From: a virus
Lineage: Duplodnaviria > Heunggongvirae > Uroviricota > Caudoviricetes
IMG/VR virus record: IMGVR_UViG_3300020171_000017
Location: 48,685 to 112,684 of that record
Direction: 5' to 3' (one strand)
Length of the DNA stretch: 64,000 nucleotides
Under the pieces are notes generated by a model. The model was not told the origin of the DNA. It ran no database searches and saw only the letters and a program-made list of their open reading frames with translations. The first letter of the stretch is position 1. Every line of letters starts with the position of its first letter. Below, piece by piece: positions 1-64,000 of this stretch. Position numbers and translations under genes: made by a program.

Positions 1-1
1 T

Positions 2-117
2 ACCGCACAAAAAAAAGATGTCCAAATTTCTTGTGATTCCATTAAATTTAGGGTAGATCGCGTTATTGACTGCGAAAATAGCAATGAGATTGTAATTCAT
101 GCATCCCGTTTAGAGTA
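2..117 (+). CDS. C-terminal fragment of upstream ORF (runs off window start)
   Basis: open frame from window edge to TAA 115-117, directly followed by AAGGAG RBS of next gene. Confidence 0.3.
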
Positions 118-133
118 AAGGAGATATATAAAA

Positions 134-400
134 ATGAACGATATATGGTCAGAAGGTGTACGCAGTATAATGGCAGCGACTAAACGCTCGTTATTAGATT
201 ACATAGACGCATTGGCACGGCAGGTGACACCACAAGAAAAGGCGTTACTTGAGAAAGTAAAATCTAGAGTGCATAATGATGTTTCACAGGCAAGTTTTAA
301 TGTAGGTGTTTTATTAATCACAATGAAATCAGGTGGTGATATCTCCGCATTTGAACAAGATTTAGTAAGGAAAGAAAAAAATGGCGCGGCTAATAATTAA
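134..400 (+). CDS. hypothetical protein (88 aa)
   Basis: RBS AAGGAGATATATAAAAATG; first gene of co-directional structural operon. Confidence 0.5.
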   Translation: MNDIWSEGVRSIMAATKRSLLDYIDALARQVTPQEKALLEKVKSRVHNDVSQASFNVGVLLITMKSGGDISAFEQDLVRKEKNGAANN

Positions 401-1043
401 AGACGCAAAACTAAGTACTGCTGGTAAGGCGCGATTAGATAATATCTCAACTAAATTATCTATGTCAATTCAGGCTATGCTCGAAGAGCAGGTGCCTAGA
501 ATTAAAGACGCGGTAATACAATTCGCGCCTACGGCAGAAGAAGAAGCGAACCTAATTTCTTGGCCTGGGTCGCCTTGGGATTTTTTTCAAGATATTCATA
601 ATACTTTACGCAATGCGATAGAAAGTGAACAGTTTGTAGTGCAAGAGATGAATGATGTAATATCAGTTAATTTAGGAGATACTAAAAAAATAAATCCAGT
701 ACTTAAATTTTCATGGTTTCATGGCAGTAAAAAAGCAGGTACTAGCGAATTGCGCAGTTCTACTGATTCAGACGCAGGCGAAGCATGGTCGCATATGCTT
801 GAAATGTGGGAATATGGCGGTTCAGACCCATTCGTAGTAACAGCAAGAGATGGCGGTAATTTAACACTTTTCGGTCCGAATGAAGATACACATGGTTTAC
901 CGCGTAAAGTTGAAGCGGTTATGAAGCATATACCCTGGATACCACGTGGCCAGCCATTTTCTATGTATCAGTTAGGTGGACAAAAATATAGAGAAACTCT
1001 ATTACGCCAAACAAGAGAAGCGATTAAAAGGGTGCAACTATGA
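381..1043 (+). CDS. hypothetical structural protein (head-tail joining region?)
   Basis: 220-aa ORF, start overlaps upstream stop, position before tail genes. Confidence 0.45.
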   Translation: MARLIIKDAKLSTAGKARLDNISTKLSMSIQAMLEEQVPRIKDAVIQFAPTAEEEANLISWPGSPWDFFQDIHNTLRNAIESEQFVVQEMNDVISVNLGDTKKINPVLKFSWFHGSKKAGTSELRSSTDSDAGEAWSHMLEMWEYGGSDPFVVTARDGGNLTLFGPNEDTHGLPRKVEAVMKHIPWIPRGQPFSMYQLGGQKYRETLLRQTREAIKRVQL

Positions 1044-1588
1044 CGGTAATAGTAAGTAACTATTTAACGGATGTTGTCCAAAGTCTTTATTATTTCCTAA
1101 ACACTGAAACATATACAAAGAGTTCTCTTACTCAAACCTTAAAACAACATTTTAACGATCCACAGTTAGACATCGTATTGGGTTTTCCACCATCATTAAC
1201 TGAACTAATATTACCTACCATAGCATTAGTTCAACAACCTATTGATGTAAAAAAAACAACTACATTCAGAGAACAATATGATGAAAAAATATATTCTTTT
1301 AATTTGTATGGCTTTTGCGGAGGCGAGCAATCATATGAATCTAACCAACGCCAAAGAGATAATCTATGTAATGATTTAGTAACATTACTTGAAGAAACAG
1401 AATATATTAATATCTATTCAGTATCTGATCCGCCAGTTGCGGCAAATTTTGTTACTGCGGCAACAGACGCAGAAATATTAAATGTAAGAAGTAGAAATTT
1501 GCCACCGACGGGTGTGCATGTTTCCGATCGATATAGGTTCTTGATAGAATTTTCGATTGGTTATACAAGATCGATTAAAACAGGTTAA
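1040..1588 (+). CDS. hypothetical structural protein
   Basis: ATGA start/stop overlap with upstream gene, 182 aa. Confidence 0.45.
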   Translation: MTVIVSNYLTDVVQSLYYFLNTETYTKSSLTQTLKQHFNDPQLDIVLGFPPSLTELILPTIALVQQPIDVKKTTTFREQYDEKIYSFNLYGFCGGEQSYESNQRQRDNLCNDLVTLLEETEYINIYSVSDPPVAANFVTAATDAEILNVRSRNLPPTGVHVSDRYRFLIEFSIGYTRSIKTG

Positions 1589-1631
1589 TATTTTATAAAC
1601 AAAAGAAACAAAAATAAGGAGGTGAGACAAG

Positions 1632-2432
1632 ATGCCAGTCCTAAGTTCAGATTTGGTCAAAAGAAAAAAGGAAATTTGTTTTGTCGAAGGTTATTGGATC
1701 GATTGTGCCAATGAATTAACAGGTGCGCTCGATGCTACGCAAGATGTTGTGCATATCTATGGCCAAGATGCTCCTATTCTTGATGTCAATGTGAACAACT
1801 CTACATTAACCCTTGCGGTGTATGATAAAACACAAAACAACATCATGCTTGACGCTTTACAGCAAGATGATCCAGATGATACCACAGCTAAACAGTATAA
1901 CTGGAACAACGTTGTGCAAACTTCTGTTTGGGCGAACCGTATCAATGCGGCGAACACTCAGTACACACGTTCAGTGTTTTATAAAAACTGGATACCCGTG
2001 CCTGGTTTATCGCAAGGCGATCCAGCGGCTAAAGGCACGCGTTCTTTCGCCGGCAACGCCGAAGTAGCGAAAGAGTTCACGCAGCCGATTATCGGCCAGA
2101 AGATTCATTTAACTTCCGGCGCGTCAGGTTACACAGGCACGTTAGCGTATGTGCCGGTACAAGTGCCTGATGAAACGGTATATGCTCTGCGCGTAGTAGC
2201 GATTAGAGACAATCGTACAGGTACGCATATTTCTACGTTCGATACTGAAGATTTAACAATTACAGCGGCGATGGTTACCGTGGATAAATCGGTTGTAATT
2301 CCGCAAGCTTCATTAGTCAGTGGTTTGTTAAACAAAGGTCCAAATGCGGCGTATGTGAATTATCTGTATGACAAAACATTAGGTGTGTACCCAACCTTAA
2401 CAGGTTCAGGTATGTTTACAACTAAGTATTAA
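1632..2432 (+). CDS. putative major tail protein
   Basis: strong RBS AAGGAGGTG; 266 aa; sits immediately upstream of chaperone pair and tape measure (conserved synteny). Confidence 0.45.
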   Translation: MPVLSSDLVKRKKEICFVEGYWIDCANELTGALDATQDVVHIYGQDAPILDVNVNNSTLTLAVYDKTQNNIMLDALQQDDPDDTTAKQYNWNNVVQTSVWANRINAANTQYTRSVFYKNWIPVPGLSQGDPAAKGTRSFAGNAEVAKEFTQPIIGQKIHLTSGASGYTGTLAYVPVQVPDETVYALRVVAIRDNRTGTHISTFDTEDLTITAAMVTVDKSVVIPQASLVSGLLNKGPNAAYVNYLYDKTLGVYPTLTGSGMFTTKY

Positions 2433-2454
2433 ATTGGTTTTTTAGGAGGATCGA

Positions 2455-3192
2455 ATGGCAGACACCAAATTGATTGAAAAGAAAAAGGTTGATATTTATT
2501 CGTTGTACAAAAAAGAAAAAACTATACACATTGAAGATAATGAAGGCAACTATATCGATGTGTTGCTAGTGAAAATGACACAAGGCCAACGTATCGACGC
2601 ACTTGATTCTTATAGTGTGTATATTGAAAAAGAACGCGTAAAGTTGCGAGAGCAGGAAGAGAAAACTCACCAGCTTGCTCTCGCTACTGAACGATATAAA
2701 CCAGAAGATATAATTGATAGTTTAATCGCTTTTGAACTCGCGCAATATAATGAGATCATAGATTTATACCCTAGTTTAGAAGGAAAGACAGAAGAAGAAA
2801 AAACTAAAATTATCGAAGAAGAAACCGCTAAGTTCAAAAATACCAGGAAAGAAGAATTAACGAAAAAACCGAAAGAAGAAGTAATAAAACTTTTTCTTGA
2901 TATGTCGCTAGAAGCGCAGGCGTTGTTAAATTCAGTACGAATATTGAATTACGCGAGTCTGGTTTATATGTGCCATGACGCTGAAACTCGAAAGCCGATT
3001 TTTGGGTCTATAGACGATATAAACAAGGTTTTAGATAAAACTGTTATTGAACAGTTGATTGATGAAATGACCGAATTTCGTAAATTCGAAACGCAGAAAA
3101 GAATCAGAGAAATAGCGTCTAAAGATCCAGGTTTTTTGGAAGTTGGGGTGTCGCCAAAAAGCTCAATAGACTCCCCTGTTATAGTGAGCTAG
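2455..3192 (+). CDS. tail assembly chaperone (gpG-like)
   Basis: acidic 245-aa protein directly upstream of tape measure; slippery T_TTT_TTG near 3' end with -1 frame open downstream. Confidence 0.55.
   Translation: MADTKLIEKKKVDIYSLYKKEKTIHIEDNEGNYIDVLLVKMTQGQRIDALDSYSVYIEKERVKLREQEEKTHQLALATERYKPEDIIDSLIAFELAQYNEIIDLYPSLEGKTEEEKTKIIEEETAKFKNTRKEELTKKPKEEVIKLFLDMSLEAQALLNSVRILNYASLVYMCHDAETRKPIFGSIDDINKVLDKTVIEQLIDEMTEFRKFETQKRIREIASKDPGFLEVGVSPKSSIDSPVIVS
3132..3138 (+). promoter_or_regulatory. candidate -1 programmed ribosomal frameshift slippery heptamer (T TTT TTG)
   Basis: in-frame codons ggT TTT TTG of chaperone ORF; -1 frame has no stop from 3132 to 3479. Confidence 0.45.
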
Positions 3193-3239
3193 AGGTATAT
3201 GAACTGCCTGTAGATTTTTTTGGTATCGCGCAGTTTAGA

Positions 3240-3479
3240 ATGTACTTAGATTCAATAGAAGAAACGTTATCTTATTATGATAATATCAGCGAACCTTATG
3301 ATTATGTTAAGTATACGCCGTCTTTATTTAATAAATGGTGCGATTGGGCTCGAAGTTATAAAGCGCCAGAACATGATATGTCTATGCGGCCTTTTGGCGA
3401 AAAGGCCGGGCCTGATTGGATGAAGGGCGAGTTTTTAGATATTAAAGGGTTTTACGAGTATTATACGGATATAATTTAA
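3240..3479 (+). CDS. -1 frame extension (gpT-like) of tail assembly chaperone; annotated from first ATG but frame is open from 3132
   Basis: -1 frame relative to 2455..3192; classic G/GT arrangement before tape measure. Confidence 0.45.
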   Translation: MYLDSIEETLSYYDNISEPYDYVKYTPSLFNKWCDWARSYKAPEHDMSMRPFGEKAGPDWMKGEFLDIKGFYEYYTDII

Positions 3480-3595
3480 AAGAATTTAAATTAATTCTAA
3501 TTTAAATAGGTGAAGACAAGAGGCAACAATTTTATATAAAAAATTTGAGAATCGAGTCTCTTGTTCTTCATCTGTTGATTAATTGAAAAAAAACC

Positions 3596-6500
3596 ATGGC
3601 AAACGAAGATATATTACTTACAGTAGGCATTAGCCTTGAATCGATAAAGAAAGCCAAACAGCAGCTTATTTCTGAAATTGCTCAGATAAAAGTTCCTGAT
3701 GTTGGTGGTATTGATGATACTGTACGGTCGCTAAAAGAACTTACTAAAGAGAGACAAGCACTTAATACTGCCGCTAAATCTTCGAAACTTATCGACGCGA
3801 ATAACGTAAAATTTGCCGCTGATGTCGCTAAAGCTATTGATAAAGAAATAACTTCTACGTACAAAGCTGATGAAGCTAATAAGAAACTGGCTATTTCTAC
3901 CGCTTTCTATACGAAAGTAGCGCAAGAAGAGGGTAATACTCTTGCTAAATTAACTGCTGAAAGAAATATTTACTATAAAGCTACTGCACAAAACATTAAA
4001 TTAGACGAAAAAGGTGCCGCGCGATTAAAAGAAATAGAGTCTTTACGCCAAAAAGCAATCCAATCACAATTAACGCAAAAGCAAGATACTCCGAAAGCCG
4101 AAGAGTTCATGAAGGCTAACCAACAGGTTGAAAATCTTGCTAAAACTACCGCGTATTATTCTGAAAAGAACAAGATTATGGGCACTACTTTAAATAGCGT
4201 TACTTCAGAACTAAATGCTTATTTAAAGGTAGAAGCTGACGGTATTACATTAACCGGCGATGCTCTCGCGCAAAAAGAAAAGTTGACTACGCAGTACGCT
4301 AAATTAGCAAAAGCACAGAAAGGTTTTTTTCATGGCATAGATTTAGGCAGGTTGATGCTCTGGGCCGTAGGCTGGAAGGTAATTTACGGCGCGTTGAATA
4401 TAGTATTAAATAGTTTTGGTGAAGTATTTACTATAGTCGGTAAGGTAAATGAAGTTATTCTTCAATCAAGAATCGTTAATCAAGAGACTGCTGCTATATT
4501 TACTAAAGATTATGATCAAATGCGGAAGGCGATATTTAATTTTTCTAAAAATTCTTCTGTGTCTGTAGTACAATTAGCCAATGCATATAAAATACTCACT
4601 TATGAAGGTGCGAAACTTAGTACTTCATTAGCGGCATTACCGAATGTACGTAATCTGATGGTTATTACCGGTGAGAAAGAGAATGTCGTCGCACAGGCTT
4701 TAATTGAGACTTATGAATTGTTTGGTAATAAAGTAAGATCAGCAGGCACTGAAAGCGCTAAATTAACACGCATAACAGATATACTTGCCACTGTATTTAC
4801 GAAAGCGCATATCTCTTTGTCTGAATACCAGAATATAATGGGGTTTATTGCGCCTATAGGGTCTGAAGCAGCAGAGAGTTTCGAGTTTCTTGCTGGTATG
4901 CTTATTTTTGCTGACGCACAAATGTTAGGCGGTAGGCGCGCGGGTATGGCGCTAATGGAGACGCTTGTAGGTTTGACAGTGAATACAGGTAAGTTGTCAG
5001 AAGTATTTGGTATTACCTTTCAGCCCGGAGAAATGATTACCGTAGAAAAAGTATTGAATAAGATTAGATATCATATAAAAGATTTATCTGATCCACAAAA
5101 AAGATACTTACTGTCTAATATATTTAAAGGTTCAGCATTAGAGTTAATGATAAAAGCGCTTAAAGAAACTAACGAAGGTATTGTTGATTTAACAAAGAAT
5201 GCTGATGGATTAGGTGAAAAATTAAATGAAAGTATGAGAAAAGCACATCCTGCCACAATATTTTTTAGTAACATCTGGAAAGATATTGCTAAAAACATGG
5301 AAAAAGCTTCTACTGATGCAGGCAATGCTGCTGATGATTATCGTGAAATGGTGCGAGAGCAAGGTAAGTTACGGCGTGAACCTGCAATGGAGAGAGAGTT
5401 CCCAGAACTTAAAGCAAAAGGTTTAGAATCAAGTACTGAGTTTGGTAAATCTCCATTAGGCGCGAGTATCGGTTTTGGTAAAGAGCAGTTGGCAAACTTA
5501 AAAGAAAGTAAAGATTTATGGTCAGGTAATAATGAAAAAGTTAAAGAAATGGCAAAGAATGTTAAAGAAATGGTTAAGGCTGAATTTGTTTATACATACG
5601 AATTAAAAAGCCAATTATCTTTACTTGATAAAAAACAACAGCTAACTCTTGCTGAGGCTGCGGGAGCGTCTTTTTCTTATTTAAATCAACAAAAGATGAA
5701 TATCGCTTTAGAAGAAAGTGTGTCTTGGATTGAAGATGAATCAAAGAAACAAAAAATAATAAATGAAATTTTATCTTTAAAAGAAGCTACAGCAAAAAAT
5801 ATTTATGATGTTTTTGCCGAAAATGTTGATATTCACGAGCATGAAAAACAAATTCTAGCGTCTACTAACGAGATTCTAGCTGAGAAGTATGCTTTGCAAG
5901 TTAAGATGACCGAAGAAATTAGAGCTTTAGCCGACGATTTACAATCTAAAACCGCTGATTTCGCGAAAAATTTAATGACTGGGACTGGTAATATAAAAGA
6001 ATTTTTAAATGGAATTACAGATAGTTTTAGAACTACTTTCGCTAATAATTTAGTGCAGATGTTTGGAGAAAAAACAGGGATATTTGCGAGTATGGCGGGT
6101 ACGTTTATGTCGCCAATTGCTAAAGCTCATTATAATGGCATTCAGTCAGCAGTGCCTAGTATCATAGCCGCCCATGTAAAAGGAATTACCGATGGTATGG
6201 CTAGTGCACAAAGTGGTGGATCACCAGGTGTTGGGGCACAAGGTGCAGGTCAATTTGGTGCAATGACTGGTTTTATGGGGAATATAGGTAGTATTTTTGG
6301 AGGTCAAAAAGGAGCACAAACAGCTACCGTTTCACCAATGAAAGCAGCAGGTGGTTCTACTCAGGTACCAGTAAAACCAGCGGGAAGTAGATTAAATCTC
6401 GCGGCTGCTGGTAGAGCAGGAGGACAAGCTCTAGGTGCTGCTGGAGCTCTTTACGGAGGATACCAAGGCGTAATGGCGCAAAGAGGGCAAGGTTCTGGTA

Positions 6501-6832
6501 CTGGTGCGTTAGGTGGAGCGATGTCGGGAGCAATGGCGGGGAGTATGTTTGGTCCATGGGGTATGGCTATAGGTGCCGTAGTGGGCGGCGTAATGGGGGC
6601 GATACAGAGTGGTAAGAAAAAAAAGGACATACCTCCTGAAATAAAACAACAAACCATTGAAATTACGTCCAGACTAAACGTGAGTAACCGCGAATTGCAG
6701 ATTGTAAACAGGAATTTAGAAAATATAAGAAAAGGTTTTGAGGGTTTTATTTTTCAACGGTCCGCTTATTTTTCTGAGAGTCGTGCCAGTGAAGAGTTTG
6801 CTTCAGATAAAAGTAGAGGGTATATAGGATGA
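3596..6832 (+). CDS. tail tape measure protein
   Basis: 1078 aa, coiled-coil-rich N-terminal two-thirds, Gly/Ala-rich C-terminal region, downstream of chaperone pair. Confidence 0.8.
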   Translation: MANEDILLTVGISLESIKKAKQQLISEIAQIKVPDVGGIDDTVRSLKELTKERQALNTAAKSSKLIDANNVKFAADVAKAIDKEITSTYKADEANKKLAISTAFYTKVAQEEGNTLAKLTAERNIYYKATAQNIKLDEKGAARLKEIESLRQKAIQSQLTQKQDTPKAEEFMKANQQVENLAKTTAYYSEKNKIMGTTLNSVTSELNAYLKVEADGITLTGDALAQKEKLTTQYAKLAKAQKGFFHGIDLGRLMLWAVGWKVIYGALNIVLNSFGEVFTIVGKVNEVILQSRIVNQETAAIFTKDYDQMRKAIFNFSKNSSVSVVQLANAYKILTYEGAKLSTSLAALPNVRNLMVITGEKENVVAQALIETYELFGNKVRSAGTESAKLTRITDILATVFTKAHISLSEYQNIMGFIAPIGSEAAESFEFLAGMLIFADAQMLGGRRAGMALMETLVGLTVNTGKLSEVFGITFQPGEMITVEKVLNKIRYHIKDLSDPQKRYLLSNIFKGSALELMIKALKETNEGIVDLTKNADGLGEKLNESMRKAHPATIFFSNIWKDIAKNMEKASTDAGNAADDYREMVREQGKLRREPAMEREFPELKAKGLESSTEFGKSPLGASIGFGKEQLANLKESKDLWSGNNEKVKEMAKNVKEMVKAEFVYTYELKSQLSLLDKKQQLTLAEAAGASFSYLNQQKMNIALEESVSWIEDESKKQKIINEILSLKEATAKNIYDVFAENVDIHEHEKQILASTNEILAEKYALQVKMTEEIRALADDLQSKTADFAKNLMTGTGNIKEFLNGITDSFRTTFANNLVQMFGEKTGIFASMAGTFMSPIAKAHYNGIQSAVPSIIAAHVKGITDGMASAQSGGSPGVGAQGAGQFGAMTGFMGNIGSIFGGQKGAQTATVSPMKAAGGSTQVPVKPAGSRLNLAAAGRAGGQALGAAGALYGGYQGVMAQRGQGSGTGALGGAMSGAMAGSMFGPWGMAIGAVVGGVMGAIQSGKKKKDIPPEIKQQTIEITSRLNVSNRELQIVNRNLENIRKGFEGFIFQRSAYFSESRASEEFASDKSRGYIG

Positions 6833-8205
6833 AAATTAATATGAAAAAAATAAAAGTTTGTTGTAATTATTGTAATAAAATAATATTTACATCTAATTGG
6901 TCATTAAAAAATTATAAACATCATTTTTGTAATAATCTTTGTATGCGTAAATTTTATAAAGGTAAAAATCACCCTAGGTTTTCTAAAAAAGTATTAGTTC
7001 ATTGTAAAAATTGTAAAAAAGATATTTTAAGAAAAAAAAGCCACATAAAGAAAAATAAATTTAATTTTTGTAATTTAAAATGTAGAAGTATTTTTTATAA
7101 AATTAATCTTGGATTAAATAATCCAAGATATTGTAAAATTAAAGTTAAATGTTTATATTGTAAAAAGGTTATTTTTAGAAAACCTAGTCGAATTAAAAAA
7201 CAAAAAAATCATTTTTGTGATAAGGATTGCTTAACAAAATATCAAACTAAACAAATAAAAATTAGTTGTGATGTCTGTGGTAAACAATTATTTAGAAAAA
7301 TTTCTGATTTTAAAAAACATAAACATCATTTTTGTAATAAAAAATGTTATGGTAAATCTATTATTGGAAAAAATAATCCTAATTATAAGAATATTACAAA
7401 AATTCATATAAATAAAAAAGCAACAAAAAAAATAAAGCCTTTGATAAAATCACAAAAAAATAAAGAGGTAAAAATAAAATGTACTTGTTGTAAAAAAATA
7501 ATTTATAGAACAATTAAGCGTATAAAAAAGAATAAGAATAATTTCTGTAGTATAAAATGTTGCAATACTTTTTATAAAAATGAAAATAGTCCAAATTATA
7601 CTAAAATAAAAGTACTTTGTAAACAGTGTAAAAAGATTTTATTTAAAAATATTTCTTGTGTAAAAAGACAAAAACATCAATTTTGTGATAGAGTTTGTTT
7701 TAGTAAATGGCGGGATAAGGTATCAAAAGTTAAAGTTATTTGTGCTTGTTGTAAACATACTTTTTTAAGAAAAAAATGCCATTTAAAAAAATTCAAAAAT
7801 TATTTTTGTAGTAATAAATGTAGAAATATTTTTTTTAAAGATCATTTACCTTTTGTTCCTACACAATTAACAGGCAAAGATCACCCAGGTTGGAATAATG
7901 GTTCATCATTTGAACCGTATGGTCTAGATTTTAATAATAATTTGAGAGAATTTATTCGTAAACGTGATAAGTATATTTGCCAAAATCCTAATTGCGGCAT
8001 ACCTGAAAAAGAATGTTTTAAAGATTTAATTTCACATCATATCGACTATAATAAAAGGAATAATCATCCAATAAATTTAATAGCCTTGTGCCAAAGTTGT
8101 CATAGTAAAAGTAACTTTAGCAGAGGTTATTGGAAAACTCTTTACGAAGATATACAGATTAAACGTAAAGTACATATGTTAGAAAGAGCTGCAGAACAAC
8201 CTTAA
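6829..8205 (+). CDS. HNH endonuclease with seven N-terminal tandem Cys-rich (zinc-ribbon-like) repeats
   Basis: 7 repeats of C-x2-C-K-x-I/L-F-R-K...K-K-x-K-x-x-F-C-x3-C (~45 aa each); C-terminal HNH motif ...SHHIDYNKRNNHPINLIALCQSCHSK; extreme Lys/Asn/Ile codon bias versus neighbours. Confidence 0.7.
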   Translation: MKINMKKIKVCCNYCNKIIFTSNWSLKNYKHHFCNNLCMRKFYKGKNHPRFSKKVLVHCKNCKKDILRKKSHIKKNKFNFCNLKCRSIFYKINLGLNNPRYCKIKVKCLYCKKVIFRKPSRIKKQKNHFCDKDCLTKYQTKQIKISCDVCGKQLFRKISDFKKHKHHFCNKKCYGKSIIGKNNPNYKNITKIHINKKATKKIKPLIKSQKNKEVKIKCTCCKKIIYRTIKRIKKNKNNFCSIKCCNTFYKNENSPNYTKIKVLCKQCKKILFKNISCVKRQKHQFCDRVCFSKWRDKVSKVKVICACCKHTFLRKKCHLKKFKNYFCSNKCRNIFFKDHLPFVPTQLTGKDHPGWNNGSSFEPYGLDFNNNLREFIRKRDKYICQNPNCGIPEKECFKDLISHHIDYNKRNNHPINLIALCQSCHSKSNFSRGYWKTLYEDIQIKRKVHMLERAAEQP

Positions 8206-8221
8206 AAAGGAGACTTAAAAA

Positions 8222-8512
8222 ATGGAAATAATTAATAAAAATGGTGAAAAAAAGAATAATGTATATCCAGTATCTGACTTCTATCTTGCGGCATTTTTAA
8301 AAGCACGCGGTTTAAAACTAAATGAAACTCAAAGAGAAGGCCGCAGAGTTACTTTCGTTTTTGAAGATCGTGAAGACAGACCTAATTTAACTAAAGATTT
8401 TTATAATGACGGCAGTGTGCAGGTTAATCCGTTTATTCATGCAATACAAGATCTAAAATCTATAATCTACAACGTTCCTGATGAGGTGATAAAAAAGGCT
8501 TCGCCAGCCTAA
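8222..8512 (+). CDS. hypothetical protein (96 aa)
   Basis: RBS AAAGGAGAC; co-directional. Confidence 0.4.
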   Translation: MEIINKNGEKKNNVYPVSDFYLAAFLKARGLKLNETQREGRRVTFVFEDREDRPNLTKDFYNDGSVQVNPFIHAIQDLKSIIYNVPDEVIKKASPA

Positions 8513-8531
8513 ATAAAAGGGAGATGTAAAA

Positions 8532-9062
8532 ATGGAAAACAAAGAAGTGATAAAAGAAGCGAGTAGGCTCGCGATGGAAGAGATGAAAAACGAAGAAATA
8601 AACCGTATCAAATTAGTAGTAAAAACAACATTAGAACAACTTCAGAAAAAAGAAGCGGCACGCAAAGTTCTAGACGAAGAAATAAAGATTCTAAACCGTG
8701 ATATTGCCGACTTAAAAGAAGGCCGTATCGACCGTATTAAAGAACGGCAAGATATCGATCCGAAAGCGAAAGAAGTTTCGGTGATAATAATTAAAGAAAA
8801 GATAGTCGAGCGTCAAGTGCCTAGTCCTTGGTATATACCATGGGTAATTGAAGTTAAACCACAATATATACCAATATATCCAACAGTTAATCCTATATGG
8901 TGTGGTACAAATCTTACTTTATTGGATAGTAGTGCGACAATAAATGGTATATCGAATTTAACACTTACCAGTAATTCAATATTCACAACAACTAATTCGA
9001 TGACACATATGTACACTGGTGGCACATATCAATTAGAAAATGGCACAATAAAGAATCTTTAA
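8532..9062 (+). CDS. hypothetical tail-associated protein with N-terminal coiled coil
   Basis: RBS AAGGGAGATG; 176 aa. Confidence 0.4.
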   Translation: MENKEVIKEASRLAMEEMKNEEINRIKLVVKTTLEQLQKKEAARKVLDEEIKILNRDIADLKEGRIDRIKERQDIDPKAKEVSVIIIKEKIVERQVPSPWYIPWVIEVKPQYIPIYPTVNPIWCGTNLTLLDSSATINGISNLTLTSNSIFTTTNSMTHMYTGGTYQLENGTIKNL

Positions 9063-9090
9063 AAACTAAAGGCTGGCGAGGCTATATTAT

Positions 9091-9534
9091 ATGGGAATAA
9101 TAAAATATTGGAGTGTAAATTTTTTTGATAGTGGTGCAAGTTCCGGGACTGGCGATTGGGTTAAAGATACCCAAATCCCTCGTGGTGGCATTGACCCTTT
9201 TACTCGTATAAAAGAAAGTACAATCGGATTTCTTACTTTAGCCGATGGTTCAGAAACTAAAATCTCTAGCGAAACTACAAGTAACTGGGGTGATATAACT
9301 TTGACTTTCCCTAAACAAGTAATAACTGAGGCGGTAAAAACGCAACTGCAAGGATATATAGATAATGAACAAGGCGTGCAAATAGTAATACCTATTACTA
9401 CAGGCGCTTCTAGTTATACCGAAAAAGTTATTGAAGGTTATATTACTAAATATGATGAGAAATGGGAACTTGATTCTAGAAGTAATATCAGATATACAGT
9501 ACATTTAACATTGCATGAATTTGCAGTAGATTAA
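9091..9534 (+). CDS. hypothetical tail protein
   Basis: 147 aa, tight spacing within the tail operon. Confidence 0.4.
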   Translation: MGIIKYWSVNFFDSGASSGTGDWVKDTQIPRGGIDPFTRIKESTIGFLTLADGSETKISSETTSNWGDITLTFPKQVITEAVKTQLQGYIDNEQGVQIVIPITTGASSYTEKVIEGYITKYDEKWELDSRSNIRYTVHLTLHEFAVD

Positions 9535-9536
9535 TT

Positions 9537-11219
9537 ATGGCGAAATCACTTTCAGCTAAAGCTCAGAATCTTATAGATCGTAAGTCTATTACACGCTCTT
9601 TTGAAATTCAGATCAATGGCGTTAAGAATAACCATGTGATTACTTACTCTCAAGATTTTACCGCTGATTTCGGTATCGCGCAATTAACAGTAGCATTAAA
9701 CAATGACAATGGCATCTACTCTATCGGCGGTACATCAGAAATAAAATTAGGTACTTCAGTAAAATTAATAGAACGATTTTACGCTACAGGCAGTGATGAA
9801 TTTACTAATTTTACAGGTTATGTAAGGCAACGCAATGTATCTCACGCTTTTAAATCAAATACTATAACTTTAACTTGTTTAGATTATATCTGTAAGTTAG
9901 AAGATACAGATATAAACTTGATCGAAGAAGCAGATAAAATACAAGTAACTAATGAAACTTTAACACCAACATATCTGCCTGCACCTAATGATAGCATGGC
10001 GGTAATTTTTAATTTTAATCACGATACTTTAGCTAGTAAACCACCGATAACTATAGTAATTAAAAATACTGATACTTTGATAGAAACACCGCAATCTGAT
10101 GGATTCGAATGTAATTATGAAACAGGGCAGTTAGTATTAGGCAGTGCGTTAAATGCGTTATATAATTACAGTATTATTTGTAAAAGTTATTATTTTTATC
10201 CTATAGGCCTATATGTTGAAGATATACTTGAAGATCTAATTATCACCCAGGACGGTTATGGAAATTTTCTTTTTAATGAAACATCAGCGCAAAATTTAAT
10301 TGACAACCATTTAACCGAAACGCTTTTAAATGTAGAAGGCAGGTCTACCGACACATTAGTGCGTAATATGTTTACTGAAACAAAAGCTATACATACAACA
10401 TTAACTGCTGAATGTGGTGCTGGTGAAACATCAATTAGTGTGGCTGATACAACAGGTTTTCCTACTTCAGGCACGGCAGAGGTCAACGGTGATGTGTTTA
10501 CTTGGTCAGGAAAAACATCGACTACTTTAACAGGCATACCGTCTAGCGGTGCATCTGCGTTAAAGACGCATCCAATAGATGCGAATGTTATTTATGAAAC
10601 TACATATGCGGCGGGTAGGATTTGGTATCTCTCATATTCAAATTTAATTACTGATTTAACAGCAGACGATTTTACGGTAGTGCCTTCAACAAGTGCGACT
10701 ATAGATTATATCAGTAAGAGAGGTGACCAAAGCGGCAGCTACATTATTTTTAGTGCGGCAGTGCCTTCGACTTCGACAGTGACTTGCGATGTTGATTATA
10801 GTTTTTCCACACTTCAGTCTACCGGCATTGAAATTAACAAAGTGACATTCACAGAAGAGAAAACAGAGAATAGATTAGAGGCAATAAAAGATTTACGGGA
10901 ATTTTTGGCGCCTAACTATCTCATACGTACAATCGGTACCGATAAGATCTGGGCTTCGTACGTCAGGCAAAAAACTATAGCCGATTATACGTTAGAATTA
11001 AAAACAAAATTGGATTATGCGGAGGATTCGGATATCTATACTCGAACTAAATTTTTCGGTAAATCGCAAAATCCTAAGAATGTATGTCTTGAAGAAGATG
11101 TCACTATTAATGCCAGTAACCAAGTCTACTCTGTTACGGTAAATAATCAGGAGTTAACATATATAGGTGATGAAGGTAATTTTAGAGTATATTCAATAGG
11201 TCTTTCTGAGGAGACATAA
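9537..11219 (+). CDS. putative distal tail / baseplate protein
   Basis: 560 aa, follows tape measure region, Thr/Ser-rich. Confidence 0.4.
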   Translation: MAKSLSAKAQNLIDRKSITRSFEIQINGVKNNHVITYSQDFTADFGIAQLTVALNNDNGIYSIGGTSEIKLGTSVKLIERFYATGSDEFTNFTGYVRQRNVSHAFKSNTITLTCLDYICKLEDTDINLIEEADKIQVTNETLTPTYLPAPNDSMAVIFNFNHDTLASKPPITIVIKNTDTLIETPQSDGFECNYETGQLVLGSALNALYNYSIICKSYYFYPIGLYVEDILEDLIITQDGYGNFLFNETSAQNLIDNHLTETLLNVEGRSTDTLVRNMFTETKAIHTTLTAECGAGETSISVADTTGFPTSGTAEVNGDVFTWSGKTSTTLTGIPSSGASALKTHPIDANVIYETTYAAGRIWYLSYSNLITDLTADDFTVVPSTSATIDYISKRGDQSGSYIIFSAAVPSTSTVTCDVDYSFSTLQSTGIEINKVTFTEEKTENRLEAIKDLREFLAPNYLIRTIGTDKIWASYVRQKTIADYTLELKTKLDYAEDSDIYTRTKFFGKSQNPKNVCLEEDVTINASNQVYSVTVNNQELTYIGDEGNFRVYSIGLSEET

Positions 11220-11927
11220 ATGGCTAGTACTGTCGCAAAATATCCAAGGACTGTAGAAAGTGCTTTTACATGGGCTAATGATATAGATAATGTTAAAATA
11301 GCTGACAATATTTCTTCTACACGTAATGGTAATGGTTATATAGTTGCGTCTAATTTTGATTTTAATATCCCTAACGGATCAACTATAAAAGGTATAGTAG
11401 TAGAAGTATATGCAAGTTCTGCTGGTTTATATGGTGATAATTCTGGTGGATTAACTAACGTTTCTTTAATGAAAAATGGTTTTTTTACTGGAGGTGTTAA
11501 CAGAGCATCTGATGACCCTAGCCCTTGGTCGCCAGCGACAATGGAAATTAGAACATATGGTAGCCCAATTGAATTATGGGGATTTGAATGGACTGCTGCT
11601 GATATAAATGAATCAATCAGAGATATATGGGCAAAAACTGGTTTTGGAGTAGAAGTACTTTTTAATTCTTCTCCAGGACACTTTTCAATATCCATTGATG
11701 CTATTCGTATCACTGTTTATTATGTTCCGTCACCTGTTATTGATATTACTAATGCTAATCCATATACAGGTAAAACTCTTACAGGTAAAATATTGACTGA
11801 TACAGTTACGCCAAAAGTAAGAATTAATGGTGTATTAATAGATAATAAAGCGCATGAAATGTTATTACAACCAGTTACAGTTTTAGTTACTACAAAAACT
11901 ACTTACGAACAAGCGAAAGGTAAATAA
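11220..11927 (+). CDS. hypothetical tail/baseplate protein
   Basis: TAAATG overlap with upstream gene; 235 aa. Confidence 0.4.
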   Translation: MASTVAKYPRTVESAFTWANDIDNVKIADNISSTRNGNGYIVASNFDFNIPNGSTIKGIVVEVYASSAGLYGDNSGGLTNVSLMKNGFFTGGVNRASDDPSPWSPATMEIRTYGSPIELWGFEWTAADINESIRDIWAKTGFGVEVLFNSSPGHFSISIDAIRITVYYVPSPVIDITNANPYTGKTLTGKILTDTVTPKVRINGVLIDNKAHEMLLQPVTVLVTTKTTYEQAKGK

Positions 11928-11930
11928 TAT

Positions 11931-13256
11931 ATGGGTGGTGGAGGCGGCGGAGAAATAACTGTTACAACATTTTTTTATTATAAAGTATATTTGCCTTCAA
12001 AAGGTATTGTACGTACAGAACCAATTTATTTATATGATGCTGGTGGTCTTTTATTATATACACTAGCACCTAATAATCCTCGAGTAGATTATGAAAATGG
12101 TATGTGGGAAGTACCTGGTCAAGAACAAAGTACTCTTATTGAACGTATATCAACTGCAAGTTATTGGCTTATGTATTCATCAGATAAATTAGAGATAGAT
12201 TATAATAACATTTTATTTAAAATAGATAAAAGTTTAATCTTAAATGTAGCAAATACTACTATTACCGCTGATTTTGAATATGCTACGGCATTAGCTCCAA
12301 TCTATTCTGGCCGTAATATGTTTGACGGCAGATGGGACACCCAATCTCATGTAGTTTTTTATTCAAAACCTCCAGCAGGTTATGCTTTTGCCGAAATAGA
12401 TCTCGGTCAGGCATATACTATACAGGCGATAGACATAATTCATGGTTTTTTTAAACCTGATGAAAAACGATCTTTTGATATTAACAATAAATATTCATTA
12501 GAATATTCTACTAATGGCATTAATTATTATCCTATTTGTAAAGAAGCAACTAACTTTAGTTTAAGTGGTGGTGCCTCGATATCATTTGAACGTGATAAGA
12601 TTGGTGATGATTTCAGTGTTAGATATTTTAAACTTATCGTAAATGATATGGAAAAAATAGATTATAAGAATGGTTGTTGGGTTGTGGCATTTACAGAATT
12701 CGCGGCTTTTAAAGAGGTGATTTTGAAGGGTGAGGCTACACTTATTTCTACTACACATCTTAGTTCTGCCTATACATCAGGCACAACTTTGAATGTAGAT
12801 TCTACTGTAGGATTTTCAGCTTCAGGCACAGCCTATTTAGAAGATGAAACGGCGTTTACTTACACATCGACAACAAGTACAGCGTTTCTAGGTTGTTCAG
12901 GCCTAGTAGCTGCGGCGATCGATTCTAGAGTAAGTTCTTCATTAGAAACTTCTACAACGGTGTATGATGAATTTTCGTTATTACCGAATATAGGGGATAA
13001 GGTTTTCAAAGAATCTGCTCTTAATGATTTTTTAGATACGACAACCCGTGTGGAAAAAAGGGCAAAAGATTTTTTAGTAGAGTTCAACAAGGACCATTCG
13101 AAGGCAACTATAAGTTCAACTTACGCGCCTCATGTTAGAGTAGGGCAAACGATTAAAATTGTAGATTCTACAAATCACATTTCAAGAAATTACTTTGTCG
13201 AATCAATCCGTGGATCGGATAATGGAATAGATATTGTGTTGGCGTATTATCCCTAA
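11931..13256 (+). CDS. hypothetical tail/baseplate protein (poly-Gly N-terminus)
   Basis: 441 aa, starts MGGGGGGE. Confidence 0.4.
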   Translation: MGGGGGGEITVTTFFYYKVYLPSKGIVRTEPIYLYDAGGLLLYTLAPNNPRVDYENGMWEVPGQEQSTLIERISTASYWLMYSSDKLEIDYNNILFKIDKSLILNVANTTITADFEYATALAPIYSGRNMFDGRWDTQSHVVFYSKPPAGYAFAEIDLGQAYTIQAIDIIHGFFKPDEKRSFDINNKYSLEYSTNGINYYPICKEATNFSLSGGASISFERDKIGDDFSVRYFKLIVNDMEKIDYKNGCWVVAFTEFAAFKEVILKGEATLISTTHLSSAYTSGTTLNVDSTVGFSASGTAYLEDETAFTYTSTTSTAFLGCSGLVAAAIDSRVSSSLETSTTVYDEFSLLPNIGDKVFKESALNDFLDTTTRVEKRAKDFLVEFNKDHSKATISSTYAPHVRVGQTIKIVDSTNHISRNYFVESIRGSDNGIDIVLAYYP

Positions 13257-13272
13257 AAAAAGGTAAATAACT

Positions 13273-13728
13273 ATGGACATTTCATTATTAAATAAAATTC
13301 AAAGTTACATTAAATCAGGCATTGACATCAGCGACCTGATAAAAAACCAAGATATCCGTAATTTAGACCTGTCCTACGCTCTTATTTCTGATTTCAATGT
13401 CTCGAAACAAGATATTTCAGGCTGTAGATTAATTTGTGCGAAGATACAGAAGGCACAGATGATCAAGACTACAGCGCGTAATGTCCAATTTAATTACGCT
13501 GATATGACAGATGCGGATATATCGTATATTGACGCTAGAGATTCTAATTTTTTGAACACTAACTGTACTCGCACAATCTATAAATACGCCGATCTACGTG
13601 GCTGTAACTTTTGTAAAGCTACCATAACGTTAGGTCCAGAGTACGGGTATAAAGCTAAGGTAAACAATACCTTAATGAATTTATTGGATAAGATTTGGGA
13701 AATAACGCCTGATGCCGATAAAAAATAA
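13273..13728 (+). CDS. pentapeptide-repeat protein
   Basis: repeated A(D/N)(L/M)xx-type pentads (DISGCRL..NVQFNYADMTDADISYIDARDSNFLNTNCTRTIYKYADLRGCNF). Confidence 0.5.
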   Translation: MDISLLNKIQSYIKSGIDISDLIKNQDIRNLDLSYALISDFNVSKQDISGCRLICAKIQKAQMIKTTARNVQFNYADMTDADISYIDARDSNFLNTNCTRTIYKYADLRGCNFCKATITLGPEYGYKAKVNNTLMNLLDKIWEITPDADKK

Positions 13729-14248
13729 ATCAAAACCAACTATTATCGCAATCTTTTCTTTAATCGCAGGCATTTTAGGCGGTTTAAGCGGTGCAGATAA
13801 TTCATCTAAATTCTTTAGACGAATCGCATTACCGTTATCGCTGTACATCATTGGTCTTATATACCAAAACTATTATTCGGTATTTATATTAGCTTGGTGT
13901 GGCATACTTTATATTGGTTATGGTGTGCCTGATGAAACCGACAAAGGTTCAGTTTTAGGCAGGTTCTTCTATAAAATTTGTAAGAGAAATCAATGGTGGA
14001 CTAATTTTATGGTTAAACTTTGTTTAGGCATACTTTTTAGTTTAGTATTAATACCAATAGCGATATTTAATAAATCTATAAACTTACTTTGGATTACTGC
14101 TCCTTTAGCGGTACTTTCACAAGTACTTTTTGGCTCTTTAATTAAAGGGCTTGGCGAAATAACTTTATTTAAACGTAAAATACTTATTATCGAAATTGCT
14201 AGATATGCAACTTTATTTTTAGCTGGTGCGATACAACTAACCACATGA
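13712..14248 (+). CDS. integral membrane protein (4 predicted TM helices)
   Basis: hydrophobic 178-aa ORF overlapping upstream stop. Confidence 0.45.
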   Translation: MPIKNKSKPTIIAIFSLIAGILGGLSGADNSSKFFRRIALPLSLYIIGLIYQNYYSVFILAWCGILYIGYGVPDETDKGSVLGRFFYKICKRNQWWTNFMVKLCLGILFSLVLIPIAIFNKSINLLWITAPLAVLSQVLFGSLIKGLGEITLFKRKILIIEIARYATLFLAGAIQLTT

Positions 14249-16158
14249 AAACATACGAAAATTTATTTCCTCAGATAATTCGTGAGATCGAAAAACGTTC
14301 TGGAAAAGTTGGAGCTACTACTGGTTCGCGTTTCTCTGTACAGCCTGGCGGCGAAGGCGGGTCTCTAGATTCGCGCGCATTAGCCGAAATTATAACAGGT
14401 ATCGCTTCTGATTTTGCTATTCTAATCAAACCACGTATTATTTCAGGTTTCGATGTTACTGCTACAACACCGCCTTCGGCTACTGTTAATGTCTCTTTAG
14501 GTACAGGCACATCTAACGGCAAGAAATGGGAAATCGCCGCTGATAGTACTTTAAATATACCTTTAGATTCGACAACTTATGTTTTTTATATCACGGTGTA
14601 TAACAATGCTTTTGAAATCAGCAGGTCACATGATGATACTAAATGCGAGATATGCAGGATTATAGTGCCGCAGCCAGGCACAACATCTGCAATTGAAGAT
14701 GATAAACCTAGTGATAGTTATAACGGCTATATAGTCTCGGCGAAAGACGCGGTATACGACGAAGATCAGGAATTTGACGACGCTTCAGTAGAAAAATTGA
14801 GAGACGTAATTGGTGCGGTGTTAGCCGATAATTTAATAGGTAATATCAAACTATCAGAAAATTTAAAGATAACTAACACGCAAGGTACATTAGAATTAGA
14901 TAGTAAAGAAATTAGAATTTTAAGTGCAAATGAAACTACTCTTGCAAAGTTTAACCGCAACGGCACTTTCTTCTATGATGATAATGGCGTAGAAATAGCC
15001 AAGTTTTCTACTACAGGTGCTAGAATCGGGAATATAGAAGTTTTAACAAATGCTCTAAAATCTAGCGATTATGTCGCAGGTACTACAGGTTTTAAAATAT
15101 CCGATAGTGGTATAGTAGATTTCTTATCGGGCACTATCGGTGGTATTACAATTGTGAATAACTCATTGCGTTCTAGTAACTTTGTATCTGGTACATTATT
15201 AGGAGCGGGTTTTGAAATAGCTAGCGATGGTAGTGCGGAATTTCAAAATATTAAAGCTAGAGGAAGAATTGCTACCTCAGTTTTCGAGAAAGACACCATA
15301 TCCAGCGTTGGCGGTAATTTATTAGTTATGGACTCAGATTCGTTAAGCATTGATATGACCTCTAGAGAAGATTCTATTTTAAATATCGTTGGTGATACTA
15401 CTTTTCCTACTGGATCTATTTTACGAATAAAAGACGGTATTGATGATGAATGGCTAGAAGTAACTGCAGTCAACGGTACTGCTTATACCGTTACTAGAGA
15501 TAAAGCATCCCTCTATACACTAAATAATAATCCAGTATGGACAAAAGGCACATGTGTAGTCAATTATGGTACGTCTGGGAAGGGTGGGATATTTATGACA
15601 TCTTCAGAAAGTAATTCACCGTATATGCATTTTTTTACCCACTTAGGTTCTCCTTGGTCTACTACTACGGCAAAAACACGAATAGGAAATTTAGATGGTG
15701 TGGCAGGCTGTTCTGGGTATGGTATTTGGGCAGGTAGTGGCTATTTAGGTGAGTTGTCAGTTATAGATTTGATTACCATATCGGCAGAAGGTAGTATTAG
15801 AAGTAACGCCCTGGGTAGTTATCCATATGTAGAATTTTCTCAATCGGGATTACAGTTAAGGAATAGTGATGTGGGGGGAACTTATTCTACAGGATTATAT
15901 AGCACGGACAAGTATGGGAGTGGGGCTTTAGTTTGGATAATGAATGCTACATACGGTATTCCTTGGATGGAAATGAAAGAACCAAGTAGTGGGGGCTATA
16001 CAGTTCCTAGTATGCGATTTTTCAATAGAGACGTTGACCCAACAAGTGCAGCAGAAGTTGGTGATTTAGCAGTAGTGGGTGGTAAATTAAAAATATGTAC
16101 AGTTGCAGGTGATCCTGGTGCAGCAACCTGGACAGTGGTGGGTGCACAAACAGTATAA
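14245..16158 (+). CDS. putative tail fibre protein
   Basis: 637 aa, Gly/Ser/Thr-rich with repeated beta-rich segments; ATGA overlap. Confidence 0.5.
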   Translation: MKTYENLFPQIIREIEKRSGKVGATTGSRFSVQPGGEGGSLDSRALAEIITGIASDFAILIKPRIISGFDVTATTPPSATVNVSLGTGTSNGKKWEIAADSTLNIPLDSTTYVFYITVYNNAFEISRSHDDTKCEICRIIVPQPGTTSAIEDDKPSDSYNGYIVSAKDAVYDEDQEFDDASVEKLRDVIGAVLADNLIGNIKLSENLKITNTQGTLELDSKEIRILSANETTLAKFNRNGTFFYDDNGVEIAKFSTTGARIGNIEVLTNALKSSDYVAGTTGFKISDSGIVDFLSGTIGGITIVNNSLRSSNFVSGTLLGAGFEIASDGSAEFQNIKARGRIATSVFEKDTISSVGGNLLVMDSDSLSIDMTSREDSILNIVGDTTFPTGSILRIKDGIDDEWLEVTAVNGTAYTVTRDKASLYTLNNNPVWTKGTCVVNYGTSGKGGIFMTSSESNSPYMHFFTHLGSPWSTTTAKTRIGNLDGVAGCSGYGIWAGSGYLGELSVIDLITISAEGSIRSNALGSYPYVEFSQSGLQLRNSDVGGTYSTGLYSTDKYGSGALVWIMNATYGIPWMEMKEPSSGGYTVPSMRFFNRDVDPTSAAEVGDLAVVGGKLKICTVAGDPGAATWTVVGAQTV

Positions 16159-16167
16159 GGAGTAATT

Positions 16168-16467
16168 ATGGAAAAAACAATAATAGGAGATACACGAACA
16201 TTTGAAAATTTATCTGGTGTTTGGATTATTACGGAAATACATAAGAATCAAAATATGCATCTTATTTTGACGTTGAATCTACTAAAATGTCATAAATGCG
16301 GAGAATCAGTATTTGAACCTAGAGGTTATATATTTAATTATTTAGAAAAAATAGAATATCATGGCGTAACTAAATATTTGGGAATAAGCAAAAAAGATGA
16401 ACGGTGTGTTATATTAACAGATCATCTATCTATTGATGAAATAGAAAGTAAAATAAAAAAGGAGTAA
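16168..16467 (+). CDS. hypothetical protein (99 aa)
   Basis: RBS AAGGAGTAATTATG. Confidence 0.35.
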   Translation: MEKTIIGDTRTFENLSGVWIITEIHKNQNMHLILTLNLLKCHKCGESVFEPRGYIFNYLEKIEYHGVTKYLGISKKDERCVILTDHLSIDEIESKIKKE

Positions 16468-16470
16468 AAT

Positions 16471-16917
16471 ATGGCTACCAATTATCCTACATCACTTGAT
16501 AGTTACACAACAAAAAATAGTGGGGATACTATATCAGAATCACATGTAAATAATGTACAAGATGCAATAGAAGCTCTAGAAACAAAAGTCGGTGTTGATA
16601 GTTCTGCTGTTAATACTACTATTGATTATTTTTTAAAACATGCATCTGGTGCATATAGAATTCATCAACATGATAGCTCAAGCGATGATGGTGCTACATT
16701 AGATTGGGATGTTTGTTGGGCGGATGCGGTGCATGCACATAGTAGTGCTGGTGAAGGAGGAACATTAGATTGGGATACTTGTTGGATAGATGCGGTACAT
16801 ACTCATGATTCTGACGCTGAAGGTGGGGCACTTACCACACTTGCAATAACAGAAAAAGTAGTTATACCACTAGATCAACCATTAAGTTTGGAAAATGGTT
16901 GTATTTGGTTAGCATAG
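16471..16917 (+). CDS. tail-fibre-associated protein with internal duplicated motif
   Basis: TLDWDVCWADAVHAHSS / TLDWDTCWIDAVHTHDS tandem duplication; RBS AAAAGGAGTAAAATATG. Confidence 0.4.
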   Translation: MATNYPTSLDSYTTKNSGDTISESHVNNVQDAIEALETKVGVDSSAVNTTIDYFLKHASGAYRIHQHDSSSDDGATLDWDVCWADAVHAHSSAGEGGTLDWDTCWIDAVHTHDSDAEGGALTTLAITEKVVIPLDQPLSLENGCIWLA

Positions 16918-16926
16918 GGAATAAAT

Positions 16927-17751
16927 ATGCCTAATTTAACTTTTGATTATACAGATGAGGTTAATTTTGTTCAATTAGCTTCTACAGATACTTGGGCTAA
17001 TCGGAGAACTGATACTGATGCTGATTATGTTCGTAGAGTTCCCACATATGATTTTGAAATTGGTTGGGGGTGTTCTACTACTACAAATTTATGGTATTAT
17101 ATTTTAAGAGGCGGTGTGACATTTGATACGTCTACTATACCAGATTATACTACTATTACTTTAGCAAGATTGGATTATCGAACTTCCTCTTCTGCAGGAA
17201 CAAATTCTCTTCCTTGGGGATCAGAAGCAGATGTCCATATTACTGCATTTACTCCAGATAATTATACTTCTATTGCTGTCGCTGATTTTAATAACTTTGG
17301 TGATGCTTCTTTTGGTTCAGTAGCGGTTGCGACTGCTGATAATGCTAATCAAACAATAAGTATAGGCCTTAATGCTTCTGGAATAGCAAGTATTTCTAAA
17401 ACAGGTTATACTGGATTTATGCTTAGAGCAGGAGCAGATGTAACAGGAAGTCAACCAACATGGCAATCAGGTGGTAATCTTATTTTAAACTGTGTGCCCG
17501 ACAATGCGACACAGAAACTTCAATTATATATTGAATTTACGTATCCCGATGCTGCTGGTTTTAGATATAGAAGTGGTGGAGCAACATATAGTGTGTGTAC
17601 TACTTCAACTGATCCTGGTGGAAACAGGCTATTATTAAGAAAGGGTGGTGCAACATATTATATGCCCTTAGTGGCAGTAGGTCATGCAGATCAGAGTATT
17701 TTTGCTGTAAGATCAGGTGGAACTACCTATAGAGGAGTATTAATAACATGA
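16927..17751 (+). CDS. hypothetical tail protein
   Basis: 274 aa, RBS TAGGGAATAAATATG. Confidence 0.4.
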   Translation: MPNLTFDYTDEVNFVQLASTDTWANRRTDTDADYVRRVPTYDFEIGWGCSTTTNLWYYILRGGVTFDTSTIPDYTTITLARLDYRTSSSAGTNSLPWGSEADVHITAFTPDNYTSIAVADFNNFGDASFGSVAVATADNANQTISIGLNASGIASISKTGYTGFMLRAGADVTGSQPTWQSGGNLILNCVPDNATQKLQLYIEFTYPDAAGFRYRSGGATYSVCTTSTDPGGNRLLLRKGGATYYMPLVAVGHADQSIFAVRSGGTTYRGVLIT

Positions 17752-18145
17752 TAAAAAAGATTATGGATTTTATGTGGAAATATATTAAAATAATGGCTAT
17801 TAAATTAGTAATATTATTTAAACTCGATAAAAAGAAGGAAACTAAATATGGAGATAAATATGGAGAAGGAAAATATTAAGGAAGATGAAAAATTTAATAA
17901 CTCTTTGGTTTGTCCTTGATGTGATGTCTAGTAATGCCCCTGTTTATTAGGACAAAAATGCATTAGTGAAATGTGTAAAATGTTTATAGAATTTAAAACA
18001 ACTGATTTATCCACAAAAAAATATTTTTTATTTTATTAATATGTATATGTATAAACACCATTATTATTGATAGAGGTAATACAAGGATTAGTTAAGATAA
18101 AATAATAACTAAATAGTTTAAATAATATAAAAGGAAAGACAAAAA

Positions 18146-18286
18146 ATGCAAATCGAGAATCTAGAACAAGAATTACAAGCACGTGAAAAAATGTATCAAC
18201 AAACTTTAATCATATTGCATCAACTTGAAGGGCAACTCACATTACTACGTGATTTGATTAAAAAAGAAAAAGCACCTACAGAATAG
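18146..18286 (+). CDS. small coiled-coil protein (46 aa, below ORF-track cutoff)
   Basis: RBS AAAGGAAAGACAAAAAATG; MQIENLEQELQAREKMYQQ... Confidence 0.3.
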   Translation: MQIENLEQELQAREKMYQQTLIILHQLEGQLTLLRDLIKKEKAPTE

Positions 18287-18295
18287 AGGTAACCC

Positions 18296-19441
18296 ATGTC
18301 AATCTACAAAATTAATGCATCACTTCCCGTCTCTGAGAAAATATCTACACTTTCAGATCAGATTATTGAGTTATCAGGCTTAATTGATCAAGCTAAATTC
18401 AATCTTACAGAAATAGCCCATCTTTACTCTGGTTCTGGTTTATCTCGTAAATTCAAACGCAATGTTTCATTAGGACACGATATTAGCGGAGATGAAGCCT
18501 ATGCCAGTTGGGACCACTTACATGCTGAGTCAGGATATTCAATTTGGCAATACTCCCCACCAAATTATACTTACAACGCAGACAATCAACTTTATTTCGA
18601 TAATAAGGTTTTAACTAATAAAGGTGAGGCTTCCGCCGAAACTGCCGAAACGTTTGATATTGCCTACCTATACGATGGCGCTGCATATATAACTAATACA
18701 ACAGAAGCCAGTACTGAAGGCGGCACAGCATTTAACTTAATGGACGCGACAGGAGAGTATCTTTATGTAGGTGATGCTGCTACTTTTAAAGGAATAAAAT
18801 TCGAATTCGGTACTCGTGGTTCGAATTATGATCTGATACCTGAAATATTTACATCAGGTGCGAGTGCTTATACTTGGTCAGGTTTAACACCTACAGTTGA
18901 CGGTGTTGTTGATAATACGTCTAATTTTGAAAGTGATGGCGCGATTACTTGGAACTTAGATTCAGCCACAGGTGCAGGTTGGGTACAAAACGTAGTTAAT
19001 TCTAACACTAAATATTGGATGCGTATTAAAACTATCACCACGCCAGTTACTACTGCTACGGCTAATTATATAATACCTGCAACTAGTGTAATCGGTCTAT
19101 TAGCTCTTTCAAGTGGAGAGATATTAAACGAGTCTTGGACATGGTGCACATATCTTACCAATATTTATGTTACGATACGCAATACAGGCAATTCTACGTA
19201 TGAAGGTGATTATTATCTTACTTCTTCATCTTCTGATACGAATAAGCAAAACTATTTCGTATATAATCACGAATTTAGTGCCGATTATGAAGATAGTGCG
19301 TTTGATCCTGATATTACAGCGTATTATTATGGAGACCCCGCAACTAATGATTCTTGGAAATCAGTGCGTTCAGGATCTTCGTTAACTTTTCAACGCAGAG
19401 AAAGTGGTGTCTATACAATAAAATCTATTATTGCGCCTTAA
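18296..19441 (+). CDS. putative tail fibre / receptor-binding-like protein
   Basis: 381 aa; RBS AGAGGTAACCCATG. Confidence 0.4.
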   Translation: MSIYKINASLPVSEKISTLSDQIIELSGLIDQAKFNLTEIAHLYSGSGLSRKFKRNVSLGHDISGDEAYASWDHLHAESGYSIWQYSPPNYTYNADNQLYFDNKVLTNKGEASAETAETFDIAYLYDGAAYITNTTEASTEGGTAFNLMDATGEYLYVGDAATFKGIKFEFGTRGSNYDLIPEIFTSGASAYTWSGLTPTVDGVVDNTSNFESDGAITWNLDSATGAGWVQNVVNSNTKYWMRIKTITTPVTTATANYIIPATSVIGLLALSSGEILNESWTWCTYLTNIYVTIRNTGNSTYEGDYYLTSSSSDTNKQNYFVYNHEFSADYEDSAFDPDITAYYYGDPATNDSWKSVRSGSSLTFQRRESGVYTIKSIIAP

Positions 19442-19688
19442 TTATCGCACCTTAAAAATAAAGGATTTTATTATGCAAATCAGCCTAGACCAAAAACATG
19501 TTTTTTGTCATATCTGTCAAGAATGGAAAAATATCTGTGTGGATACTTATATATTTTCTCATGAGAATCAGGATAATTTCGAGCATGACCAAATACGTTG
19601 TTTGAAGTGCGATGACGATAATAGATTAGGCGCTTTGTTAGGCTATCGCAAAGATGTAATTTGGATGTGTCACCATGAATCAGACTGA
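19431..19688 (+). CDS. hypothetical Cys/His-rich protein
   Basis: 85 aa; CHICQEW...CLKCDD motifs. Confidence 0.35.
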   Translation: MRLNYRTLKIKDFIMQISLDQKHVFCHICQEWKNICVDTYIFSHENQDNFEHDQIRCLKCDDDNRLGALLGYRKDVIWMCHHESD

Positions 19689-19950
19689 AAAAGTTTTATG
19701 CGTTGAAATTCATAAAGCAAAACATATCTGCCAATTATTAATTGAAATTGAGCAGATAGTCGCGCATATTCAAACTACGCATATGCTGAAAGAAAGAATA
19801 CAAAATAATATTACCGAAATAAAAAAAATTTTAGATAAAGGCAGGCTTTTAGAAGTTAAAAATGAAGATATATTGATATTGAAGGAAGGAGGTCAAAACG
19901 AAGTGACTTTTATTAACCCTATTAAAATTAAGGAGGACTATAATGTTTGA
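19675..19950 (+). CDS. hypothetical protein
   Basis: 91 aa, overlapping starts in compact cassette. Confidence 0.35.
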   Translation: MNQTEKVLCVEIHKAKHICQLLIEIEQIVAHIQTTHMLKERIQNNITEIKKILDKGRLLEVKNEDILILKEGGQNEVTFINPIKIKEDYNV

Positions 19951-20194
19951 TGCAATTGCAGTAGTAATAATACCGTTTATAGTTGCAGGTTTAAAAAAGT
20001 TAAAATTACCTTCTAAATTCGCACCGATCGCAGCATTTGTTATTGCGATTATCATCGTTGCAGGTGGTAAGTTTCTAGGGTATGAACTTGATACACAAAC
20101 AATTCAACAGGCGTTACTTAAGGCGTTAGGTATTGCAGGCGTTTCGGTATTAGGTTATGACCAGTTAAAGAAGTTAACTGAACCAAAAGTGTAA
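19943..20194 (+). CDS. holin-like membrane protein
   Basis: 83 aa, two hydrophobic helices, charged C-terminus; RBS AAGGAGGACTATAATG. Confidence 0.45.
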   Translation: MFDAIAVVIIPFIVAGLKKLKLPSKFAPIAAFVIAIIIVAGGKFLGYELDTQTIQQALLKALGIAGVSVLGYDQLKKLTEPKV

Positions 20195-20367
20195 TGACTA
20201 CAATAATCAGTGGTATTTTACAGCTAATCTTGTTGATTTTTTCAACTTGGTTAGAAAGCAATAAAGAAAAGAAAGCTAAAAAGAAAGAAATTGTTGATGC
20301 GTTAGCCGAGGGGATTAAGAATAACGACCCAAGCGCTATTACTGTAGCATTAACAAAACTAAAATGA
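20195..20367 (+). CDS. i-spanin-like single-pass membrane protein (57 aa, below ORF-track cutoff)
   Basis: MTTIISGILQLILLIFSTW N-terminal TM helix; stop overlaps downstream lipoprotein start (Rz/Rz1-like arrangement). Confidence 0.35.
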
Positions 20368-20576
20368 TAAAAAATTATATAATAATTGTAATTACGCTGT
20401 TTCTTTTGTTAATAACAGGCTGCGCCAGAGTTATAGTGTTTTATCCTATCGAAAAATCTGATTTTTTTCGTATCACAAAAGATACGAAGGTAGGTAATCT
20501 GACCGCTGAAAAAGATGGCTGGTTCATGAGCGATCTGTACTTAACAGAAGTAGCTGGCGTTAAAAAAGTAAAGTAG
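20364..20576 (+). CDS. o-spanin-like lipoprotein
   Basis: signal peptide + lipobox LITGC. Confidence 0.45.
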   Translation: MIKNYIIIVITLFLLLITGCARVIVFYPIEKSDFFRITKDTKVGNLTAEKDGWFMSDLYLTEVAGVKKVK

Positions 20577-20585
20577 TTACTACAA

Positions 20586-20640
20586 AAACAGCTATATTTT
20601 TATGCATAATATATTAAGCATAATTATATGGCTGTTTTTA
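20586..20640. terminator. bidirectional hairpin terminator between convergent plus and minus gene blocks
   Basis: imperfect inverted repeat AAAAACAGCTATAT...ATATGGCTGTTTTT with T tracts both sides. Confidence 0.35.
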
Positions 20641-21261
20641 TATTTCTATTTCTACTGGTTTATTCACTAACTGATATGCTTCGTTCATTAAGCTAGCGTT
20701 AATGAAAGTAGTATGTTCGTTTTTAAAAATGCCATAGGAAAAATGTATATGGCCAAAAAAATGGAATCGTGGTTTTATGAAGTTAATTCTTTCTAATAAT
20801 CTAGGACAACCAACATTGTTTTTAGTGAAAACTGCATAATCTAAAATCCCGAACGGCGGGCCATGCGTGATAATTATGTCGCTGAATACGGATATTTGAT
20901 CCCAATATTTTGATATCTTATCTCGATCGCACATGAAAAACCAATTCTGGAACTCCGGCGTTATCGGTGATCCCCAGAATTTCAAGCCTCGGATTTCACA
21001 GCCAGAGTTCTCAAGATAAATAGCATTGGTGAGTTGCTTTTGGATAGACTTCATACCGCATTGGAAAGCATATCGATCATGATTGCCGCAAATACAAACC
21101 TTATAGTCAAAAGGTTGTTTCTCTAACCACCGATTAAAACGCCACAAATCTGCCTGGTTCCATATTCCTATGTCTCCGCAAATGATTAATATGTCTGCAG
21201 GCCTTAAGTCTAAAAGATAGTAGTCGCCATGAAGATCGGAAATTATTGTGAGTTTAATCAT
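20638..21261 (-). CDS. calcineurin-like metallophosphoesterase
   Basis: motifs DLHGD, GDIG, GNHD, GHIH in canonical order. Confidence 0.7.
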   Translation of the reverse strand: MIKLTIISDLHGDYYLLDLRPADILIICGDIGIWNQADLWRFNRWLEKQPFDYKVCICGNHDRYAFQCGMKSIQKQLTNAIYLENSGCEIRGLKFWGSPITPEFQNWFFMCDRDKISKYWDQISVFSDIIITHGPPFGILDYAVFTKNNVGCPRLLERINFIKPRFHFFGHIHFSYGIFKNEHTTFINASLMNEAYQLVNKPVEIEI

Positions 21262-21274
21262 TGTAATTTTATAG

Positions 21275-21345
21275 TGGCTATAATTGGAATTAAACCAATA
21301 CTCGAAACTTATGAAACTTTTGTTCTGTCGTTAAACTATATAGCT
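21275..21345 (-). tRNA. tRNA-like gene, weak anticodon stem (loop could read CAU or UCA)
   Basis: acceptor AGCTATA/TATAGCC, perfect T-arm ATTGG-TTTAATT-CCAAT; anticodon stem poorly paired. Confidence 0.3.
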
Positions 21346-21357
21346 GTTGTTGTTATT

Positions 21358-21429
21358 AGCAGAAGTGGGATTCGAACTCACAATAACTTGTTTCTAAAAC
21401 AAGTTCCTTTTCCAATTAGGATATTCTGC
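21358..21429 (-). tRNA. tRNA with anticodon UAG (Leu-decoding) but short variable arm
   Basis: acceptor GCAGAAT, anticodon stem CTTGT/ACAAG, loop TTTAGAA, T-loop TTCGAAT. Confidence 0.5.
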
Positions 21430-21448
21430 TGTTAAATTATAACTTAAA

Positions 21449-21523
21449 CGTGCTCGGAAAGAATTGAACTTTCACATTCCTATTTTAGAAGAATAGTGGC
21501 TTATCCATTTTGCCTACGAGCAC
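21449..21523 (-). tRNA. tRNA-Arg (UCU)
   Basis: acceptor GTGCTCG/CGAGCAC perfect, anticodon stem CTATT/AATAG, loop CTTCTAA, T-arm GAAAG-TTCAATT-CTTTC. Confidence 0.65.
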
Positions 21524-21528
21524 AAATC

Positions 21529-21888
21529 TTAGCAATTAACAAAATCCTCGTCGTCGCTCTCATCTTCCACTAAATCGCGCAATTCGTTTAACGTCGCTCT
21601 TAAAGCTTCTTTATTGCCATAGGCTAACATTCTATCTTCAGCTATATCGTGATCGCACTCTTCTTTACATTCAGGGCATATCGTACCTGGCACTTCTTTG
21701 AATGCTACAAAACTTGCAACGAAACATACATTGTTTTTGTTCGCTTCAGTGTATCTTTCGATTGCGTCAATTATATCTTGTAGTTCTTTACTGATTACCT
21801 CATCGTTCTCGTCTGGCATATTGTCTATCATTTTTTGTTCTCCTAAATATGTTTTGGGTAACAGTTTACCCTGATACTTTTTGCTCAA
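21529..21888 (-). CDS. hypothetical acidic protein
   Basis: 119 aa, CPECKEECDHD motif. Confidence 0.4.
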   Translation of the reverse strand: MSKKYQGKLLPKTYLGEQKMIDNMPDENDEVISKELQDIIDAIERYTEANKNNVCFVASFVAFKEVPGTICPECKEECDHDIAEDRMLAYGNKEALRATLNELRDLVEDESDDEDFVNC

Positions 21889-21938
21889 GTTTATGCGTTT
21901 TGCATATAACCACGACCATAAGTTTTAAATTTTTATTT

Positions 21939-22130
21939 TTAATATACTAAAATTTTCAAAATCCATTCACCGTAAGGATATTCTGGATTAGTTATCCATT
22001 TTTCCTTATATTGTTCTATGAATTTAACTTCATAAGTATGCATCTTTCTAATACTCTGTTTAGCTTTTTCTAATGTCCTATAAACTGTTTTAAGATGCCA
22101 CCCCTCCTCAAAAACTACATATACATACAT
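21939..22130 (-). CDS. hypothetical protein (63 aa)
   Basis: ORF in minus-strand block. Confidence 0.3.
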   Translation of the reverse strand: MYVYVVFEEGWHLKTVYRTLEKAKQSIRKMHTYEVKFIEQYKEKWITNPEYPYGEWILKILVY

Positions 22131-22372
22131 TTAAAATCCTTTCTTTTTAATGCCCAATTAGAATATCAGACTCCAATTATTTTTCGTTGTAGGCGAAGTG
22201 CCATAACCAATTAGGCGAACAGGGCAAAATTTCACGTGCAGAGAGTTAAACTTTGCAACTTAATTAATTTATAGAGCCATTTTTGCAATGATCAATTGCT
22301 ATTCACAACTCAAAAATAAAAAAAGTCAGGCACTCAATTGGTATGCATCCCTTATGCCTACGCTAAATTAAA

Positions 22373-22772
22373 GTGGATCTGGTGGGAATCGAACCCACGT
22401 CCTAAAATATCCAAATATAAAACCCTACATACATAGCTTATTATTTTCACCTTTACATTAATGATTGAATAAGCACGATCATCAATGTGCAAATCTTTAT
22501 TTGATTACTTCTATCGCAAAGATTAATCAATAGAATTAGCATAATAAATGACCTTCTTTAGCTCTTATGCCGAACTGAAGAAGGTGCTTTACCTAAATTT
22601 AGGCAAAGACTGGGTCCCCAGCAAAGATAGGTGCTACAATATCTTCAGCCGAAGCTAATAACCGCTGATTTTCGTCTGCGTTTATTTTTGTGCAAGATTT
22701 TTTACACAGCCAACTTGCGTCTGTGATATGCGTTTTATATTCGACCTATTTCAGTCTAACCCGATCAGACCC
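22373..22772 (-). ncRNA. ssrA: tmRNA-like (ssrA-like) gene, tentative
   Basis: ~400 nt without ORF; 5' GGGTCTG pairs with 3' CAGATCC adjacent to T-arm GTGGG-TTCGATT-CCCAC; internal ...AAAAAUAAAC GCA GAC GAA AAU... resembles canonical resume region, open tag frame ADENQRLL...VFA-UAA. Confidence 0.45.
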
Positions 22773-22801
22773 AAATATATTCAAAGAACAGTGTTAAATA
22801 G

Positions 22802-22888
22802 CTGTGGCGGTTGGATTCGGACCAACAATGAGAATTTCTTCTAATAGCTTAACAGGCTATCCCCTGCAACCAATTCGGGTACACCACA
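22802..22888 (-). tRNA. type-II-like tRNA (87 nt, long variable arm), identity unresolved (anticodon loop CUGUUAA)
   Basis: acceptor TGTGGTG/CGCCACA, anticodon stem ATAGC/GCTAT, variable-arm hairpin AGAA-GAAA-TTCT, T-arm GTTGG-TCCGAAT-CCAAC. Confidence 0.4.
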
Positions 22889-22893
22889 ATATC

Positions 22894-23124
22894 TTATTTT
22901 TTTCTATCTTCCATTAATTCACCAATAAACAATATTATATCACTTAAACAATCTTTATTCCAAATAGTATCATAATTTGGAAAGAATGCGTAACATCTCC
23001 AATTCACGTACCATTTTATAATCCCTAACCGATCACTGTGCATCTTCGACACCACTTCATAAACATTTGTTTTTTCTTTCTTCTCTAAAAGATTAAATGT
23101 TAAGTATTTTGATTGCATATTCAT
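22894..23124 (-). CDS. hypothetical protein (76 aa)
   Basis: small ORF, minus-strand operon. Confidence 0.3.
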   Translation of the reverse strand: MNMQSKYLTFNLLEKKEKTNVYEVVSKMHSDRLGIIKWYVNWRCYAFFPNYDTIWNKDCLSDIILFIGELMEDRKK

Positions 23125-23345
23125 CTCCGTTTAATATCAGAATAATAATAAATATCAATAAGCATAGCAACTACTGTGTAATATAATTCTTCTTGTGTGT
23201 TTATATCTAATTTTTTAAAAATATGTTTGAGGTTCTCTCTAGTATATTTTGGGATAGCACACAAATTGTCTATGGCATCAATATCTTCATATTTAATTTT
23301 TAATAATTTATGCACATAATTCCAATCTTTGAATTTTTTCTTCAT
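23121..23345 (-). CDS. hypothetical protein (74 aa)
   Basis: start/stop overlap with downstream gene. Confidence 0.3.
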   Translation of the reverse strand: MKKKFKDWNYVHKLLKIKYEDIDAIDNLCAIPKYTRENLKHIFKKLDINTQEELYYTVVAMLIDIYYYSDIKRR

Positions 23346-23359
23346 ATATCTTTTATTCT

Positions 23360-23436
23360 TGGTGCCACGACTCAGTGTCGAGCTGAGATCTCTGCGCCTT
23401 CAACGCAGCACTTTTGACCAGTTAAGTTATCGTGGC
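23360..23436 (-). tRNA. tRNA-Phe (GAA), CCA encoded
   Basis: acceptor GCCACGA/TCGTGGC-A-CCA, D-stem ACTT/AAGT, anticodon stem CTGCG/CGCAG loop TTGAAGG, T-stem CTCAG/CTGAG. Confidence 0.7.
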
Positions 23437-23715
23437 GTACATCTTATCAATTACCAACTGCATCTTCTGCCTCACAGAAGCGTTATCAGTTACTAAAACT
23501 ATTTCTTCAGGCAGATATTGTTGGTTTTGCTCTAACCAACAAAGTATATCATAACCTGTATATTCTTTGCCGTTATAGAAATCAGCCAAATCATGATCTA
23601 AGAGAAGGAGATTATATGGTTGTGATTGCAACGCCAATACGCCCTCAATATAAGACCTTGCTGTATGGGTCGCTACTTCTAAATTTCTTTTGTCATCAAT
23701 TAATAGTATGTTCAT
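23422..23715 (-). CDS. stand-alone response-regulator receiver (CheY-like) domain protein
   Basis: MNILLIDDKRN...LLLLDHDL...GYDIL pattern typical of REC domains; 97 aa. Confidence 0.45.
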   Translation of the reverse strand: MNILLIDDKRNLEVATHTARSYIEGVLALQSQPYNLLLLDHDLADFYNGKEYTGYDILCWLEQNQQYLPEEIVLVTDNASVRQKMQLVIDKMYATIT

Positions 23716-23745
23716 TTTTTATACAACTCCTTGTATGGTTTTAAA

Positions 23746-23817
23746 AGCCCCAATCGGGATTTGAACCCGAACCTTCTCGGTGGAAACGAGATATGCTGCC
23801 AAAAACACTTTTGGGGC
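23746..23817 (-). tRNA. tRNA-Gly (UCC)
   Basis: acceptor GCCCCAA/TTGGGGC, anticodon stem TCTCG/CGAGA loop TTTCCAC, T-loop TTCAAAT. Confidence 0.7.
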
Positions 23818-23833
23818 GTTGTTATTCTTTTAA

Positions 23834-23905
23834 AGCCCCCTGACAGATGTGCGCTGTCCTGTCAAGTTTACAAAACTTGTCCTTCGCTGTCTAAGGTTAG
23901 GGGGC
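23834..23905 (-). tRNA. tRNA-Thr (UGU)
   Basis: acceptor GCCCCCT/AGGGGGC perfect, anticodon stem CAAGT/ACTTG loop TTTGTAA, T-stem GACAG/CTGTC. Confidence 0.65.
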
Positions 23906-23924
23906 AGTCTTAACTTAATATCAG

Positions 23925-23995
23925 AGCCAAAGACGAGAATTAAACTCGTGCCTGAACATTGGCAATGTTCGATACTATCACTATACGACTTTGGC
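23925..23995 (-). tRNA. tRNA-Gly (GCC)
   Basis: acceptor GCCAAAG/CTTTGGC, anticodon stem GAACA/TGTTC loop TTGCCAA, T-arm ACGAG-TTTAATT-CTCGT. Confidence 0.6.
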
Positions 23996-24140
23996 ATATA
24001 TTCAGTCGAGCAGTACGATTCACACGTAACTTTTTGCACTACGGCAAACTTGCTGTATCTATTACCCTAATGCCTTGAGCCAATTCCCGGGATGCTCGGC
24101 ACCTACTCTTATAGATTTACAACACTGCTCGGATTTTCAG

Positions 24141-24214
24141 TGGAGCTGGAGCGAGTTGAACGCTCACTTATATTGATTGCAAAGCAATTGCCTTCCCAAT
24201 TAGGCAACAGCCCC
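24141..24214 (-). tRNA. tRNA-Ala (UGC), probable
   Basis: acceptor GGGGCTG/CAGCTCC (G3-U70 wobble), D-arm GCCT-AATTGGGA-AGGC, loop TTTGCAA, T-arm GAGCG-TTCAACT-CGCTC. Confidence 0.5.
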
Positions 24215-24218
24215 ATAT

Positions 24219-24692
24219 TCATTCATTTTCAATTATATGATACACAACTTCTTTACCTAATTTTCTAGCTTCTTTCGCTGTCCAACATGCACCAGATTTC
24301 ATATGATCATTAGTATGACAATGGTAACATTTATTAAATCGCATGCCATTATATCCTTTAGGATATTTATCAACTAAAATTACATGTAATATGTCTGAAT
24401 CTTTAGCAATATCTAAATTACGTTGTTTAAAACCATATTCAGCGTCCCAAATATTTTGTTTTGGGATTTTAAGATCTAATAAAAATCCAAGCCGCTTCGA
24501 TTCTTCTTCCCCATAAATGTCTATACCACCTACAGGTGAATGACCTGAAACAAAATAAATAGGTTCTATTTTTTTATTTTTTAAACAATTTAAAGAAAAA
24601 TCAATTAAAATACTTGTGAGTAATTCTTTAGCTTCTATTTTACTTTTTTCAGTGAATTTATCCTCACCATGACCTATTATGCCTATTTTCAT
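24219..24692 (-). CDS. Rossmann-fold protein (SLOG/LOG/DprA-like?), function unknown
   Basis: MKIGIIGHGED...YFVSGHSPVGGIDIYGEE pattern. Confidence 0.35.
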   Translation of the reverse strand: MKIGIIGHGEDKFTEKSKIEAKELLTSILIDFSLNCLKNKKIEPIYFVSGHSPVGGIDIYGEEESKRLGFLLDLKIPKQNIWDAEYGFKQRNLDIAKDSDILHVILVDKYPKGYNGMRFNKCYHCHTNDHMKSGACWTAKEARKLGKEVVYHIIENE

Positions 24693-24706
24693 AGTTCCTT
24701 TCTTAG

Positions 24707-24789
24707 TGCGTGCTGATGGATTTAAACCACCGAATCCCGAAGGAACCCGCTCTACAGGCGAGTGCGATTAGTCTCTCTGCCAAGCACGC
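24707..24789 (-). tRNA. tRNA-Tyr (GUA), type II
   Basis: acceptor GCGTGCT/AGCACGC, anticodon loop CTGTAGA, long variable arm TCC-TTCG-GGA, T-stem GGTGG/CCATC. Confidence 0.65.
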
Positions 24790-24798
24790 ATAATTTTT

Positions 24799-24872
24799 GG
24801 GTGGATAACGAGAAATCGAACTCGCTCCTAAAGAGCCACAATCTTCCGTGCATCCTCTACACTATATCCACC
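24799..24872 (-). tRNA. tRNA-His (GUG) with encoded G-1
   Basis: G-1 opposite discriminator C73, acceptor GTGGATA/TATCCAC, anticodon stem GAAGA/TCTTT loop TTGTGGC; T-arm slightly atypical. Confidence 0.6.
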
Positions 24873-24877
24873 ATATT

Positions 24878-25396
24878 TTATTCATTCTCAATCCCCAAGT
24901 ATTTGCACCACAATTCGTGAATAAATCCTAACTTCATTTTTAAGATCATCTTAAACCCATGTGGTTTAGTTGGTATTTTTAACAACTTCATACCTGCTTC
25001 TTTTGGTGTTCTATTATCTTTAATACCATTACAAATATTACATGCCGTCGTACAATTTTCCCAAGTTGTTTTCCCGCCCTGAGATTCTGGCAAAACATGG
25101 TCTATAGTCAATTTTCTAGGCTCGAATTTCACGCCGCAATACGAACAAGTAAAATTATCGCGAATATGTATATTATGTTTTGAGTAAGAAACAAAAGCTA
25201 TTTTTTCAAACGCTACTCGCACATATCGTTTCAATCTTATGACTGCAGGAATTTTCATAGTAAGTGAAACACTATGTACCTCCTGCTCATAAGAGGACTC
25301 AAGAATAGCTTTTTCTAAATAAATTAAATTAATAGATGATTGCCAACTACAAAACCCAAGGAACGTAAAATCTTGATTCAAAATTAAGACACGCAC
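24878..25396 (-). CDS. HNH endonuclease
   Basis: CSYCGVKFEPRKLTIDHVLPESQGGKTTWENCTTACNICNGIKDNR = HNH/McrA-type motif. Confidence 0.65.
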   Translation of the reverse strand: MRVLILNQDFTFLGFCSWQSSINLIYLEKAILESSYEQEVHSVSLTMKIPAVIRLKRYVRVAFEKIAFVSYSKHNIHIRDNFTCSYCGVKFEPRKLTIDHVLPESQGGKTTWENCTTACNICNGIKDNRTPKEAGMKLLKIPTKPHGFKMILKMKLGFIHELWCKYLGIENE

Positions 25397-25399
25397 TTC

Positions 25400-26155
25400 T
25401 TACCCTTTCCTTTCTTTCCAAAACTCTTCTAATAACTCTATTTGTAATTTATTTATCGCTTCTTGATCAGCACCATATTGTAAATCTGATTGCACATATG
25501 CCAAATCAACTAATTTCTCTATCTCTTCAGCTTTATTCAATACCCAAGTCAAATCATATTTACCTAATTTCACATCCCGTACTAAATTATGCTGCGGTAA
25601 TGGAAATGTTAAAGCCTTTTCAGTTAATAATTGGAGACATTCTAACAAAAGCCTAATCAAATGGGATCCGAACTTAACATCATATCCAAACTTTAATGCT
25701 AATTCTTTTCTACCTGTCATATTATCACGTTTAATTTCTAACTTTTCTCTTTGCGAATACGAGTATCCTTTAAAAGTATGATACGCTTTTTTAGACAAAA
25801 ACAAATGCCTATTCTCAATCAATTTATTAGCAAACTTATCTCTATATAATACGCAATTTTCTGGTACATAAAGGAACTCTATAACATTGGGATTATTTGC
25901 CATTGCTAATGGTATAAATTTCGTTAACGCATAGACCATATAATCAGTATCGCCTTTTTGATTACGAACCGATTTAGAAATCTTCTCAGACAACTCAACT
26001 TGTTCTACATTTTTAATACCTAGTACATAGTCTTTATCAGGTATGAATATGCCGCCTAAATCTTCGTCTGAAGTTTCTGTTCTCGTCCCATATAAATTCG
26101 AGCCGATTCTGATTTTATATATCGTATTTCGTAACGCCATATCTCGTTCTTGCAT
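25400..26155 (-). CDS. Pol-beta-superfamily nucleotidyltransferase
   Basis: IGSNLYGTRTETSDEDLGGIF = GS-x10-SD-x-D NTase signature followed by ~150-aa helical domain. Confidence 0.55.
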   Translation of the reverse strand: MQERDMALRNTIYKIRIGSNLYGTRTETSDEDLGGIFIPDKDYVLGIKNVEQVELSEKISKSVRNQKGDTDYMVYALTKFIPLAMANNPNVIEFLYVPENCVLYRDKFANKLIENRHLFLSKKAYHTFKGYSYSQREKLEIKRDNMTGRKELALKFGYDVKFGSHLIRLLLECLQLLTEKALTFPLPQHNLVRDVKLGKYDLTWVLNKAEEIEKLVDLAYVQSDLQYGADQEAINKLQIELLEEFWKERKG

Positions 26156-26172
26156 GTTTATAATCCTTTTAG

Positions 26173-26258
26173 TTAGGCGAGGCAGAGTCGAACTGCCGTT
26201 TCCACCCCTACAAGTTGCAACTTTACGGGTGACGACTTACCGTTAGTCGATCAGCCTA
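26173..26258 (-). tRNA. tRNA-like gene, type-II size, unusual expanded anticodon region
   Basis: T-arm GGCAG-TTCGACT-CTGCC, acceptor AGGC(T)GA/TCGCCT with one bulge, D-arm CGAC-TAACGGTAA-GTCG; stem CACCC/GGGTG encloses 19 nt containing palindrome AAGTTGCAACTT. Confidence 0.4.
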
Positions 26259-26266
26259 AATTTTTA

Positions 26267-26341
26267 TCGGCACAGGAAGACTCGAACTTCCACTATTCAT
26301 CGCCCCAAACGATGCGGTCTACCAATTTGACCAATGTGCCG
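26267..26341 (-). tRNA. tRNA-Pro (UGG)
   Basis: C1-G72 acceptor CGGCACA/TGTGCCG, D-arm GGTC-AAATTGGTA-GACC, anticodon stem CATCG/CGATG loop TTTGGGG, T-arm GGAAG-TTCGAGT-CTTCC. Confidence 0.7.
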
Positions 26342-26686
26342 TTATATCTTTTTATTTCTTCCTAATTTTTTATCAATTTCTAACCTATCAAAACCGTAAT
26401 ATTTATCACCCTTAATAAATGAAGTAGAATTCGATAGATAGACAAGAGAAGATAATAAACTACGTAATTCACAAAATAAACCTTCACTTATATCAAGTTT
26501 TTTACCAATATCAGATTTATCTAAAAATATCTTTAAAGTATTTACAATCACTCTAAATCTTTCTTCAGTTTTAATAGGCAGTACAAATGCCTCATCTATA
26601 GCGTAACCTAGTGCATGAATCTCTTCTGCCTCATCTTTATCGAGTTTCTCACTATCAATATGAATTAATCTAACCTCATCTTTCAT
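26342..26686 (-). CDS. hypothetical protein (114 aa)
   Basis: ORF ends one base from tRNA-Pro; minus-strand operon. Confidence 0.4.
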   Translation of the reverse strand: MKDEVRLIHIDSEKLDKDEAEEIHALGYAIDEAFVLPIKTEERFRVIVNTLKIFLDKSDIGKKLDISEGLFCELRSLLSSLVYLSNSTSFIKGDKYYGFDRLEIDKKLGRNKKI

Positions 26687-26710
26687 TTCTTCATCTCCAT
26701 TTAAAGTAGT

Positions 26711-28288
26711 TCATAATTTATCTTTATTCTGTTCTCTAAATTCTTTCAATTCCTTATCCCGCCTTTCTTCGATTTCTTTAGGAAAGCCACGATTTAAACA
26801 TCTTGGGCAAGCAGCTTCTTTTGTTTTGTTTTTAGGGTCTTGCGTAGTTTGAATATAACCACTACATATTATAACTTCATCCGCAATATAATTTTTGCAC
26901 AATTTTCTAGAAACATAATAACTACACTTTTCCCAATCTTCTTTTTTCATTTTTTCATCTCCATTTTTTTCTTCTACCCACTTCAGATACACTTCTTCAT
27001 TCTCACCTAACTTCAGTTCACCATTAATCACTGCATTTAGCACCATCTCTTTAATCTCACCTACCTGCCTTACCTGACCGAGATTAAAATATCGCATAAT
27101 GGCGTTACCATTTAAGGGCGATTTTGGTGATTCTTTAAAGTTTCGTTGTTCTTCAATACGGCGTTTGAGATCCATGAGAGAATCTAAATGCTTTTTGATT
27201 GAAACGGGATTGTGAGAAGTTATGTCACTTTCACTCAATTGCAATAATTTTCCACAATATTCTCCAGTTTCAAAAATAAAACGCCTAACAGCACTATCTG
27301 AAAAAGATTCGGTGTACGTATTAACACGCATATGATTTTTCACCAGGTATGTGATATCTTTTATCATTTTAGTTGGTAGACCTAATCGCTGTAAGATTGA
27401 GTAAGTCATCCGAGATCCGATTTCATCGTGATCATAAAAATGTATTTTACCATTCTCATTAGAGAAGGTACATTGCTTTCCAATATCGTGAAATAATGCA
27501 CTAAAACGAAGTACTAAATCTTTTGGAGTATTCTTTACAACATCAATTGTATGGAGTAAAGCATCTTTATGGTGAAACTCACTTTCTTGTTTTATAGATT
27601 TTAATGCTACTAATTCAGGTATAAAATAATTTATAAGCCGATACTCAAATAAATCATTGAGAGCAAGATCGACATTATCGGTCATTAATATTTTGTTTAC
27701 TTCGTCTAAAATCCTTTCTTTTGGCAAAATTAACAAACGTTTTGCGCATGATTTTAATGCCATTTTCACTTCTTCACTATATTCAAAACCTAACTTCGCT
27801 CGAAAGCGCACGGCGCGGATTAATCTTAACGGATCGTCAGCGAAAGATTTTCCTGCCTGTATAGGTGTAGAAATTATTTTATTCTTAAGGTGCTCTACGC
27901 CCCCAAATAAATCCTTGATTTCCCTCTTACTATCTAAGCACAAACAATTAATTGTGAAATCCCTTCTATGCAGATCATCCTCTATTGTTTGTCCCCACTC
28001 GACTACGGGGTTCCTATTACTTCGTTGATAAGATATATCCCGCCTATATGTCGTGCACTCCACCTTATATCCATCCACTATCGCACCTACAGTCCCGAAC
28101 GCTATGCCTACGGTGTAAGTTTTATACCCCGCCTTCTGCAATATCTCTAAAGTAACTTCAGGCACGCAGGAAACCGCGAAATCTAAATCTTGAGTTTCGA
28201 GACCTAAAAGTTGATCCCTGCACGCACCGCCGACTAAATATATAGAGTGACCATTCTTACTAAATAACTCAAATATTTTATTTTTCAT
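26711..28288 (-). CDS. cca: tRNA nucleotidyltransferase (CCA-adding enzyme) with HD phosphohydrolase domain
   Basis: GGACRDQLLGLETQDLDFAV head motif; HD motif HHKDALLHT...FSALFHDIGK; 525 aa. Confidence 0.8.
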   Translation of the reverse strand: MKNKIFELFSKNGHSIYLVGGACRDQLLGLETQDLDFAVSCVPEVTLEILQKAGYKTYTVGIAFGTVGAIVDGYKVECTTYRRDISYQRSNRNPVVEWGQTIEDDLHRRDFTINCLCLDSKREIKDLFGGVEHLKNKIISTPIQAGKSFADDPLRLIRAVRFRAKLGFEYSEEVKMALKSCAKRLLILPKERILDEVNKILMTDNVDLALNDLFEYRLINYFIPELVALKSIKQESEFHHKDALLHTIDVVKNTPKDLVLRFSALFHDIGKQCTFSNENGKIHFYDHDEIGSRMTYSILQRLGLPTKMIKDITYLVKNHMRVNTYTESFSDSAVRRFIFETGEYCGKLLQLSESDITSHNPVSIKKHLDSLMDLKRRIEEQRNFKESPKSPLNGNAIMRYFNLGQVRQVGEIKEMVLNAVINGELKLGENEEVYLKWVEEKNGDEKMKKEDWEKCSYYVSRKLCKNYIADEVIICSGYIQTTQDPKNKTKEAACPRCLNRGFPKEIEERRDKELKEFREQNKDKL

Positions 28289-28290
28289 TT

Positions 28291-28716
28291 TTAGAATAAA
28301 AGATTTTGTTCTAACGCTAAATTATATATGTCTTGCATAGGAATTCGACAAAAATTAGGTATTTCTCTAAATTCGTACATAGAAGAATAGATTAACTGAA
28401 TAGCTTCAAATAACCCCACATTTCTCGCAATTAAAGCTAAAAGAGCTATATGTGGACTTCTAGTCACACAACATTGACAATGTATAAATATATCATCAGT
28501 CCCTTTTAACTTTTCATATAATTCATATAAAGGAATATTCATTTTATATAAACTATCACCATCTTTGTAATCTATTTCAATATCGTTATTTCTAAGCATA
28601 CTACATCTTTGATCTGGGTAATCATTTCGCCATATGTGGATTGTTCGCATAATTGAATTACAACATGATTCTTTGTCCCCTAACCAAATATTTTTATTTA
28701 GATAAATTTTTTTCAT
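28291..28716 (-). CDS. cysteine phosphatase (dual-specificity/PTP-like P-loop)
   Basis: IHCQCCVTRSP matches HC-x5-R-S/T catalytic loop; 141 aa. Confidence 0.5.
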   Translation of the reverse strand: MKKIYLNKNIWLGDKESCCNSIMRTIHIWRNDYPDQRCSMLRNNDIEIDYKDGDSLYKMNIPLYELYEKLKGTDDIFIHCQCCVTRSPHIALLALIARNVGLFEAIQLIYSSMYEFREIPNFCRIPMQDIYNLALEQNLLF

Positions 28717-28988
28717 TTTAAAAATAGCTCATGCATTTCTATCTTCCAATCTTTAATTTCATCGAAACTATCAAAACATATTGGATACATTCTGCTATCA
28801 CCTTCTTTTTTTATGCACCAGAAACCTTTGTTCCAACCGCTTTTAATTATCATTTTAGGCGAAAGCTGAAAGTCTGTCTTTCTTACTGATTCAGACACAA
28901 TTAATGTAGTGCCTACTAATTGAAAGTCTGCTGGTAAATCTTTAATTTTAATAGTTTTCATTTCGGGACCTTTCTTTTTGGCTACCAC
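28713..28988 (-). CDS. hypothetical protein (91 aa)
   Basis: overlapping stop/start with phosphatase gene. Confidence 0.35.
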   Translation of the reverse strand: MVAKKKGPEMKTIKIKDLPADFQLVGTTLIVSESVRKTDFQLSPKMIIKSGWNKGFWCIKKEGDSRMYPICFDSFDEIKDWKIEMHELFLK

Positions 28989-29053
28989 ATAAGGATCCGA
29001 TCCTTAATCTTCAGCTTCAGAGGCTGACGAATTACCAGTTATTCGATGTGGTA
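28982..29053 (-). tRNA. tRNA-Gln (CUG)
   Basis: U1-A72 + discriminator G73 (Gln identity), anticodon stem TCAGC/GCTGA loop CTCTGAA, T-stem TAAGG/CCTTA. Confidence 0.7.
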
Positions 29054-29056
29054 ATA

Positions 29057-29251
29057 TTATACAATATAATGCACAAAAGCTTCTATTTTGCCACAATCAC
29101 ATCGATGCATAATTTCATATTGCACATCAAAAAGATATTCATCTAATTTTGCAATAATCTTTTCTAAATGAGAGTGGTTTTTAGCTTTAATCCAACATCC
29201 TGAACGTTCTGTCATTTTTAATCTCCAATCATAGCTACGGGAGATGAGCAC
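29057..29251 (-). CDS. hypothetical protein (64 aa, Cys/His-containing)
   Basis: small ORF between tRNAs. Confidence 0.3.
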   Translation of the reverse strand: MLISRSYDWRLKMTERSGCWIKAKNHSHLEKIIAKLDEYLFDVQYEIMHRCDCGKIEAFVHYIV

Positions 29252-29306
29252 GATTCATCATTAACAGCTTCAAAGGCTGCTTGCCTACCTATTAGCAGAT
29301 CCCGTA
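29235..29306 (-). tRNA. tRNA-Gln (UUG)
   Basis: U1-A72, G73, anticodon stem GCAGC/GCTGT loop CTTTGAA, T-stem GATGA/TCATC (non-canonical T-loop ATCGTGC). Confidence 0.6.
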
Positions 29307-29312
29307 ATTCTG

Positions 29313-29385
29313 TGGGTGCAGAAAGCCTTAAACTTTCAATCTATCGGGTAAGAACCAATTGCTTTATCAATTAAGCTATGCACCC
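29313..29385 (-). tRNA. tRNA-Lys (CUU)
   Basis: acceptor GGGTGCA/TGCACCC, D-arm GCTT-AATTGATA-AAGC, anticodon loop TTCTTAC, T-arm GAAAG-TTTAAGG-CTTTC. Confidence 0.6.
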
Positions 29386-29398
29386 GTTATTTCCTTAA

Positions 29399-29469
29399 TG
29401 AGCGTACCAGAATTCGAATCTGGATAGACACATTAAAAGTGTGTTAATCTGCCCTTGATTTATACGCCC
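29399..29469 (-). tRNA. tRNA-Lys (UUU)
   Basis: acceptor GGGCGTA/TACGCTC, anticodon stem ACACA/TGTGT loop CTTTTAA, T-arm CCAGA-TTCGAAT-TCTGG. Confidence 0.7.
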
Positions 29470-29481
29470 GTTAACTATTAG

Positions 29482-29555
29482 AGGCGATAACTGGATTCGG
29501 ACCAGTGATTGTACTGTTTTGCAGACAGTTCGATTAGCCACTCTCGCACACCGCC
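29482..29555 (-). tRNA. tRNA-Cys (GCA)
   Basis: acceptor GGCGGTG/TATCGCC (two G-U), discriminator U73, anticodon stem ACTGT/ACAGT loop CTGCAAA, T-arm ACTGG-TCCGAAT-CCAGT. Confidence 0.6.
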
Positions 29556-29562
29556 ATAACCT

Positions 29563-29901
29563 TCAATACAACGCCCAACCGCTGCCTTTTTCTTTTCTTG
29601 GTTTACTGCCTTTACCGCCAGATTTTGTGTTATATGTATCGTTATTTTCTATAAAATCTCGGTTAACCAATTCTTGCTCTTTATTCTCCATATCTATTTT
29701 GTTGTTATAGATAAACAAGATCTCTTTCTTAAAGTTATGTATGCCATAATATTTATGGGCATTTTTCATTGTGATGCCAGAACCTTTGTAATCGTCATTT
29801 ACATCTTCGGTCGCATGCTTACCGATGTATATCTTGCTGTTAATCAGATTTGTGATCTTATAGACTATGTAGTATGTCATAATATTTTTAAGCACAGGCA
29901 C
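29563..29901 (-). CDS. GIY-YIG homing endonuclease (stand-alone catalytic domain)
   Basis: YIVYKITNLINSKIYIGKH ... R ... E ... N motifs of GIY-YIG; 112 aa; embedded in tRNA array. Confidence 0.7.
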   Translation of the reverse strand: MPVLKNIMTYYIVYKITNLINSKIYIGKHATEDVNDDYKGSGITMKNAHKYYGIHNFKKEILFIYNNKIDMENKEQELVNRDFIENNDTYNTKSGGKGSKPRKEKGSGWALY

Positions 29902-29946
29902 CAGGACTTTAACCTAGGCCAACTGTTCCAATATTCTTCAACATTA

Positions 29947-30021
29947 GCGCCTCCTGTCGAATTTAAATCGACGATATCTTGATCGACAATCAAGTGCATT
30001 GAATCGCTATGCTAAGGAGGC
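29947..30021 (-). tRNA. tRNA-Asp (GUC)
   Basis: acceptor GCCTCCT/AGGAGGC, G73, D-arm GCAT/ATGC, anticodon stem CTTGA/TCAAG loop TTGTCGA, T-stem GTCGA/TCGAC. Confidence 0.7.
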
Positions 30022-30031
30022 AATTTTCAAG

Positions 30032-30102
30032 TGACGCTACGGGGAATTGGACCCCGACATTCTGGTCGAAAGCCAGATATACTGCCTTTATATGATAGCG
30101 CC
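30032..30102 (-). tRNA. tRNA-Glu (UUC)
   Basis: acceptor GGCGCTA/TAGCGTC, anticodon stem TCTGG/CCAGA loop CTTTCGA, T-stem CGGGG/CCCCG. Confidence 0.65.
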
Positions 30103-30349
30103 ATAAAAACAAAAAAACCGATTCAGTTTTAGTAGTTCGTAGCTTTTAATCTATGCTGCTGATTGCTACTTACTACTTTGTTGAGTCGGTATAATTCGCA
30201 ATCAGCACAGATAGTTTAGGCATAATGCCTGTCGAACATAAAAAGGCTCTATGCCAAAACTTGCGGTTTTGGTTCGGCGTTTCTTGTATCTGTTCTGGCG
30301 TTTTATGTTGTAACATTTTCTATGCTTTCGTTACGATGTGAAATTTTAG

Positions 30350-30421
30350 TAGCGGGTTACGAAATCGAATCGTATTAAAGTTGGTTATGAGCCAACCAAG
30401 ATTCCAAACCTTCCACCCGCA
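30350..30421 (-). tRNA. tRNA-Met (CAU) with unpaired 1:72 (U.U)
   Basis: acceptor (T)GCGGGT/ACCCGC(T), D-stem AAGG/TCTT, anticodon stem GTTGG/CCAAC loop CTCATAA, T-arm TACGA-TTCGATT-TCGTA. Confidence 0.55.
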
Positions 30422-30498
30422 AATATAATAAACCTATAGCTCAAATATATAAAATGCTTGCCTATTAATAATATATTATAGCACAATTATACAAAAAG

Positions 30499-30927
30499 TC
30501 AAGGCAAAACTTCAACTTTTTTCTCTTTAAATTTTCTATCTCTTTTATCAGCTAGAAACAATCTTAACTTATACATCTCACCATTAGTGAATAGTCCGAT
30601 ATATCGTTTTTCTTTCTTTTTAGGGTCTTTACTTCTGCTTATAAACGATATTCTATCTTTATCGGTAAACGCTTTTAGAACTTGTGTCGCATGAATGTAA
30701 GTCTTATTAAATTTCTGTTTTATCTTCTCGCGTTCTAATACTTTCGGCAACCGTTTTTGTATATAATACCGATGGTTCGATAGTATTTGAGTAATCTTGA
30801 TTCTCAACGCTTTAATCTGTAAAGATTGATTATCTAGCCGTACATACAATTGAGCCAAGGTTTTTGGATCTTCTACATAATACGGCTCGCTATAAACCGA
30901 TTCAACTAATTTTGGTTTCTGGTTCAC
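30499..30927 (-). CDS. hypothetical basic protein (142 aa)
   Basis: Lys/Arg-rich; overlaps downstream gene start. Confidence 0.4.
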   Translation of the reverse strand: MNQKPKLVESVYSEPYYVEDPKTLAQLYVRLDNQSLQIKALRIKITQILSNHRYYIQKRLPKVLEREKIKQKFNKTYIHATQVLKAFTDKDRISFISRSKDPKKKEKRYIGLFTNGEMYKLRLFLADKRDRKFKEKKVEVLP

Positions 30928-31291
30928 TACTTTTGTCTCCTAAAATTTTAGTTACTACTTCTGGCCAGGTTGTTAGAGATATGACGTCTTTTCCCCCCAC
31001 GTAAAAGTCAGCTATAGGCTTACCTGCCGCCGCGAAATCTATGCCTGTAATTAGATCATAAGGAATCTTATTCAGATCTAGAAATGCTTTCATTTCAGCC
31101 AGAGATTTTTCTACAGTACCAACCTTTTTGCGATAGGCATTAGTACGATTTGAATCGATAAGAATAAAACAATTATTATTCTTTAAAGTTTCTAGTGCTT
31201 CTTTAGTACCGTCAATAAGAACCAATTGATCATCAACTTTATTGGCAATCGTGCCATCGAAATCCACAGCTAAAAATGTTTTTGTTTTCAC
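30902..31291 (-). CDS. HAD-superfamily phosphatase (nucleotidase / polynucleotide 3'-phosphatase-like)
   Basis: motif I LAVDFDGTI (DxDGT), 129 aa. Confidence 0.55.
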   Translation of the reverse strand: MKTKTFLAVDFDGTIANKVDDQLVLIDGTKEALETLKNNNCFILIDSNRTNAYRKKVGTVEKSLAEMKAFLDLNKIPYDLITGIDFAAAGKPIADFYVGGKDVISLTTWPEVVTKILGDKSSEPETKIS

Positions 31292-31436
31292 GGATATCTC
31301 CGATTATATTAAATTATAATGGTGCTGGCAGTTGTCTGCAACAATATACCCTGCGACAATATAAGGCAAAACGCCATTTTTTTTTGCTACGGGTCAATAT
31401 ATTATTAGGCTACAACGCCACAGCACCGTTTAATCC

Positions 31437-32543
31437 TTATTTACTATCCTCACTCGATAATAACACACCACCAGCCTTGCCAATTTGCATAAAAGTTTTT
31501 TCAGGTAAAACCGTTACTTTGTCTAGAAGTGCTCGCATCGTTTCGGCTTGGTATTTCTTAATTTCTACTTCAGCACGGCGTGCACCAGATTCGCCTTCAT
31601 ACAAAGAAACACTTTCTAATTTTTTAACTTCGGCTCTAGCCTTACCAACTGCAAGTTCACCGCTTGCTCTTGCCAAGTTAGAGTCTCTTTCGGCTTCTGC
31701 ATCAAGCACAGTCTTTCGCGCTTTGGCTTCAGCGTCTGTAACTTGGGTGATTTTAGAAGCTTCGGCTATCTGCCTAGCTTCTTCTACTTTAGCTTGGGAC
31801 ATAGCAAAAATTCTTTTGGCTTCTTCTTGCGCGGCTAAAGTTTCTTCAACTTTACGTAACTTTTGTTGTATAGCAATTTGTTTGCCTGCTATTTCTGCTT
31901 CATATACAGGATCAAGATAAACTTTATATAAAATTGTATTTTCTATAACTAAACCTCGATCGATCAAAACGTGATTAGCTTTCAGTGATTCTTCGATGTC
32001 ATTTTTAAATTTTACAAAACCTTCGCCAGAATAAATTGTTAAAGCTGTTCTTGGTCTCGCGATCTCATTAACTACATCTATAATCTCTCTTTTTAAAACC
32101 ACTGATTCATAAGTCTTACCTATGCCTTGTTTATGTAAAGTAATCGCTTTGTCTGGATTTAAATGATAATTAACCGACATAGCAATCCATGCCTTTTGAC
32201 CGCCGCCTTCACCAATATCTAAAACTATGCGTGGATATTCAGATTCAGAATTAACAGTCACATCGTCAAAAGTTATCTTTTGTGTTCCTATATTATATTT
32301 ATGCACATCTAATATGAAATTATTATATATATGTGTGCCTGGCAACATTAAATTATTTTTTACGCCTGACCAATCTTGTTGCACGCCTACCTCATTACCT
32401 TCAAGTTTAATAAACGCAAAAAATCCTATAAAGGTGAAAAGTATTAATAAACTTATTACGCCTATTGCGATTAACGTACCGAGTTTCATTTTCATTGTTA
32501 TCCCCTTTCTTTTTATAAGTTTCATTTTTATTGTTTTCCGCAT
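31437..32543 (-). CDS. SPFH/band-7 (prohibitin/HflK-like) membrane protein
   Basis: N-terminal TM helix then SPFH-like core and long Ala/Glu-rich coiled-coil tail; 368 aa. Confidence 0.55.
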   Translation of the reverse strand: MRKTIKMKLIKRKGITMKMKLGTLIAIGVISLLILFTFIGFFAFIKLEGNEVGVQQDWSGVKNNLMLPGTHIYNNFILDVHKYNIGTQKITFDDVTVNSESEYPRIVLDIGEGGGQKAWIAMSVNYHLNPDKAITLHKQGIGKTYESVVLKREIIDVVNEIARPRTALTIYSGEGFVKFKNDIEESLKANHVLIDRGLVIENTILYKVYLDPVYEAEIAGKQIAIQQKLRKVEETLAAQEEAKRIFAMSQAKVEEARQIAEASKITQVTDAEAKARKTVLDAEAERDSNLARASGELAVGKARAEVKKLESVSLYEGESGARRAEVEIKKYQAETMRALLDKVTVLPEKTFMQIGKAGGVLLSSEDSK

Positions 32544-32643
32544 TATTTGTTTATTTCCTTTTTAATCTTTTTAATTATTTTATAAATTATCCAAATGAAG
32601 AAAATAAGTATTACTAAATCTACTAATGGCACTAATCTACCCA

Positions 32644-32859
32644 TTACTTTACCTCCTTCCAACTAAACCAGCCCCAAACGGCTAGACCAGTATATATCGC
32701 AAACAAACAACCTTGCTCTGGTATGCCTTTTTTAAAATCAATTATCATCCACAAAAAATTTGTGCACATCCAAATCAAAAAACAAATGCGTTTTTTTTTG
32801 ATGTTAAAAATAACACCGATCAGAGATAGAATCGTTAATAACCAGAACATAGATTTCAC
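32644..32859 (-). CDS. small membrane protein (71 aa)
   Basis: two hydrophobic segments. Confidence 0.35.
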   Translation of the reverse strand: MKSMFWLLTILSLIGVIFNIKKKRICFLIWMCTNFLWMIIDFKKGIPEQGCLFAIYTGLAVWGWFSWKEVK

Positions 32860-33239
32860 ATGTATTCTATATATTTTTTATTTAAAGTGACATTAAACTT
32901 TTCTTTCACACTATCAATTAAATCATCTTCAGTTACTTCCCCGCGATAAAGTTCTTTGAAATTGTATTCATAAAAATCTGTAACAAAAGATTTTATTTCA
33001 GGGTTATTTTTCCAAAAGAACAATGCTTCTGATTTTATATTCTGTATTTTCTGTTTACCGCCTTTGAATCGGTACCATATCACTTTCTGCGCCGCGTTAA
33101 TAGTTTTATAGCCGTATCCTTGCGCATTATCAATAACTTTTCCAGAATCACCTATGATCATAAAACGATTTTCTGATTGTTTTTCTATCGGCATCTTTAC
33201 AATTTTTAAATCAGGCATTTTTAGCTGTTTTCTCCACAA
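32856..33239 (-). CDS. hypothetical protein (127 aa)
   Basis: stop/start overlap with downstream gene. Confidence 0.4.
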   Translation of the reverse strand: MWRKQLKMPDLKIVKMPIEKQSENRFMIIGDSGKVIDNAQGYGYKTINAAQKVIWYRFKGGKQKIQNIKSEALFFWKNNPEIKSFVTDFYEYNFKELYRGEVTEDDLIDSVKEKFNVTLNKKYIEYM

Positions 33240-33290
33240 ATACTCGTTTAAAGGTGGAAAAAGGTTTGATCTTTTTCCACCTTTAAATTA

Positions 33291-33458
33291 TTATTTTACT
33301 ATTTCATTCTCCTTTTTTAATAATTTCTTTAATGTCGATTTATTCACTCCATATCGAGCGATAATCGTTTTTTCGCCTTCAGTATAAATTGAAACTAAAC
33401 CTTCTAGTTGTTCTGCTAAATTACCGTCTACCGCGACAATGTATGGTACCTTTGCCAT
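33291..33458 (-). CDS. small protein (55 aa, below ORF-track cutoff)
   Basis: RBS GGAGGTGGCAAAATG; MAKVPYIVAVDGNLAEQLEGL... Confidence 0.3.
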   Translation of the reverse strand: MAKVPYIVAVDGNLAEQLEGLVSIYTEGEKTIIARYGVNKSTLKKLLKKENEIVK

Positions 33459-33485
33459 TTTGCCACCTCCTTGGTTATGTTGCTA

Positions 33486-33752
33486 TTATTCCACTATCAT
33501 CCAATCTTTCGCAAACAAATCACCGTCAGTCACAATCCATTGGTAATTGTTACCGTCGGCTTTGTGCAACGATAACGTATCTTTATTCAAAAATCCATAA
33601 AGTTTAGTGTCGTCCCATTCGAACCTAGTGACCTTTTTGCCGCGCATTATCGCTTTTATCGCTTCTGGAAAACTATGGCTGTCTTTAGTTTTTGGAGTTT
33701 TATTTAATGTCACAAAAATCTCCTTTCTATTCCGTTCTGACCGGTAAAGCAA
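33486..33752 (-). CDS. hypothetical protein (88 aa)
   Basis: ORF in compact operon. Confidence 0.4.
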   Translation of the reverse strand: MLYRSERNRKEIFVTLNKTPKTKDSHSFPEAIKAIMRGKKVTRFEWDDTKLYGFLNKDTLSLHKADGNNYQWIVTDGDLFAKDWMIVE

Positions 33753-34812
33753 TATAAATATAGCCGTTAATTCTGATCACCCCTGGTTTATCAGAAGCAA
33801 CAACTTCAAATTCAATTACCTCATCTTTTAATACTTTCAATACATCAATAAGGTAAGCAGGGTTAAAACCGATTACTACCGATGTACCGCTATATTCTAT
33901 ATCTATCTCTTCTACGAAATCACCGACATCAGGCGTTACTTTAGAAATGATTAATTTATTCGGCATAAACTCGAATTTCGTGGCCTGATAATCTGGCGTA
34001 ACAAGTAACGCCGCTTTTTTTACCGCTTGTAAAAAAGCGTCGCGGTTAATCTTGGCTTTTTGTTCTACCGGCGCAGGTATTACGCCTTCATAATTCGGAA
34101 ATTCACCTTCAATTAATCGTGATATAATTTGTGTTTTACCGAAATCGAATAACGCCTGGTTTTCCGCGAAAATTAACGAAACTTCTTTATTAGAAGCGAT
34201 GTTCACTTGGATTTCAACCGCGGTTTTAATCGGTATGATTATGGTTTTTTCTTGGTTAAATGTGATAGGTTTTTCTATTACCGCTAATTTCTGGCCGTTG
34301 GTCGCGACCATAATAAGTTTATCTTTATTGATTTTGCATAAAATACCGTTAAGCGTATATCGTGCTTCGTCTGTAGACGCGGCGAAGGCAGTAAGCTGCA
34401 ACATCTCAGCCAAAATCGATGCATCTAATTTTAATGCTTCTGTTTGATCAAATTCAGGTAGTTTTGGGAATTCTTCGTAAGAAATCCCCATAATTCTGAA
34501 TTTGCATTTCGATGCGGATATTTTAATCTGATTCTTTTCGCTTACTTCAATATTAATTGTATCGTCAGCGATAGAAGAAATGATCTCATAAAATTTCTGT
34601 GCCGGCACGGTAACAGCACCGTCAATTTGCGATTCGACTTCAAGAGTTGAGGATATACTGATATCAAGATTTGTTGCGGTTAATTTTAGGGTATTAGATT
34701 TAGCTTCAAGCAAAATGTTGGAAAGGATGGGTAAAGCGACACGTGTACCGATAGCTCCCTGAACAGTTTGTATTGCGGAAATTAGTTTAGATTTATTAGT
34801 TGTAAGTTGCAT
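33727..34812 (-). CDS. dnaN: DNA polymerase III beta sliding clamp
   Basis: 361 aa; N-terminus MQLTTNKSKLISAIQTVQGAIGTRVALPILSNILLEA typical of DnaN; three-domain length. Confidence 0.75.
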   Translation of the reverse strand: MQLTTNKSKLISAIQTVQGAIGTRVALPILSNILLEAKSNTLKLTATNLDISISSTLEVESQIDGAVTVPAQKFYEIISSIADDTINIEVSEKNQIKISASKCKFRIMGISYEEFPKLPEFDQTEALKLDASILAEMLQLTAFAASTDEARYTLNGILCKINKDKLIMVATNGQKLAVIEKPITFNQEKTIIIPIKTAVEIQVNIASNKEVSLIFAENQALFDFGKTQIISRLIEGEFPNYEGVIPAPVEQKAKINRDAFLQAVKKAALLVTPDYQATKFEFMPNKLIISKVTPDVGDFVEEIDIEYSGTSVVIGFNPAYLIDVLKVLKDEVIEFEVVASDKPGVIRINGYIYIALPVRTE

Positions 34813-34825
34813 ATTTATTTCTCCT

Positions 34826-35086
34826 TTACTTTTTTAACGCAAATTTACATATTTCCATCGCTTTAAATAATGGAAATTCGGTTTTTGGTTCTTTGGCATT
34901 TAACTTTTCCAAAAATGCATATAAAGTATCTTCTGATATATCTTTTTTTATAATCTCGCTCTCATGTTCAATTAAAATTTGAGCGATTATTTCCCGCCAA
35001 ATTTCGGTATCATCAATTATTTGGCAATCTGTCAATCGTCCGCAATGATCTTTTAAAACCCGTTTAATTTGAGATTTATCTAACAT
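34826..35086 (-). CDS. hypothetical protein (86 aa)
   Basis: small ORF. Confidence 0.35.
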   Translation of the reverse strand: MLDKSQIKRVLKDHCGRLTDCQIIDDTEIWREIIAQILIEHESEIIKKDISEDTLYAFLEKLNAKEPKTEFPLFKAMEICKFALKK

Positions 35087-35309
35087 TATATTTTTTTAAT
35101 TTGCCTTGCTCAATTGCCCTGAACATTATTTCTTGTGCCGAATTTATGTATGGCCCTGGATTCTGTTTTTTCCATTCATCTATAAAATTTCTTACTTCTT
35201 CTTTTGTTTCGTATTCTTCAAAAATATCCATTCTGTCAGAAAATGGAAAACCTAAAGATCGCAATTCTTCTTCAAACAAATTCGCAAATTCATAAATATC
35301 CATAGCCAC
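35076..35309 (-). CDS. hypothetical protein (77 aa)
   Basis: small ORF. Confidence 0.35.
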   Translation of the reverse strand: MAMDIYEFANLFEEELRSLGFPFSDRMDIFEEYETKEEVRNFIDEWKKQNPGPYINSAQEIMFRAIEQGKLKKYNVR

Positions 35310-35317
35310 CCCATTAA

Positions 35318-37213
35318 TTATTTTTTCGCCAACAATTTAATAATCGTATCTTTCTCCAAACTTTCAACCGATAAATCTATATCCGCTTTTTCTTTATCCG
35401 TCACAATATTAGCACCAGCACTCACCAATATCTCGTTTAAGCTAATCGCATTCTCATAAAAATTAAACAGGTATTTTCTTGCCTGCTCGGTATGTTCAGA
35501 ATTACTAGAAGAAATCTGGTTGCCTAATCCAGTTTCAGTAAAGTAAAATCTATTTTCTTTTTTAGAGGTTACTAACAAACCCAAAACTTTTTGTTTCTCT
35601 TTCATCACTGATTTAGCAGAAACGATAACTTTGTTTGGGTCAAGCATATAATTTCTACTGAAATTCATCACCAAATCAGCAGCTATCAATATCTTAAATG
35701 GCACAGGTATAGTTTCTTCATAGTTGAAATAATTCAATGATAATAAGTAGGAACTATCTTTTTGTTTACTAATATAAAACAATTCAGTAGCGCCATTAGG
35801 CAACTGTGCATCTGTCATATCTCCTGAAAACAAAGTTTCACCACGATCAGAACGATAAGAACCATCCCACCCTATCTTGCCACCACAATGAAGTAACGAT
35901 AAATCCAAGTCTATCCGATTATCCTCTACATTATTCCAATGCACGCCAAGCACTAAATTACTAATCACAACAACATAAGATCCCGAAGGTAGATTGCCTG
36001 TGAATTGTTTCTCGGTTGCAGGTAAGGCATAAGTTATATTATTAGGTAAGTAGATCTTCTTACCTTTAATATTAGCTTTAATATCTTCGGTAATTGAAGC
36101 TAGAACAACCTCTAGCAGTGATTGTGCTGCTTTTTGACGATTAAATTCAAATGTAGTCGCAAAACTCTTACCATTCCGAATACGATAAAGTATCGAATCG
36201 TTGTTAACTGTTCTAAACTTAAGCGCATAAGCAAGCCTTATCTTGCGGAATATGTTCACTTTCTTTAACTCTTCTTTTAATTCTCTAATATGTACAAGTC
36301 TACCAAGTTTAATTTTCGCCGTAACTTCATTCAAATAATCTTCCTTCATCGGCTTATGGTGCTTAACCGCTAATTTTCTGATCTTGTTTATCAAGGTATT
36401 TACCTTTTTATTAGTCTTAAATGCCAGAAATAAAGGTTTAAATCTAAGAAATATCTCGGCTAACCGTTCTAAACCGTATTTATCTTTATATGCAGTTAAT
36501 AACTTCACTATTTCTTTCTTGTCACTAGCCTTGATCTCTGCTATAACAGCGTTATTCTTGATTATTAAAGTCTTGCTGGTTGCTTTATATATTAGATATC
36601 TTAAAAATTCGATTGGTTGCTCTGGAAATATCTTTAAAATATCGTAAAGCACGCATTTTACTTCTTTATTTCTAATTTCGCGTATCTCGTCTTTATCGAA
36701 TTCAACAAAAGCAGCAACATCAACTACTGCCTGTTTAGTCTCTTCTTTTAACGCAATACCTGCCGCTAATAAATCAATTAATTTAGCCTTTAATTCTTTC
36801 TTTGTATAGCCATGGATAATTACTAACTTGATTTTATCAACATCGATTTTAGGAATTTCTAACTTTTCAGCAGGGATATAAACCGCGTCTTTATCATAAA
36901 CGCCTAAAGATTCAAAACCGTAAGTTGTAATGTAATGCACAATCTGCTCTATTACTAATTGCTCGATTGGCGCGTCATGGATTTTTTTCCAAGATTTATG
37001 AAAAGAGTTGTTCATTTCTGAACCGGTTAAACTGATTTCAGAAGATACTACTTTAATTAAATCGTCTAACTCTTTTTCAGAATAATTAAAAACGACTTCA
37101 GGCGAAAAGATGAAACCTGAATTTATTGTCTTTTTTAACAATTCTTTACTTGTTTTTTTCTTGCCGGATTTGCTAATAGGCAGGGCGTGAAACAATGTTA
37201 ATGTACTTTTCAT
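35318..37213 (-). CDS. large hypothetical protein (631 aa)
   Basis: long uninterrupted ORF preceded by ~350-nt structured leader. Confidence 0.5.
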   Translation of the reverse strand: MKSTLTLFHALPISKSGKKKTSKELLKKTINSGFIFSPEVVFNYSEKELDDLIKVVSSEISLTGSEMNNSFHKSWKKIHDAPIEQLVIEQIVHYITTYGFESLGVYDKDAVYIPAEKLEIPKIDVDKIKLVIIHGYTKKELKAKLIDLLAAGIALKEETKQAVVDVAAFVEFDKDEIREIRNKEVKCVLYDILKIFPEQPIEFLRYLIYKATSKTLIIKNNAVIAEIKASDKKEIVKLLTAYKDKYGLERLAEIFLRFKPLFLAFKTNKKVNTLINKIRKLAVKHHKPMKEDYLNEVTAKIKLGRLVHIRELKEELKKVNIFRKIRLAYALKFRTVNNDSILYRIRNGKSFATTFEFNRQKAAQSLLEVVLASITEDIKANIKGKKIYLPNNITYALPATEKQFTGNLPSGSYVVVISNLVLGVHWNNVEDNRIDLDLSLLHCGGKIGWDGSYRSDRGETLFSGDMTDAQLPNGATELFYISKQKDSSYLLSLNYFNYEETIPVPFKILIAADLVMNFSRNYMLDPNKVIVSAKSVMKEKQKVLGLLVTSKKENRFYFTETGLGNQISSSNSEHTEQARKYLFNFYENAISLNEILVSAGANIVTDKEKADIDLSVESLEKDTIIKLLAKK

Positions 37214-37565
37214 TTTTTACTCCTTTTTTTATAAAACAAGGCGGGCACTACTTTCTTTAACAGAGAGTTTAATAGGAAGCGCCTGTGCCTTAAGTTTTAA
37301 GAGGCGAAGCGTATTCTACGCCCTTTTAGGGCGTTTGCGATGGAATAGGAACGATTGATGCCTCAAATTACTTCTTTGTTTAATTTTAAAGTGGAATAAT
37401 CAAGATTTCTAAAGTATTTTCCACTTCTAATCTTAAAAAGGGCGGAAAGTATTTTTCATCCAAGAATTTTATAGGAACTTTCGTTGCCCAAAAATTTACA
37501 ATGAATAATTGCGGTGTGAAATTCTACGGTTGTTAATTCTTATCTATTGATTCCTAAAATAATAT

Positions 37566-37757
37566 TTATGTCGTTAATTCCTTTTTAGTTTTATCACTTA
37601 AAAGACTAGACGCAAAACTTACCTTTGAACCACATGGTGCATAACCTACAGTAACATTACCTATATATGCCATGGTTCTTGTGATATTTTTTGAATCATA
37701 TTTAATTTCTTTTTTTATGATTTTTTTTAAGTAAGATTTTTTTGCGAGTTTTTTCAT
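37566..37757 (-). CDS. small basic protein (63 aa), doubtful
   Basis: ORF in otherwise non-coding 600-nt region. Confidence 0.25.
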   Translation of the reverse strand: MKKLAKKSYLKKIIKKEIKYDSKNITRTMAYIGNVTVGYAPCGSKVSFASSLLSDKTKKELTT

Positions 37758-37830
37758 TTTTATTGTCTTTAATATTCATTTTTCAATTATTCTAATTATA
37801 GCATAAATCTAACTTTTGTCAATATAAATT

Positions 37831-38373
37831 TTATCCTACTAAACTTCTCTCCCAACGTATTTTATTCGCCTTGGATTGCGGTAAATTACGATCTCTATTG
37901 TTCCAATCTACAAAAGCAGTTTCATTACCGATATGCCAACCACTTGCTTTATAAATCGTACCAGTATGTACTTCTGTATCTTGATATGAAATTAAACGTG
38001 TTATTTCTGGCATCTTCTTCTTAATTAGTTTAATCATAACACTTATCATTCTACTAGCAGTATTCTTAGGGCATTTCTCAGATATAGCCAATCTTCTTAA
38101 CTCTAATATCTTTTTGCCATTTTTAAATCTGTTTTGCGCTACAGGACTTGACCAAATACCTACAGCTAAACATATATTGTCGAAATACGCACCATAACAA
38201 ACATAATGCGTATTTCTAGTAACATTAGAACAATCTATTATGGGTAATCTTGAGTGCCATAAAGCATTCATACGGCAAGCGTTTTGTGGTCTTATCTCTC
38301 GCACTATCATTTCAAGCGGAGAGGTCGGAATCGAACCGCCATTAATATTTTGGAATAAATCTTGTTCTACCAT
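37831..38373 (-). CDS. hypothetical protein (180 aa)
   Basis: ORF; no family recognised. Confidence 0.4.
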   Translation of the reverse strand: MVEQDLFQNINGGSIPTSPLEMIVREIRPQNACRMNALWHSRLPIIDCSNVTRNTHYVCYGAYFDNICLAVGIWSSPVAQNRFKNGKKILELRRLAISEKCPKNTASRMISVMIKLIKKKMPEITRLISYQDTEVHTGTIYKASGWHIGNETAFVDWNNRDRNLPQSKANKIRWERSLVG

Positions 38374-38390
38374 TAAACTATCTCCGCAAT

Positions 38391-38660
38391 CTATATTTCC
38401 AATATCCTTTTACAAATCTCGCTATCAATCTTTTTATTTTCTTTAAACCTTATTAACAATAGTTGCAATATACGATCCCAATCTTTATAGCAAGAACTAC
38501 AAACGCCGAATTGTATATTCTTAATGACAATCGAATAGAAACCTAATGTTAGATCATCAGTAGCTGTAAGTATCATTTCTTGTTCTAGTTTAGAATCACA
38601 AATATAGCAGATCATTTCTGTGTATCTCCGTAGTAAGTTGCTATTGCCAAAGCAGACCAC
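38391..38660 (-). CDS. Cys-rich zinc-finger protein (89 aa)
   Basis: CYICDS...CSSCYKDW. Confidence 0.35.
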   Translation of the reverse strand: MVCFGNSNLLRRYTEMICYICDSKLEQEMILTATDDLTLGFYSIVIKNIQFGVCSSCYKDWDRILQLLLIRFKENKKIDSEICKRILEI

Positions 38661-39070
38661 ATATCTTTTGAAATTCCATATAACATACCAGGATTTTTTT
38701 TTGTGCCTGGTTCACCGAAACGATCAACAAGCACTTGCCTGATATTAGAATCTTTTGCTTTCATACTATTGCAATGATGAATTTTCACATCTTTACGATA
38801 TACTAAAACTGGATTTTTATCTTGATACGCATGTAAGAATTTACCGATCCACAAAAGAGTTTCAAATACACTTTTACCAACCGCCATGCCGTAACAAGCA
38901 ATCATCTCGACGGGCATTAAGTAAGTTGCTACCTTGTCTTTACCTAATATTTCAATTTTTTTCAACAATTCGGCATTAGGCACAATTCCTTTATCTAAAA
39001 GTAAATTATTCTTATGATCCCAAATTACAAACGCACTTTGTTCAGATCCAGGGTCGATTGCGAAAATCAT
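38612..39070 (-). CDS. RuvC-like Holliday junction resolvase
   Basis: N-terminus MIFAIDPGSEQSAFVIW (RuvC motif I), 152 aa. Confidence 0.6.
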   Translation of the reverse strand: MIFAIDPGSEQSAFVIWDHKNNLLLDKGIVPNAELLKKIEILGKDKVATYLMPVEMIACYGMAVGKSVFETLLWIGKFLHAYQDKNPVLVYRKDVKIHHCNSMKAKDSNIRQVLVDRFGEPGTKKNPGMLYGISKDMWSALAIATYYGDTQK

Positions 39071-39073
39071 AGA

Positions 39074-39250
39074 TTATTCGTTACATTTCCTACAAAAATA
39101 TTCCTCACTTAACTTACTCACATCATTATCATTTAATTCATCTTCATCAGCAAAATGCCAATCTTTATTATTTTCATTCTTTACCACGATTAACCTCGAT
39201 ATTAGTCCAGCACTTATAACTTTACCACAATCAAAACATGTCCGCCACAT
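39074..39250 (-). CDS. small zinc-ribbon protein; start placed at internal Met
   Basis: tracked ORF's first 42 codons read through repeat R1 (39279-39377); MWRTCFDCGK...CRKCNE. Confidence 0.3.
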   Translation of the reverse strand: MWRTCFDCGKVISAGLISRLIVVKNENNKDWHFADEDELNDNDVSKLSEEYFCRKCNE

Positions 39251-39278
39251 ATTATGCGCCTTTCTTTGCCTTAAAATG

Positions 39279-39377
39279 AACAACAGGTCATTGCCTGTTG
39301 TGCCACACCTTACCGGACCATACCAAACCTCACAGGGCCCTACCACACCACACCTTACCCCACCCAACCTCACCATA
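39279..39377. repeat. intergenic repeat copy 1: 9-bp hairpin + ~70-nt CA-rich tract
   Basis: AACAACAGG-tcattg-CCTGTTGTG then caccttaccggaccataccaaacctcacagggccctaccacaccacaccttaccccacccaacctcacca. Confidence 0.6.
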
Positions 39378-39382
39378 ATTAT

Positions 39383-39586
39383 TTATTTAGTATTTTTTTC
39401 TTCTTTAATTCTAATTTTTAACCAGACAAGAAAGGCATCAATTATTTCTCTTACTGTCGTCGGTGTTTTATCTATTGAATTAAAAGTAAAACCTTTCTCT
39501 ATATAGTTGTCTCCATACCTATTCTTTAAAATTTCTTGCATAATAAAATTACATGCATTTTCTAAATCTTTAGAGTCTAATTTCAT
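39383..39586 (-). CDS. hypothetical protein (67 aa)
   Basis: small ORF between repeat copies. Confidence 0.35.
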   Translation of the reverse strand: MKLDSKDLENACNFIMQEILKNRYGDNYIEKGFTFNSIDKTPTTVREIIDAFLVWLKIRIKEEKNTK

Positions 39587-39777
39587 TTTCTTCTCGCTAT
39601 AGTCGCTGGCTCTTCTCCATTGACATGCGAATTAGAAATTCTACATTCGTTACAAATACGGTTTTTTATCCTATCATTAGATAGAAATTTCTTTCTGCAT
39701 TTTAAACAAGGTATTTTTATATAACTAGTATCATTTCGACGACCTGGCACAATATTTCTCCTCTTTTAATTAAATTA

Positions 39778-39888
39778 ACAACAAGTCATCGCTTGTTGTG
39801 CCATACCCCACTACACAGGACCTCACCCCACCGCACCTCACCATACCTGACCGAACTTTAATTAACCATACCTCACCACATTCTTTAA
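39778..39888. repeat. intergenic repeat copy 2: hairpin + CA-rich tract
   Basis: AACAACAAG-tcatcg-CTTGTTGTG then ccataccccactacacaggacctcaccccaccgcacctcaccatacctgaccg...cctcaccac. Confidence 0.6.
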
Positions 39889-39906
39889 ATAATTAAGAAT
39901 TAAACC

Positions 39907-40005
39907 AACAACAAGTCATTGATTGTTGTGCCTTACCGCACCAAACCGCACCGTGCACGACCTAACCGAACCTCACCACACCATACCCCACCGCACCAAA
40001 CCTTA
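39907..40005. repeat. intergenic repeat copy 3: hairpin + CA-rich tract
   Basis: AACAACAAG-tcattga-TTGTTGTG then ccttaccgcaccaaaccgcaccgtgcacgacctaaccgaacctcaccacaccataccccaccgcaccaaacc. Confidence 0.6.
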
Positions 40006-40007
40006 AT

Positions 40008-40514
40008 TTATTCCACAACTTTAAATCTCCCAAACTTCGGTCTGTAATCACCAATCCCCTTAACTTTTCCCGCCTCACTAACAATTTCCAATAAAGTTTC
40101 TTTAGACATTCTATCTGGATCAAAAGTTAAGGTGAATTCTAACTCCCAAGTATTCCATCTTGGTCTATGTTTTATGATCCCGTTTCTTTGTATTCTTGCA
40201 AACCGAGAATCAATTTCATCATATTTTTTATTTAAAGGTATCTTCTCTTCCTCACAAAAAGTAGTTGCAACAACTGTCTCTTTTAAGGTGCGTTTCCCTT
40301 TGGCCTTAAAACTTTTTGCTGCTTCACGGATACTAGATTCTATCCAAGTAGACGGTGCGTAATACCCTATTTTCTCATCGTAGTATACTGCATCAATTAC
40401 ATCATCTTCTTTATTATATATATCTACTTTCTTTTTAGATTTATCTCCATCCATATTATATTTATTCATTAATAATGGAGACACTCCTTTGATCTTTACT
40501 TTAATACTTTCCAT
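40008..40514 (-). CDS. hypothetical protein (168 aa)
   Basis: ORF. Confidence 0.4.
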   Translation of the reverse strand: MESIKVKIKGVSPLLMNKYNMDGDKSKKKVDIYNKEDDVIDAVYYDEKIGYYAPSTWIESSIREAAKSFKAKGKRTLKETVVATTFCEEEKIPLNKKYDEIDSRFARIQRNGIIKHRPRWNTWELEFTLTFDPDRMSKETLLEIVSEAGKVKGIGDYRPKFGRFKVVE

Positions 40515-40867
40515 AAAAAACCTCCAATCAATCTGCGTAATTGATGTTTCGATAAACCATCAACTACATTGTTCATCATATGTAAACATCTACATTTATT
40601 TAGTTCTAACAGCTTAAACTTCCGTGCATCATTCTTATGCTGTTTCTCTTCAAAATGTTGTCCACCTCCTGGTTCAAAGACACATATCGGTTTATCATTT
40701 TTAAATACAACTAAATCAGCAGAACCGTAAGTCCAAATATGTCTTAACCCACTATTCTCTGGTTTAGGAAAAAGATCTCGCAAAGCAACTTCTTTTTGCG
40801 TTACAAATTTTGACCAGGTTTTATTAATGTACTTCTCTAATTGTATCGTCTCTTCAGTTATTAACAT
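40496..40867 (-). CDS. hypothetical protein (123 aa)
   Basis: ORF. Confidence 0.4.
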   Translation of the reverse strand: MLITEETIQLEKYINKTWSKFVTQKEVALRDLFPKPENSGLRHIWTYGSADLVVFKNDKPICVFEPGGGQHFEEKQHKNDARKFKLLELNKCRCLHMMNNVVDGLSKHQLRRLIGGFLWKVLK

Positions 40868-41064
40868 TTTTCTTTTGGCTTATCAAAATATGCAGTTTTA
40901 CACTTAGGACAAAGACGTACCTCTGTTTTTCTTGGTATCCAGGTATGATTACATCGTGCACATTTTAATAAATTTATTTTTATTTTCATTGTTTATTTAA
41001 CTCCTATGATATTACTTATAATATATCTTATATATCTATATTTGTCAAGAGAAAATAGCCTACG

Positions 41065-41406
41065 CTAATCGTCACTTGAAAAAAGTTCATCCCCAATTTC
41101 AAATCCCATTTCTGCCACCTTACCGATAACTTCATCTTCACGTATTAAACGGTATTCGCTGCTTAATACTAGACCTGCTCTCATATTAAAAATTATTTTT
41201 TCACCAATTTTAATTTCTGTTGCATCATAAATTGATTTACCATCATCAGTTTTTTTATCTGATAAATAACCTGGACCAACAGCAACAATCTCACCTATAC
41301 TAGCACTACCTTGAAGACTAGTCCCTTGTGGCAACGCAATACTTTTATAATTTCTCACTTTTGAAACTTTTACTAGCAATCGATTTCCCGTCGGTGCAAT
41401 TTTCAT
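41065..41406 (-). CDS. groES: co-chaperonin GroES-like
   Basis: MKIAPTGNRLLVKV...IGEIVAVGPG pattern of Hsp10. Confidence 0.6.
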   Translation of the reverse strand: MKIAPTGNRLLVKVSKVRNYKSIALPQGTSLQGSASIGEIVAVGPGYLSDKKTDDGKSIYDATEIKIGEKIIFNMRAGLVLSSEYRLIREDEVIGKVAEMGFEIGDELFSSDD

Positions 41407-41631
41407 TTTTTATTCTCCTTTTTTTGTATTATTGTTGTTTAACTTTAATCCCGCCCTTTTTAATCAAATCATCACGTTTTATTTCTTCGGCTGACTTCTT
41501 CGTCCATTTACCATCTTTTCCTTTATGCCAACCAGCACCCTCGGCGGCTGACCATGCAGTAGCAGAACATATATATCGGTACTGAAACACGCACATTAAT
41601 CATAAAAAAAACGACAAGGAAACTCACACAT

Positions 41632-42651
41632 TTATGTGTGCAGAGGAATTGTCGTCCTCCAGTAATTATAAGAAAGAAATACTAAATCCTTCTTATCTAT
41701 GTTTTGAGCTAATCGTTCTCCTGTCTCTAAATTATGCACACTTAATCTATCTTTACTACTGCCACCGACATAACAAATACCGTATTTAGGATGTGTTACA
41801 AGGCTGCCGCGTTTTAATCCAAGTGACATTGTGCTGCCATAATCTTTTCTTATGCCGCCTTTTGAGAAATTAAAACGATGAAGTTGCCTCCTGTGAAACT
41901 GAATTGGAATTAATCTTGTAATTTCTTTGTTTTCTGGAACAGTACCACCTCGCACTGAACTCCAAGCCAATGACCAAGAGTCCACATTGTGCGCGGAAAA
42001 AATTTCGGCTGATTTATTACCTGTCTTTATAAGTCCTAACTCCTGTCTTATTTGGTATGTATCGTAACCAGATTTTAATTCTACTTTTGCAATTTTTTCA
42101 AGTTCTTTATAGAACCACTTCTTACCGACTTCGAGTGGAGAAAAAGATGTATTCCATCTTTTAGCGTTCTTAAATGTAGGTGCTTTTATATCTTCTACTA
42201 CAAATGTCTTAATAGGAAACAACTTCGCGAGAATGACTGCAATCCTTAACTTCGCCTGCCAACGTGCTTTTGTACTTGGTGCTAAAAAGGTTGTTTGAGA
42301 TCTATTGTTTTTATTCTTCCTGCATGGAGTTGTCCTATATCTCCGTACTTTTCTCGCGTTTCTCCTTGTTTCTACCGCTTCTTTTACCCATGAAACAGAA
42401 TTACTTAAAATGTTTAAGTAAGTATGTAATTCTGATTTCACCGTGAACGCTTCTCTCTTGCTGCCAGGATCGATTCCTACCACAATGTCCTGCGTTACAC
42501 CATCAGTACGCTGGATTAACTTGATATAAAAAATCCCAGCCTTGAAACGGCGTTTTGCTCTGTTCTTTTTTATCAGTTCGTTCGCGCGATAATTATTAGT
42601 CGGCATTAATGGTTTCCCTGTCGCGCTGATCACTGGTACAGACTTCTGCAT
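41632..42651 (-). CDS. isrB: IsrB-like RNA-guided nickase homolog (HNH-less IscB; PLMP domain + split RuvC)
   Basis: N-terminal GKPLMPT (PLMP motif), RuvC-I VVGIDPGSKREAF, Arg-rich bridge-helix-like RRNARKVRRYR, ~340 aa, no HNH. Confidence 0.6.
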   Translation of the reverse strand: MQKSVPVISATGKPLMPTNNYRANELIKKNRAKRRFKAGIFYIKLIQRTDGVTQDIVVGIDPGSKREAFTVKSELHTYLNILSNSVSWVKEAVETRRNARKVRRYRTTPCRKNKNNRSQTTFLAPSTKARWQAKLRIAVILAKLFPIKTFVVEDIKAPTFKNAKRWNTSFSPLEVGKKWFYKELEKIAKVELKSGYDTYQIRQELGLIKTGNKSAEIFSAHNVDSWSLAWSSVRGGTVPENKEITRLIPIQFHRRQLHRFNFSKGGIRKDYGSTMSLGLKRGSLVTHPKYGICYVGGSSKDRLSVHNLETGERLAQNIDKKDLVFLSYNYWRTTIPLHT

Positions 42652-42889
42652 TTATTACTCCTTATTATTTAGTTAAGTTACCCTAACCTTACTACAATTT
42701 CTCCCATCCACACTGACTCTCAGAGAGGAAAAGAACTTGGGAAGCATTCTTTACATCTTTTCGAGCTACCACGCTCAGAGAATTCAGTTACTAGCTGTGT
42801 AGTCAATTGTTTAACCTGCTAAGATGATTGGTCTTCTCTTTCGCAAGCCCCTATTTTTAAATAGGGGTTATTGACTTCTCCTTTCTTTT
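42652..42889 (-). ncRNA. candidate omega-RNA of IsrB copy A
   Basis: 238-nt ORF-free region immediately upstream of isrB, conserved 5' segment in copy B, perfect hairpin GCCCCTATTTTTAAATAGGGGT. Confidence 0.35.
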
Positions 42890-43279
42890 CTATATTCCTT
42901 CAGGTATTGTCTTTACTTCTTTTTTCTCGGTCTTAAATTTATAGGTGCATTTATTTGCTATTTTTAAATAAACTAAATCACTAGGTATCGGAAAGTGCCT
43001 GCAAGGTATTGAATATTTTAAGAATATGGGGTTAAAATCTGAATCTATAGCTGGAAAGAAATATTTGATTTTAGAAAAGGAATGTGAATATCTTGATTTA
43101 AAAACATATAAATGTAAAATATATAATAGAAGACCAATACAAGGTTGTCTACTTTCGCTATTCACAATCGAGAATCTACAACATGCGCCTTTGCATTTTT
43201 TAGAGTTACATTTACCAATCCTATTGTATTTTTTCGCTACTTCTTGTGGGTTTGAATATTCTACACAATCTATTCTCAT
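42890..43279 (-). CDS. hypothetical Cys-rich protein (129 aa)
   Basis: ORF. Confidence 0.35.
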   Translation of the reverse strand: MRIDCVEYSNPQEVAKKYNRIGKCNSKKCKGACCRFSIVNSESRQPCIGLLLYILHLYVFKSRYSHSFSKIKYFFPAIDSDFNPIFLKYSIPCRHFPIPSDLVYLKIANKCTYKFKTEKKEVKTIPEGI

Positions 43280-43282
43280 TTT

Positions 43283-43573
43283 TTATTCTCCATCCACTTT
43301 CCTTTTTTTATACACAGGCACAGTCACGCCGAAACGATACTTAAACGCATACCACGCTTTATATCTCTTGTCTTTAGTTTCTTTTCTAAACATCGTTATT
43401 ATTTTCCCGCCTAGAATATCGCACTGAAAGTCTTGTATTGACCGCATCTGTTTTAATATCTGCTCAATGAACTCTTCTTTATTCTGCTCAATCTCATCTA
43501 CCTGATCGTGGTTAAGTTCTATAAGTGTGGTGAAACTCATTTTTACACCTCCAGCCTTAAACAAGTTGGACAT
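43283..43573 (-). CDS. hypothetical protein (96 aa)
   Basis: ORF. Confidence 0.35.
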   Translation of the reverse strand: MSNLFKAGGVKMSFTTLIELNHDQVDEIEQNKEEFIEQILKQMRSIQDFQCDILGGKIITMFRKETKDKRYKAWYAFKYRFGVTVPVYKKRKVDGE

Positions 43574-43938
43574 ATTTTTGCAGGCGTCACTTTAGGTGCT
43601 AATTCAAAATATTCCTCTTCTAAAAAAAACATGCCAGTATCTTTTTGCGCGTCGAATATAACCCCATATCTGAATTTACCTTTGTGCCATTCAACTTCTT
43701 TAATTATTACCCCAGTACCTTCTTTAAAATAACTTCTATAACTCATCCAACCCCACCTTTCTTTTTCACTTATTGTAGGTTCTTTCACCAACACAACTCG
43801 ATCACCTACTTTGAATTTCGAATGCATATACAAAGCCTTTTTATACTCTTCCAGCTTTTCAATAATATATGGTAATTCTATTGTTGGACATGTTTTTATC
43901 CATTCATTTAAAGTTTTTAAATCTTTTATCTCATCCAT
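43543..43938 (-). CDS. hypothetical protein (131 aa)
   Basis: ORF. Confidence 0.4.
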   Translation of the reverse strand: MDEIKDLKTLNEWIKTCPTIELPYIIEKLEEYKKALYMHSKFKVGDRVVLVKEPTISEKERWGWMSYRSYFKEGTGVIIKEVEWHKGKFRYGVIFDAQKDTGMFFLEEEYFELAPKVTPAKICPTCLRLEV

Positions 43939-43940
43939 TT

Positions 43941-44267
43941 TTATGCCTCCTTTGTGAATAGTTCTTTTTCTACCTGATCAATCCTTTTTTTTGCTAAATC
44001 AAAATAAATTGGATTATTCTCAATTCCTATAAAATTACGATTTAATTGTTTACAAACTATGCCAGTAGTACCGCTGCCTAAAAAAGGGTCTAGAACTAAA
44101 TCAGTTGATTTTGTGTGAAGTTTTATAATCCGTTCTATTTCCTTTTTATCCCAATATTCTTTAGTAGTTAAATAAGGCGGATCGGCTATAATTAAATCGA
44201 TAGAATTATCAACTATTTCTTTTATTTCATTACGGCAATCGCCTAAAATAAGTTTTATCATATACAA
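43941..44267 (-). CDS. minimal DNA methyltransferase (DPPY + FxGxG motifs)
   Basis: IADPPYLTT and LDPFLGSGTTGIV in a 108-aa ORF, unusually short. Confidence 0.45.
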   Translation of the reverse strand: MYMIKLILGDCRNEIKEIVDNSIDLIIADPPYLTTKEYWDKKEIERIIKLHTKSTDLVLDPFLGSGTTGIVCKQLNRNFIGIENNPIYFDLAKKRIDQVEKELFTKEA

Positions 44268-44281
44268 AACCTATGTGTTTA

Positions 44282-44629
44282 TCATTCATTCTTAAATTTC
44301 TCACATATTTTACCTTCATGACAACTTTTTTTATATCCATATCGTTTGCCAAAAAAGTAACTATTAAAAATAACACCACATTTTAAACAATACCAATGCA
44401 TATCTTCTTCAGGTCTCATTGTTTCAGCATTAATTAAACCACAGCCAGTAGGATAGATATCGTATTCTTTTGAATGACATTTTGGACAACAAATTTCAAA
44501 ATTATCATTAATAGTATCTTTCAATTCCTTCTCTGCCAATATAAACTCGGCTTCTGAAATTATATTATTCTCTTCTGGCATCAACATTTTCTCCAAACAC
44601 CATGCTCTAAAAATCCATGGTATTGCCAA
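44282..44629 (-). CDS. zinc-ribbon protein (115 aa)
   Basis: CCPKCHS...CLKCG. Confidence 0.35.
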   Translation of the reverse strand: MAIPWIFRAWCLEKMLMPEENNIISEAEFILAEKELKDTINDNFEICCPKCHSKEYDIYPTGCGLINAETMRPEEDMHWYCLKCGVIFNSYFFGKRYGYKKSCHEGKICEKFKNE

Positions 44630-44886
44630 CCAGGAACTATCTCATCGAAATCCTTACCTTTCTTTACTTTTGGTATGCCAATAGAAGGTGAAACTGTAAT
44701 CGTGCCATCTTCATGCTCAATAACCCGCCAATCGGCATTAGCACTAATGCCAGTAATCATAGTACCAGCACATCCTTCTTTCGGCGGTCTTACCCACCAA
44801 TTACCATCTGCGTCTTTACCGAAATCACCAATATCTAATCTCGGAATATATTGCTCGCCAATCCCATCGACACGTTTACCTCGCAT
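44581..44886 (-). CDS. hypothetical protein (101 aa)
   Basis: ORF. Confidence 0.35.
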   Translation of the reverse strand: MRGKRVDGIGEQYIPRLDIGDFGKDADGNWWVRPPKEGCAGTMITGISANADWRVIEHEDGTITVSPSIGIPKVKKGKDFDEIVPGWQYHGFLEHGVWRKC

Positions 44887-44898
44887 ATTTTTATCTAT

Positions 44899-45780
44899 TT
44901 ATATTCCACAATTGCACTTTTGATACAACATTCCAACCAAATTATAACATCCTATCGTTTCTTTACAAATCGCAACCTGTTTACATTGAAGATTTTGTTT
45001 AAACCATTTATACATCTCAACTCGTTTTTCTAGCGGTAACCTTAATTTATGGTCGCCGTCTTTATGGTCTACGCCATATTTAAAAACATCTCGATCTTTT
45101 TTTAGATAAAATAAATTATTAAAGAACCGTAATGAACCTAGTGTTATTCTTTCCGGTTTAAGAAAATCATTAAGCACATCTACTACCGGTTGATACTCGG
45201 TTTTGAAATCTTTGATTTCGATTATCGGGTCTATTCTAATTCTCACATGCTGATTTTGTTTCTTAAGCCTATACGCCGCTGCAATTCTATCGAAAGGGCC
45301 AGGTGCGCCTGTTTCGTATAAATCTGCCACAGTCTGGCTGTTGACCGAAAAACTGAAAATCGTTTGGTTATATACCTTATTATAAGCATTAGTCTCGATT
45401 TCTTTCGGTATAACATTGTTTTTCGTGACAAAAAGAAGTTTATGCTTTGTCTGCGTTTCAAATAAATCCATTACATCAGCAAGTAATTTATTCTCAATCT
45501 CCATAAAACTATCGCTTAATTCCCCTGCATTTAATACCGACGGCCTTGTGGTCTTTGTCAACCATTTTTGTACTTCATTTAAAACTTTTAACGATGAATA
45601 TACTACAGGATCTTTTGTATACCGAAATGTTAAACTCAAGAAACAATAACTGCATTTCGGCTCAAACACGCAATTATTCGCCCATGCGAATACATAGAAA
45701 GATGGACAGATTATATCTTCTGCCTTATTGGTGAATTGATGTATGAACTTTGATTTTCGGATTCGATGAACTAAAGGCAT
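44899..45780 (-). CDS. hypothetical protein, possible Fe-S cluster binding (C-x5-C-x2-C)
   Basis: ANNCVFEPKCSYCF near N-terminus; 293 aa. Confidence 0.35.
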   Translation of the reverse strand: MPLVHRIRKSKFIHQFTNKAEDIICPSFYVFAWANNCVFEPKCSYCFLSLTFRYTKDPVVYSSLKVLNEVQKWLTKTTRPSVLNAGELSDSFMEIENKLLADVMDLFETQTKHKLLFVTKNNVIPKEIETNAYNKVYNQTIFSFSVNSQTVADLYETGAPGPFDRIAAAYRLKKQNQHVRIRIDPIIEIKDFKTEYQPVVDVLNDFLKPERITLGSLRFFNNLFYLKKDRDVFKYGVDHKDGDHKLRLPLEKRVEMYKWFKQNLQCKQVAICKETIGCYNLVGMLYQKCNCGI

Positions 45781-45909
45781 TTTTTTTCTTTAATCTTGTA
45801 TTTAGCCGCAGTTTCTAGCATCTCGATTAAAGCTTCATCTGACGGCAGTTTTTTCGCTATTATTTTGTCCATGATTTTGTTGTATTGTTTAATAGAGATG
45901 AGTTTCATG

Positions 45910-46971
45910 TTAAAAGATCTTATCAACTAATGAAACTAGATACGGTAAATCCATTACCCAATTCTCATTTTTAGCCTGTTCTTGCTGAAGATAATCAATA
46001 ATCATTCTGAAATATGCCTGGTCTACTCCCGTTAATTGATCCTCCAGCGTCGGGATATCACTTAAATCTAATTTCGAAATCTGAAAGCACATCTTAAGTA
46101 TTTGACCTGCGTCACAACTCCAGCCGCGTTTAATAAACTTACGCATACGAATTAATGAACAAAGCGGATATCGCGACCCCATGTAAAAAAGTTGTTTTGT
46201 TAGTAGACTTTCTAATGCTTCGGCATGCAACACTAACTCCTTATTGCTAGATTTCCAATAATTCGTGCAATGCACGTAATCATAGTTTCGATGGATTTCT
46301 TCAGCATCGCCATAGAATCTAATAATTAATTGCGCTTTATCACTCAGAGTGATTGCATTATCTGTCAAATAAATTGGCCTAAATCTTCCTTGTTCTGTGC
46401 CATGACCATGCAGGTTACCGATAGATTTAGCGTCAACTTCATCGGCTTTAGTTAATACTTCAGTTGGATTTGCATTAGATTTCTCTATATAATCTTCTTC
46501 ATCTTCCGAAAGTTGTATAGTGCTTTTATCATCGCCTGCCACGCCAGCAGATTGAATTCTTATTCTAACTCTATTTTTTAGGTTTACTTCTTCTGCTTCA
46601 GTAACTTCAGCAATTTTACCATCTTCACTATGCATGTTTTCTGTAGTTATTATAACTTCAGGCTTAACTTTACAATCAGTATGTTCTTTTATAAATTGAT
46701 TCACATAATAATATGCTACCGCTTTACAGGTCTCGAAATTAGTGAAATAAAAATCAAAATCTTTGATCTCTTCTTTTAGAAGTATACTCGCAATCGCACC
46801 GCCTGTAATAATACTATTTTTTTGTACCAATTCCTTTACTTTTTCATCTGTTATGCTATCAACTAATGCTTTGTGTTTTGCATTTAATATTAATTTCATC
46901 ACTCTTTTACTCATTTTTTTCTCCTTTTTAGAATCTTGGGCCGTCCGTGCCTCTCGTTTTATATTTCTCAA
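45910..46971 (-). CDS. nucleotidyltransferase-fold protein (Pol-beta-like GG...D-x-D)
   Basis: IITGGAIASILLKEEIKDFDFYF motif; 353 aa. Confidence 0.4.
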   Translation of the reverse strand: MRNIKREARTAQDSKKEKKMSKRVMKLILNAKHKALVDSITDEKVKELVQKNSIITGGAIASILLKEEIKDFDFYFTNFETCKAVAYYYVNQFIKEHTDCKVKPEVIITTENMHSEDGKIAEVTEAEEVNLKNRVRIRIQSAGVAGDDKSTIQLSEDEEDYIEKSNANPTEVLTKADEVDAKSIGNLHGHGTEQGRFRPIYLTDNAITLSDKAQLIIRFYGDAEEIHRNYDYVHCTNYWKSSNKELVLHAEALESLLTKQLFYMGSRYPLCSLIRMRKFIKRGWSCDAGQILKMCFQISKLDLSDIPTLEDQLTGVDQAYFRMIIDYLQQEQAKNENWVMDLPYLVSLVDKIF

Positions 46972-47230
46972 TTTTCTTAATCTTTAATTCCTTTAATTTT
47001 TTTATTTCACTCTCATCACGCATCCTTTCCAAAAAACCATTTTCTTTGAGCAAATCTATCACCGTTAATATATCTGCCAATTCATGCACTAACCTGTCTT
47101 TATTTTGAACTTTATACAAATCATCCGGATGCCAATCTTCTGGTCCAAATCTGAAAATTTTAGATACGATTTGAATTACCTCGGCACATTCTTCTTGCAA
47201 AATAGTTAAATATAGTTGTGTCTCATCCAT
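46928..47230 (-). CDS. MazG-like nucleotide pyrophosphohydrolase
   Basis: LQEECAEVIQ ... ELADIL EExxE/D motifs; 100 aa. Confidence 0.55.
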   Translation of the reverse strand: MDETQLYLTILQEECAEVIQIVSKIFRFGPEDWHPDDLYKVQNKDRLVHELADILTVIDLLKENGFLERMRDESEIKKLKELKIKKIEKYKTRGTDGPRF

Positions 47231-47232
47231 AT

Positions 47233-47469
47233 TTATCCTTTAAAATTTTCCTTCAACCATTTATTTATCTTTATGCCTGTAATTTGTTGTTCGACAGTAT
47301 CATTGCTATTTAATATTAATAAAGTTGGCACACTCATAACTCCATACTTACTTGCTAATTGTCCATCCTTATCAACATCAACCACGCCAATTTCTTCATG
47401 CCGCATAATCTTCGGTTTAATCGCCTGGCACGGCGCGCAATTCTTTGATGTAAAATATAAATATCGCAT
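47233..47469 (-). CDS. thioredoxin/glutaredoxin-like protein
   Basis: CAPC active-site motif near N-terminus; 78 aa. Confidence 0.6.
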   Translation of the reverse strand: MRYLYFTSKNCAPCQAIKPKIMRHEEIGVVDVDKDGQLASKYGVMSVPTLLILNSNDTVEQQITGIKINKWLKENFKG

Positions 47470-47481
47470 AATTTAGTCTCC

Positions 47482-47673
47482 TTAATTATCAATTGGTTCT
47501 AATTCCCATTCATAAAAATACACTTCTTGCGGTTTGCATTCCCAAAAATATCGCACTTCGTATTTGATGCCTTTAATTGTGATCCAAATCCCTACCACTA
47601 TGCCTTCTAAATTTTTATGCAATAAAGGTAATTTAACTATCTGTTCAAGAGAAAATTTGGTTTCTATATTCAT
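47482..47673 (-). CDS. hypothetical protein (63 aa)
   Basis: small ORF. Confidence 0.3.
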   Translation of the reverse strand: MNIETKFSLEQIVKLPLLHKNLEGIVVGIWITIKGIKYEVRYFWECKPQEVYFYEWELEPIDN

Positions 47674-47757
47674 GTTTTTTTTCTCCCTTAAAATAATATA
47701 TCCGCAAACATTTCTTTAAATTCTGTTTTATAGGGACCGCCTTTTTGTTTTTCATTT

Positions 47758-48600
47758 TTAAAATAATTCCACTTCTTTCTCAACCTTAAAATCAAAATTC
47801 GTAACCAATATTTCTTGTGTTATGTTTTTTGTATCTTTTGAATAACCACCAACCTTAGCATTATAGTTTTTATTTATTTGTATTAAATTATATTTATTCG
47901 CAAAAGTTTTTAATGCTTCATTTATTTCACCATTTTTATTTATAATATTAGATAATGCCCATTTACATTCTAAAGTTTTTAACCAATCAAGAAATTTCCG
48001 TTCTTCTTTAATATCCCATTCTTTCGCATGGTAACAATCATTTGACAGCAAATACGGCGGATCACAATACACAAATGTATTTTCTATACCTACTATTTTA
48101 TCATAACTTCTCGCATAAATATTAAAGTTTATATTGTTAAGTTTATCCCTTAATTCGTTAGTTAAATATTTTAATGGCTGTGCCTTACGTTTTCCCCAAG
48201 TTTGGTTAAATTCATTAGATTGATTAAACCGCGCTAAATTGTTTGTACATGCCCCTAATAACACAAATAATAATACCGATTTTAATATCGATTTCTCGCA
48301 ATCGTTATATCTCTGCCGTAATTTATTGTATTCCACCTGATTGGTCTTAATCAAATCTAAATCTATTGCAGCCAATATCTCATTAAATTTATCCCAATCG
48401 TTCTTTAAGTATAAGAAAAGGCCTATTACTGCTTCATTCTTATCCGAAATCTCATAATGTACGGCTTTAGTATTTAAACTAAATACCGCGGAACCGCAAA
48501 ACGGCTCGATTATTCTGTCACATTTAGAAGTAATATAGGCATCTTGTATGATAGGTAATAAATCTTTCTTATTGCCTGCCCACTTAAAAGGGTAGATCAT
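47758..48600 (-). CDS. dam: DNA adenine methyltransferase (Dam family)
   Basis: PFKWAGNKKDLLPII, EPFCGSAVF, VYCDPPY motifs. Confidence 0.8.
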   Translation of the reverse strand: MIYPFKWAGNKKDLLPIIQDAYITSKCDRIIEPFCGSAVFSLNTKAVHYEISDKNEAVIGLFLYLKNDWDKFNEILAAIDLDLIKTNQVEYNKLRQRYNDCEKSILKSVLLFVLLGACTNNLARFNQSNEFNQTWGKRKAQPLKYLTNELRDKLNNINFNIYARSYDKIVGIENTFVYCDPPYLLSNDCYHAKEWDIKEERKFLDWLKTLECKWALSNIINKNGEINEALKTFANKYNLIQINKNYNAKVGGYSKDTKNITQEILVTNFDFKVEKEVELF

Positions 48601-48779
48601 CGGTTAACCACCTTAATTTGCCTTAAATTTAAGCCGCAATTGGCACAAAACTGCCAGTTTAAGCCTGTTGCCTGCTTGCATATAGTACATAGCCGTAACG
48701 CTTGATCTTGCACACTGCCACACTGATGGCAGAAATTCGCGGTATCGGCTAGATTGTAGGTGCAATTGGCGCAGGTCAT
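48597..48779 (-). CDS. double zinc-ribbon protein (60 aa)
   Basis: CANC...CHQCG...CTICK...CANCG. Confidence 0.4.
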   Translation of the reverse strand: MTCANCTYNLADTANFCHQCGSVQDQALRLCTICKQATGLNWQFCANCGLNLRQIKVVNR

Positions 48780-48784
48780 AAAAA

Positions 48785-49513
48785 TTAACTACCTATCTTA
48801 AATTCTGGTTCACTCCAATCAGTTTCCCAATCAAGTGGTTCTGAAAGTGCAAAAATTTGGCAAAATTCGTTATAATATGCTTCTGCAATCTTATTATTTT
48901 TAATCAAAACAACATTTTCAAGACTGTTTTCAGCATTTTTTGTTAAATTATATGAACCCGTCCAAACTTCTTGATAATTAATTATTGGCTCAATAAAATT
49001 ATCGCCTATTTGTTTACCTTCAATATAATTACTAAACACTAAAAATTTATTATGCATTCTTGGAAATGCAGGTTTCTTATCCCTATTGTAGTTGCCTATG
49101 CAACGAATAGCAGCATTATTACCTGTATCTAACATATATGATAATTCACTTAATAATCCACCATATCCATCTAACCTAAAAAATACAGATAATCCATTAT
49201 ATGCTTTTCTTAAATCATTTTTCCAACTGTTACCAGCATTCAAATCAGACCGCAAAAAATCTTCTTTCTGAACTATAATGCTGATATGTTCAACTTTCGA
49301 AAATGCTTTAATAATCTCAAAATCTGTCAGCCAGGCGATACAACCTACTATATAATTATATTGACTAATTTTCTGAAGAAGCAATTCTTTATGCCCCCTG
49401 AAAATAATCGAAACATTTGCATTAATATCCCTAATAGAATTGTCTATTAATTTTCTATTTGGTCCTTCTCCATTCACTATTTTTGCTCGATTCAAATCAA
49501 CATTTTTTGACAT
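48785..49513 (-). CDS. PLD-family (HKD) nuclease
   Basis: RMHNKFLVFSN ... WTGSYNLT (HxK...GSxN). Confidence 0.55.
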   Translation of the reverse strand: MSKNVDLNRAKIVNGEGPNRKLIDNSIRDINANVSIIFRGHKELLLQKISQYNYIVGCIAWLTDFEIIKAFSKVEHISIIVQKEDFLRSDLNAGNSWKNDLRKAYNGLSVFFRLDGYGGLLSELSYMLDTGNNAAIRCIGNYNRDKKPAFPRMHNKFLVFSNYIEGKQIGDNFIEPIINYQEVWTGSYNLTKNAENSLENVVLIKNNKIAEAYYNEFCQIFALSEPLDWETDWSEPEFKIGS

Positions 49514-49640
49514 TTTTTATCTCACTTTTTATACTCATTTTACATATTTCTGTAAATATATATATCTGTATTTCTCATTTTTGTTAATAACTCTGTTGAT
49601 AACCACTATAATTATATGAAACTACATAAGAAAACTACTA

Positions 49641-49812
49641 TTGCTATCTAATCTTCTATATAGAAGATTGAATCTGCGCGGTTCTCACTGCCCCCAAAAT
49701 TCCTGACACCACTTTTTTTTTTTTTCAGCCAATTTTTTTTTTCAGCCACAACTTTTTGGGAGAAGTGATCAGACCCCGCAGATTCAATCTTCTATATAGA
49801 AGATTGAATCGA
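49641..49812. repeat. long inverted repeat with poly-T core (candidate origin / regulatory element)
   Basis: TCTTCTATATAGAAGATTGAATCTGCGCGG ... CCGCAGATTCAATCTTCTATATAGAAGATTGAATC; arms include palindrome TCTTCTATATAGAAGA; spacer has T13, T9 and 2x TTCAGCCA. Confidence 0.55.
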
Positions 49813-49969
49813 ATTATATAATAACTATTTGCAATTAAATTATTTAACATAGATATTAACAGGATTATTAACTTTTTCGCTTTTTGTCTAAATTTATGGA
49901 TATAACCATTTTTATTTTTTCGCTCATTCTTATAATTTAACACAGTTATCTTCCTATTCACTTATATTG

Positions 49970-50716
49970 CTATTCTATTATCACTAATCCACACAATTTA
50001 TTGATAGAATCCAGGTATATTTTTATCTCATTTATATCATCTTTAGTCAATCTAAACCATTCACCTTTAACTCTTTTATCTTTATATTTATTATGTAATA
50101 TTTTTTCTATCTTAAAAGGATTTTTAAGTCTAATTGAATAGCACAAATTTATGTCTTCTGCCAATAAATAATTTAACATTTTCATTCGTGTATTTAAATC
50201 TTTTGAAGCGCCTATTTTTATGTTACCGCTCATTTCTAATAGATATAAATAACCTATATCATCAAAAATATTGGCGTTATTTTTTTGTTTAGGGTCTTTT
50301 ATAGCATTTAAATATTCTCTGTTTTGTTCTATTATAGATAAACCATGCTTTTTTTTGAATAAAATAGGACAATGAAAATCACTTTTTAGAAAAAAAAGAG
50401 TCGTTTCTAAATCTTCATTTTTAATAAAATAATAACAAATTTCATTAGTTTGTTGATCCCTCTTCCTTCGGCATAAACCTATCTTTCTAAAGGTATTTAT
50501 ATACCTTAAAAAAGTACTCTTTGTCATATATCCAATCTTTTCTTTTACAGTTATAAAAGAAAGTTTTTTATCTTTTATAAGCAGATCCAACACTTTTGAT
50601 AATTGTTTTATAAAATGCCCTTTTTGCCGAGAATGCGCGAAATTTGAAACCATTTCTTTTATAGCATCAGGTATACAACACTTTTTCTCTATTTTATCCT
50701 TCTTTAAGGTCATCAT
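49970..50716 (-). CDS. T5orf172/MUG113 (GIY-YIG-like) domain protein with N-terminal DNA-binding region
   Basis: YLYLLEMSGNIKIGASKDLNTRMKMLN C-terminal motif. Confidence 0.45.
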   Translation of the reverse strand: MMTLKKDKIEKKCCIPDAIKEMVSNFAHSRQKGHFIKQLSKVLDLLIKDKKLSFITVKEKIGYMTKSTFLRYINTFRKIGLCRRKRDQQTNEICYYFIKNEDLETTLFFLKSDFHCPILFKKKHGLSIIEQNREYLNAIKDPKQKNNANIFDDIGYLYLLEMSGNIKIGASKDLNTRMKMLNYLLAEDINLCYSIRLKNPFKIEKILHNKYKDKRVKGEWFRLTKDDINEIKIYLDSINKLCGLVIIE

Positions 50717-53700
50717 CTATATCTATAAGATTTTCTATCTTTTTATTAATATTAAAAGTAATTTCAGTCTCTTTATTATCTTTAACCTTATTAAACTCTA
50801 CTTTTTTATTTTCTGTTATAGAAGCCCCTTCAGCAAATCGTTTAAAAAAAGATACGCCAGCAGCAGATAATCTAAACCCTTTTGCTACTGTTTTAATTAA
50901 ATTATGAGCATAAAACATCTTTAAAATATTTTTAACATCTTCTCTATCATAACCGAGTATTTCTTCTAAAATATTTTTACCAAAAATAGGTGTTTTTACT
51001 AATGTTTCTGCAAGCATTTGATTATCACTGATAGTTAGCATCATTTTATATGCGTTATCATATTCAGTTTCCATTAAAGCAGTTTTTTGTGTTTTGCTAA
51101 AATTAAAATAATCTAAAGAATGACTATCATATTGGCTTTCTAAAAACCATTTTACAAATTCAACATGTTCTTTATTTACATGAACTATATTAAAATCTTC
51201 TTCGGTTGAAAAAAGCCTGACTGCCGTAGCCACACTTAATCTAGCAATTTTATTTCTTTGATCTGCCGGCTCTACTAAAGGTATTAAAGAACTATACTTT
51301 TGTGACATTAATTTAGAAGCTTCAAGAATCTCTTTCTCTGCCTCTTCTGTAATATGAATTTGATCTGCTTTTCTAGTCCAAGCCCAAAGAATAAGGTTTT
51401 TACATGCTGTTGAAATATAAACATGTTCTACCTTTTCTTTATCAGAAATTAATTGATGAATAACATCATTTCCAACATCACCAGATTTAACAGCTATAGC
51501 TAAATCAAACCTTCTAATATCTTCTGAACGTTTAAAAATTTCGGTTATTGCTTTAACTGGATAAGGATATTCGCTAAGTGGATGCCCTGATTTTGTATTA
51601 CTCATCCAAATTATTCTTGTTCTTGCATGAGTTTTTGCTGGCATAGGCCCATTTATAGCATCTGCAACTCCTTCCGAACGCATATCTGTTAATTTTGAAA
51701 GTTCTTCTGGATCTATCCCGCTGGCTTCATCAATAATTACAAGCCTTCTATCATTCCTCGGTATTGTACCAAAAGAAACTGACCATCTTTCACCTATTTT
51801 ATGCCAAGTAAATGCTAACCCTGTTCTACGCGCACCTTCACCATTAATACGATAACCAAAATTATAATGCCGACAAATCCTCTCTATACCAACGCTTTTT
51901 CCCTGTCCAGAATCCCCTAATACAAACAATTCAGTCCAACCACGCTTTAAAAATTCTTTCTGAAAATAAAAATTTAATACTGAATGATATACAAGATCAA
52001 TCGCAATAAATAATGGCGTTCTTTGCCAAATATGATGTACGTTAAATTCAAAATCTTTATGAATTTCAAAAAATTTCTCTTTTACAGATTGATTTTGTTT
52101 TTTTTTGAATATTGAGAGTTCTTTGGCCTTTCTTTCATCAAATTTAAAACTATTTAAAGAAGTTTCCGCAGAACTGTAATCAGAAAATAGATGTATTGCC
52201 TGCTGTGTTTTAGGCGCCGGATATGTATAACAAGATATTTCTAATTCTTGGTTTATAGGCATACCATGCCCGATATAATACGCTTTTCTCGTAACAAAGT
52301 CATCATTGCCTTCAGTATAAGAAATTTGACTATCAAGCTCTGGTGTTAATTCTAATTCTTCTAAATTACCTTCTTCTAACGTAGATACGGTTATTTTAGC
52401 GCAATTTTTCTCTCCAAACATTTGTTTTAAAGCTTGATTTTTTTGTGTTTCAGAACATTGTATGCATTGTAAAAGTATCGGGTGCCTTTCTGTTAAAACA
52501 ACTTCAAACCTCCCGCCATGTTTTATTAATTTACAATTGTTACATTTATTGCCTTCTTTATCTAATTCTGGTTTACATAATAATTGTATTCTTTTTGGAA
52601 TTATATACGGCAAAGTATCTTTGCCTGTCACTAATACTTTAGTTTTTAATTTTTTACCTCTGTAAATAGCATCAGAAGCTTCAGCTAAATGCACAATAAT
52701 TTCTCGTTCAGGTTTTTGATCTTCTTCATTAGCAATTGCACATTGTTCAAATTCACATTTTATTTCATCACTTAAACTACGCATAACAGAACAAATAAAA
52801 TGATAATTTTCGTTTGAAAGTATTGCCCTTATACAACCGATAGTAGATGCTTTCAATTTACGTTCATCATGCGTACTGGTAAAATTCTTTGGAGTACGCT
52901 GCGCCCAAGGTATTAAAAGCGCCTCTATCTCTATTTCAGAGAAACCTTGATCTTTAAAATAACACGCCAATACCATTGTTGCTAAATTACGCGAACCGGA
53001 TTTTTTAATATGATTTTCTAATAAATCTTTAACACATACTGCCATTTCACCTGATTTTTGAATTAAATTTATCGGTTTTAATTTCTCAATTCTTTCTTGC
53101 CCTTTAAATACATCAACGAAATGTTTATAGAATATCGACGCTGGTTCTACAATAGCTACATCACGTAAATCTTCATCTTGCCATAACTGGCCGCGAGGTT
53201 CTTTTGCTAGTTTGGTAATTTCATCAGCGCTTTTATTAAGATCATCATGATATAATTCAATTTTAAATAAACCTGTACTTTGATGTATTGAATCAAGTAA
53301 TCTTAATTGCCTGGGTTTAGAATAAATTGAAGCTGAATCTAGTGTTTTTAATTCTAAATACGATTCTAAATATAATGCTATTAATTTAAATATATGATTG
53401 AGTTTTAATTCTGGAGAAATATCTAAAGTGCTAGGGTGCACTATTATATGGAAACCTTTCTTACCACTAAAAAAAAGCCTTACATGCGATTGGTGTATAC
53501 AAAGACCTTTAACAAAAAAATCAATTATTTTTCGGGCGTCTTCTTTAACAAAATCTAAAAGAAGTTTATCTTGTGTGTCTAAATCAAAATATAACGGGCC
53601 ATATATAAGTTCACTATCGTAATCTTTTGATTTATTAGGTGAAGCAAATTGTTGTATTGTTGCGAAAACATTGTAGTTTTCAGCTTTCTTTTTTAATATA

Positions 53701-53804
53701 TGTAAATCAGTTAGTTTATACCTTTTCCAAGGAGTACCTTTCTCACTGCCTTTTTTCTGATAATAACCATCTACATAAACAAATTGAGTTTCATAAGATT
53801 CCAT
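50694..53804 (-). CDS. primase-polymerase (AEP) / P-loop helicase fusion
   Basis: N-terminal AEP motifs YFDLD and SGKKGFHIIV; Walker A VLGDSGQGKS; 1036 aa. Confidence 0.6.
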   Translation of the reverse strand: MESYETQFVYVDGYYQKKGSEKGTPWKRYKLTDLHILKKKAENYNVFATIQQFASPNKSKDYDSELIYGPLYFDLDTQDKLLLDFVKEDARKIIDFFVKGLCIHQSHVRLFFSGKKGFHIIVHPSTLDISPELKLNHIFKLIALYLESYLELKTLDSASIYSKPRQLRLLDSIHQSTGLFKIELYHDDLNKSADEITKLAKEPRGQLWQDEDLRDVAIVEPASIFYKHFVDVFKGQERIEKLKPINLIQKSGEMAVCVKDLLENHIKKSGSRNLATMVLACYFKDQGFSEIEIEALLIPWAQRTPKNFTSTHDERKLKASTIGCIRAILSNENYHFICSVMRSLSDEIKCEFEQCAIANEEDQKPEREIIVHLAEASDAIYRGKKLKTKVLVTGKDTLPYIIPKRIQLLCKPELDKEGNKCNNCKLIKHGGRFEVVLTERHPILLQCIQCSETQKNQALKQMFGEKNCAKITVSTLEEGNLEELELTPELDSQISYTEGNDDFVTRKAYYIGHGMPINQELEISCYTYPAPKTQQAIHLFSDYSSAETSLNSFKFDERKAKELSIFKKKQNQSVKEKFFEIHKDFEFNVHHIWQRTPLFIAIDLVYHSVLNFYFQKEFLKRGWTELFVLGDSGQGKSVGIERICRHYNFGYRINGEGARRTGLAFTWHKIGERWSVSFGTIPRNDRRLVIIDEASGIDPEELSKLTDMRSEGVADAINGPMPAKTHARTRIIWMSNTKSGHPLSEYPYPVKAITEIFKRSEDIRRFDLAIAVKSGDVGNDVIHQLISDKEKVEHVYISTACKNLILWAWTRKADQIHITEEAEKEILEASKLMSQKYSSLIPLVEPADQRNKIARLSVATAVRLFSTEEDFNIVHVNKEHVEFVKWFLESQYDSHSLDYFNFSKTQKTALMETEYDNAYKMMLTISDNQMLAETLVKTPIFGKNILEEILGYDREDVKNILKMFYAHNLIKTVAKGFRLSAAGVSFFKRFAEGASITENKKVEFNKVKDNKETEITFNINKKIENLIDIDDDLKEG

Positions 53805-53821
53805 ATATGCCTCATTAGAAT

Positions 53822-54010
53822 TTAAATCGTGTTTTTCAATTTAATTTTATCGGGAATTTCTTTTATTTCTGATACAGAAAAAAGCTTACAGAGATATATT
53901 ATTCTTTTTAAAAGTATATCATCTTGCAATATTGGCTTACTTAATTGTTTTATTTGTTTAATCAATTCTTCTTTTGTAAGTGGCCTGCCTGATATAAGTG
54001 GCTTACTCAT
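53822..54010 (-). CDS. hypothetical protein (62 aa)
   Basis: small ORF. Confidence 0.3.
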   Translation of the reverse strand: MSKPLISGRPLTKEELIKQIKQLSKPILQDDILLKRIIYLCKLFSVSEIKEIPDKIKLKNTI

Positions 54011-54221
54011 TACCTTTTAATTCGCCGCACACCGTTAAATGATATTTTTCGTTTTCTTCTAAATCTGCAAAATTCTTTTTTAGGTATTTTTTAGACATAA
54101 AACAGGTTGTGGTTGGATTGAGTGACTGCAAATGCGTGAAAAATTCAATCGTGAATTCATTGCCAAAAAGCCGATTGTATTCGCCTGGCGGAAAGAAGGA
54201 TCTAGAAGTAGGCATTTTCAT
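54003..54221 (-). CDS. hypothetical protein (72 aa)
   Basis: small ORF. Confidence 0.3.
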   Translation of the reverse strand: MKMPTSRSFFPPGEYNRLFGNEFTIEFFTHLQSLNPTTTCFMSKKYLKKNFADLEENEKYHLTVCGELKGNE

Positions 54222-54230
54222 TTCTCCTTA

Positions 54231-54452
54231 TTATTTTAATGATTCTCTATATTTTATAATCAGATTTTTCCAAGTTTCTAAAGTAATAACATCTTTGTAA
54301 TCTATAATTAAATATGGGTCACCTGAACCAAATGATTTTACATTTGTTCTTATATTTATATTTGGGAAATAGTTTCTTGCAAAATCATTAAAAATCTTTT
54401 CATATTGAAATTTCACCTTTTCGTAATGCCTGTTTATCTTCTTCTGTGGCAT
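54231..54452 (-). CDS. hypothetical protein (73 aa)
   Basis: small ORF. Confidence 0.3.
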   Translation of the reverse strand: MPQKKINRHYEKVKFQYEKIFNDFARNYFPNINIRTNVKSFGSGDPYLIIDYKDVITLETWKNLIIKYRESLK

Positions 54453-54972
54453 ATGGAGAGGTTACTATTTCTTTACCTTGATAATATGTACCTTGTCCAA
54501 CATGCGCTCTTTTTGCCGCCTCTTTTTGAGTAGCAGAAACCGCTTCTAACGAATTCGTTAGAAGCGGTTTTCCACCATGCATTCCTTTACCACTAGTTGC
54601 CTGATTTTTCTTCGCTCTTTCCGCTATCAATGGCTCAATCAATACTTGCAATTCTATTCTTTGAAATGGTTGTAAATTCCGCTTACCAATTTGATTCTCA
54701 ATTATCCATATCTTCGCATCATCTCTTGATTCAATACTTTTAATATCAATTGTATCAAATTTAATATTATTCTTTTGACATATTTTATACCTATTATGAC
54801 CATCTAGTAATATATTTTCCCATAAAGATAATGGTTCACGACAACCATCTCTAATAATATTCTGTTCTAATTTACTATATTCTTCTTCTAAAAGATCAGG
54901 CATTATTTTACTAAATTCTTTATCAATTATTATTTCTTTCATTTTATCTCCATTCCAAAATTTAATTTCCAT
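54400..54972 (-). CDS. ParB-like nuclease domain protein
   Basis: EPLSLWENILLDGHNRYKI (DGHxR-type ParB N-terminal motif). Confidence 0.5.
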   Translation of the reverse strand: MEIKFWNGDKMKEIIIDKEFSKIMPDLLEEEYSKLEQNIIRDGCREPLSLWENILLDGHNRYKICQKNNIKFDTIDIKSIESRDDAKIWIIENQIGKRNLQPFQRIELQVLIEPLIAERAKKNQATSGKGMHGGKPLLTNSLEAVSATQKEAAKRAHVGQGTYYQGKEIVTSPYATEEDKQALRKGEISI

Positions 54973-55471
54973 TATATTTTAACTGGTTTTCTTCATAATC
55001 AATCACTTCAATGAAATCAATCAAATGCTTTTTTAATGTTGCGTTAGACACAGTCTTTTTCACTTTAATCACAATCGGCCAGCGACAAATCGCGTAATCC
55101 TCAGCATCGTTATTATGGCAAATGACAGAATTCTTCCATCCCTTAAATTCGCTGTCTTCAAATTCTTCTTTGCTGCCGATCATATATATAGCAATCCGTT
55201 CACCTTGACCAGCCAACGACCTTTGTTCAACTAATAGCATGTAAAGCTCAATCATCTCATCCCGAGATTTAAAACTACGGCAAGTAACTAAACCATTTTG
55301 ATTCTCTGCCGCAATGCCTGCCGCACATCGACTGCAAATATCGACTTCAGGCGCAGGCAACTCGACTTGATAATTATCACCACAATGCTCGCAAACCATT
55401 AAACTAGTATCTGCTTTACCTTTATATCCAGGACCTAAATTTTCTTTTGGCAATAATTTCATCATTTTCAT
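54962..55471 (-). CDS. Cys-rich hypothetical protein (169 aa)
   Basis: CEHCGD...CSRC. Confidence 0.4.
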   Translation of the reverse strand: MKMMKLLPKENLGPGYKGKADTSLMVCEHCGDNYQVELPAPEVDICSRCAAGIAAENQNGLVTCRSFKSRDEMIELYMLLVEQRSLAGQGERIAIYMIGSKEEFEDSEFKGWKNSVICHNNDAEDYAICRWPIVIKVKKTVSNATLKKHLIDFIEVIDYEENQLKYNGN

Positions 55472-56055
55472 TTCTCCTTTATTATTTCGTCCAATTCTTG
55501 TCTTATATCTTTACCATTTATATCATTTCCTATACAATCCCAACCCTCAGTTTTTTGACGGGCAAAAAGCTCTATGCGGGGTAAATCACCTACTAATTCT
55601 ATAATTTTATCTCTAACAATATCCGGTTTTTTTGAATGATTACTACGGGGTGCGAATACTAATTGTTTTATTGGATTTAATCTTTTAGGAAATTTTTTGT
55701 GTGTTGCTAATAAACATAATTCAGGATTCGCTAATGTCCAATGTCCTAAACCTGAATAAATTCCTTCACCTAGTGGATTTTGTTTAATCCAAGTAAATGC
55801 TACTGTTTTATAAATAAATCCCCAAGATTCTATGACTTTAAAAACTTCATTTAATTTTGGCATTGTAATCCATAAAAATAGAATACATGTTTTATCCGCT
55901 ATTTCTTTAACTGGTAATGCACAAATTTGTTCTAAAGACATCGGGGAATAGCATAAACTTCCACACTTACGTCGTAATTTTTCTGTTTTTAATTCTGTCC
56001 AAGTTTCGTACTTCCATGGCGGGTCGGCATAAATTATTTGATATTTCTTATTCAC
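55468..56055 (-). CDS. MT-A70-family N6-adenine DNA methyltransferase
   Basis: IIYADPPWKY (DPPW) motif near N-terminus. Confidence 0.65.
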   Translation of the reverse strand: MNKKYQIIYADPPWKYETWTELKTEKLRRKCGSLCYSPMSLEQICALPVKEIADKTCILFLWITMPKLNEVFKVIESWGFIYKTVAFTWIKQNPLGEGIYSGLGHWTLANPELCLLATHKKFPKRLNPIKQLVFAPRSNHSKKPDIVRDKIIELVGDLPRIELFARQKTEGWDCIGNDINGKDIRQELDEIIKEK

Positions 56056-56306
56056 TTATTCACCTTAAAATTTCTCAACCATGACCTTAAATCATTCAAC
56101 TCACGCATAAAACCGTTAATCGAACAATTATCGCCGCAGTTATAGTAATCGGCTACATATTGATTAACTATTACATCATCCTCAACACTAAAAACAAACA
56201 GAGCCCGATCTGGATCTATCAGATCAGGCTCTAGACGTTCTATTTTTAGATTATATTTTGCTTTTAAAAATGCGGAAAGGTTAAGGTCGGAAGTTTTGAA
56301 TACCAT
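56052..56306 (-). CDS. hypothetical protein (84 aa)
   Basis: small ORF. Confidence 0.35.
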   Translation of the reverse strand: MVFKTSDLNLSAFLKAKYNLKIERLEPDLIDPDRALFVFSVEDDVIVNQYVADYYNCGDNCSINGFMRELNDLRSWLRNFKVNK

Positions 56307-56375
56307 AGCATTTTACTCGTTTCTTTTTTACTCGTTAATTACTAACTAAAAGTATATCTTACTGCGAGTATAGTG

Positions 56376-56699
56376 TCAAGGCATAGTTTCTTCGGTTTTA
56401 GGCGTTTCTGGCGCGTTTGGGGCTTGTTTTTGGCTATTATTCTGTAACGTGGCGAGTTGCATATGCAGGTTGTTAACTTCATTTTTTAATACGGCGATAT
56501 CGGAAGATAAATTAGTATTATCTTCAAGTATCTTGTTATATGCATCAATCACTTCATCCAGCTTAAGCACAATGTCCTTAATATTAATCTCAAGGTAATC
56601 TTTATCCACCACTTTTATAGTATGGCTAAAGTAGATAAGGTTACCTGTCATTAAGTTAATACGGTAGTAACTTGATTCCTTATTTATTAATTTATCCAT
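56376..56699 (-). CDS. coiled-coil protein (107 aa)
   Basis: heptad-rich, Q/N/L-rich. Confidence 0.35.
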   Translation of the reverse strand: MDKLINKESSYYRINLMTGNLIYFSHTIKVVDKDYLEINIKDIVLKLDEVIDAYNKILEDNTNLSSDIAVLKNEVNNLHMQLATLQNNSQKQAPNAPETPKTEETMP

Positions 56700-56840
56700 T
56701 TTTTTACTCCTTTTATATATATATTTTATTTTATTAATTAATTATTATTATTATATATATCCTTTTTCTTAAAAGGCTTTTCAGCTTACACCTCTAGACA
56801 CTCAGAAGCGTGCACTTTTTACAACTATTTTTAACGAACC

Positions 56841-57563
56841 TTAATCGCTAGTCGTAATATCCTCTACCGCCAGATCGTCAGCGGTCAGGTCTACTTTTTT
56901 ACCCTGCATGTTTTTATAAATCACCTCAGCCCATTCTTTTTCGGCCTTAGTTGTTTCGCGAATCTGTATAACGTCGAGATAATAGGCGTCGCCTTTCGGA
57001 TAGCGTTTGAGTTTCGGCGATACCTTCCAGATAAAATACCAAAACGGTTTTCTTGGCAGTGTGTTTTCCACGCTCATGTTCAGTTTCAACGCGGCCTGAG
57101 CCGAAGTTTTCATGAAACTGAGTATTGTAGGTATGATTACTGAACCTACTTCAACAGGTTGAATAGTCAAATAATTGTATATAGTATTACATATCGGTGG
57201 TTTATTATTGGTCCATTTAGCATTACCACATTCTTTACATTTCGTGCCGTCTGAACCGGTCTGCCAATCGTTTGATCGGCATAATGGCGCGCCGCCGCGA
57301 TTATCAGTATCGAACATGATACGTGTTTTGTGTAAGGTAATAGGCATAAACTCTATAGATTCGAGTTCAACGCCGCTTAAGTTATGCTTAATTTTACCAG
57401 CCTTAGTTTCTTGGGATTTAACTTCGGCGGAAGTGTCTTGCAGTAAGCGCCAACGCGCTAGCTGTATATCTTCACTACCGATCTCTTCGGTACCTGGTGC
57501 TGGCTTCATCATCTCGGCTAAATCTGTCAGGATGATAGATTTTACATTTTCATCTTTACTCAT
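56841..57563 (-). CDS. hypothetical protein with Cys4 cluster (240 aa)
   Basis: CRSNDW...CKECGN...CN. Confidence 0.4.
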   Translation of the reverse strand: MSKDENVKSIILTDLAEMMKPAPGTEEIGSEDIQLARWRLLQDTSAEVKSQETKAGKIKHNLSGVELESIEFMPITLHKTRIMFDTDNRGGAPLCRSNDWQTGSDGTKCKECGNAKWTNNKPPICNTIYNYLTIQPVEVGSVIIPTILSFMKTSAQAALKLNMSVENTLPRKPFWYFIWKVSPKLKRYPKGDAYYLDVIQIRETTKAEKEWAEVIYKNMQGKKVDLTADDLAVEDITTSD

Positions 57564-57745
57564 ATTGACCTCCCTTTTTGGTGGTACGGTTTTTTTTCTA
57601 CATATTGAGATAGAGCTTCGTTAATAAAATATTTCAACGGTTGGCGTTTTTGGGTGGATTGAAATGCTTTAAATTGGATATCTAATAATCTTTCATATAA
57701 TGGGAAAGGTATCCGTGTAATAATTTGTTGTAATTTTGTAGTCAT
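57560..57745 (-). CDS. small protein (61 aa)
   Basis: small ORF. Confidence 0.3.
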   Translation of the reverse strand: MTTKLQQIITRIPFPLYERLLDIQFKAFQSTQKRQPLKYFINEALSQYVEKKPYHQKGRSI

Positions 57746-57864
57746 AATTAAAATAAATAAATAGAGTTGTTGAACATACCTAGAAGAAATTTTACCTTAA
57801 AAAACTATACTTGTCAAGTCTTTTTTCACATATTTTTTGCTGAAAGCAAAGTTTTGTATCTTTT

Positions 57865-58170
57865 TTAAAAGAACCAAAAGGAAAAGTTATCGATCCATTT
57901 TATGCCTTTGCCGTTATTCACTAATTTCCAATTAAAATTAATAAAAATTAATATGCCATAAAAAACAATAAAAGATAAAAATAAAGCAATAAAAGTAAGT
58001 ATAATTCCCAAAACGCCCCTAAACCAACAAAAAAACAAACTTGCAGTTGCTGGAATTGGCAATATTTTAGTAAAAAATGTTTGACCGATAAAATAAGGCA
58101 GATAAACTATGGTGCTGATTTCAACGATTTTCATAAAGGTTACTAAAAGTATTTTATTAAGCAGTTTCAT
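57865..58170 (-). CDS. membrane protein (101 aa)
   Basis: three hydrophobic helices. Confidence 0.35.
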   Translation of the reverse strand: MKLLNKILLVTFMKIVEISTIVYLPYFIGQTFFTKILPIPATASLFFCWFRGVLGIILTFIALFLSFIVFYGILIFINFNWKLVNNGKGIKWIDNFSFWFF

Positions 58171-58305
58171 TTTCTTCCTCCTTAATTTTTTTTACAATTG
58201 CCGATAAATTCGAAAGAAATGTTTCTTTTGTAATATTTTTCATTAAAAAATCAGTTGACATAGAAATAAGAAGTTCGGCATATTTATTTAATTTTTTAGG
58301 GTCTT

Positions 58306-58587
58306 TCATTTTTCTCTCCTTAACTTTTCTTCTATTATTTCAATTGCGTCTTGCAAATCGCTTAATGAAAATTGTTTGTTTATTATTCCGTCATAAAGGT
58401 GATCAACTATCGCATGAAAACAAAGATTATTTAAATATTTATTTTCTAAATGTTCTTCAGGCGTATTTTCTTGCAGTTGTTTTTCTAATACTTTAATCCT
58501 TTCTTCAGCTTTGCAAAGGCAGCAATTATCCGGATAAAGTTGGTGCAGCATGATATGTTGATTAATATTTAATGCTTTAGTGGACAT
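58306..58587 (-). CDS. hypothetical protein (93 aa)
   Basis: small ORF. Confidence 0.3.
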   Translation of the reverse strand: MSTKALNINQHIMLHQLYPDNCCLCKAEERIKVLEKQLQENTPEEHLENKYLNNLCFHAIVDHLYDGIINKQFSLSDLQDAIEIIEEKLRREK

Positions 58588-58770
58588 TTAATAATCACCT
58601 CCTATAGCATTTAATTCTTTTTTTATTTCAGCAAATAATTGATTTAATTTAATTATACTAACATCTTTACCGCAGTTACAGATCCATTTGAATTTAGAAT
58701 TTTTATGCAGATTTTCCATAGTAGAAATATTTATCTTACACTTTGGACAATTTAACTTTCTATCTTGCAT
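58588..58770 (-). CDS. zinc-ribbon protein (60 aa)
   Basis: CPKC...CNCG. Confidence 0.3.
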   Translation of the reverse strand: MQDRKLNCPKCKINISTMENLHKNSKFKWICNCGKDVSIIKLNQLFAEIKKELNAIGGDY

Positions 58771-58988
58771 TTTTGCATCTCCATTTCTATTTTTCTTAAA
58801 TCCCTTCTTTTCACCGCGATTAAAAATATATCGGTATTGTCGTCTTGAACATGGTGAAAGAACACAGGTTCTTCAGGCGTAATTTTTTCAAAATACATAA
58901 AATCATCCATCGGCACACAGCCGCCGCATTGATGTGGAAGGATTTTAACACTGTTCATAAAATTTTTAATCTGGTCAAATAGTTTCAT
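58752..58988 (-). CDS. hypothetical protein (78 aa)
   Basis: small ORF. Confidence 0.3.
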   Translation of the reverse strand: MKLFDQIKNFMNSVKILPHQCGGCVPMDDFMYFEKITPEEPVFFHHVQDDNTDIFLIAVKRRDLRKIEMEMQKCKIES

Positions 58989-59303
58989 TTTTTATCTCCT
59001 TTCTGCCGTTTACTTTTAGCTAAACAATAACATTCTTTATTGCAGTACTTAATTTGTCTAGCTATAGATTTAAGCACTATACGCCTTTTAGTTTTATGGC
59101 AATATTGGCATTTAAAAGTTACTAAGATTTTTTTGCAAGGGAACATGGGTAGAATGCAGCTTAATCGCTTGAAGCTATTTTTTCGCCGGTTTCGCCGTAA
59201 ATTTTAGCTTCGCGGTAAGAGAAAGTTTCACTGCATACAGTTGTGTTAGTCACATCTACAAAAGATTTATCGCCAAACCATATAACAACTTTATTGTTAC
59301 TGC

Positions 59304-59522
59304 TCATTTTTTCCTCCTAAACTTATTTTTGAAAGGGATTACTTCGAATCTTCTAAACAAAAACCCAGTATTTTTATTATTAACAATTTCGAACATTTCT
59401 TGATCACTGAACTTCAAAGCCGTAATGCCATAAACTTTATTACCGGCAGTAACCCAATCGTTGCAATATTGCATAATAATTACTTTTTTACCTTTATTCT
59501 TGCCTCGCAGGACGGTTGCCAT
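59304..59522 (-). CDS. hypothetical protein (72 aa)
   Basis: small ORF. Confidence 0.3.
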   Translation of the reverse strand: MATVLRGKNKGKKVIIMQYCNDWVTAGNKVYGITALKFSDQEMFEIVNNKNTGFLFRRFEVIPFKNKFRRKK

Positions 59523-59525
59523 AAG

Positions 59526-59987
59526 TTATTTCTCCTCACTTAAAATAGAATTACCCGCGGGATAATAAGTATAAACATTTTTAAACTTTTCTCTAATTTC
59601 TTTTGTATCTATCGGGACATAACTACAAATAGCAAAAATCTCGTCGGTATCTTTTTTATCCCAAAGATTTAAATAAAATTTAATACTGCAATAAAGATGT
59701 TCTGTGTTTGTTAGTTTTAGTCTTTTATTTGTAGAGCTATCAACCCCAATATATTGTTTGTGATTTATAAAATAATATGATTGCAAGGCACAACAACATC
59801 CTAAATCAATAACCGTATAATGTTTTGGTATTAATAAAGATAAATAATAATAAGTTTCTACAAACCCTAAGAAAGATTCGTCTATTTCACATTTATCTTG
59901 TTTAAAAATTTCTTTTAATTGTTTTGGATATTCTTTTTTTAAATTAGATAATAATTTCGCATTAATTTTTTCAAAATGAACACTCAT
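59526..59987 (-). CDS. hypothetical protein (153 aa)
   Basis: ORF. Confidence 0.4.
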   Translation of the reverse strand: MSVHFEKINAKLLSNLKKEYPKQLKEIFKQDKCEIDESFLGFVETYYYLSLLIPKHYTVIDLGCCCALQSYYFINHKQYIGVDSSTNKRLKLTNTEHLYCSIKFYLNLWDKKDTDEIFAICSYVPIDTKEIREKFKNVYTYYPAGNSILSEEK

Positions 59988-60169
59988 TTATTTTCCTTTC
60001 TACATTTTATTAATCATCCAACCATCACCATCGCAAGTAGGACAAGAACAAAGCCTATCAGTAGTAGAATTAGACGCATTTATCGGTAACCATCCGCCAT
60101 GTTCGGTAATTTTTATTTGGCCTTCGCCATTACAAGTAGGACATTTATAGATCTTCATTTTTTTATCTT

Positions 60170-60391
60170 CTATATCTCGTACTTTGTATTACCTTCCTTA
60201 TCTACCATCATTCGCAACTCAACACCAGGCAGGCCGCTTAACACCGCAACAGCTTTGCCGTAAGACGTGATTATAAACACCTTACCCATAGAGACTTGTG
60301 TTATTATCTCACCAGGCCGGCAGCGCAGTTCCATCATCGTAATTTGTTCTTGTTTATCTTTTAAAACTTTTTCTTCATCTAATCGTTTCAC
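60170..60391 (-). CDS. hypothetical protein (73 aa)
   Basis: small ORF. Confidence 0.3.
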   Translation of the reverse strand: MKRLDEEKVLKDKQEQITMMELRCRPGEIITQVSMGKVFIITSYGKAVAVLSGLPGVELRMMVDKEGNTKYEI

Positions 60392-60451
60392 TTTACCTCC
60401 TTTGTTTTATATATTAAATTATCACGCATTAATCCTTCCGAAATATAAGTC

Positions 60452-60655
60452 TTAATTATTTTTTTGATTAATGCGTATACTCGCATAATCATCTGAAAGT
60501 TCAAAACCACTTTCATTTTTTATAAATAAACCTTTTTCTTTAGATTCTTTTATAAACAATTTTAATAATTCCTGTTTAACATCATAGCCATGCTCACCAG
60601 CGTAAAGTTCAAGATATGGTTCTCCATTAGTGTTGATTTTCAATTCTATTTTCAT
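60452..60655 (-). CDS. hypothetical protein (67 aa)
   Basis: small ORF. Confidence 0.3.
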   Translation of the reverse strand: MKIELKINTNGEPYLELYAGEHGYDVKQELLKLFIKESKEKGLFIKNESGFELSDDYASIRINQKNN

Positions 60656-60861
60656 TTTTTAGCTCCTTTTGTTAGTTTCTGGTAAACAATCCGCATATCT
60701 TTATTTAAATTCAACCTTAAACACTTAACATGCACCTGTTCGGCTTCTGCGTTAAAACCGTCTTGCGTGCCGTCGATAGCGATTAAGGTAACTTCGCCGT
60801 CATCGTTAGTGTTGCAGATAAAACATTTTCCTTCTTTGTTGATATTATCGAAGATTTTCAT
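60652..60861 (-). CDS. hypothetical protein (69 aa)
   Basis: small ORF. Confidence 0.3.
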   Translation of the reverse strand: MKIFDNINKEGKCFICNTNDDGEVTLIAIDGTQDGFNAEAEQVHVKCLRLNLNKDMRIVYQKLTKGAKK

Positions 60862-61066
60862 TTTTCTCCTTTTCTAAATTTAAAATAAACTCTGATAATT
60901 TATTTAAGAATTGCCAATCGTCTAAATCATAAATACTTTTATTTGTTTTAAAGTTACAATGATCAAATCTATTATCGATAAATACAATAGTCGCGTGCCT
61001 ACTATAATCTTTTTCGTCTAATTTAAAATAAAATTCTTTTGTTATTCTGTTAGGTTTTGTAGGCAT
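60845..61066 (-). CDS. hypothetical protein (73 aa)
   Basis: small ORF. Confidence 0.3.
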   Translation of the reverse strand: MPTKPNRITKEFYFKLDEKDYSRHATIVFIDNRFDHCNFKTNKSIYDLDDWQFLNKLSEFILNLEKEKNENLR

Positions 61067-61081
61067 ATTTATTTCTCCTTT

Positions 61082-61285
61082 CTATTTCGTCACCCAAAAT
61101 ACAGGGTAATATCCTTTTGCCATCGCGTCATTTAATTCTTCTTCTTGATCTTTAGTCAATTCTATTTCACCATTAAACGTCGTACCGCTATGAAAATCGC
61201 CTAAAGTCAAATCTATGCCATTAGCAGTAGAATAGACACTTTCACCATTTTTCTGCCAATCTTCGAAAACTAATTTAATTTTCAT
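61082..61285 (-). CDS. hypothetical protein (67 aa)
   Basis: small ORF. Confidence 0.3.
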   Translation of the reverse strand: MKIKLVFEDWQKNGESVYSTANGIDLTLGDFHSGTTFNGEIELTKDQEEELNDAMAKGYYPVFWVTK

Positions 61286-61321
61286 GATTAATAACTCCTT
61301 TCTATTTTAGGAAATATATTA

Positions 61322-61816
61322 TTAAATATCAAACAATGATTTTAATTTTTTTTCTACTGTAACAATAGTATCATTTTTACTTCCACCATGAGGCACTAAT
61401 AAAATTTCCAACATTTCAAATCCTCTGTTTTTTCCTAACCCCATTGAGTTCCAGCCAAAACAAATTGCTATACCTCCAGGTTTTAATATTCTCACAATTT
61501 CATTTTTACAATCTGCCCAATATTTCATAGAACCAAATTCTTTTTTACCATACATTTTTGCTTGAGTAATTGAATATGGCGGATCATATAAACAACCATT
61601 ATAATAATTACTTGTTTGAAATTTTAAAAAACGTAAAGCATCAAAATTATACCCCGCTTTTTCTATAATATCATTAGTTACTTTCGCGGGAGAATTTCTG
61701 CCTGCAAAGGGATCACACCATATTCCTTCCATACAATAACGGTTTAATAATTTTTTAATTGGTTTAATCGTAAATGTCCAACGATTTGGCATTGCCCATA
61801 TTCTATTTATTTGCAT
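61322..61816 (-). CDS. DNA methyltransferase (beta-class order: FxGxG then DPPY)
   Basis: WCDPFAGRNS ... LYDPPYSI motifs; 164 aa. Confidence 0.6.
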   Translation of the reverse strand: MQINRIWAMPNRWTFTIKPIKKLLNRYCMEGIWCDPFAGRNSPAKVTNDIIEKAGYNFDALRFLKFQTSNYYNGCLYDPPYSITQAKMYGKKEFGSMKYWADCKNEIVRILKPGGIAICFGWNSMGLGKNRGFEMLEILLVPHGGSKNDTIVTVEKKLKSLFDI

Positions 61817-61875
61817 TATTTTTTTTGTAATCTGTATCTTTTTTTTAATTCAATATCTGTTAAATTAAAATCCAT

Positions 61876-62175
61876 TTAATAACTCCTTTCTAATGAAGCT
61901 ATCGTTGCCTCATTCATTCTACAATTATAACATAGGCATTTGCAGTTGTATTCAACACAAAACTTAACTTCTTTATCACTATGGCAATTGTCGCAAAGTT
62001 TAGTTTTTAACTTTAAGCAATCGTCGCAATGGCCGTGTTTAATTGATTCAGGGCAAACAGGCAGTTCTTTTAAATCTGTTTTTTTAACTTTGTTACCACA
62101 GAATTGGCAGAAATTAGAATAATTAGGCAGAATTTTATTGCATTTTGAACAAACGTAAGCGGTAGGATTACGCAT
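61876..62175 (-). CDS. Cys-rich zinc-finger protein (99 aa)
   Basis: multiple CxxC pairs. Confidence 0.35.
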   Translation of the reverse strand: MRNPTAYVCSKCNKILPNYSNFCQFCGNKVKKTDLKELPVCPESIKHGHCDDCLKLKTKLCDNCHSDKEVKFCVEYNCKCLCYNCRMNEATIASLERSY

Positions 62176-62334
62176 TTTTATTTTTCCTTTTTTAATTCAA
62201 CATCACTTAAACTAAAATCCATAATAGCACCGCTTTCTTTTAATCTAACCGTGACTCAGAAGACAGATCTATGGATTACCCTACCAGTTAAAATCACAAT
62301 ATCATCTTTTTTAATTTCTTTTGGCATTTTTATT

Positions 62335-62568
62335 TTAATCGTAAACAAATCTGCATTTAACAACCACTTCTTGTCCTTTTTCAAAAGAATGATATCCTGC
62401 TATAATATAAGATCCTTTATCTGTAACAACTAACATTTTATTTGATTCATTAAAAGCTGTTGGTATTGGTGTTACACTAATAAATTTTCCAAGGTTACAT
62501 TCAAGATCTTTAAAAGAACAACTACTCAATAAAAATACGATTAATATAATCAACATTATTTTTTTCAT
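62335..62568 (-). CDS. lipoprotein (77 aa)
   Basis: signal peptide + lipobox LLSSC. Confidence 0.4.
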   Translation of the reverse strand: MKKIMLIILIVFLLSSCSFKDLECNLGKFISVTPIPTAFNESNKMLVVTDKGSYIIAGYHSFEKGQEVVVKCRFVYD

Positions 62569-62728
62569 TTTTATCCTTTCTTAATTAGTAAGGCAGTGTT
62601 GGTAGTTGATCTGCGAATAAACGAATAGATTTATTAGCTCTTGGTGCTAACTTCACCATTTTGTATAGGCATTTTAATCCAACATTTTATTCAGGTTATC
62701 ACACCACAACACCGCCTTATTACCTTTT

Positions 62729-62953
62729 CTAGATTAAACTTTTCTCGTCGATTTCTTCGATTTCAACTAAAGCTAATTGCCTTTGATACTCTAAAATAGA
62801 TTTTTGTGCGGTTGCAATGTATGTTTGCTGGGCAATAATTCCTTGAAGTATAGATTTTATTCTTGTTTTCACTTGAGCTTCTTTTTCCGCTCTTAATTCA
62901 GCGATTACCTCATTTTTTAATTCATAAAAAAAACGGCAAGGAAACTCACACAT
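62729..62953 (-). CDS. coiled-coil protein (74 aa)
   Basis: small ORF. Confidence 0.3.
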   Translation of the reverse strand: MCEFPCRFFYELKNEVIAELRAEKEAQVKTRIKSILQGIIAQQTYIATAQKSILEYQRQLALVEIEEIDEKSLI

Positions 62954-64000
62954 TTATGTGTGTAGAGGAATTGCCGTCCTCCAATAATTATAAGAAAGAA
63001 ATACTAAATCCTTCTTATCTATGTTTTGAGATAATCGTTCTCCTGTCTCTAATTTATGGACACTTAATTTATTATTACTACTGCCTCCGACATAACAAAC
63101 ACCGTATTTAGCGTGTGTTACAAGACTGCCTCGTTTTAGTCCAAGTGACATTGTACTACCGTAATTTTTTCTTATGCCTCCTTTCGAGAAATTAAAATAA
63201 TGAAGTTGTCTCCTATGAAACTGGAGAGGGATTAATCTTGTAATTTCTTTGTTCTCTGGAATAGTATTACCACGCGCCAAACTCCAAGCTAACGCCCAAG
63301 AATCCACATTGTGCGCGGAAAAAACTTCAGCTGATTTATTCCCTGTTTTTACAAGCCCTAGTTCCTCCCTTATTAAATATGTATCATAACCAGATTTCAA
63401 TTCTACTTTCGCAATTTTCGCGAGTTCGTTATAGAACCACTTTTTACCTACTTCTAAAGGAGAAAAAGATATGTTCCATCTTTTAGCATTCTTAAATGTA
63501 GTTGCTTTTATATCTTCTATTACGAATATCTTGATAGGAAATAACTTCGCGAGAATGACCGTAATCCTTAATTTCGCCTGCCATCGTGCTTTTGTGCTAG
63601 GCGCTAAAAAAGTTGTTTTCGATCTGTTGCTTTTGTTTTTTCTACATGGTGTAGTCCTATTTCTTCTTGTTCTTCTCGCATTTCTCCTTATTTCTACTGA
63701 TTTTTTTACCCATGAAACAGAGTTACTTAAAACATTCAAGTAAGTATGTAATTCTGATTTCACCGTGAATGCTTCTCTTTTGCTGCCAGGATCGATCCCT
63801 ACCACAATGTCCTGCATTACACCATCAGTACGCTGGATTAGTTTGATATAAAAAATCCCTGCTTTGAAACGGCGTTTCGCTTTGTTCTTTTTTATCAGTT
63901 CGTTCGCGCGATAATTCGTAGTCGGCATCAATGGTTTCCCTGTCGCGCTGATTACTGGTACAAACTTCTGCATTTGTTACTCCTTACTATTTAGTTAAGT
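62920..64000 (-). mobile_element. IsrB-type IS element, copy B (truncated by window end)
   Basis: 339-aa ORF ~94% identical to copy A; same 3' hairpin with compensatory change (ACGGCAA/TTGCCGT vs ACGACAA/TTGTCGT); upstream 27 nt match copy A leader. Confidence 0.55.
62954..63973 (-). CDS. isrB: IsrB-like protein, copy B
   Basis: GKPLMPT, VVGIDPGSK, RRNARRTRRNR; 339 aa. Confidence 0.6.
   Translation of the reverse strand: MQKFVPVISATGKPLMPTTNYRANELIKKNKAKRRFKAGIFYIKLIQRTDGVMQDIVVGIDPGSKREAFTVKSELHTYLNVLSNSVSWVKKSVEIRRNARRTRRNRTTPCRKNKSNRSKTTFLAPSTKARWQAKLRITVILAKLFPIKIFVIEDIKATTFKNAKRWNISFSPLEVGKKWFYNELAKIAKVELKSGYDTYLIREELGLVKTGNKSAEVFSAHNVDSWALAWSLARGNTIPENKEITRLIPLQFHRRQLHYFNFSKGGIRKNYGSTMSLGLKRGSLVTHAKYGVCYVGGSSNNKLSVHKLETGERLSQNIDKKDLVFLSYNYWRTAIPLHT

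Follow-up and report, generated by a model that had tools for sequence, protein, structure and literature searches.

A large phage has a gene in which an AEP primase is fused to an MCM-type helicase, and the intergenic DNA downstream of it contains a 171-bp near-perfect long palindrome (positions 49645–49815), which is present once in the window, the whole 64-kb stretch of DNA that was analysed. As judged by sequence comparison, this element is real, non-random and evolutionarily maintained in shape. Among known systems it is most like the stem-loop origins that have been proposed for AEP-primase replicons, a known but poorly documented kind, and our preferred reading, held tentatively and at slightly less than an even chance, is that it could form the structured core of an origin of replication, in the manner of the pRN1 stem-loop or of ssiA/ssiB in RSF1010. 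The reading rests on the position of the element, its uniqueness, the maintained hairpin, the repeats that flank it and the DNA-binding protein encoded next to it. The origins of large uncultured phages have almost never been mapped.

The phage carries 18 tRNAs and a tmRNA, its source contig is 135.5 kb long, and blastn found no DNA-level relatives of it among GenBank phages. The genes and intergenic features around the element are as follows.

50694–53804, minus strand: AEP primase fused to an MCM-type helicase, 1036 aa (domain annotation).
49970–50716, minus strand: gene for the 248-aa T5orf172/MUG113 protein, which overlaps the primase stop codon.
Between 49970 and 49513: intergenic gap of 456 bp, from the T5orf172 gene to the PLDc_2 gene, containing the element.
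49514–49605, minus strand: strongly conserved leader upstream of the PLD gene, with an extended −10-like TGTAAAAT (alignment with relatives).
48785–49513, minus strand: PLDc_2 gene (annotation).

The AEP primase small-subunit domain was matched with an E value of 1.5e-5, and the helicase is of the MCM P-loop type, not SF3. Downstream of PLDc_2 lie a double zinc ribbon and then a Dam-class methylase, and all genes here are on the minus strand. The gene annotation thus agrees with the initial annotation, which had placed the repeat between the PLD-nuclease gene and the T5orf172/primase-helicase genes. The element is 160 bp downstream of the gene for the 248-aa protein, which we describe below as a winged-helix protein, and 885 bp downstream of the primase-MCM stop codon. 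The leader on its other side is probably the promoter and 5′ UTR of the next operon. Among the relatives the downstream neighbour differs, being PLD, HNH or zinc ribbon, so the element goes with the primase and winged-helix module and not with the PLD gene.

The element itself had first been described as a pair of inverted repeats of about 30 bp flanking a poly-T-rich spacer of about 95 bp. The pair is real and its sequence is as described; the repeat finder gives arms of 44 nt (49639–49682 and 49773–49816) that are 86% complementary and separated by a gap of 90 nt. Among all inverted repeats of the 64-kb window, the element at 49645–49815 is the longest. Its parts are listed here in order of position.

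49645–49815, no strand: whole hairpin-forming palindrome, comprising outer arms, GC clamps, an asymmetric internal loop, an inner stem and an A/T-tract loop.
49645–49674, no strand: distal arm, containing a perfect 20-bp palindrome at 49650–49669.
49675–49780, no strand: core between the arms, 106 bp, with an imperfect inner stem and the loop; 43% GC versus 21% GC in the intergenic DNA.
49713–49749, plus strand: apical loop, T13 followed by the tandem 17-mer T10CAGCCA(A/C) in two copies (repeat and homopolymer scans).
49781–49810, no strand: gene-proximal arm, a perfect 30-bp palindrome GATTCAATCTTCTATATAGAAGATTGAATC (repeat and palindrome scans).

The 25-mer AATCTTCTATATAGAAGATTGAATC has exactly two direct copies, at 49650–49674 and 49786–49810, 136 bp apart, where shuffled sequences are expected to have none. 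Both arms hold the 16-bp perfect palindrome TCTTCTATATAGAAGA, as had been stated, and these two arm sites are its only occurrences in the window, even when three mismatches are allowed; the possibility raised at the outset, that the palindrome recurs widely as a generic terminator, is therefore not realised in the window. Outside the element the window has a single perfect palindrome of at least 20 bp, and 100 shuffles reached 22 bp at most. The T13 and T10 tracts of the apical loop, the second of which had been given as T9, are the two longest homopolymers of the window, and the duplication that had been seen in the spacer is present, its unit being the 17-mer listed above. The spacer carries the T tracts attributed to it, but the arms pair further inward than its assigned length of about 95 bp implies, and the unpaired centre is only about 37 nt. 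Nor does the notion of an easily melted poly-T region hold for the core, which is a 43% GC island in 21% GC DNA and has a nearest-neighbour duplex stability between the 18th and 94th percentiles of the window, average to high and varying with the window size used in the calculation. AT-rich DNA is found only in the 24–41 bp between the 10-bp repeats, which are described below, and the hairpin.

Folded with RNA parameters, the whole feature forms one hairpin of −75.2 kcal/mol for the gene strand and −64.8 kcal/mol for its complement (z about −11), and with DNA parameters the value is −41 kcal/mol (z −10.6). The predicted hairpin has about 55 pairs and a 37-nt A/T-tract loop, and its stem extends inward from the arms through the GC clamps and the imperfect inner stem. 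Because the arms are self-complementary and are also inverted copies of each other, the same hairpin is possible on both strands. A 78-aa open reading frame at 49725–49961 was considered for coding potential and rejected, as stops break it in the related phage L013.

Comparison with the relatives shows that the shape of the element is kept while much of its sequence is not. The loci L013–L016 are syntenic with the window (primase 85% and PLD 73% identical) and have a homologous hairpin at the same junction; in L013 its arms are 36 nt long and 97% complementary, with a gap of 90 nt and a fold of −76.4 kcal/mol. The 8-nt loop on the 12-bp stem of each L013 arm is asymmetric and shows one arm to be an inverted copy of the other, so that the same hairpin lies on opposite strands. 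The intergenic regions of the window and L013 are colinear, the flanks are conserved and the element itself is 57% identical in an ungapped alignment. Between these two phages, 29 of the 55 stem pairs are unchanged, 13 have changed on both sides and still pair, five have changed on one side and still pair, and eight are broken. The outer arms are 97–100% identical within each genome and about 67% identical between genomes. We propose that this near-perfect match between arms is kept by selection for pairing, by template-switch homogenisation or by both. Template switching between the arms of inverted repeats is known to homogenise them (PMC8604942).

More distant relatives extend this pattern. 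L025, with a primase 73% identical, has a hairpin of about 145 nt at the same junction, and its arms are not self-palindromic; L029, from IMG/VR and with a primase 62% identical, has a 300-nt hairpin with 47 perfect bp (z −12.6). At this position L026 shows a weaker inverted repeat, with an A/T-tract spacer between its arms, and L017, a truncated contig, retains only the 3′ box B (described below) and one arm hairpin. The junction in L027/L028 and L109, whose primases are 59–60% identical, has neither an intergenic gap nor the element. Spaced inverted repeats of comparable strength are almost absent from the other 90-odd loci that were fetched, and none was found in 79 distant primase relatives (31–39% identity). 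The genomic contexts of PLD homologues with less than 60% identity are unrelated, and these homologues are uninformative for this comparison.

Within the stem, two short boxes differ from the rest in their conservation.

49765–49775, minus strand: box A, GGTCTGATCAC, identical in L013; on the 5′ arm of the gene strand, forming the CUGA side of the internal loop.
49678–49687, minus strand: box B, TGAGAACCGC, unchanged in both L013 and L017; located opposite box A, in the 3′ arm of the gene strand.

In the folded hairpin the two boxes come together as an internal loop, CUGA/GA, and the small asymmetric motif that they form, with GGTCTGATCAC on one side and GTGAGAACC on the other, has not changed between the window and L013 despite the turnover of the stem. 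From this comparison, boxes A and B appear to resist the homogenisation of the arms and to be under purifying selection. The only GATC of the element (49767–49770) lies in box A, and L025 likewise has one GATC, in a single arm only. A hammerhead ribozyme and a kink-turn were considered for the CUGAU/AGAA loop and rejected by inspection, as the core motifs do not fit.

On either side of the hairpin there are short repeats that converge on it.

49582–49603 (starts at 49582 and 49594), plus strand: two iteron-like 10-mers, TGTTAATAAC and TGTTGATAAC, 12 bp apart and directed toward the hairpin; conserved in L013 and L017.
49840–49873, minus strand: three iteron-like 10-mers, AGTTAATAAT, TGTTAATATC and TGTTAAATAA, with a 12-bp period and directed toward the hairpin; conserved in L013.

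The minus-strand 10-mers start at 49861, at 49849 and, in a weaker copy, at 49873; of the three sequences as listed above, the first and third, AGTTAATAAT and TGTTAAATAA, were read by eye. Near-matches to TGTTAATAAC number 17 in the window, three of them within 280 bp, and motifs of the GTTAAT type are also found in L025 and in the arms of L029. There are thus two repeats on one side and two to three on the other, in opposite orientations just downstream of the replication genes, where an origin of the SaPI kind has at least two opposed short repeats on each side; since the 10-mer motif is short, the match to an iteron arrangement is tentative.

The protein encoded between the primase and the element is a candidate for binding these sites. 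A protein homologous to the first ~135 residues of the 248-aa protein is encoded after the primase in every relative, and the C-terminal T5orf172/MUG113 domain is found only in the window phage and L013. For the N-terminal domain, weak but consistent profile matches (PDB 2d1h, E 0.005; HTH_24, E 4e-4) and a structure model with a winged-helix topology (pLDDT 66, with 75–88 in the core), to which MarR/HxlR regulators were matched at E ~5e-3, suggest that these ~135 residues form a winged-helix domain of the MarR/HxlR-like type. The family is tiny, with four relatives among 1.84 billion proteins, which left no deep alignment to build on and a structure model of moderate quality. The winged-helix protein, whose gene overlaps the primase stop codon, is, by its sequence arrangement, translationally coupled to the primase-MCM fusion.

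A look-up of exact protein matches located the same phage in two further assemblies, and one of these provides a second allele of the element. Over 20.7 kb, an ENA contig (L001/L003) matches the window with 100.000% identity save one difference, the absence of 136 bp.

49650–49785, equivalently 49675–49810, no strand: the 136 bp missing from the alternative allele, with the breakpoint inside the 25-bp repeat.

In this contig the gap from the T5orf172 gene to the PLD gene is 320 bp and reads ...ATTC GATTCAATCTTCTATATAGAAGATT AGATAGC..., with a single copy of the 25-mer. In a Logan assembly, one contig ends in ...ATTCGATTCAATCTTCTATATAGAAGATT and another begins with GATTCAATCTTCTATATAGAAGATTAGATA; these ends would be expected as the two branch nodes of a k=31 graph if the reads contain both alleles. 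The three assemblies may share one read set, and so we do not claim independent samples.

By itself this pattern could have come from an insertion that duplicated its flanks or from a deletion between direct repeats. The homologous hairpins in the relatives decide for the latter, pointing to the filled state as the ancestral one. Moreover, the arms of L013 are inverted and not direct copies, so the 25-bp "direct repeat" of the window is a by-product of its perfectly palindromic arms. The empty allele is therefore best read as the outcome of slippage or recombination between the 25-bp repeats, probably assisted by the hairpin, an event that may have occurred in vivo or during library preparation. 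Deletion between direct repeats that bracket a strong hairpin is a known form of the instability of long palindromes, and our element resembles such unstable quasipalindromes in that its arms are alike within a genome and diverged between genomes, and in the precise deletion between the 25-bp repeats. A model of palindrome instability explains the change and the loss of the element, but neither its persistence at one junction nor the resistance of the boxes to homogenisation. The deletion allele means either that the hairpin is dispensable or that the allele is defective or an artefact; if the allele is viable, it argues against a strict need for the stem-loop.

In the mechanism that we propose for an origin, the winged-helix protein, the primase-helicase or both would bind the converging 10-bp repeats or the palindromic arms, and the AT-rich flanks would then open. 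The same hairpin, which both strands are able to form, would fold on each of them, after which the helicase would assemble and the AEP primase would start synthesis outward on both strands. The perfect arm palindromes double as 25-bp direct repeats, and slippage or recombination between these would drop 136 bp and give rise to the second allele.

The nearest precedent is pRN1, in which a stem-loop of ~100 nt downstream of the AEP primase-helicase gene is necessary in cis for replication and, together with the replication operon, sufficient for it (PMC4234260). Across the pRN plasmids this stem-loop is conserved in structure and not in sequence, between conserved flanks, and similar stem-loops have been predicted 3′ of the replication genes of the Bordetella phages BIP-1 and BPP-1 (PMC4234260). 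Our element likewise is a large non-coding stem-loop 3′ of an AEP primase-helicase gene, with its structure kept, its sequence not, and its flanks conserved. As in pRN1, too, the module includes a predicted winged-helix DNA-binding function and a small repressor-like protein, and the stem contains GTG/CAC motifs (PMC4234260). There are also clear differences. The helicase of pRN1 is of the SF3 type, whereas here it is MCM-type (AAA+), and the winged helix is here a separate 135-aa domain, fused to T5orf172 in the window phage. The hairpin is 171 nt long, with self-palindromic arms and flanking 10-bp repeats, in contrast to ~100 nt in pRN1. Finally, deletion of the pRN1 stem-loop abolishes replication, whereas a natural deletion allele exists here.

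Two other systems share parts of this arrangement. In RSF1010 the primase has an AEP-like fold, and iterons lie near the ssiA and ssiB sites on one side only. These sites are two 40-nt inverted repeats in the oriV of this IncQ plasmid and are used by the plasmid primase (PMC8567376). The phage element similarly has two hairpin-forming sequences arranged as an inverted repeat, which provide a candidate priming hairpin for each strand, but it has no sequence similarity to ssiA/ssiB and its repeats lie on both sides of the hairpin. In SaPIs the origin lies directly 3′ of the genes for the primase-helicase; its repeats are arranged in opposite orientations about a centre and are bound by a winged-helix domain (PMC9371898). 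As in the pri-rep-ori arrangement of SaPIs and PICIs, at least two repeats are present on each side in opposite orientations, downstream of the primase-helicase genes; SaPI origins, however, have an AT-rich melting centre and penta- or hexanucleotide repeats, whereas the centre here is a hairpin of 43% GC and the repeats are 10-mers with a 12-bp period.

Several observations stand against an origin at this position. The 136-bp deletion allele occurs in a phage that is otherwise 100% identical over 20.7 kb, L027/L028 and L109 are without the element, and the core, at 43% GC, does not have the character of a classic unwinding element. Two copies of the iteron motif, itself short, were read by eye, and the helicase is of the MCM type and not SF3 as in pRN1. 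A GC-skew analysis, which had been put forward as a check, shows no inflection at 49.7 kb; the sole switch in the window is at ~20–21 kb and coincides with the change in gene orientation. A cluster of DnaA boxes was also considered and rejected, as such boxes show no enrichment. The origin suggested in the initial annotation thus gains from the position, the converging repeats, the retained hairpin shape and the precedents, and is weakened by the absent skew signal, the core that is not easily melted and the deletion allele; for a packaging site, suggested alongside it, we found no support. If we assume that a large phage has several origins or replicates by recombination, any one origin would be dispensable.

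A bolder version of the origin reading, which we consider improbable, is that the locus represents a new structured origin module for AEP-primase/MCM replisomes. It would be a self-homogenising palindrome that presents the same priming hairpin on each strand, with an asymmetric GATC bulge on one arm that is possibly read by the primase-helicase or by the phage Dam methylase, and its loss by slippage would create a subpopulation with altered replication. For the origin reading in general, the locus offers a compact and testable candidate, comprising ~300 bp of DNA and two proteins, with a natural deletion allele as the control. Were it confirmed, the pRN1 idea of a stem-loop origin would extend from a small archaeal plasmid to MCM-type phage replisomes. 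In addition, the element illustrates cleanly, in a natural setting, both concerted evolution and the direct-repeat-mediated loss of a long palindrome. Should it be a regulator site or a foldback element instead, it would be of ordinary interest.

The alternative that survives best, though we regard it as rather unlikely, is a control region, in which the arms, the 10-bp repeats or both would be bound as operators by the MarR-like protein, and which would regulate or insulate the PLD-DZR-Dam operon, possibly through looping between sites 136 bp apart. The protein encoded upstream is closest to repressors of the MarR/HxlR/ArsR type, which bind palindromic operators, every arm is a dyad-symmetric site, and a very conserved promoter-like leader lies just downstream. 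The centre-to-centre spacing of 136 bp, ~13 helical turns, is the same in the window and L013, but equal spacing may also reflect shared ancestry free of indels. An element that can be lost suits a regulator better than a sole origin. Against an operator, the recognition helix is identical in the window phage and L013, yet their arms differ at about one-third of positions, and the arms of L025 are not self-palindromic. Moreover, an operator has no need for a hairpin of 55 pairs, for GC clamps or for compensatory change in the inner stem, all of which are found here.

A second alternative, which we judge quite unlikely, is a selfish or neutral foldback element of the MITE type that inserted into the AT-rich spacer, has since been inherited vertically and now and then disappears through a precise excision or deletion. 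Hairpin-forming MITEs occur in bacteria, for example the Correia elements of Neisseria. Our element shares with them a size in the range of 130–170 bp, terminal inverted repeats, the capacity to form a hairpin, a possible TA duplication and a presence/absence polymorphism. Its 43% GC content is foreign to the 21% GC surroundings, the presence and absence states are clean, their flanks being compatible with a duplication of 25 bp or with one of TA in the middle of the 20-bp palindrome, and the distribution among relatives is patchy. In addition, a 7-bp direct repeat, GAGTATC, lies beside the L025 hairpin, and the region minus the 136 bp resembles a tidy set of repeats around an AT-rich spacer. 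In contrast to MITEs, however, the element is single copy in 64 kb and always lies at the same junction. With the patterns used, no further copies were found in IMG/VR (four pattern scans), GenBank phages (blastn), PLSDB plasmids or GTDB species genomes; the GTDB scan with a gapped terminal-repeat pattern returned only three unrelated GC-rich matches, and a scan of JGI metagenomes with a 20-mer only five unrelated matches. The homology between the window and L013 is colinear, with the boxes under apparent purifying selection, and the L013 arms that flank its core are inverted and not direct, so that they are not a target-site duplication and L013 has none.

We also considered an RNA element on the gene strand, such as an RNase III site, an mRNA-stabilising 5′ hairpin of the PLD operon, a non-canonical terminator or a small structured RNA, and regard this as improbable. 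In its favour, RNA genes typically stand out as structured, GC-rich islands where the surrounding DNA is AT-rich, and in both the window and L013 the base of the hairpin has a −10-like TATAAT/TATATT immediately on its 5′ side. The asymmetric internal loop, which is conserved, is also reminiscent of RNA loops that bind proteins. Of four phages, three have a slightly more stable fold on the gene strand, but in L029 it is the opposite strand that folds better. None of the four phages (window, L013, L025 and L029) has a match to an Rfam family; the best scores for the window element are below threshold, being 25.9 bits versus 150 for a plant miRNA model and 19.3 versus 35 bits for CRISPR-DR31. G·U pairs are few (1–5 per hairpin) and equal in number on both strands, the outer arms are perfectly Watson–Crick over 29–47 bp, which is beyond what an RNA needs, and there is no U-tract terminator. 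Processing sites and terminators usually recur, whereas this is the only such hairpin in 64 kb. Thus, the few and equal G·U pairs, the lack of an Rfam match and of a terminator tail, and the Watson–Crick outer arms favour a palindrome that acts at the level of DNA rather than RNA.

An assembly or library artefact, in which the 136-bp insert or the deletion allele would not be a true state of the genome, is very improbable and concerns the deletion allele only, because homologous hairpins in independent relatives make the insert real; the three assemblies with 100% identity possibly derive from one read set, and when a library is prepared the polymerase tends to jump at hairpins that lie between direct repeats, but the Logan contigs stop exactly at the two branch points expected with both alleles in the reads.

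Three further candidates were rejected. A CRISPR mini-array or solitary repeat, in which direct repeats of 25–37 nt would enclose a spacer of 30–40 nt, does not fit a spacer of 106–111 nt that is itself a hairpin, nor the L013 repeats, which are inverted copies. A protelomerase or telomere-resolution site, brought to mind by the TATATA-centred palindrome, is at odds with the two copies and with the lack of palindromic arms in L025, and no supporting gene was seen. A generic or intrinsic terminator was set aside as the element is unique, no terminator-like site was found in 48500–51000, and the nearest U-rich run is 14 nt past the stem. Elsewhere in the window, a bidirectional terminator of the kind typical of this phage is present at 20579–20644, and it is unlike the element at 49645–49815.

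The roughly 85 nucleotides 5' of the start codon of the PLD gene are nearly identical in three phages, whereas their proteins share only 71-73% identity. The segment contains an extended -10-like element, TGTAAAAT, is strongly constrained, and is probably a leader or promoter. Its positions in the three phages are as follows.

Window, 49514-49605: PLD leader
Relative L013, 9910-10000: PLD leader
Relative L017 (truncated contig), 95-185: PLD leader

The thermodynamically least stable DNA of the window, at all window sizes tried, is a TA-rich stretch at 56650-56770, and the hairpin region is more stable than this stretch. The longest perfect palindrome of the window, the 34-bp AAACCGCTTCTAACGAATTCGTTAGAAGCGGTTT, lies at 54537-54570 within a minus-strand ORF (54400-54972). 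This palindrome marks the exact start point of one Logan contig, from another assembly of the same phage, and has AACCGC in common with box B of the hairpin; it is not present in L013. The primase gene of another relative, L025, contains a 20-bp perfect palindrome, AAAGAACCTCGAGGTTCTTT (L025 4459-4478). Unlike the primase-MCM genes of three further relatives, L027 (6001-10425), L028 (523-4947) and L029 (5001-9286), that of the window is without a LAGLIDADG intein.

A 66-bp imperfect palindrome at 20579-20644, flanked by A and T runs and located between convergent genes, coincides exactly with a switch of both gene orientation and GC skew, and resembles a bidirectional terminator. On the minus strand, the region 21275-30421 carries a tRNA gene array with 18 members, together with a tmRNA gene. 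The phage genome is evidently large (source contig 135.5 kb).

22373-22772, minus strand: tmRNA gene, tag peptide ADENQRLLASAEDIVAPIFAGDPVFA

Several repeats were also observed. At 6846-7839, where GC content is at its lowest within the first 10 kb of the window, a 106-115-nt repeat occurs seven times; its copies are 60-73% identical and spaced 117-213 nt apart. Densely packed repeats with a 5-nt period (ACCNN) at 39307-40015 are probably part of a minus-strand coding sequence for a repetitive protein. Finally, a 300-nt direct repeat is present at 41600-41899 and 62922-63221 with 91% identity, and the RRXRR-domain gene region (62917-64000) aligns with another copy at 88% across 1084 nt; the endonuclease-like gene is therefore duplicated.
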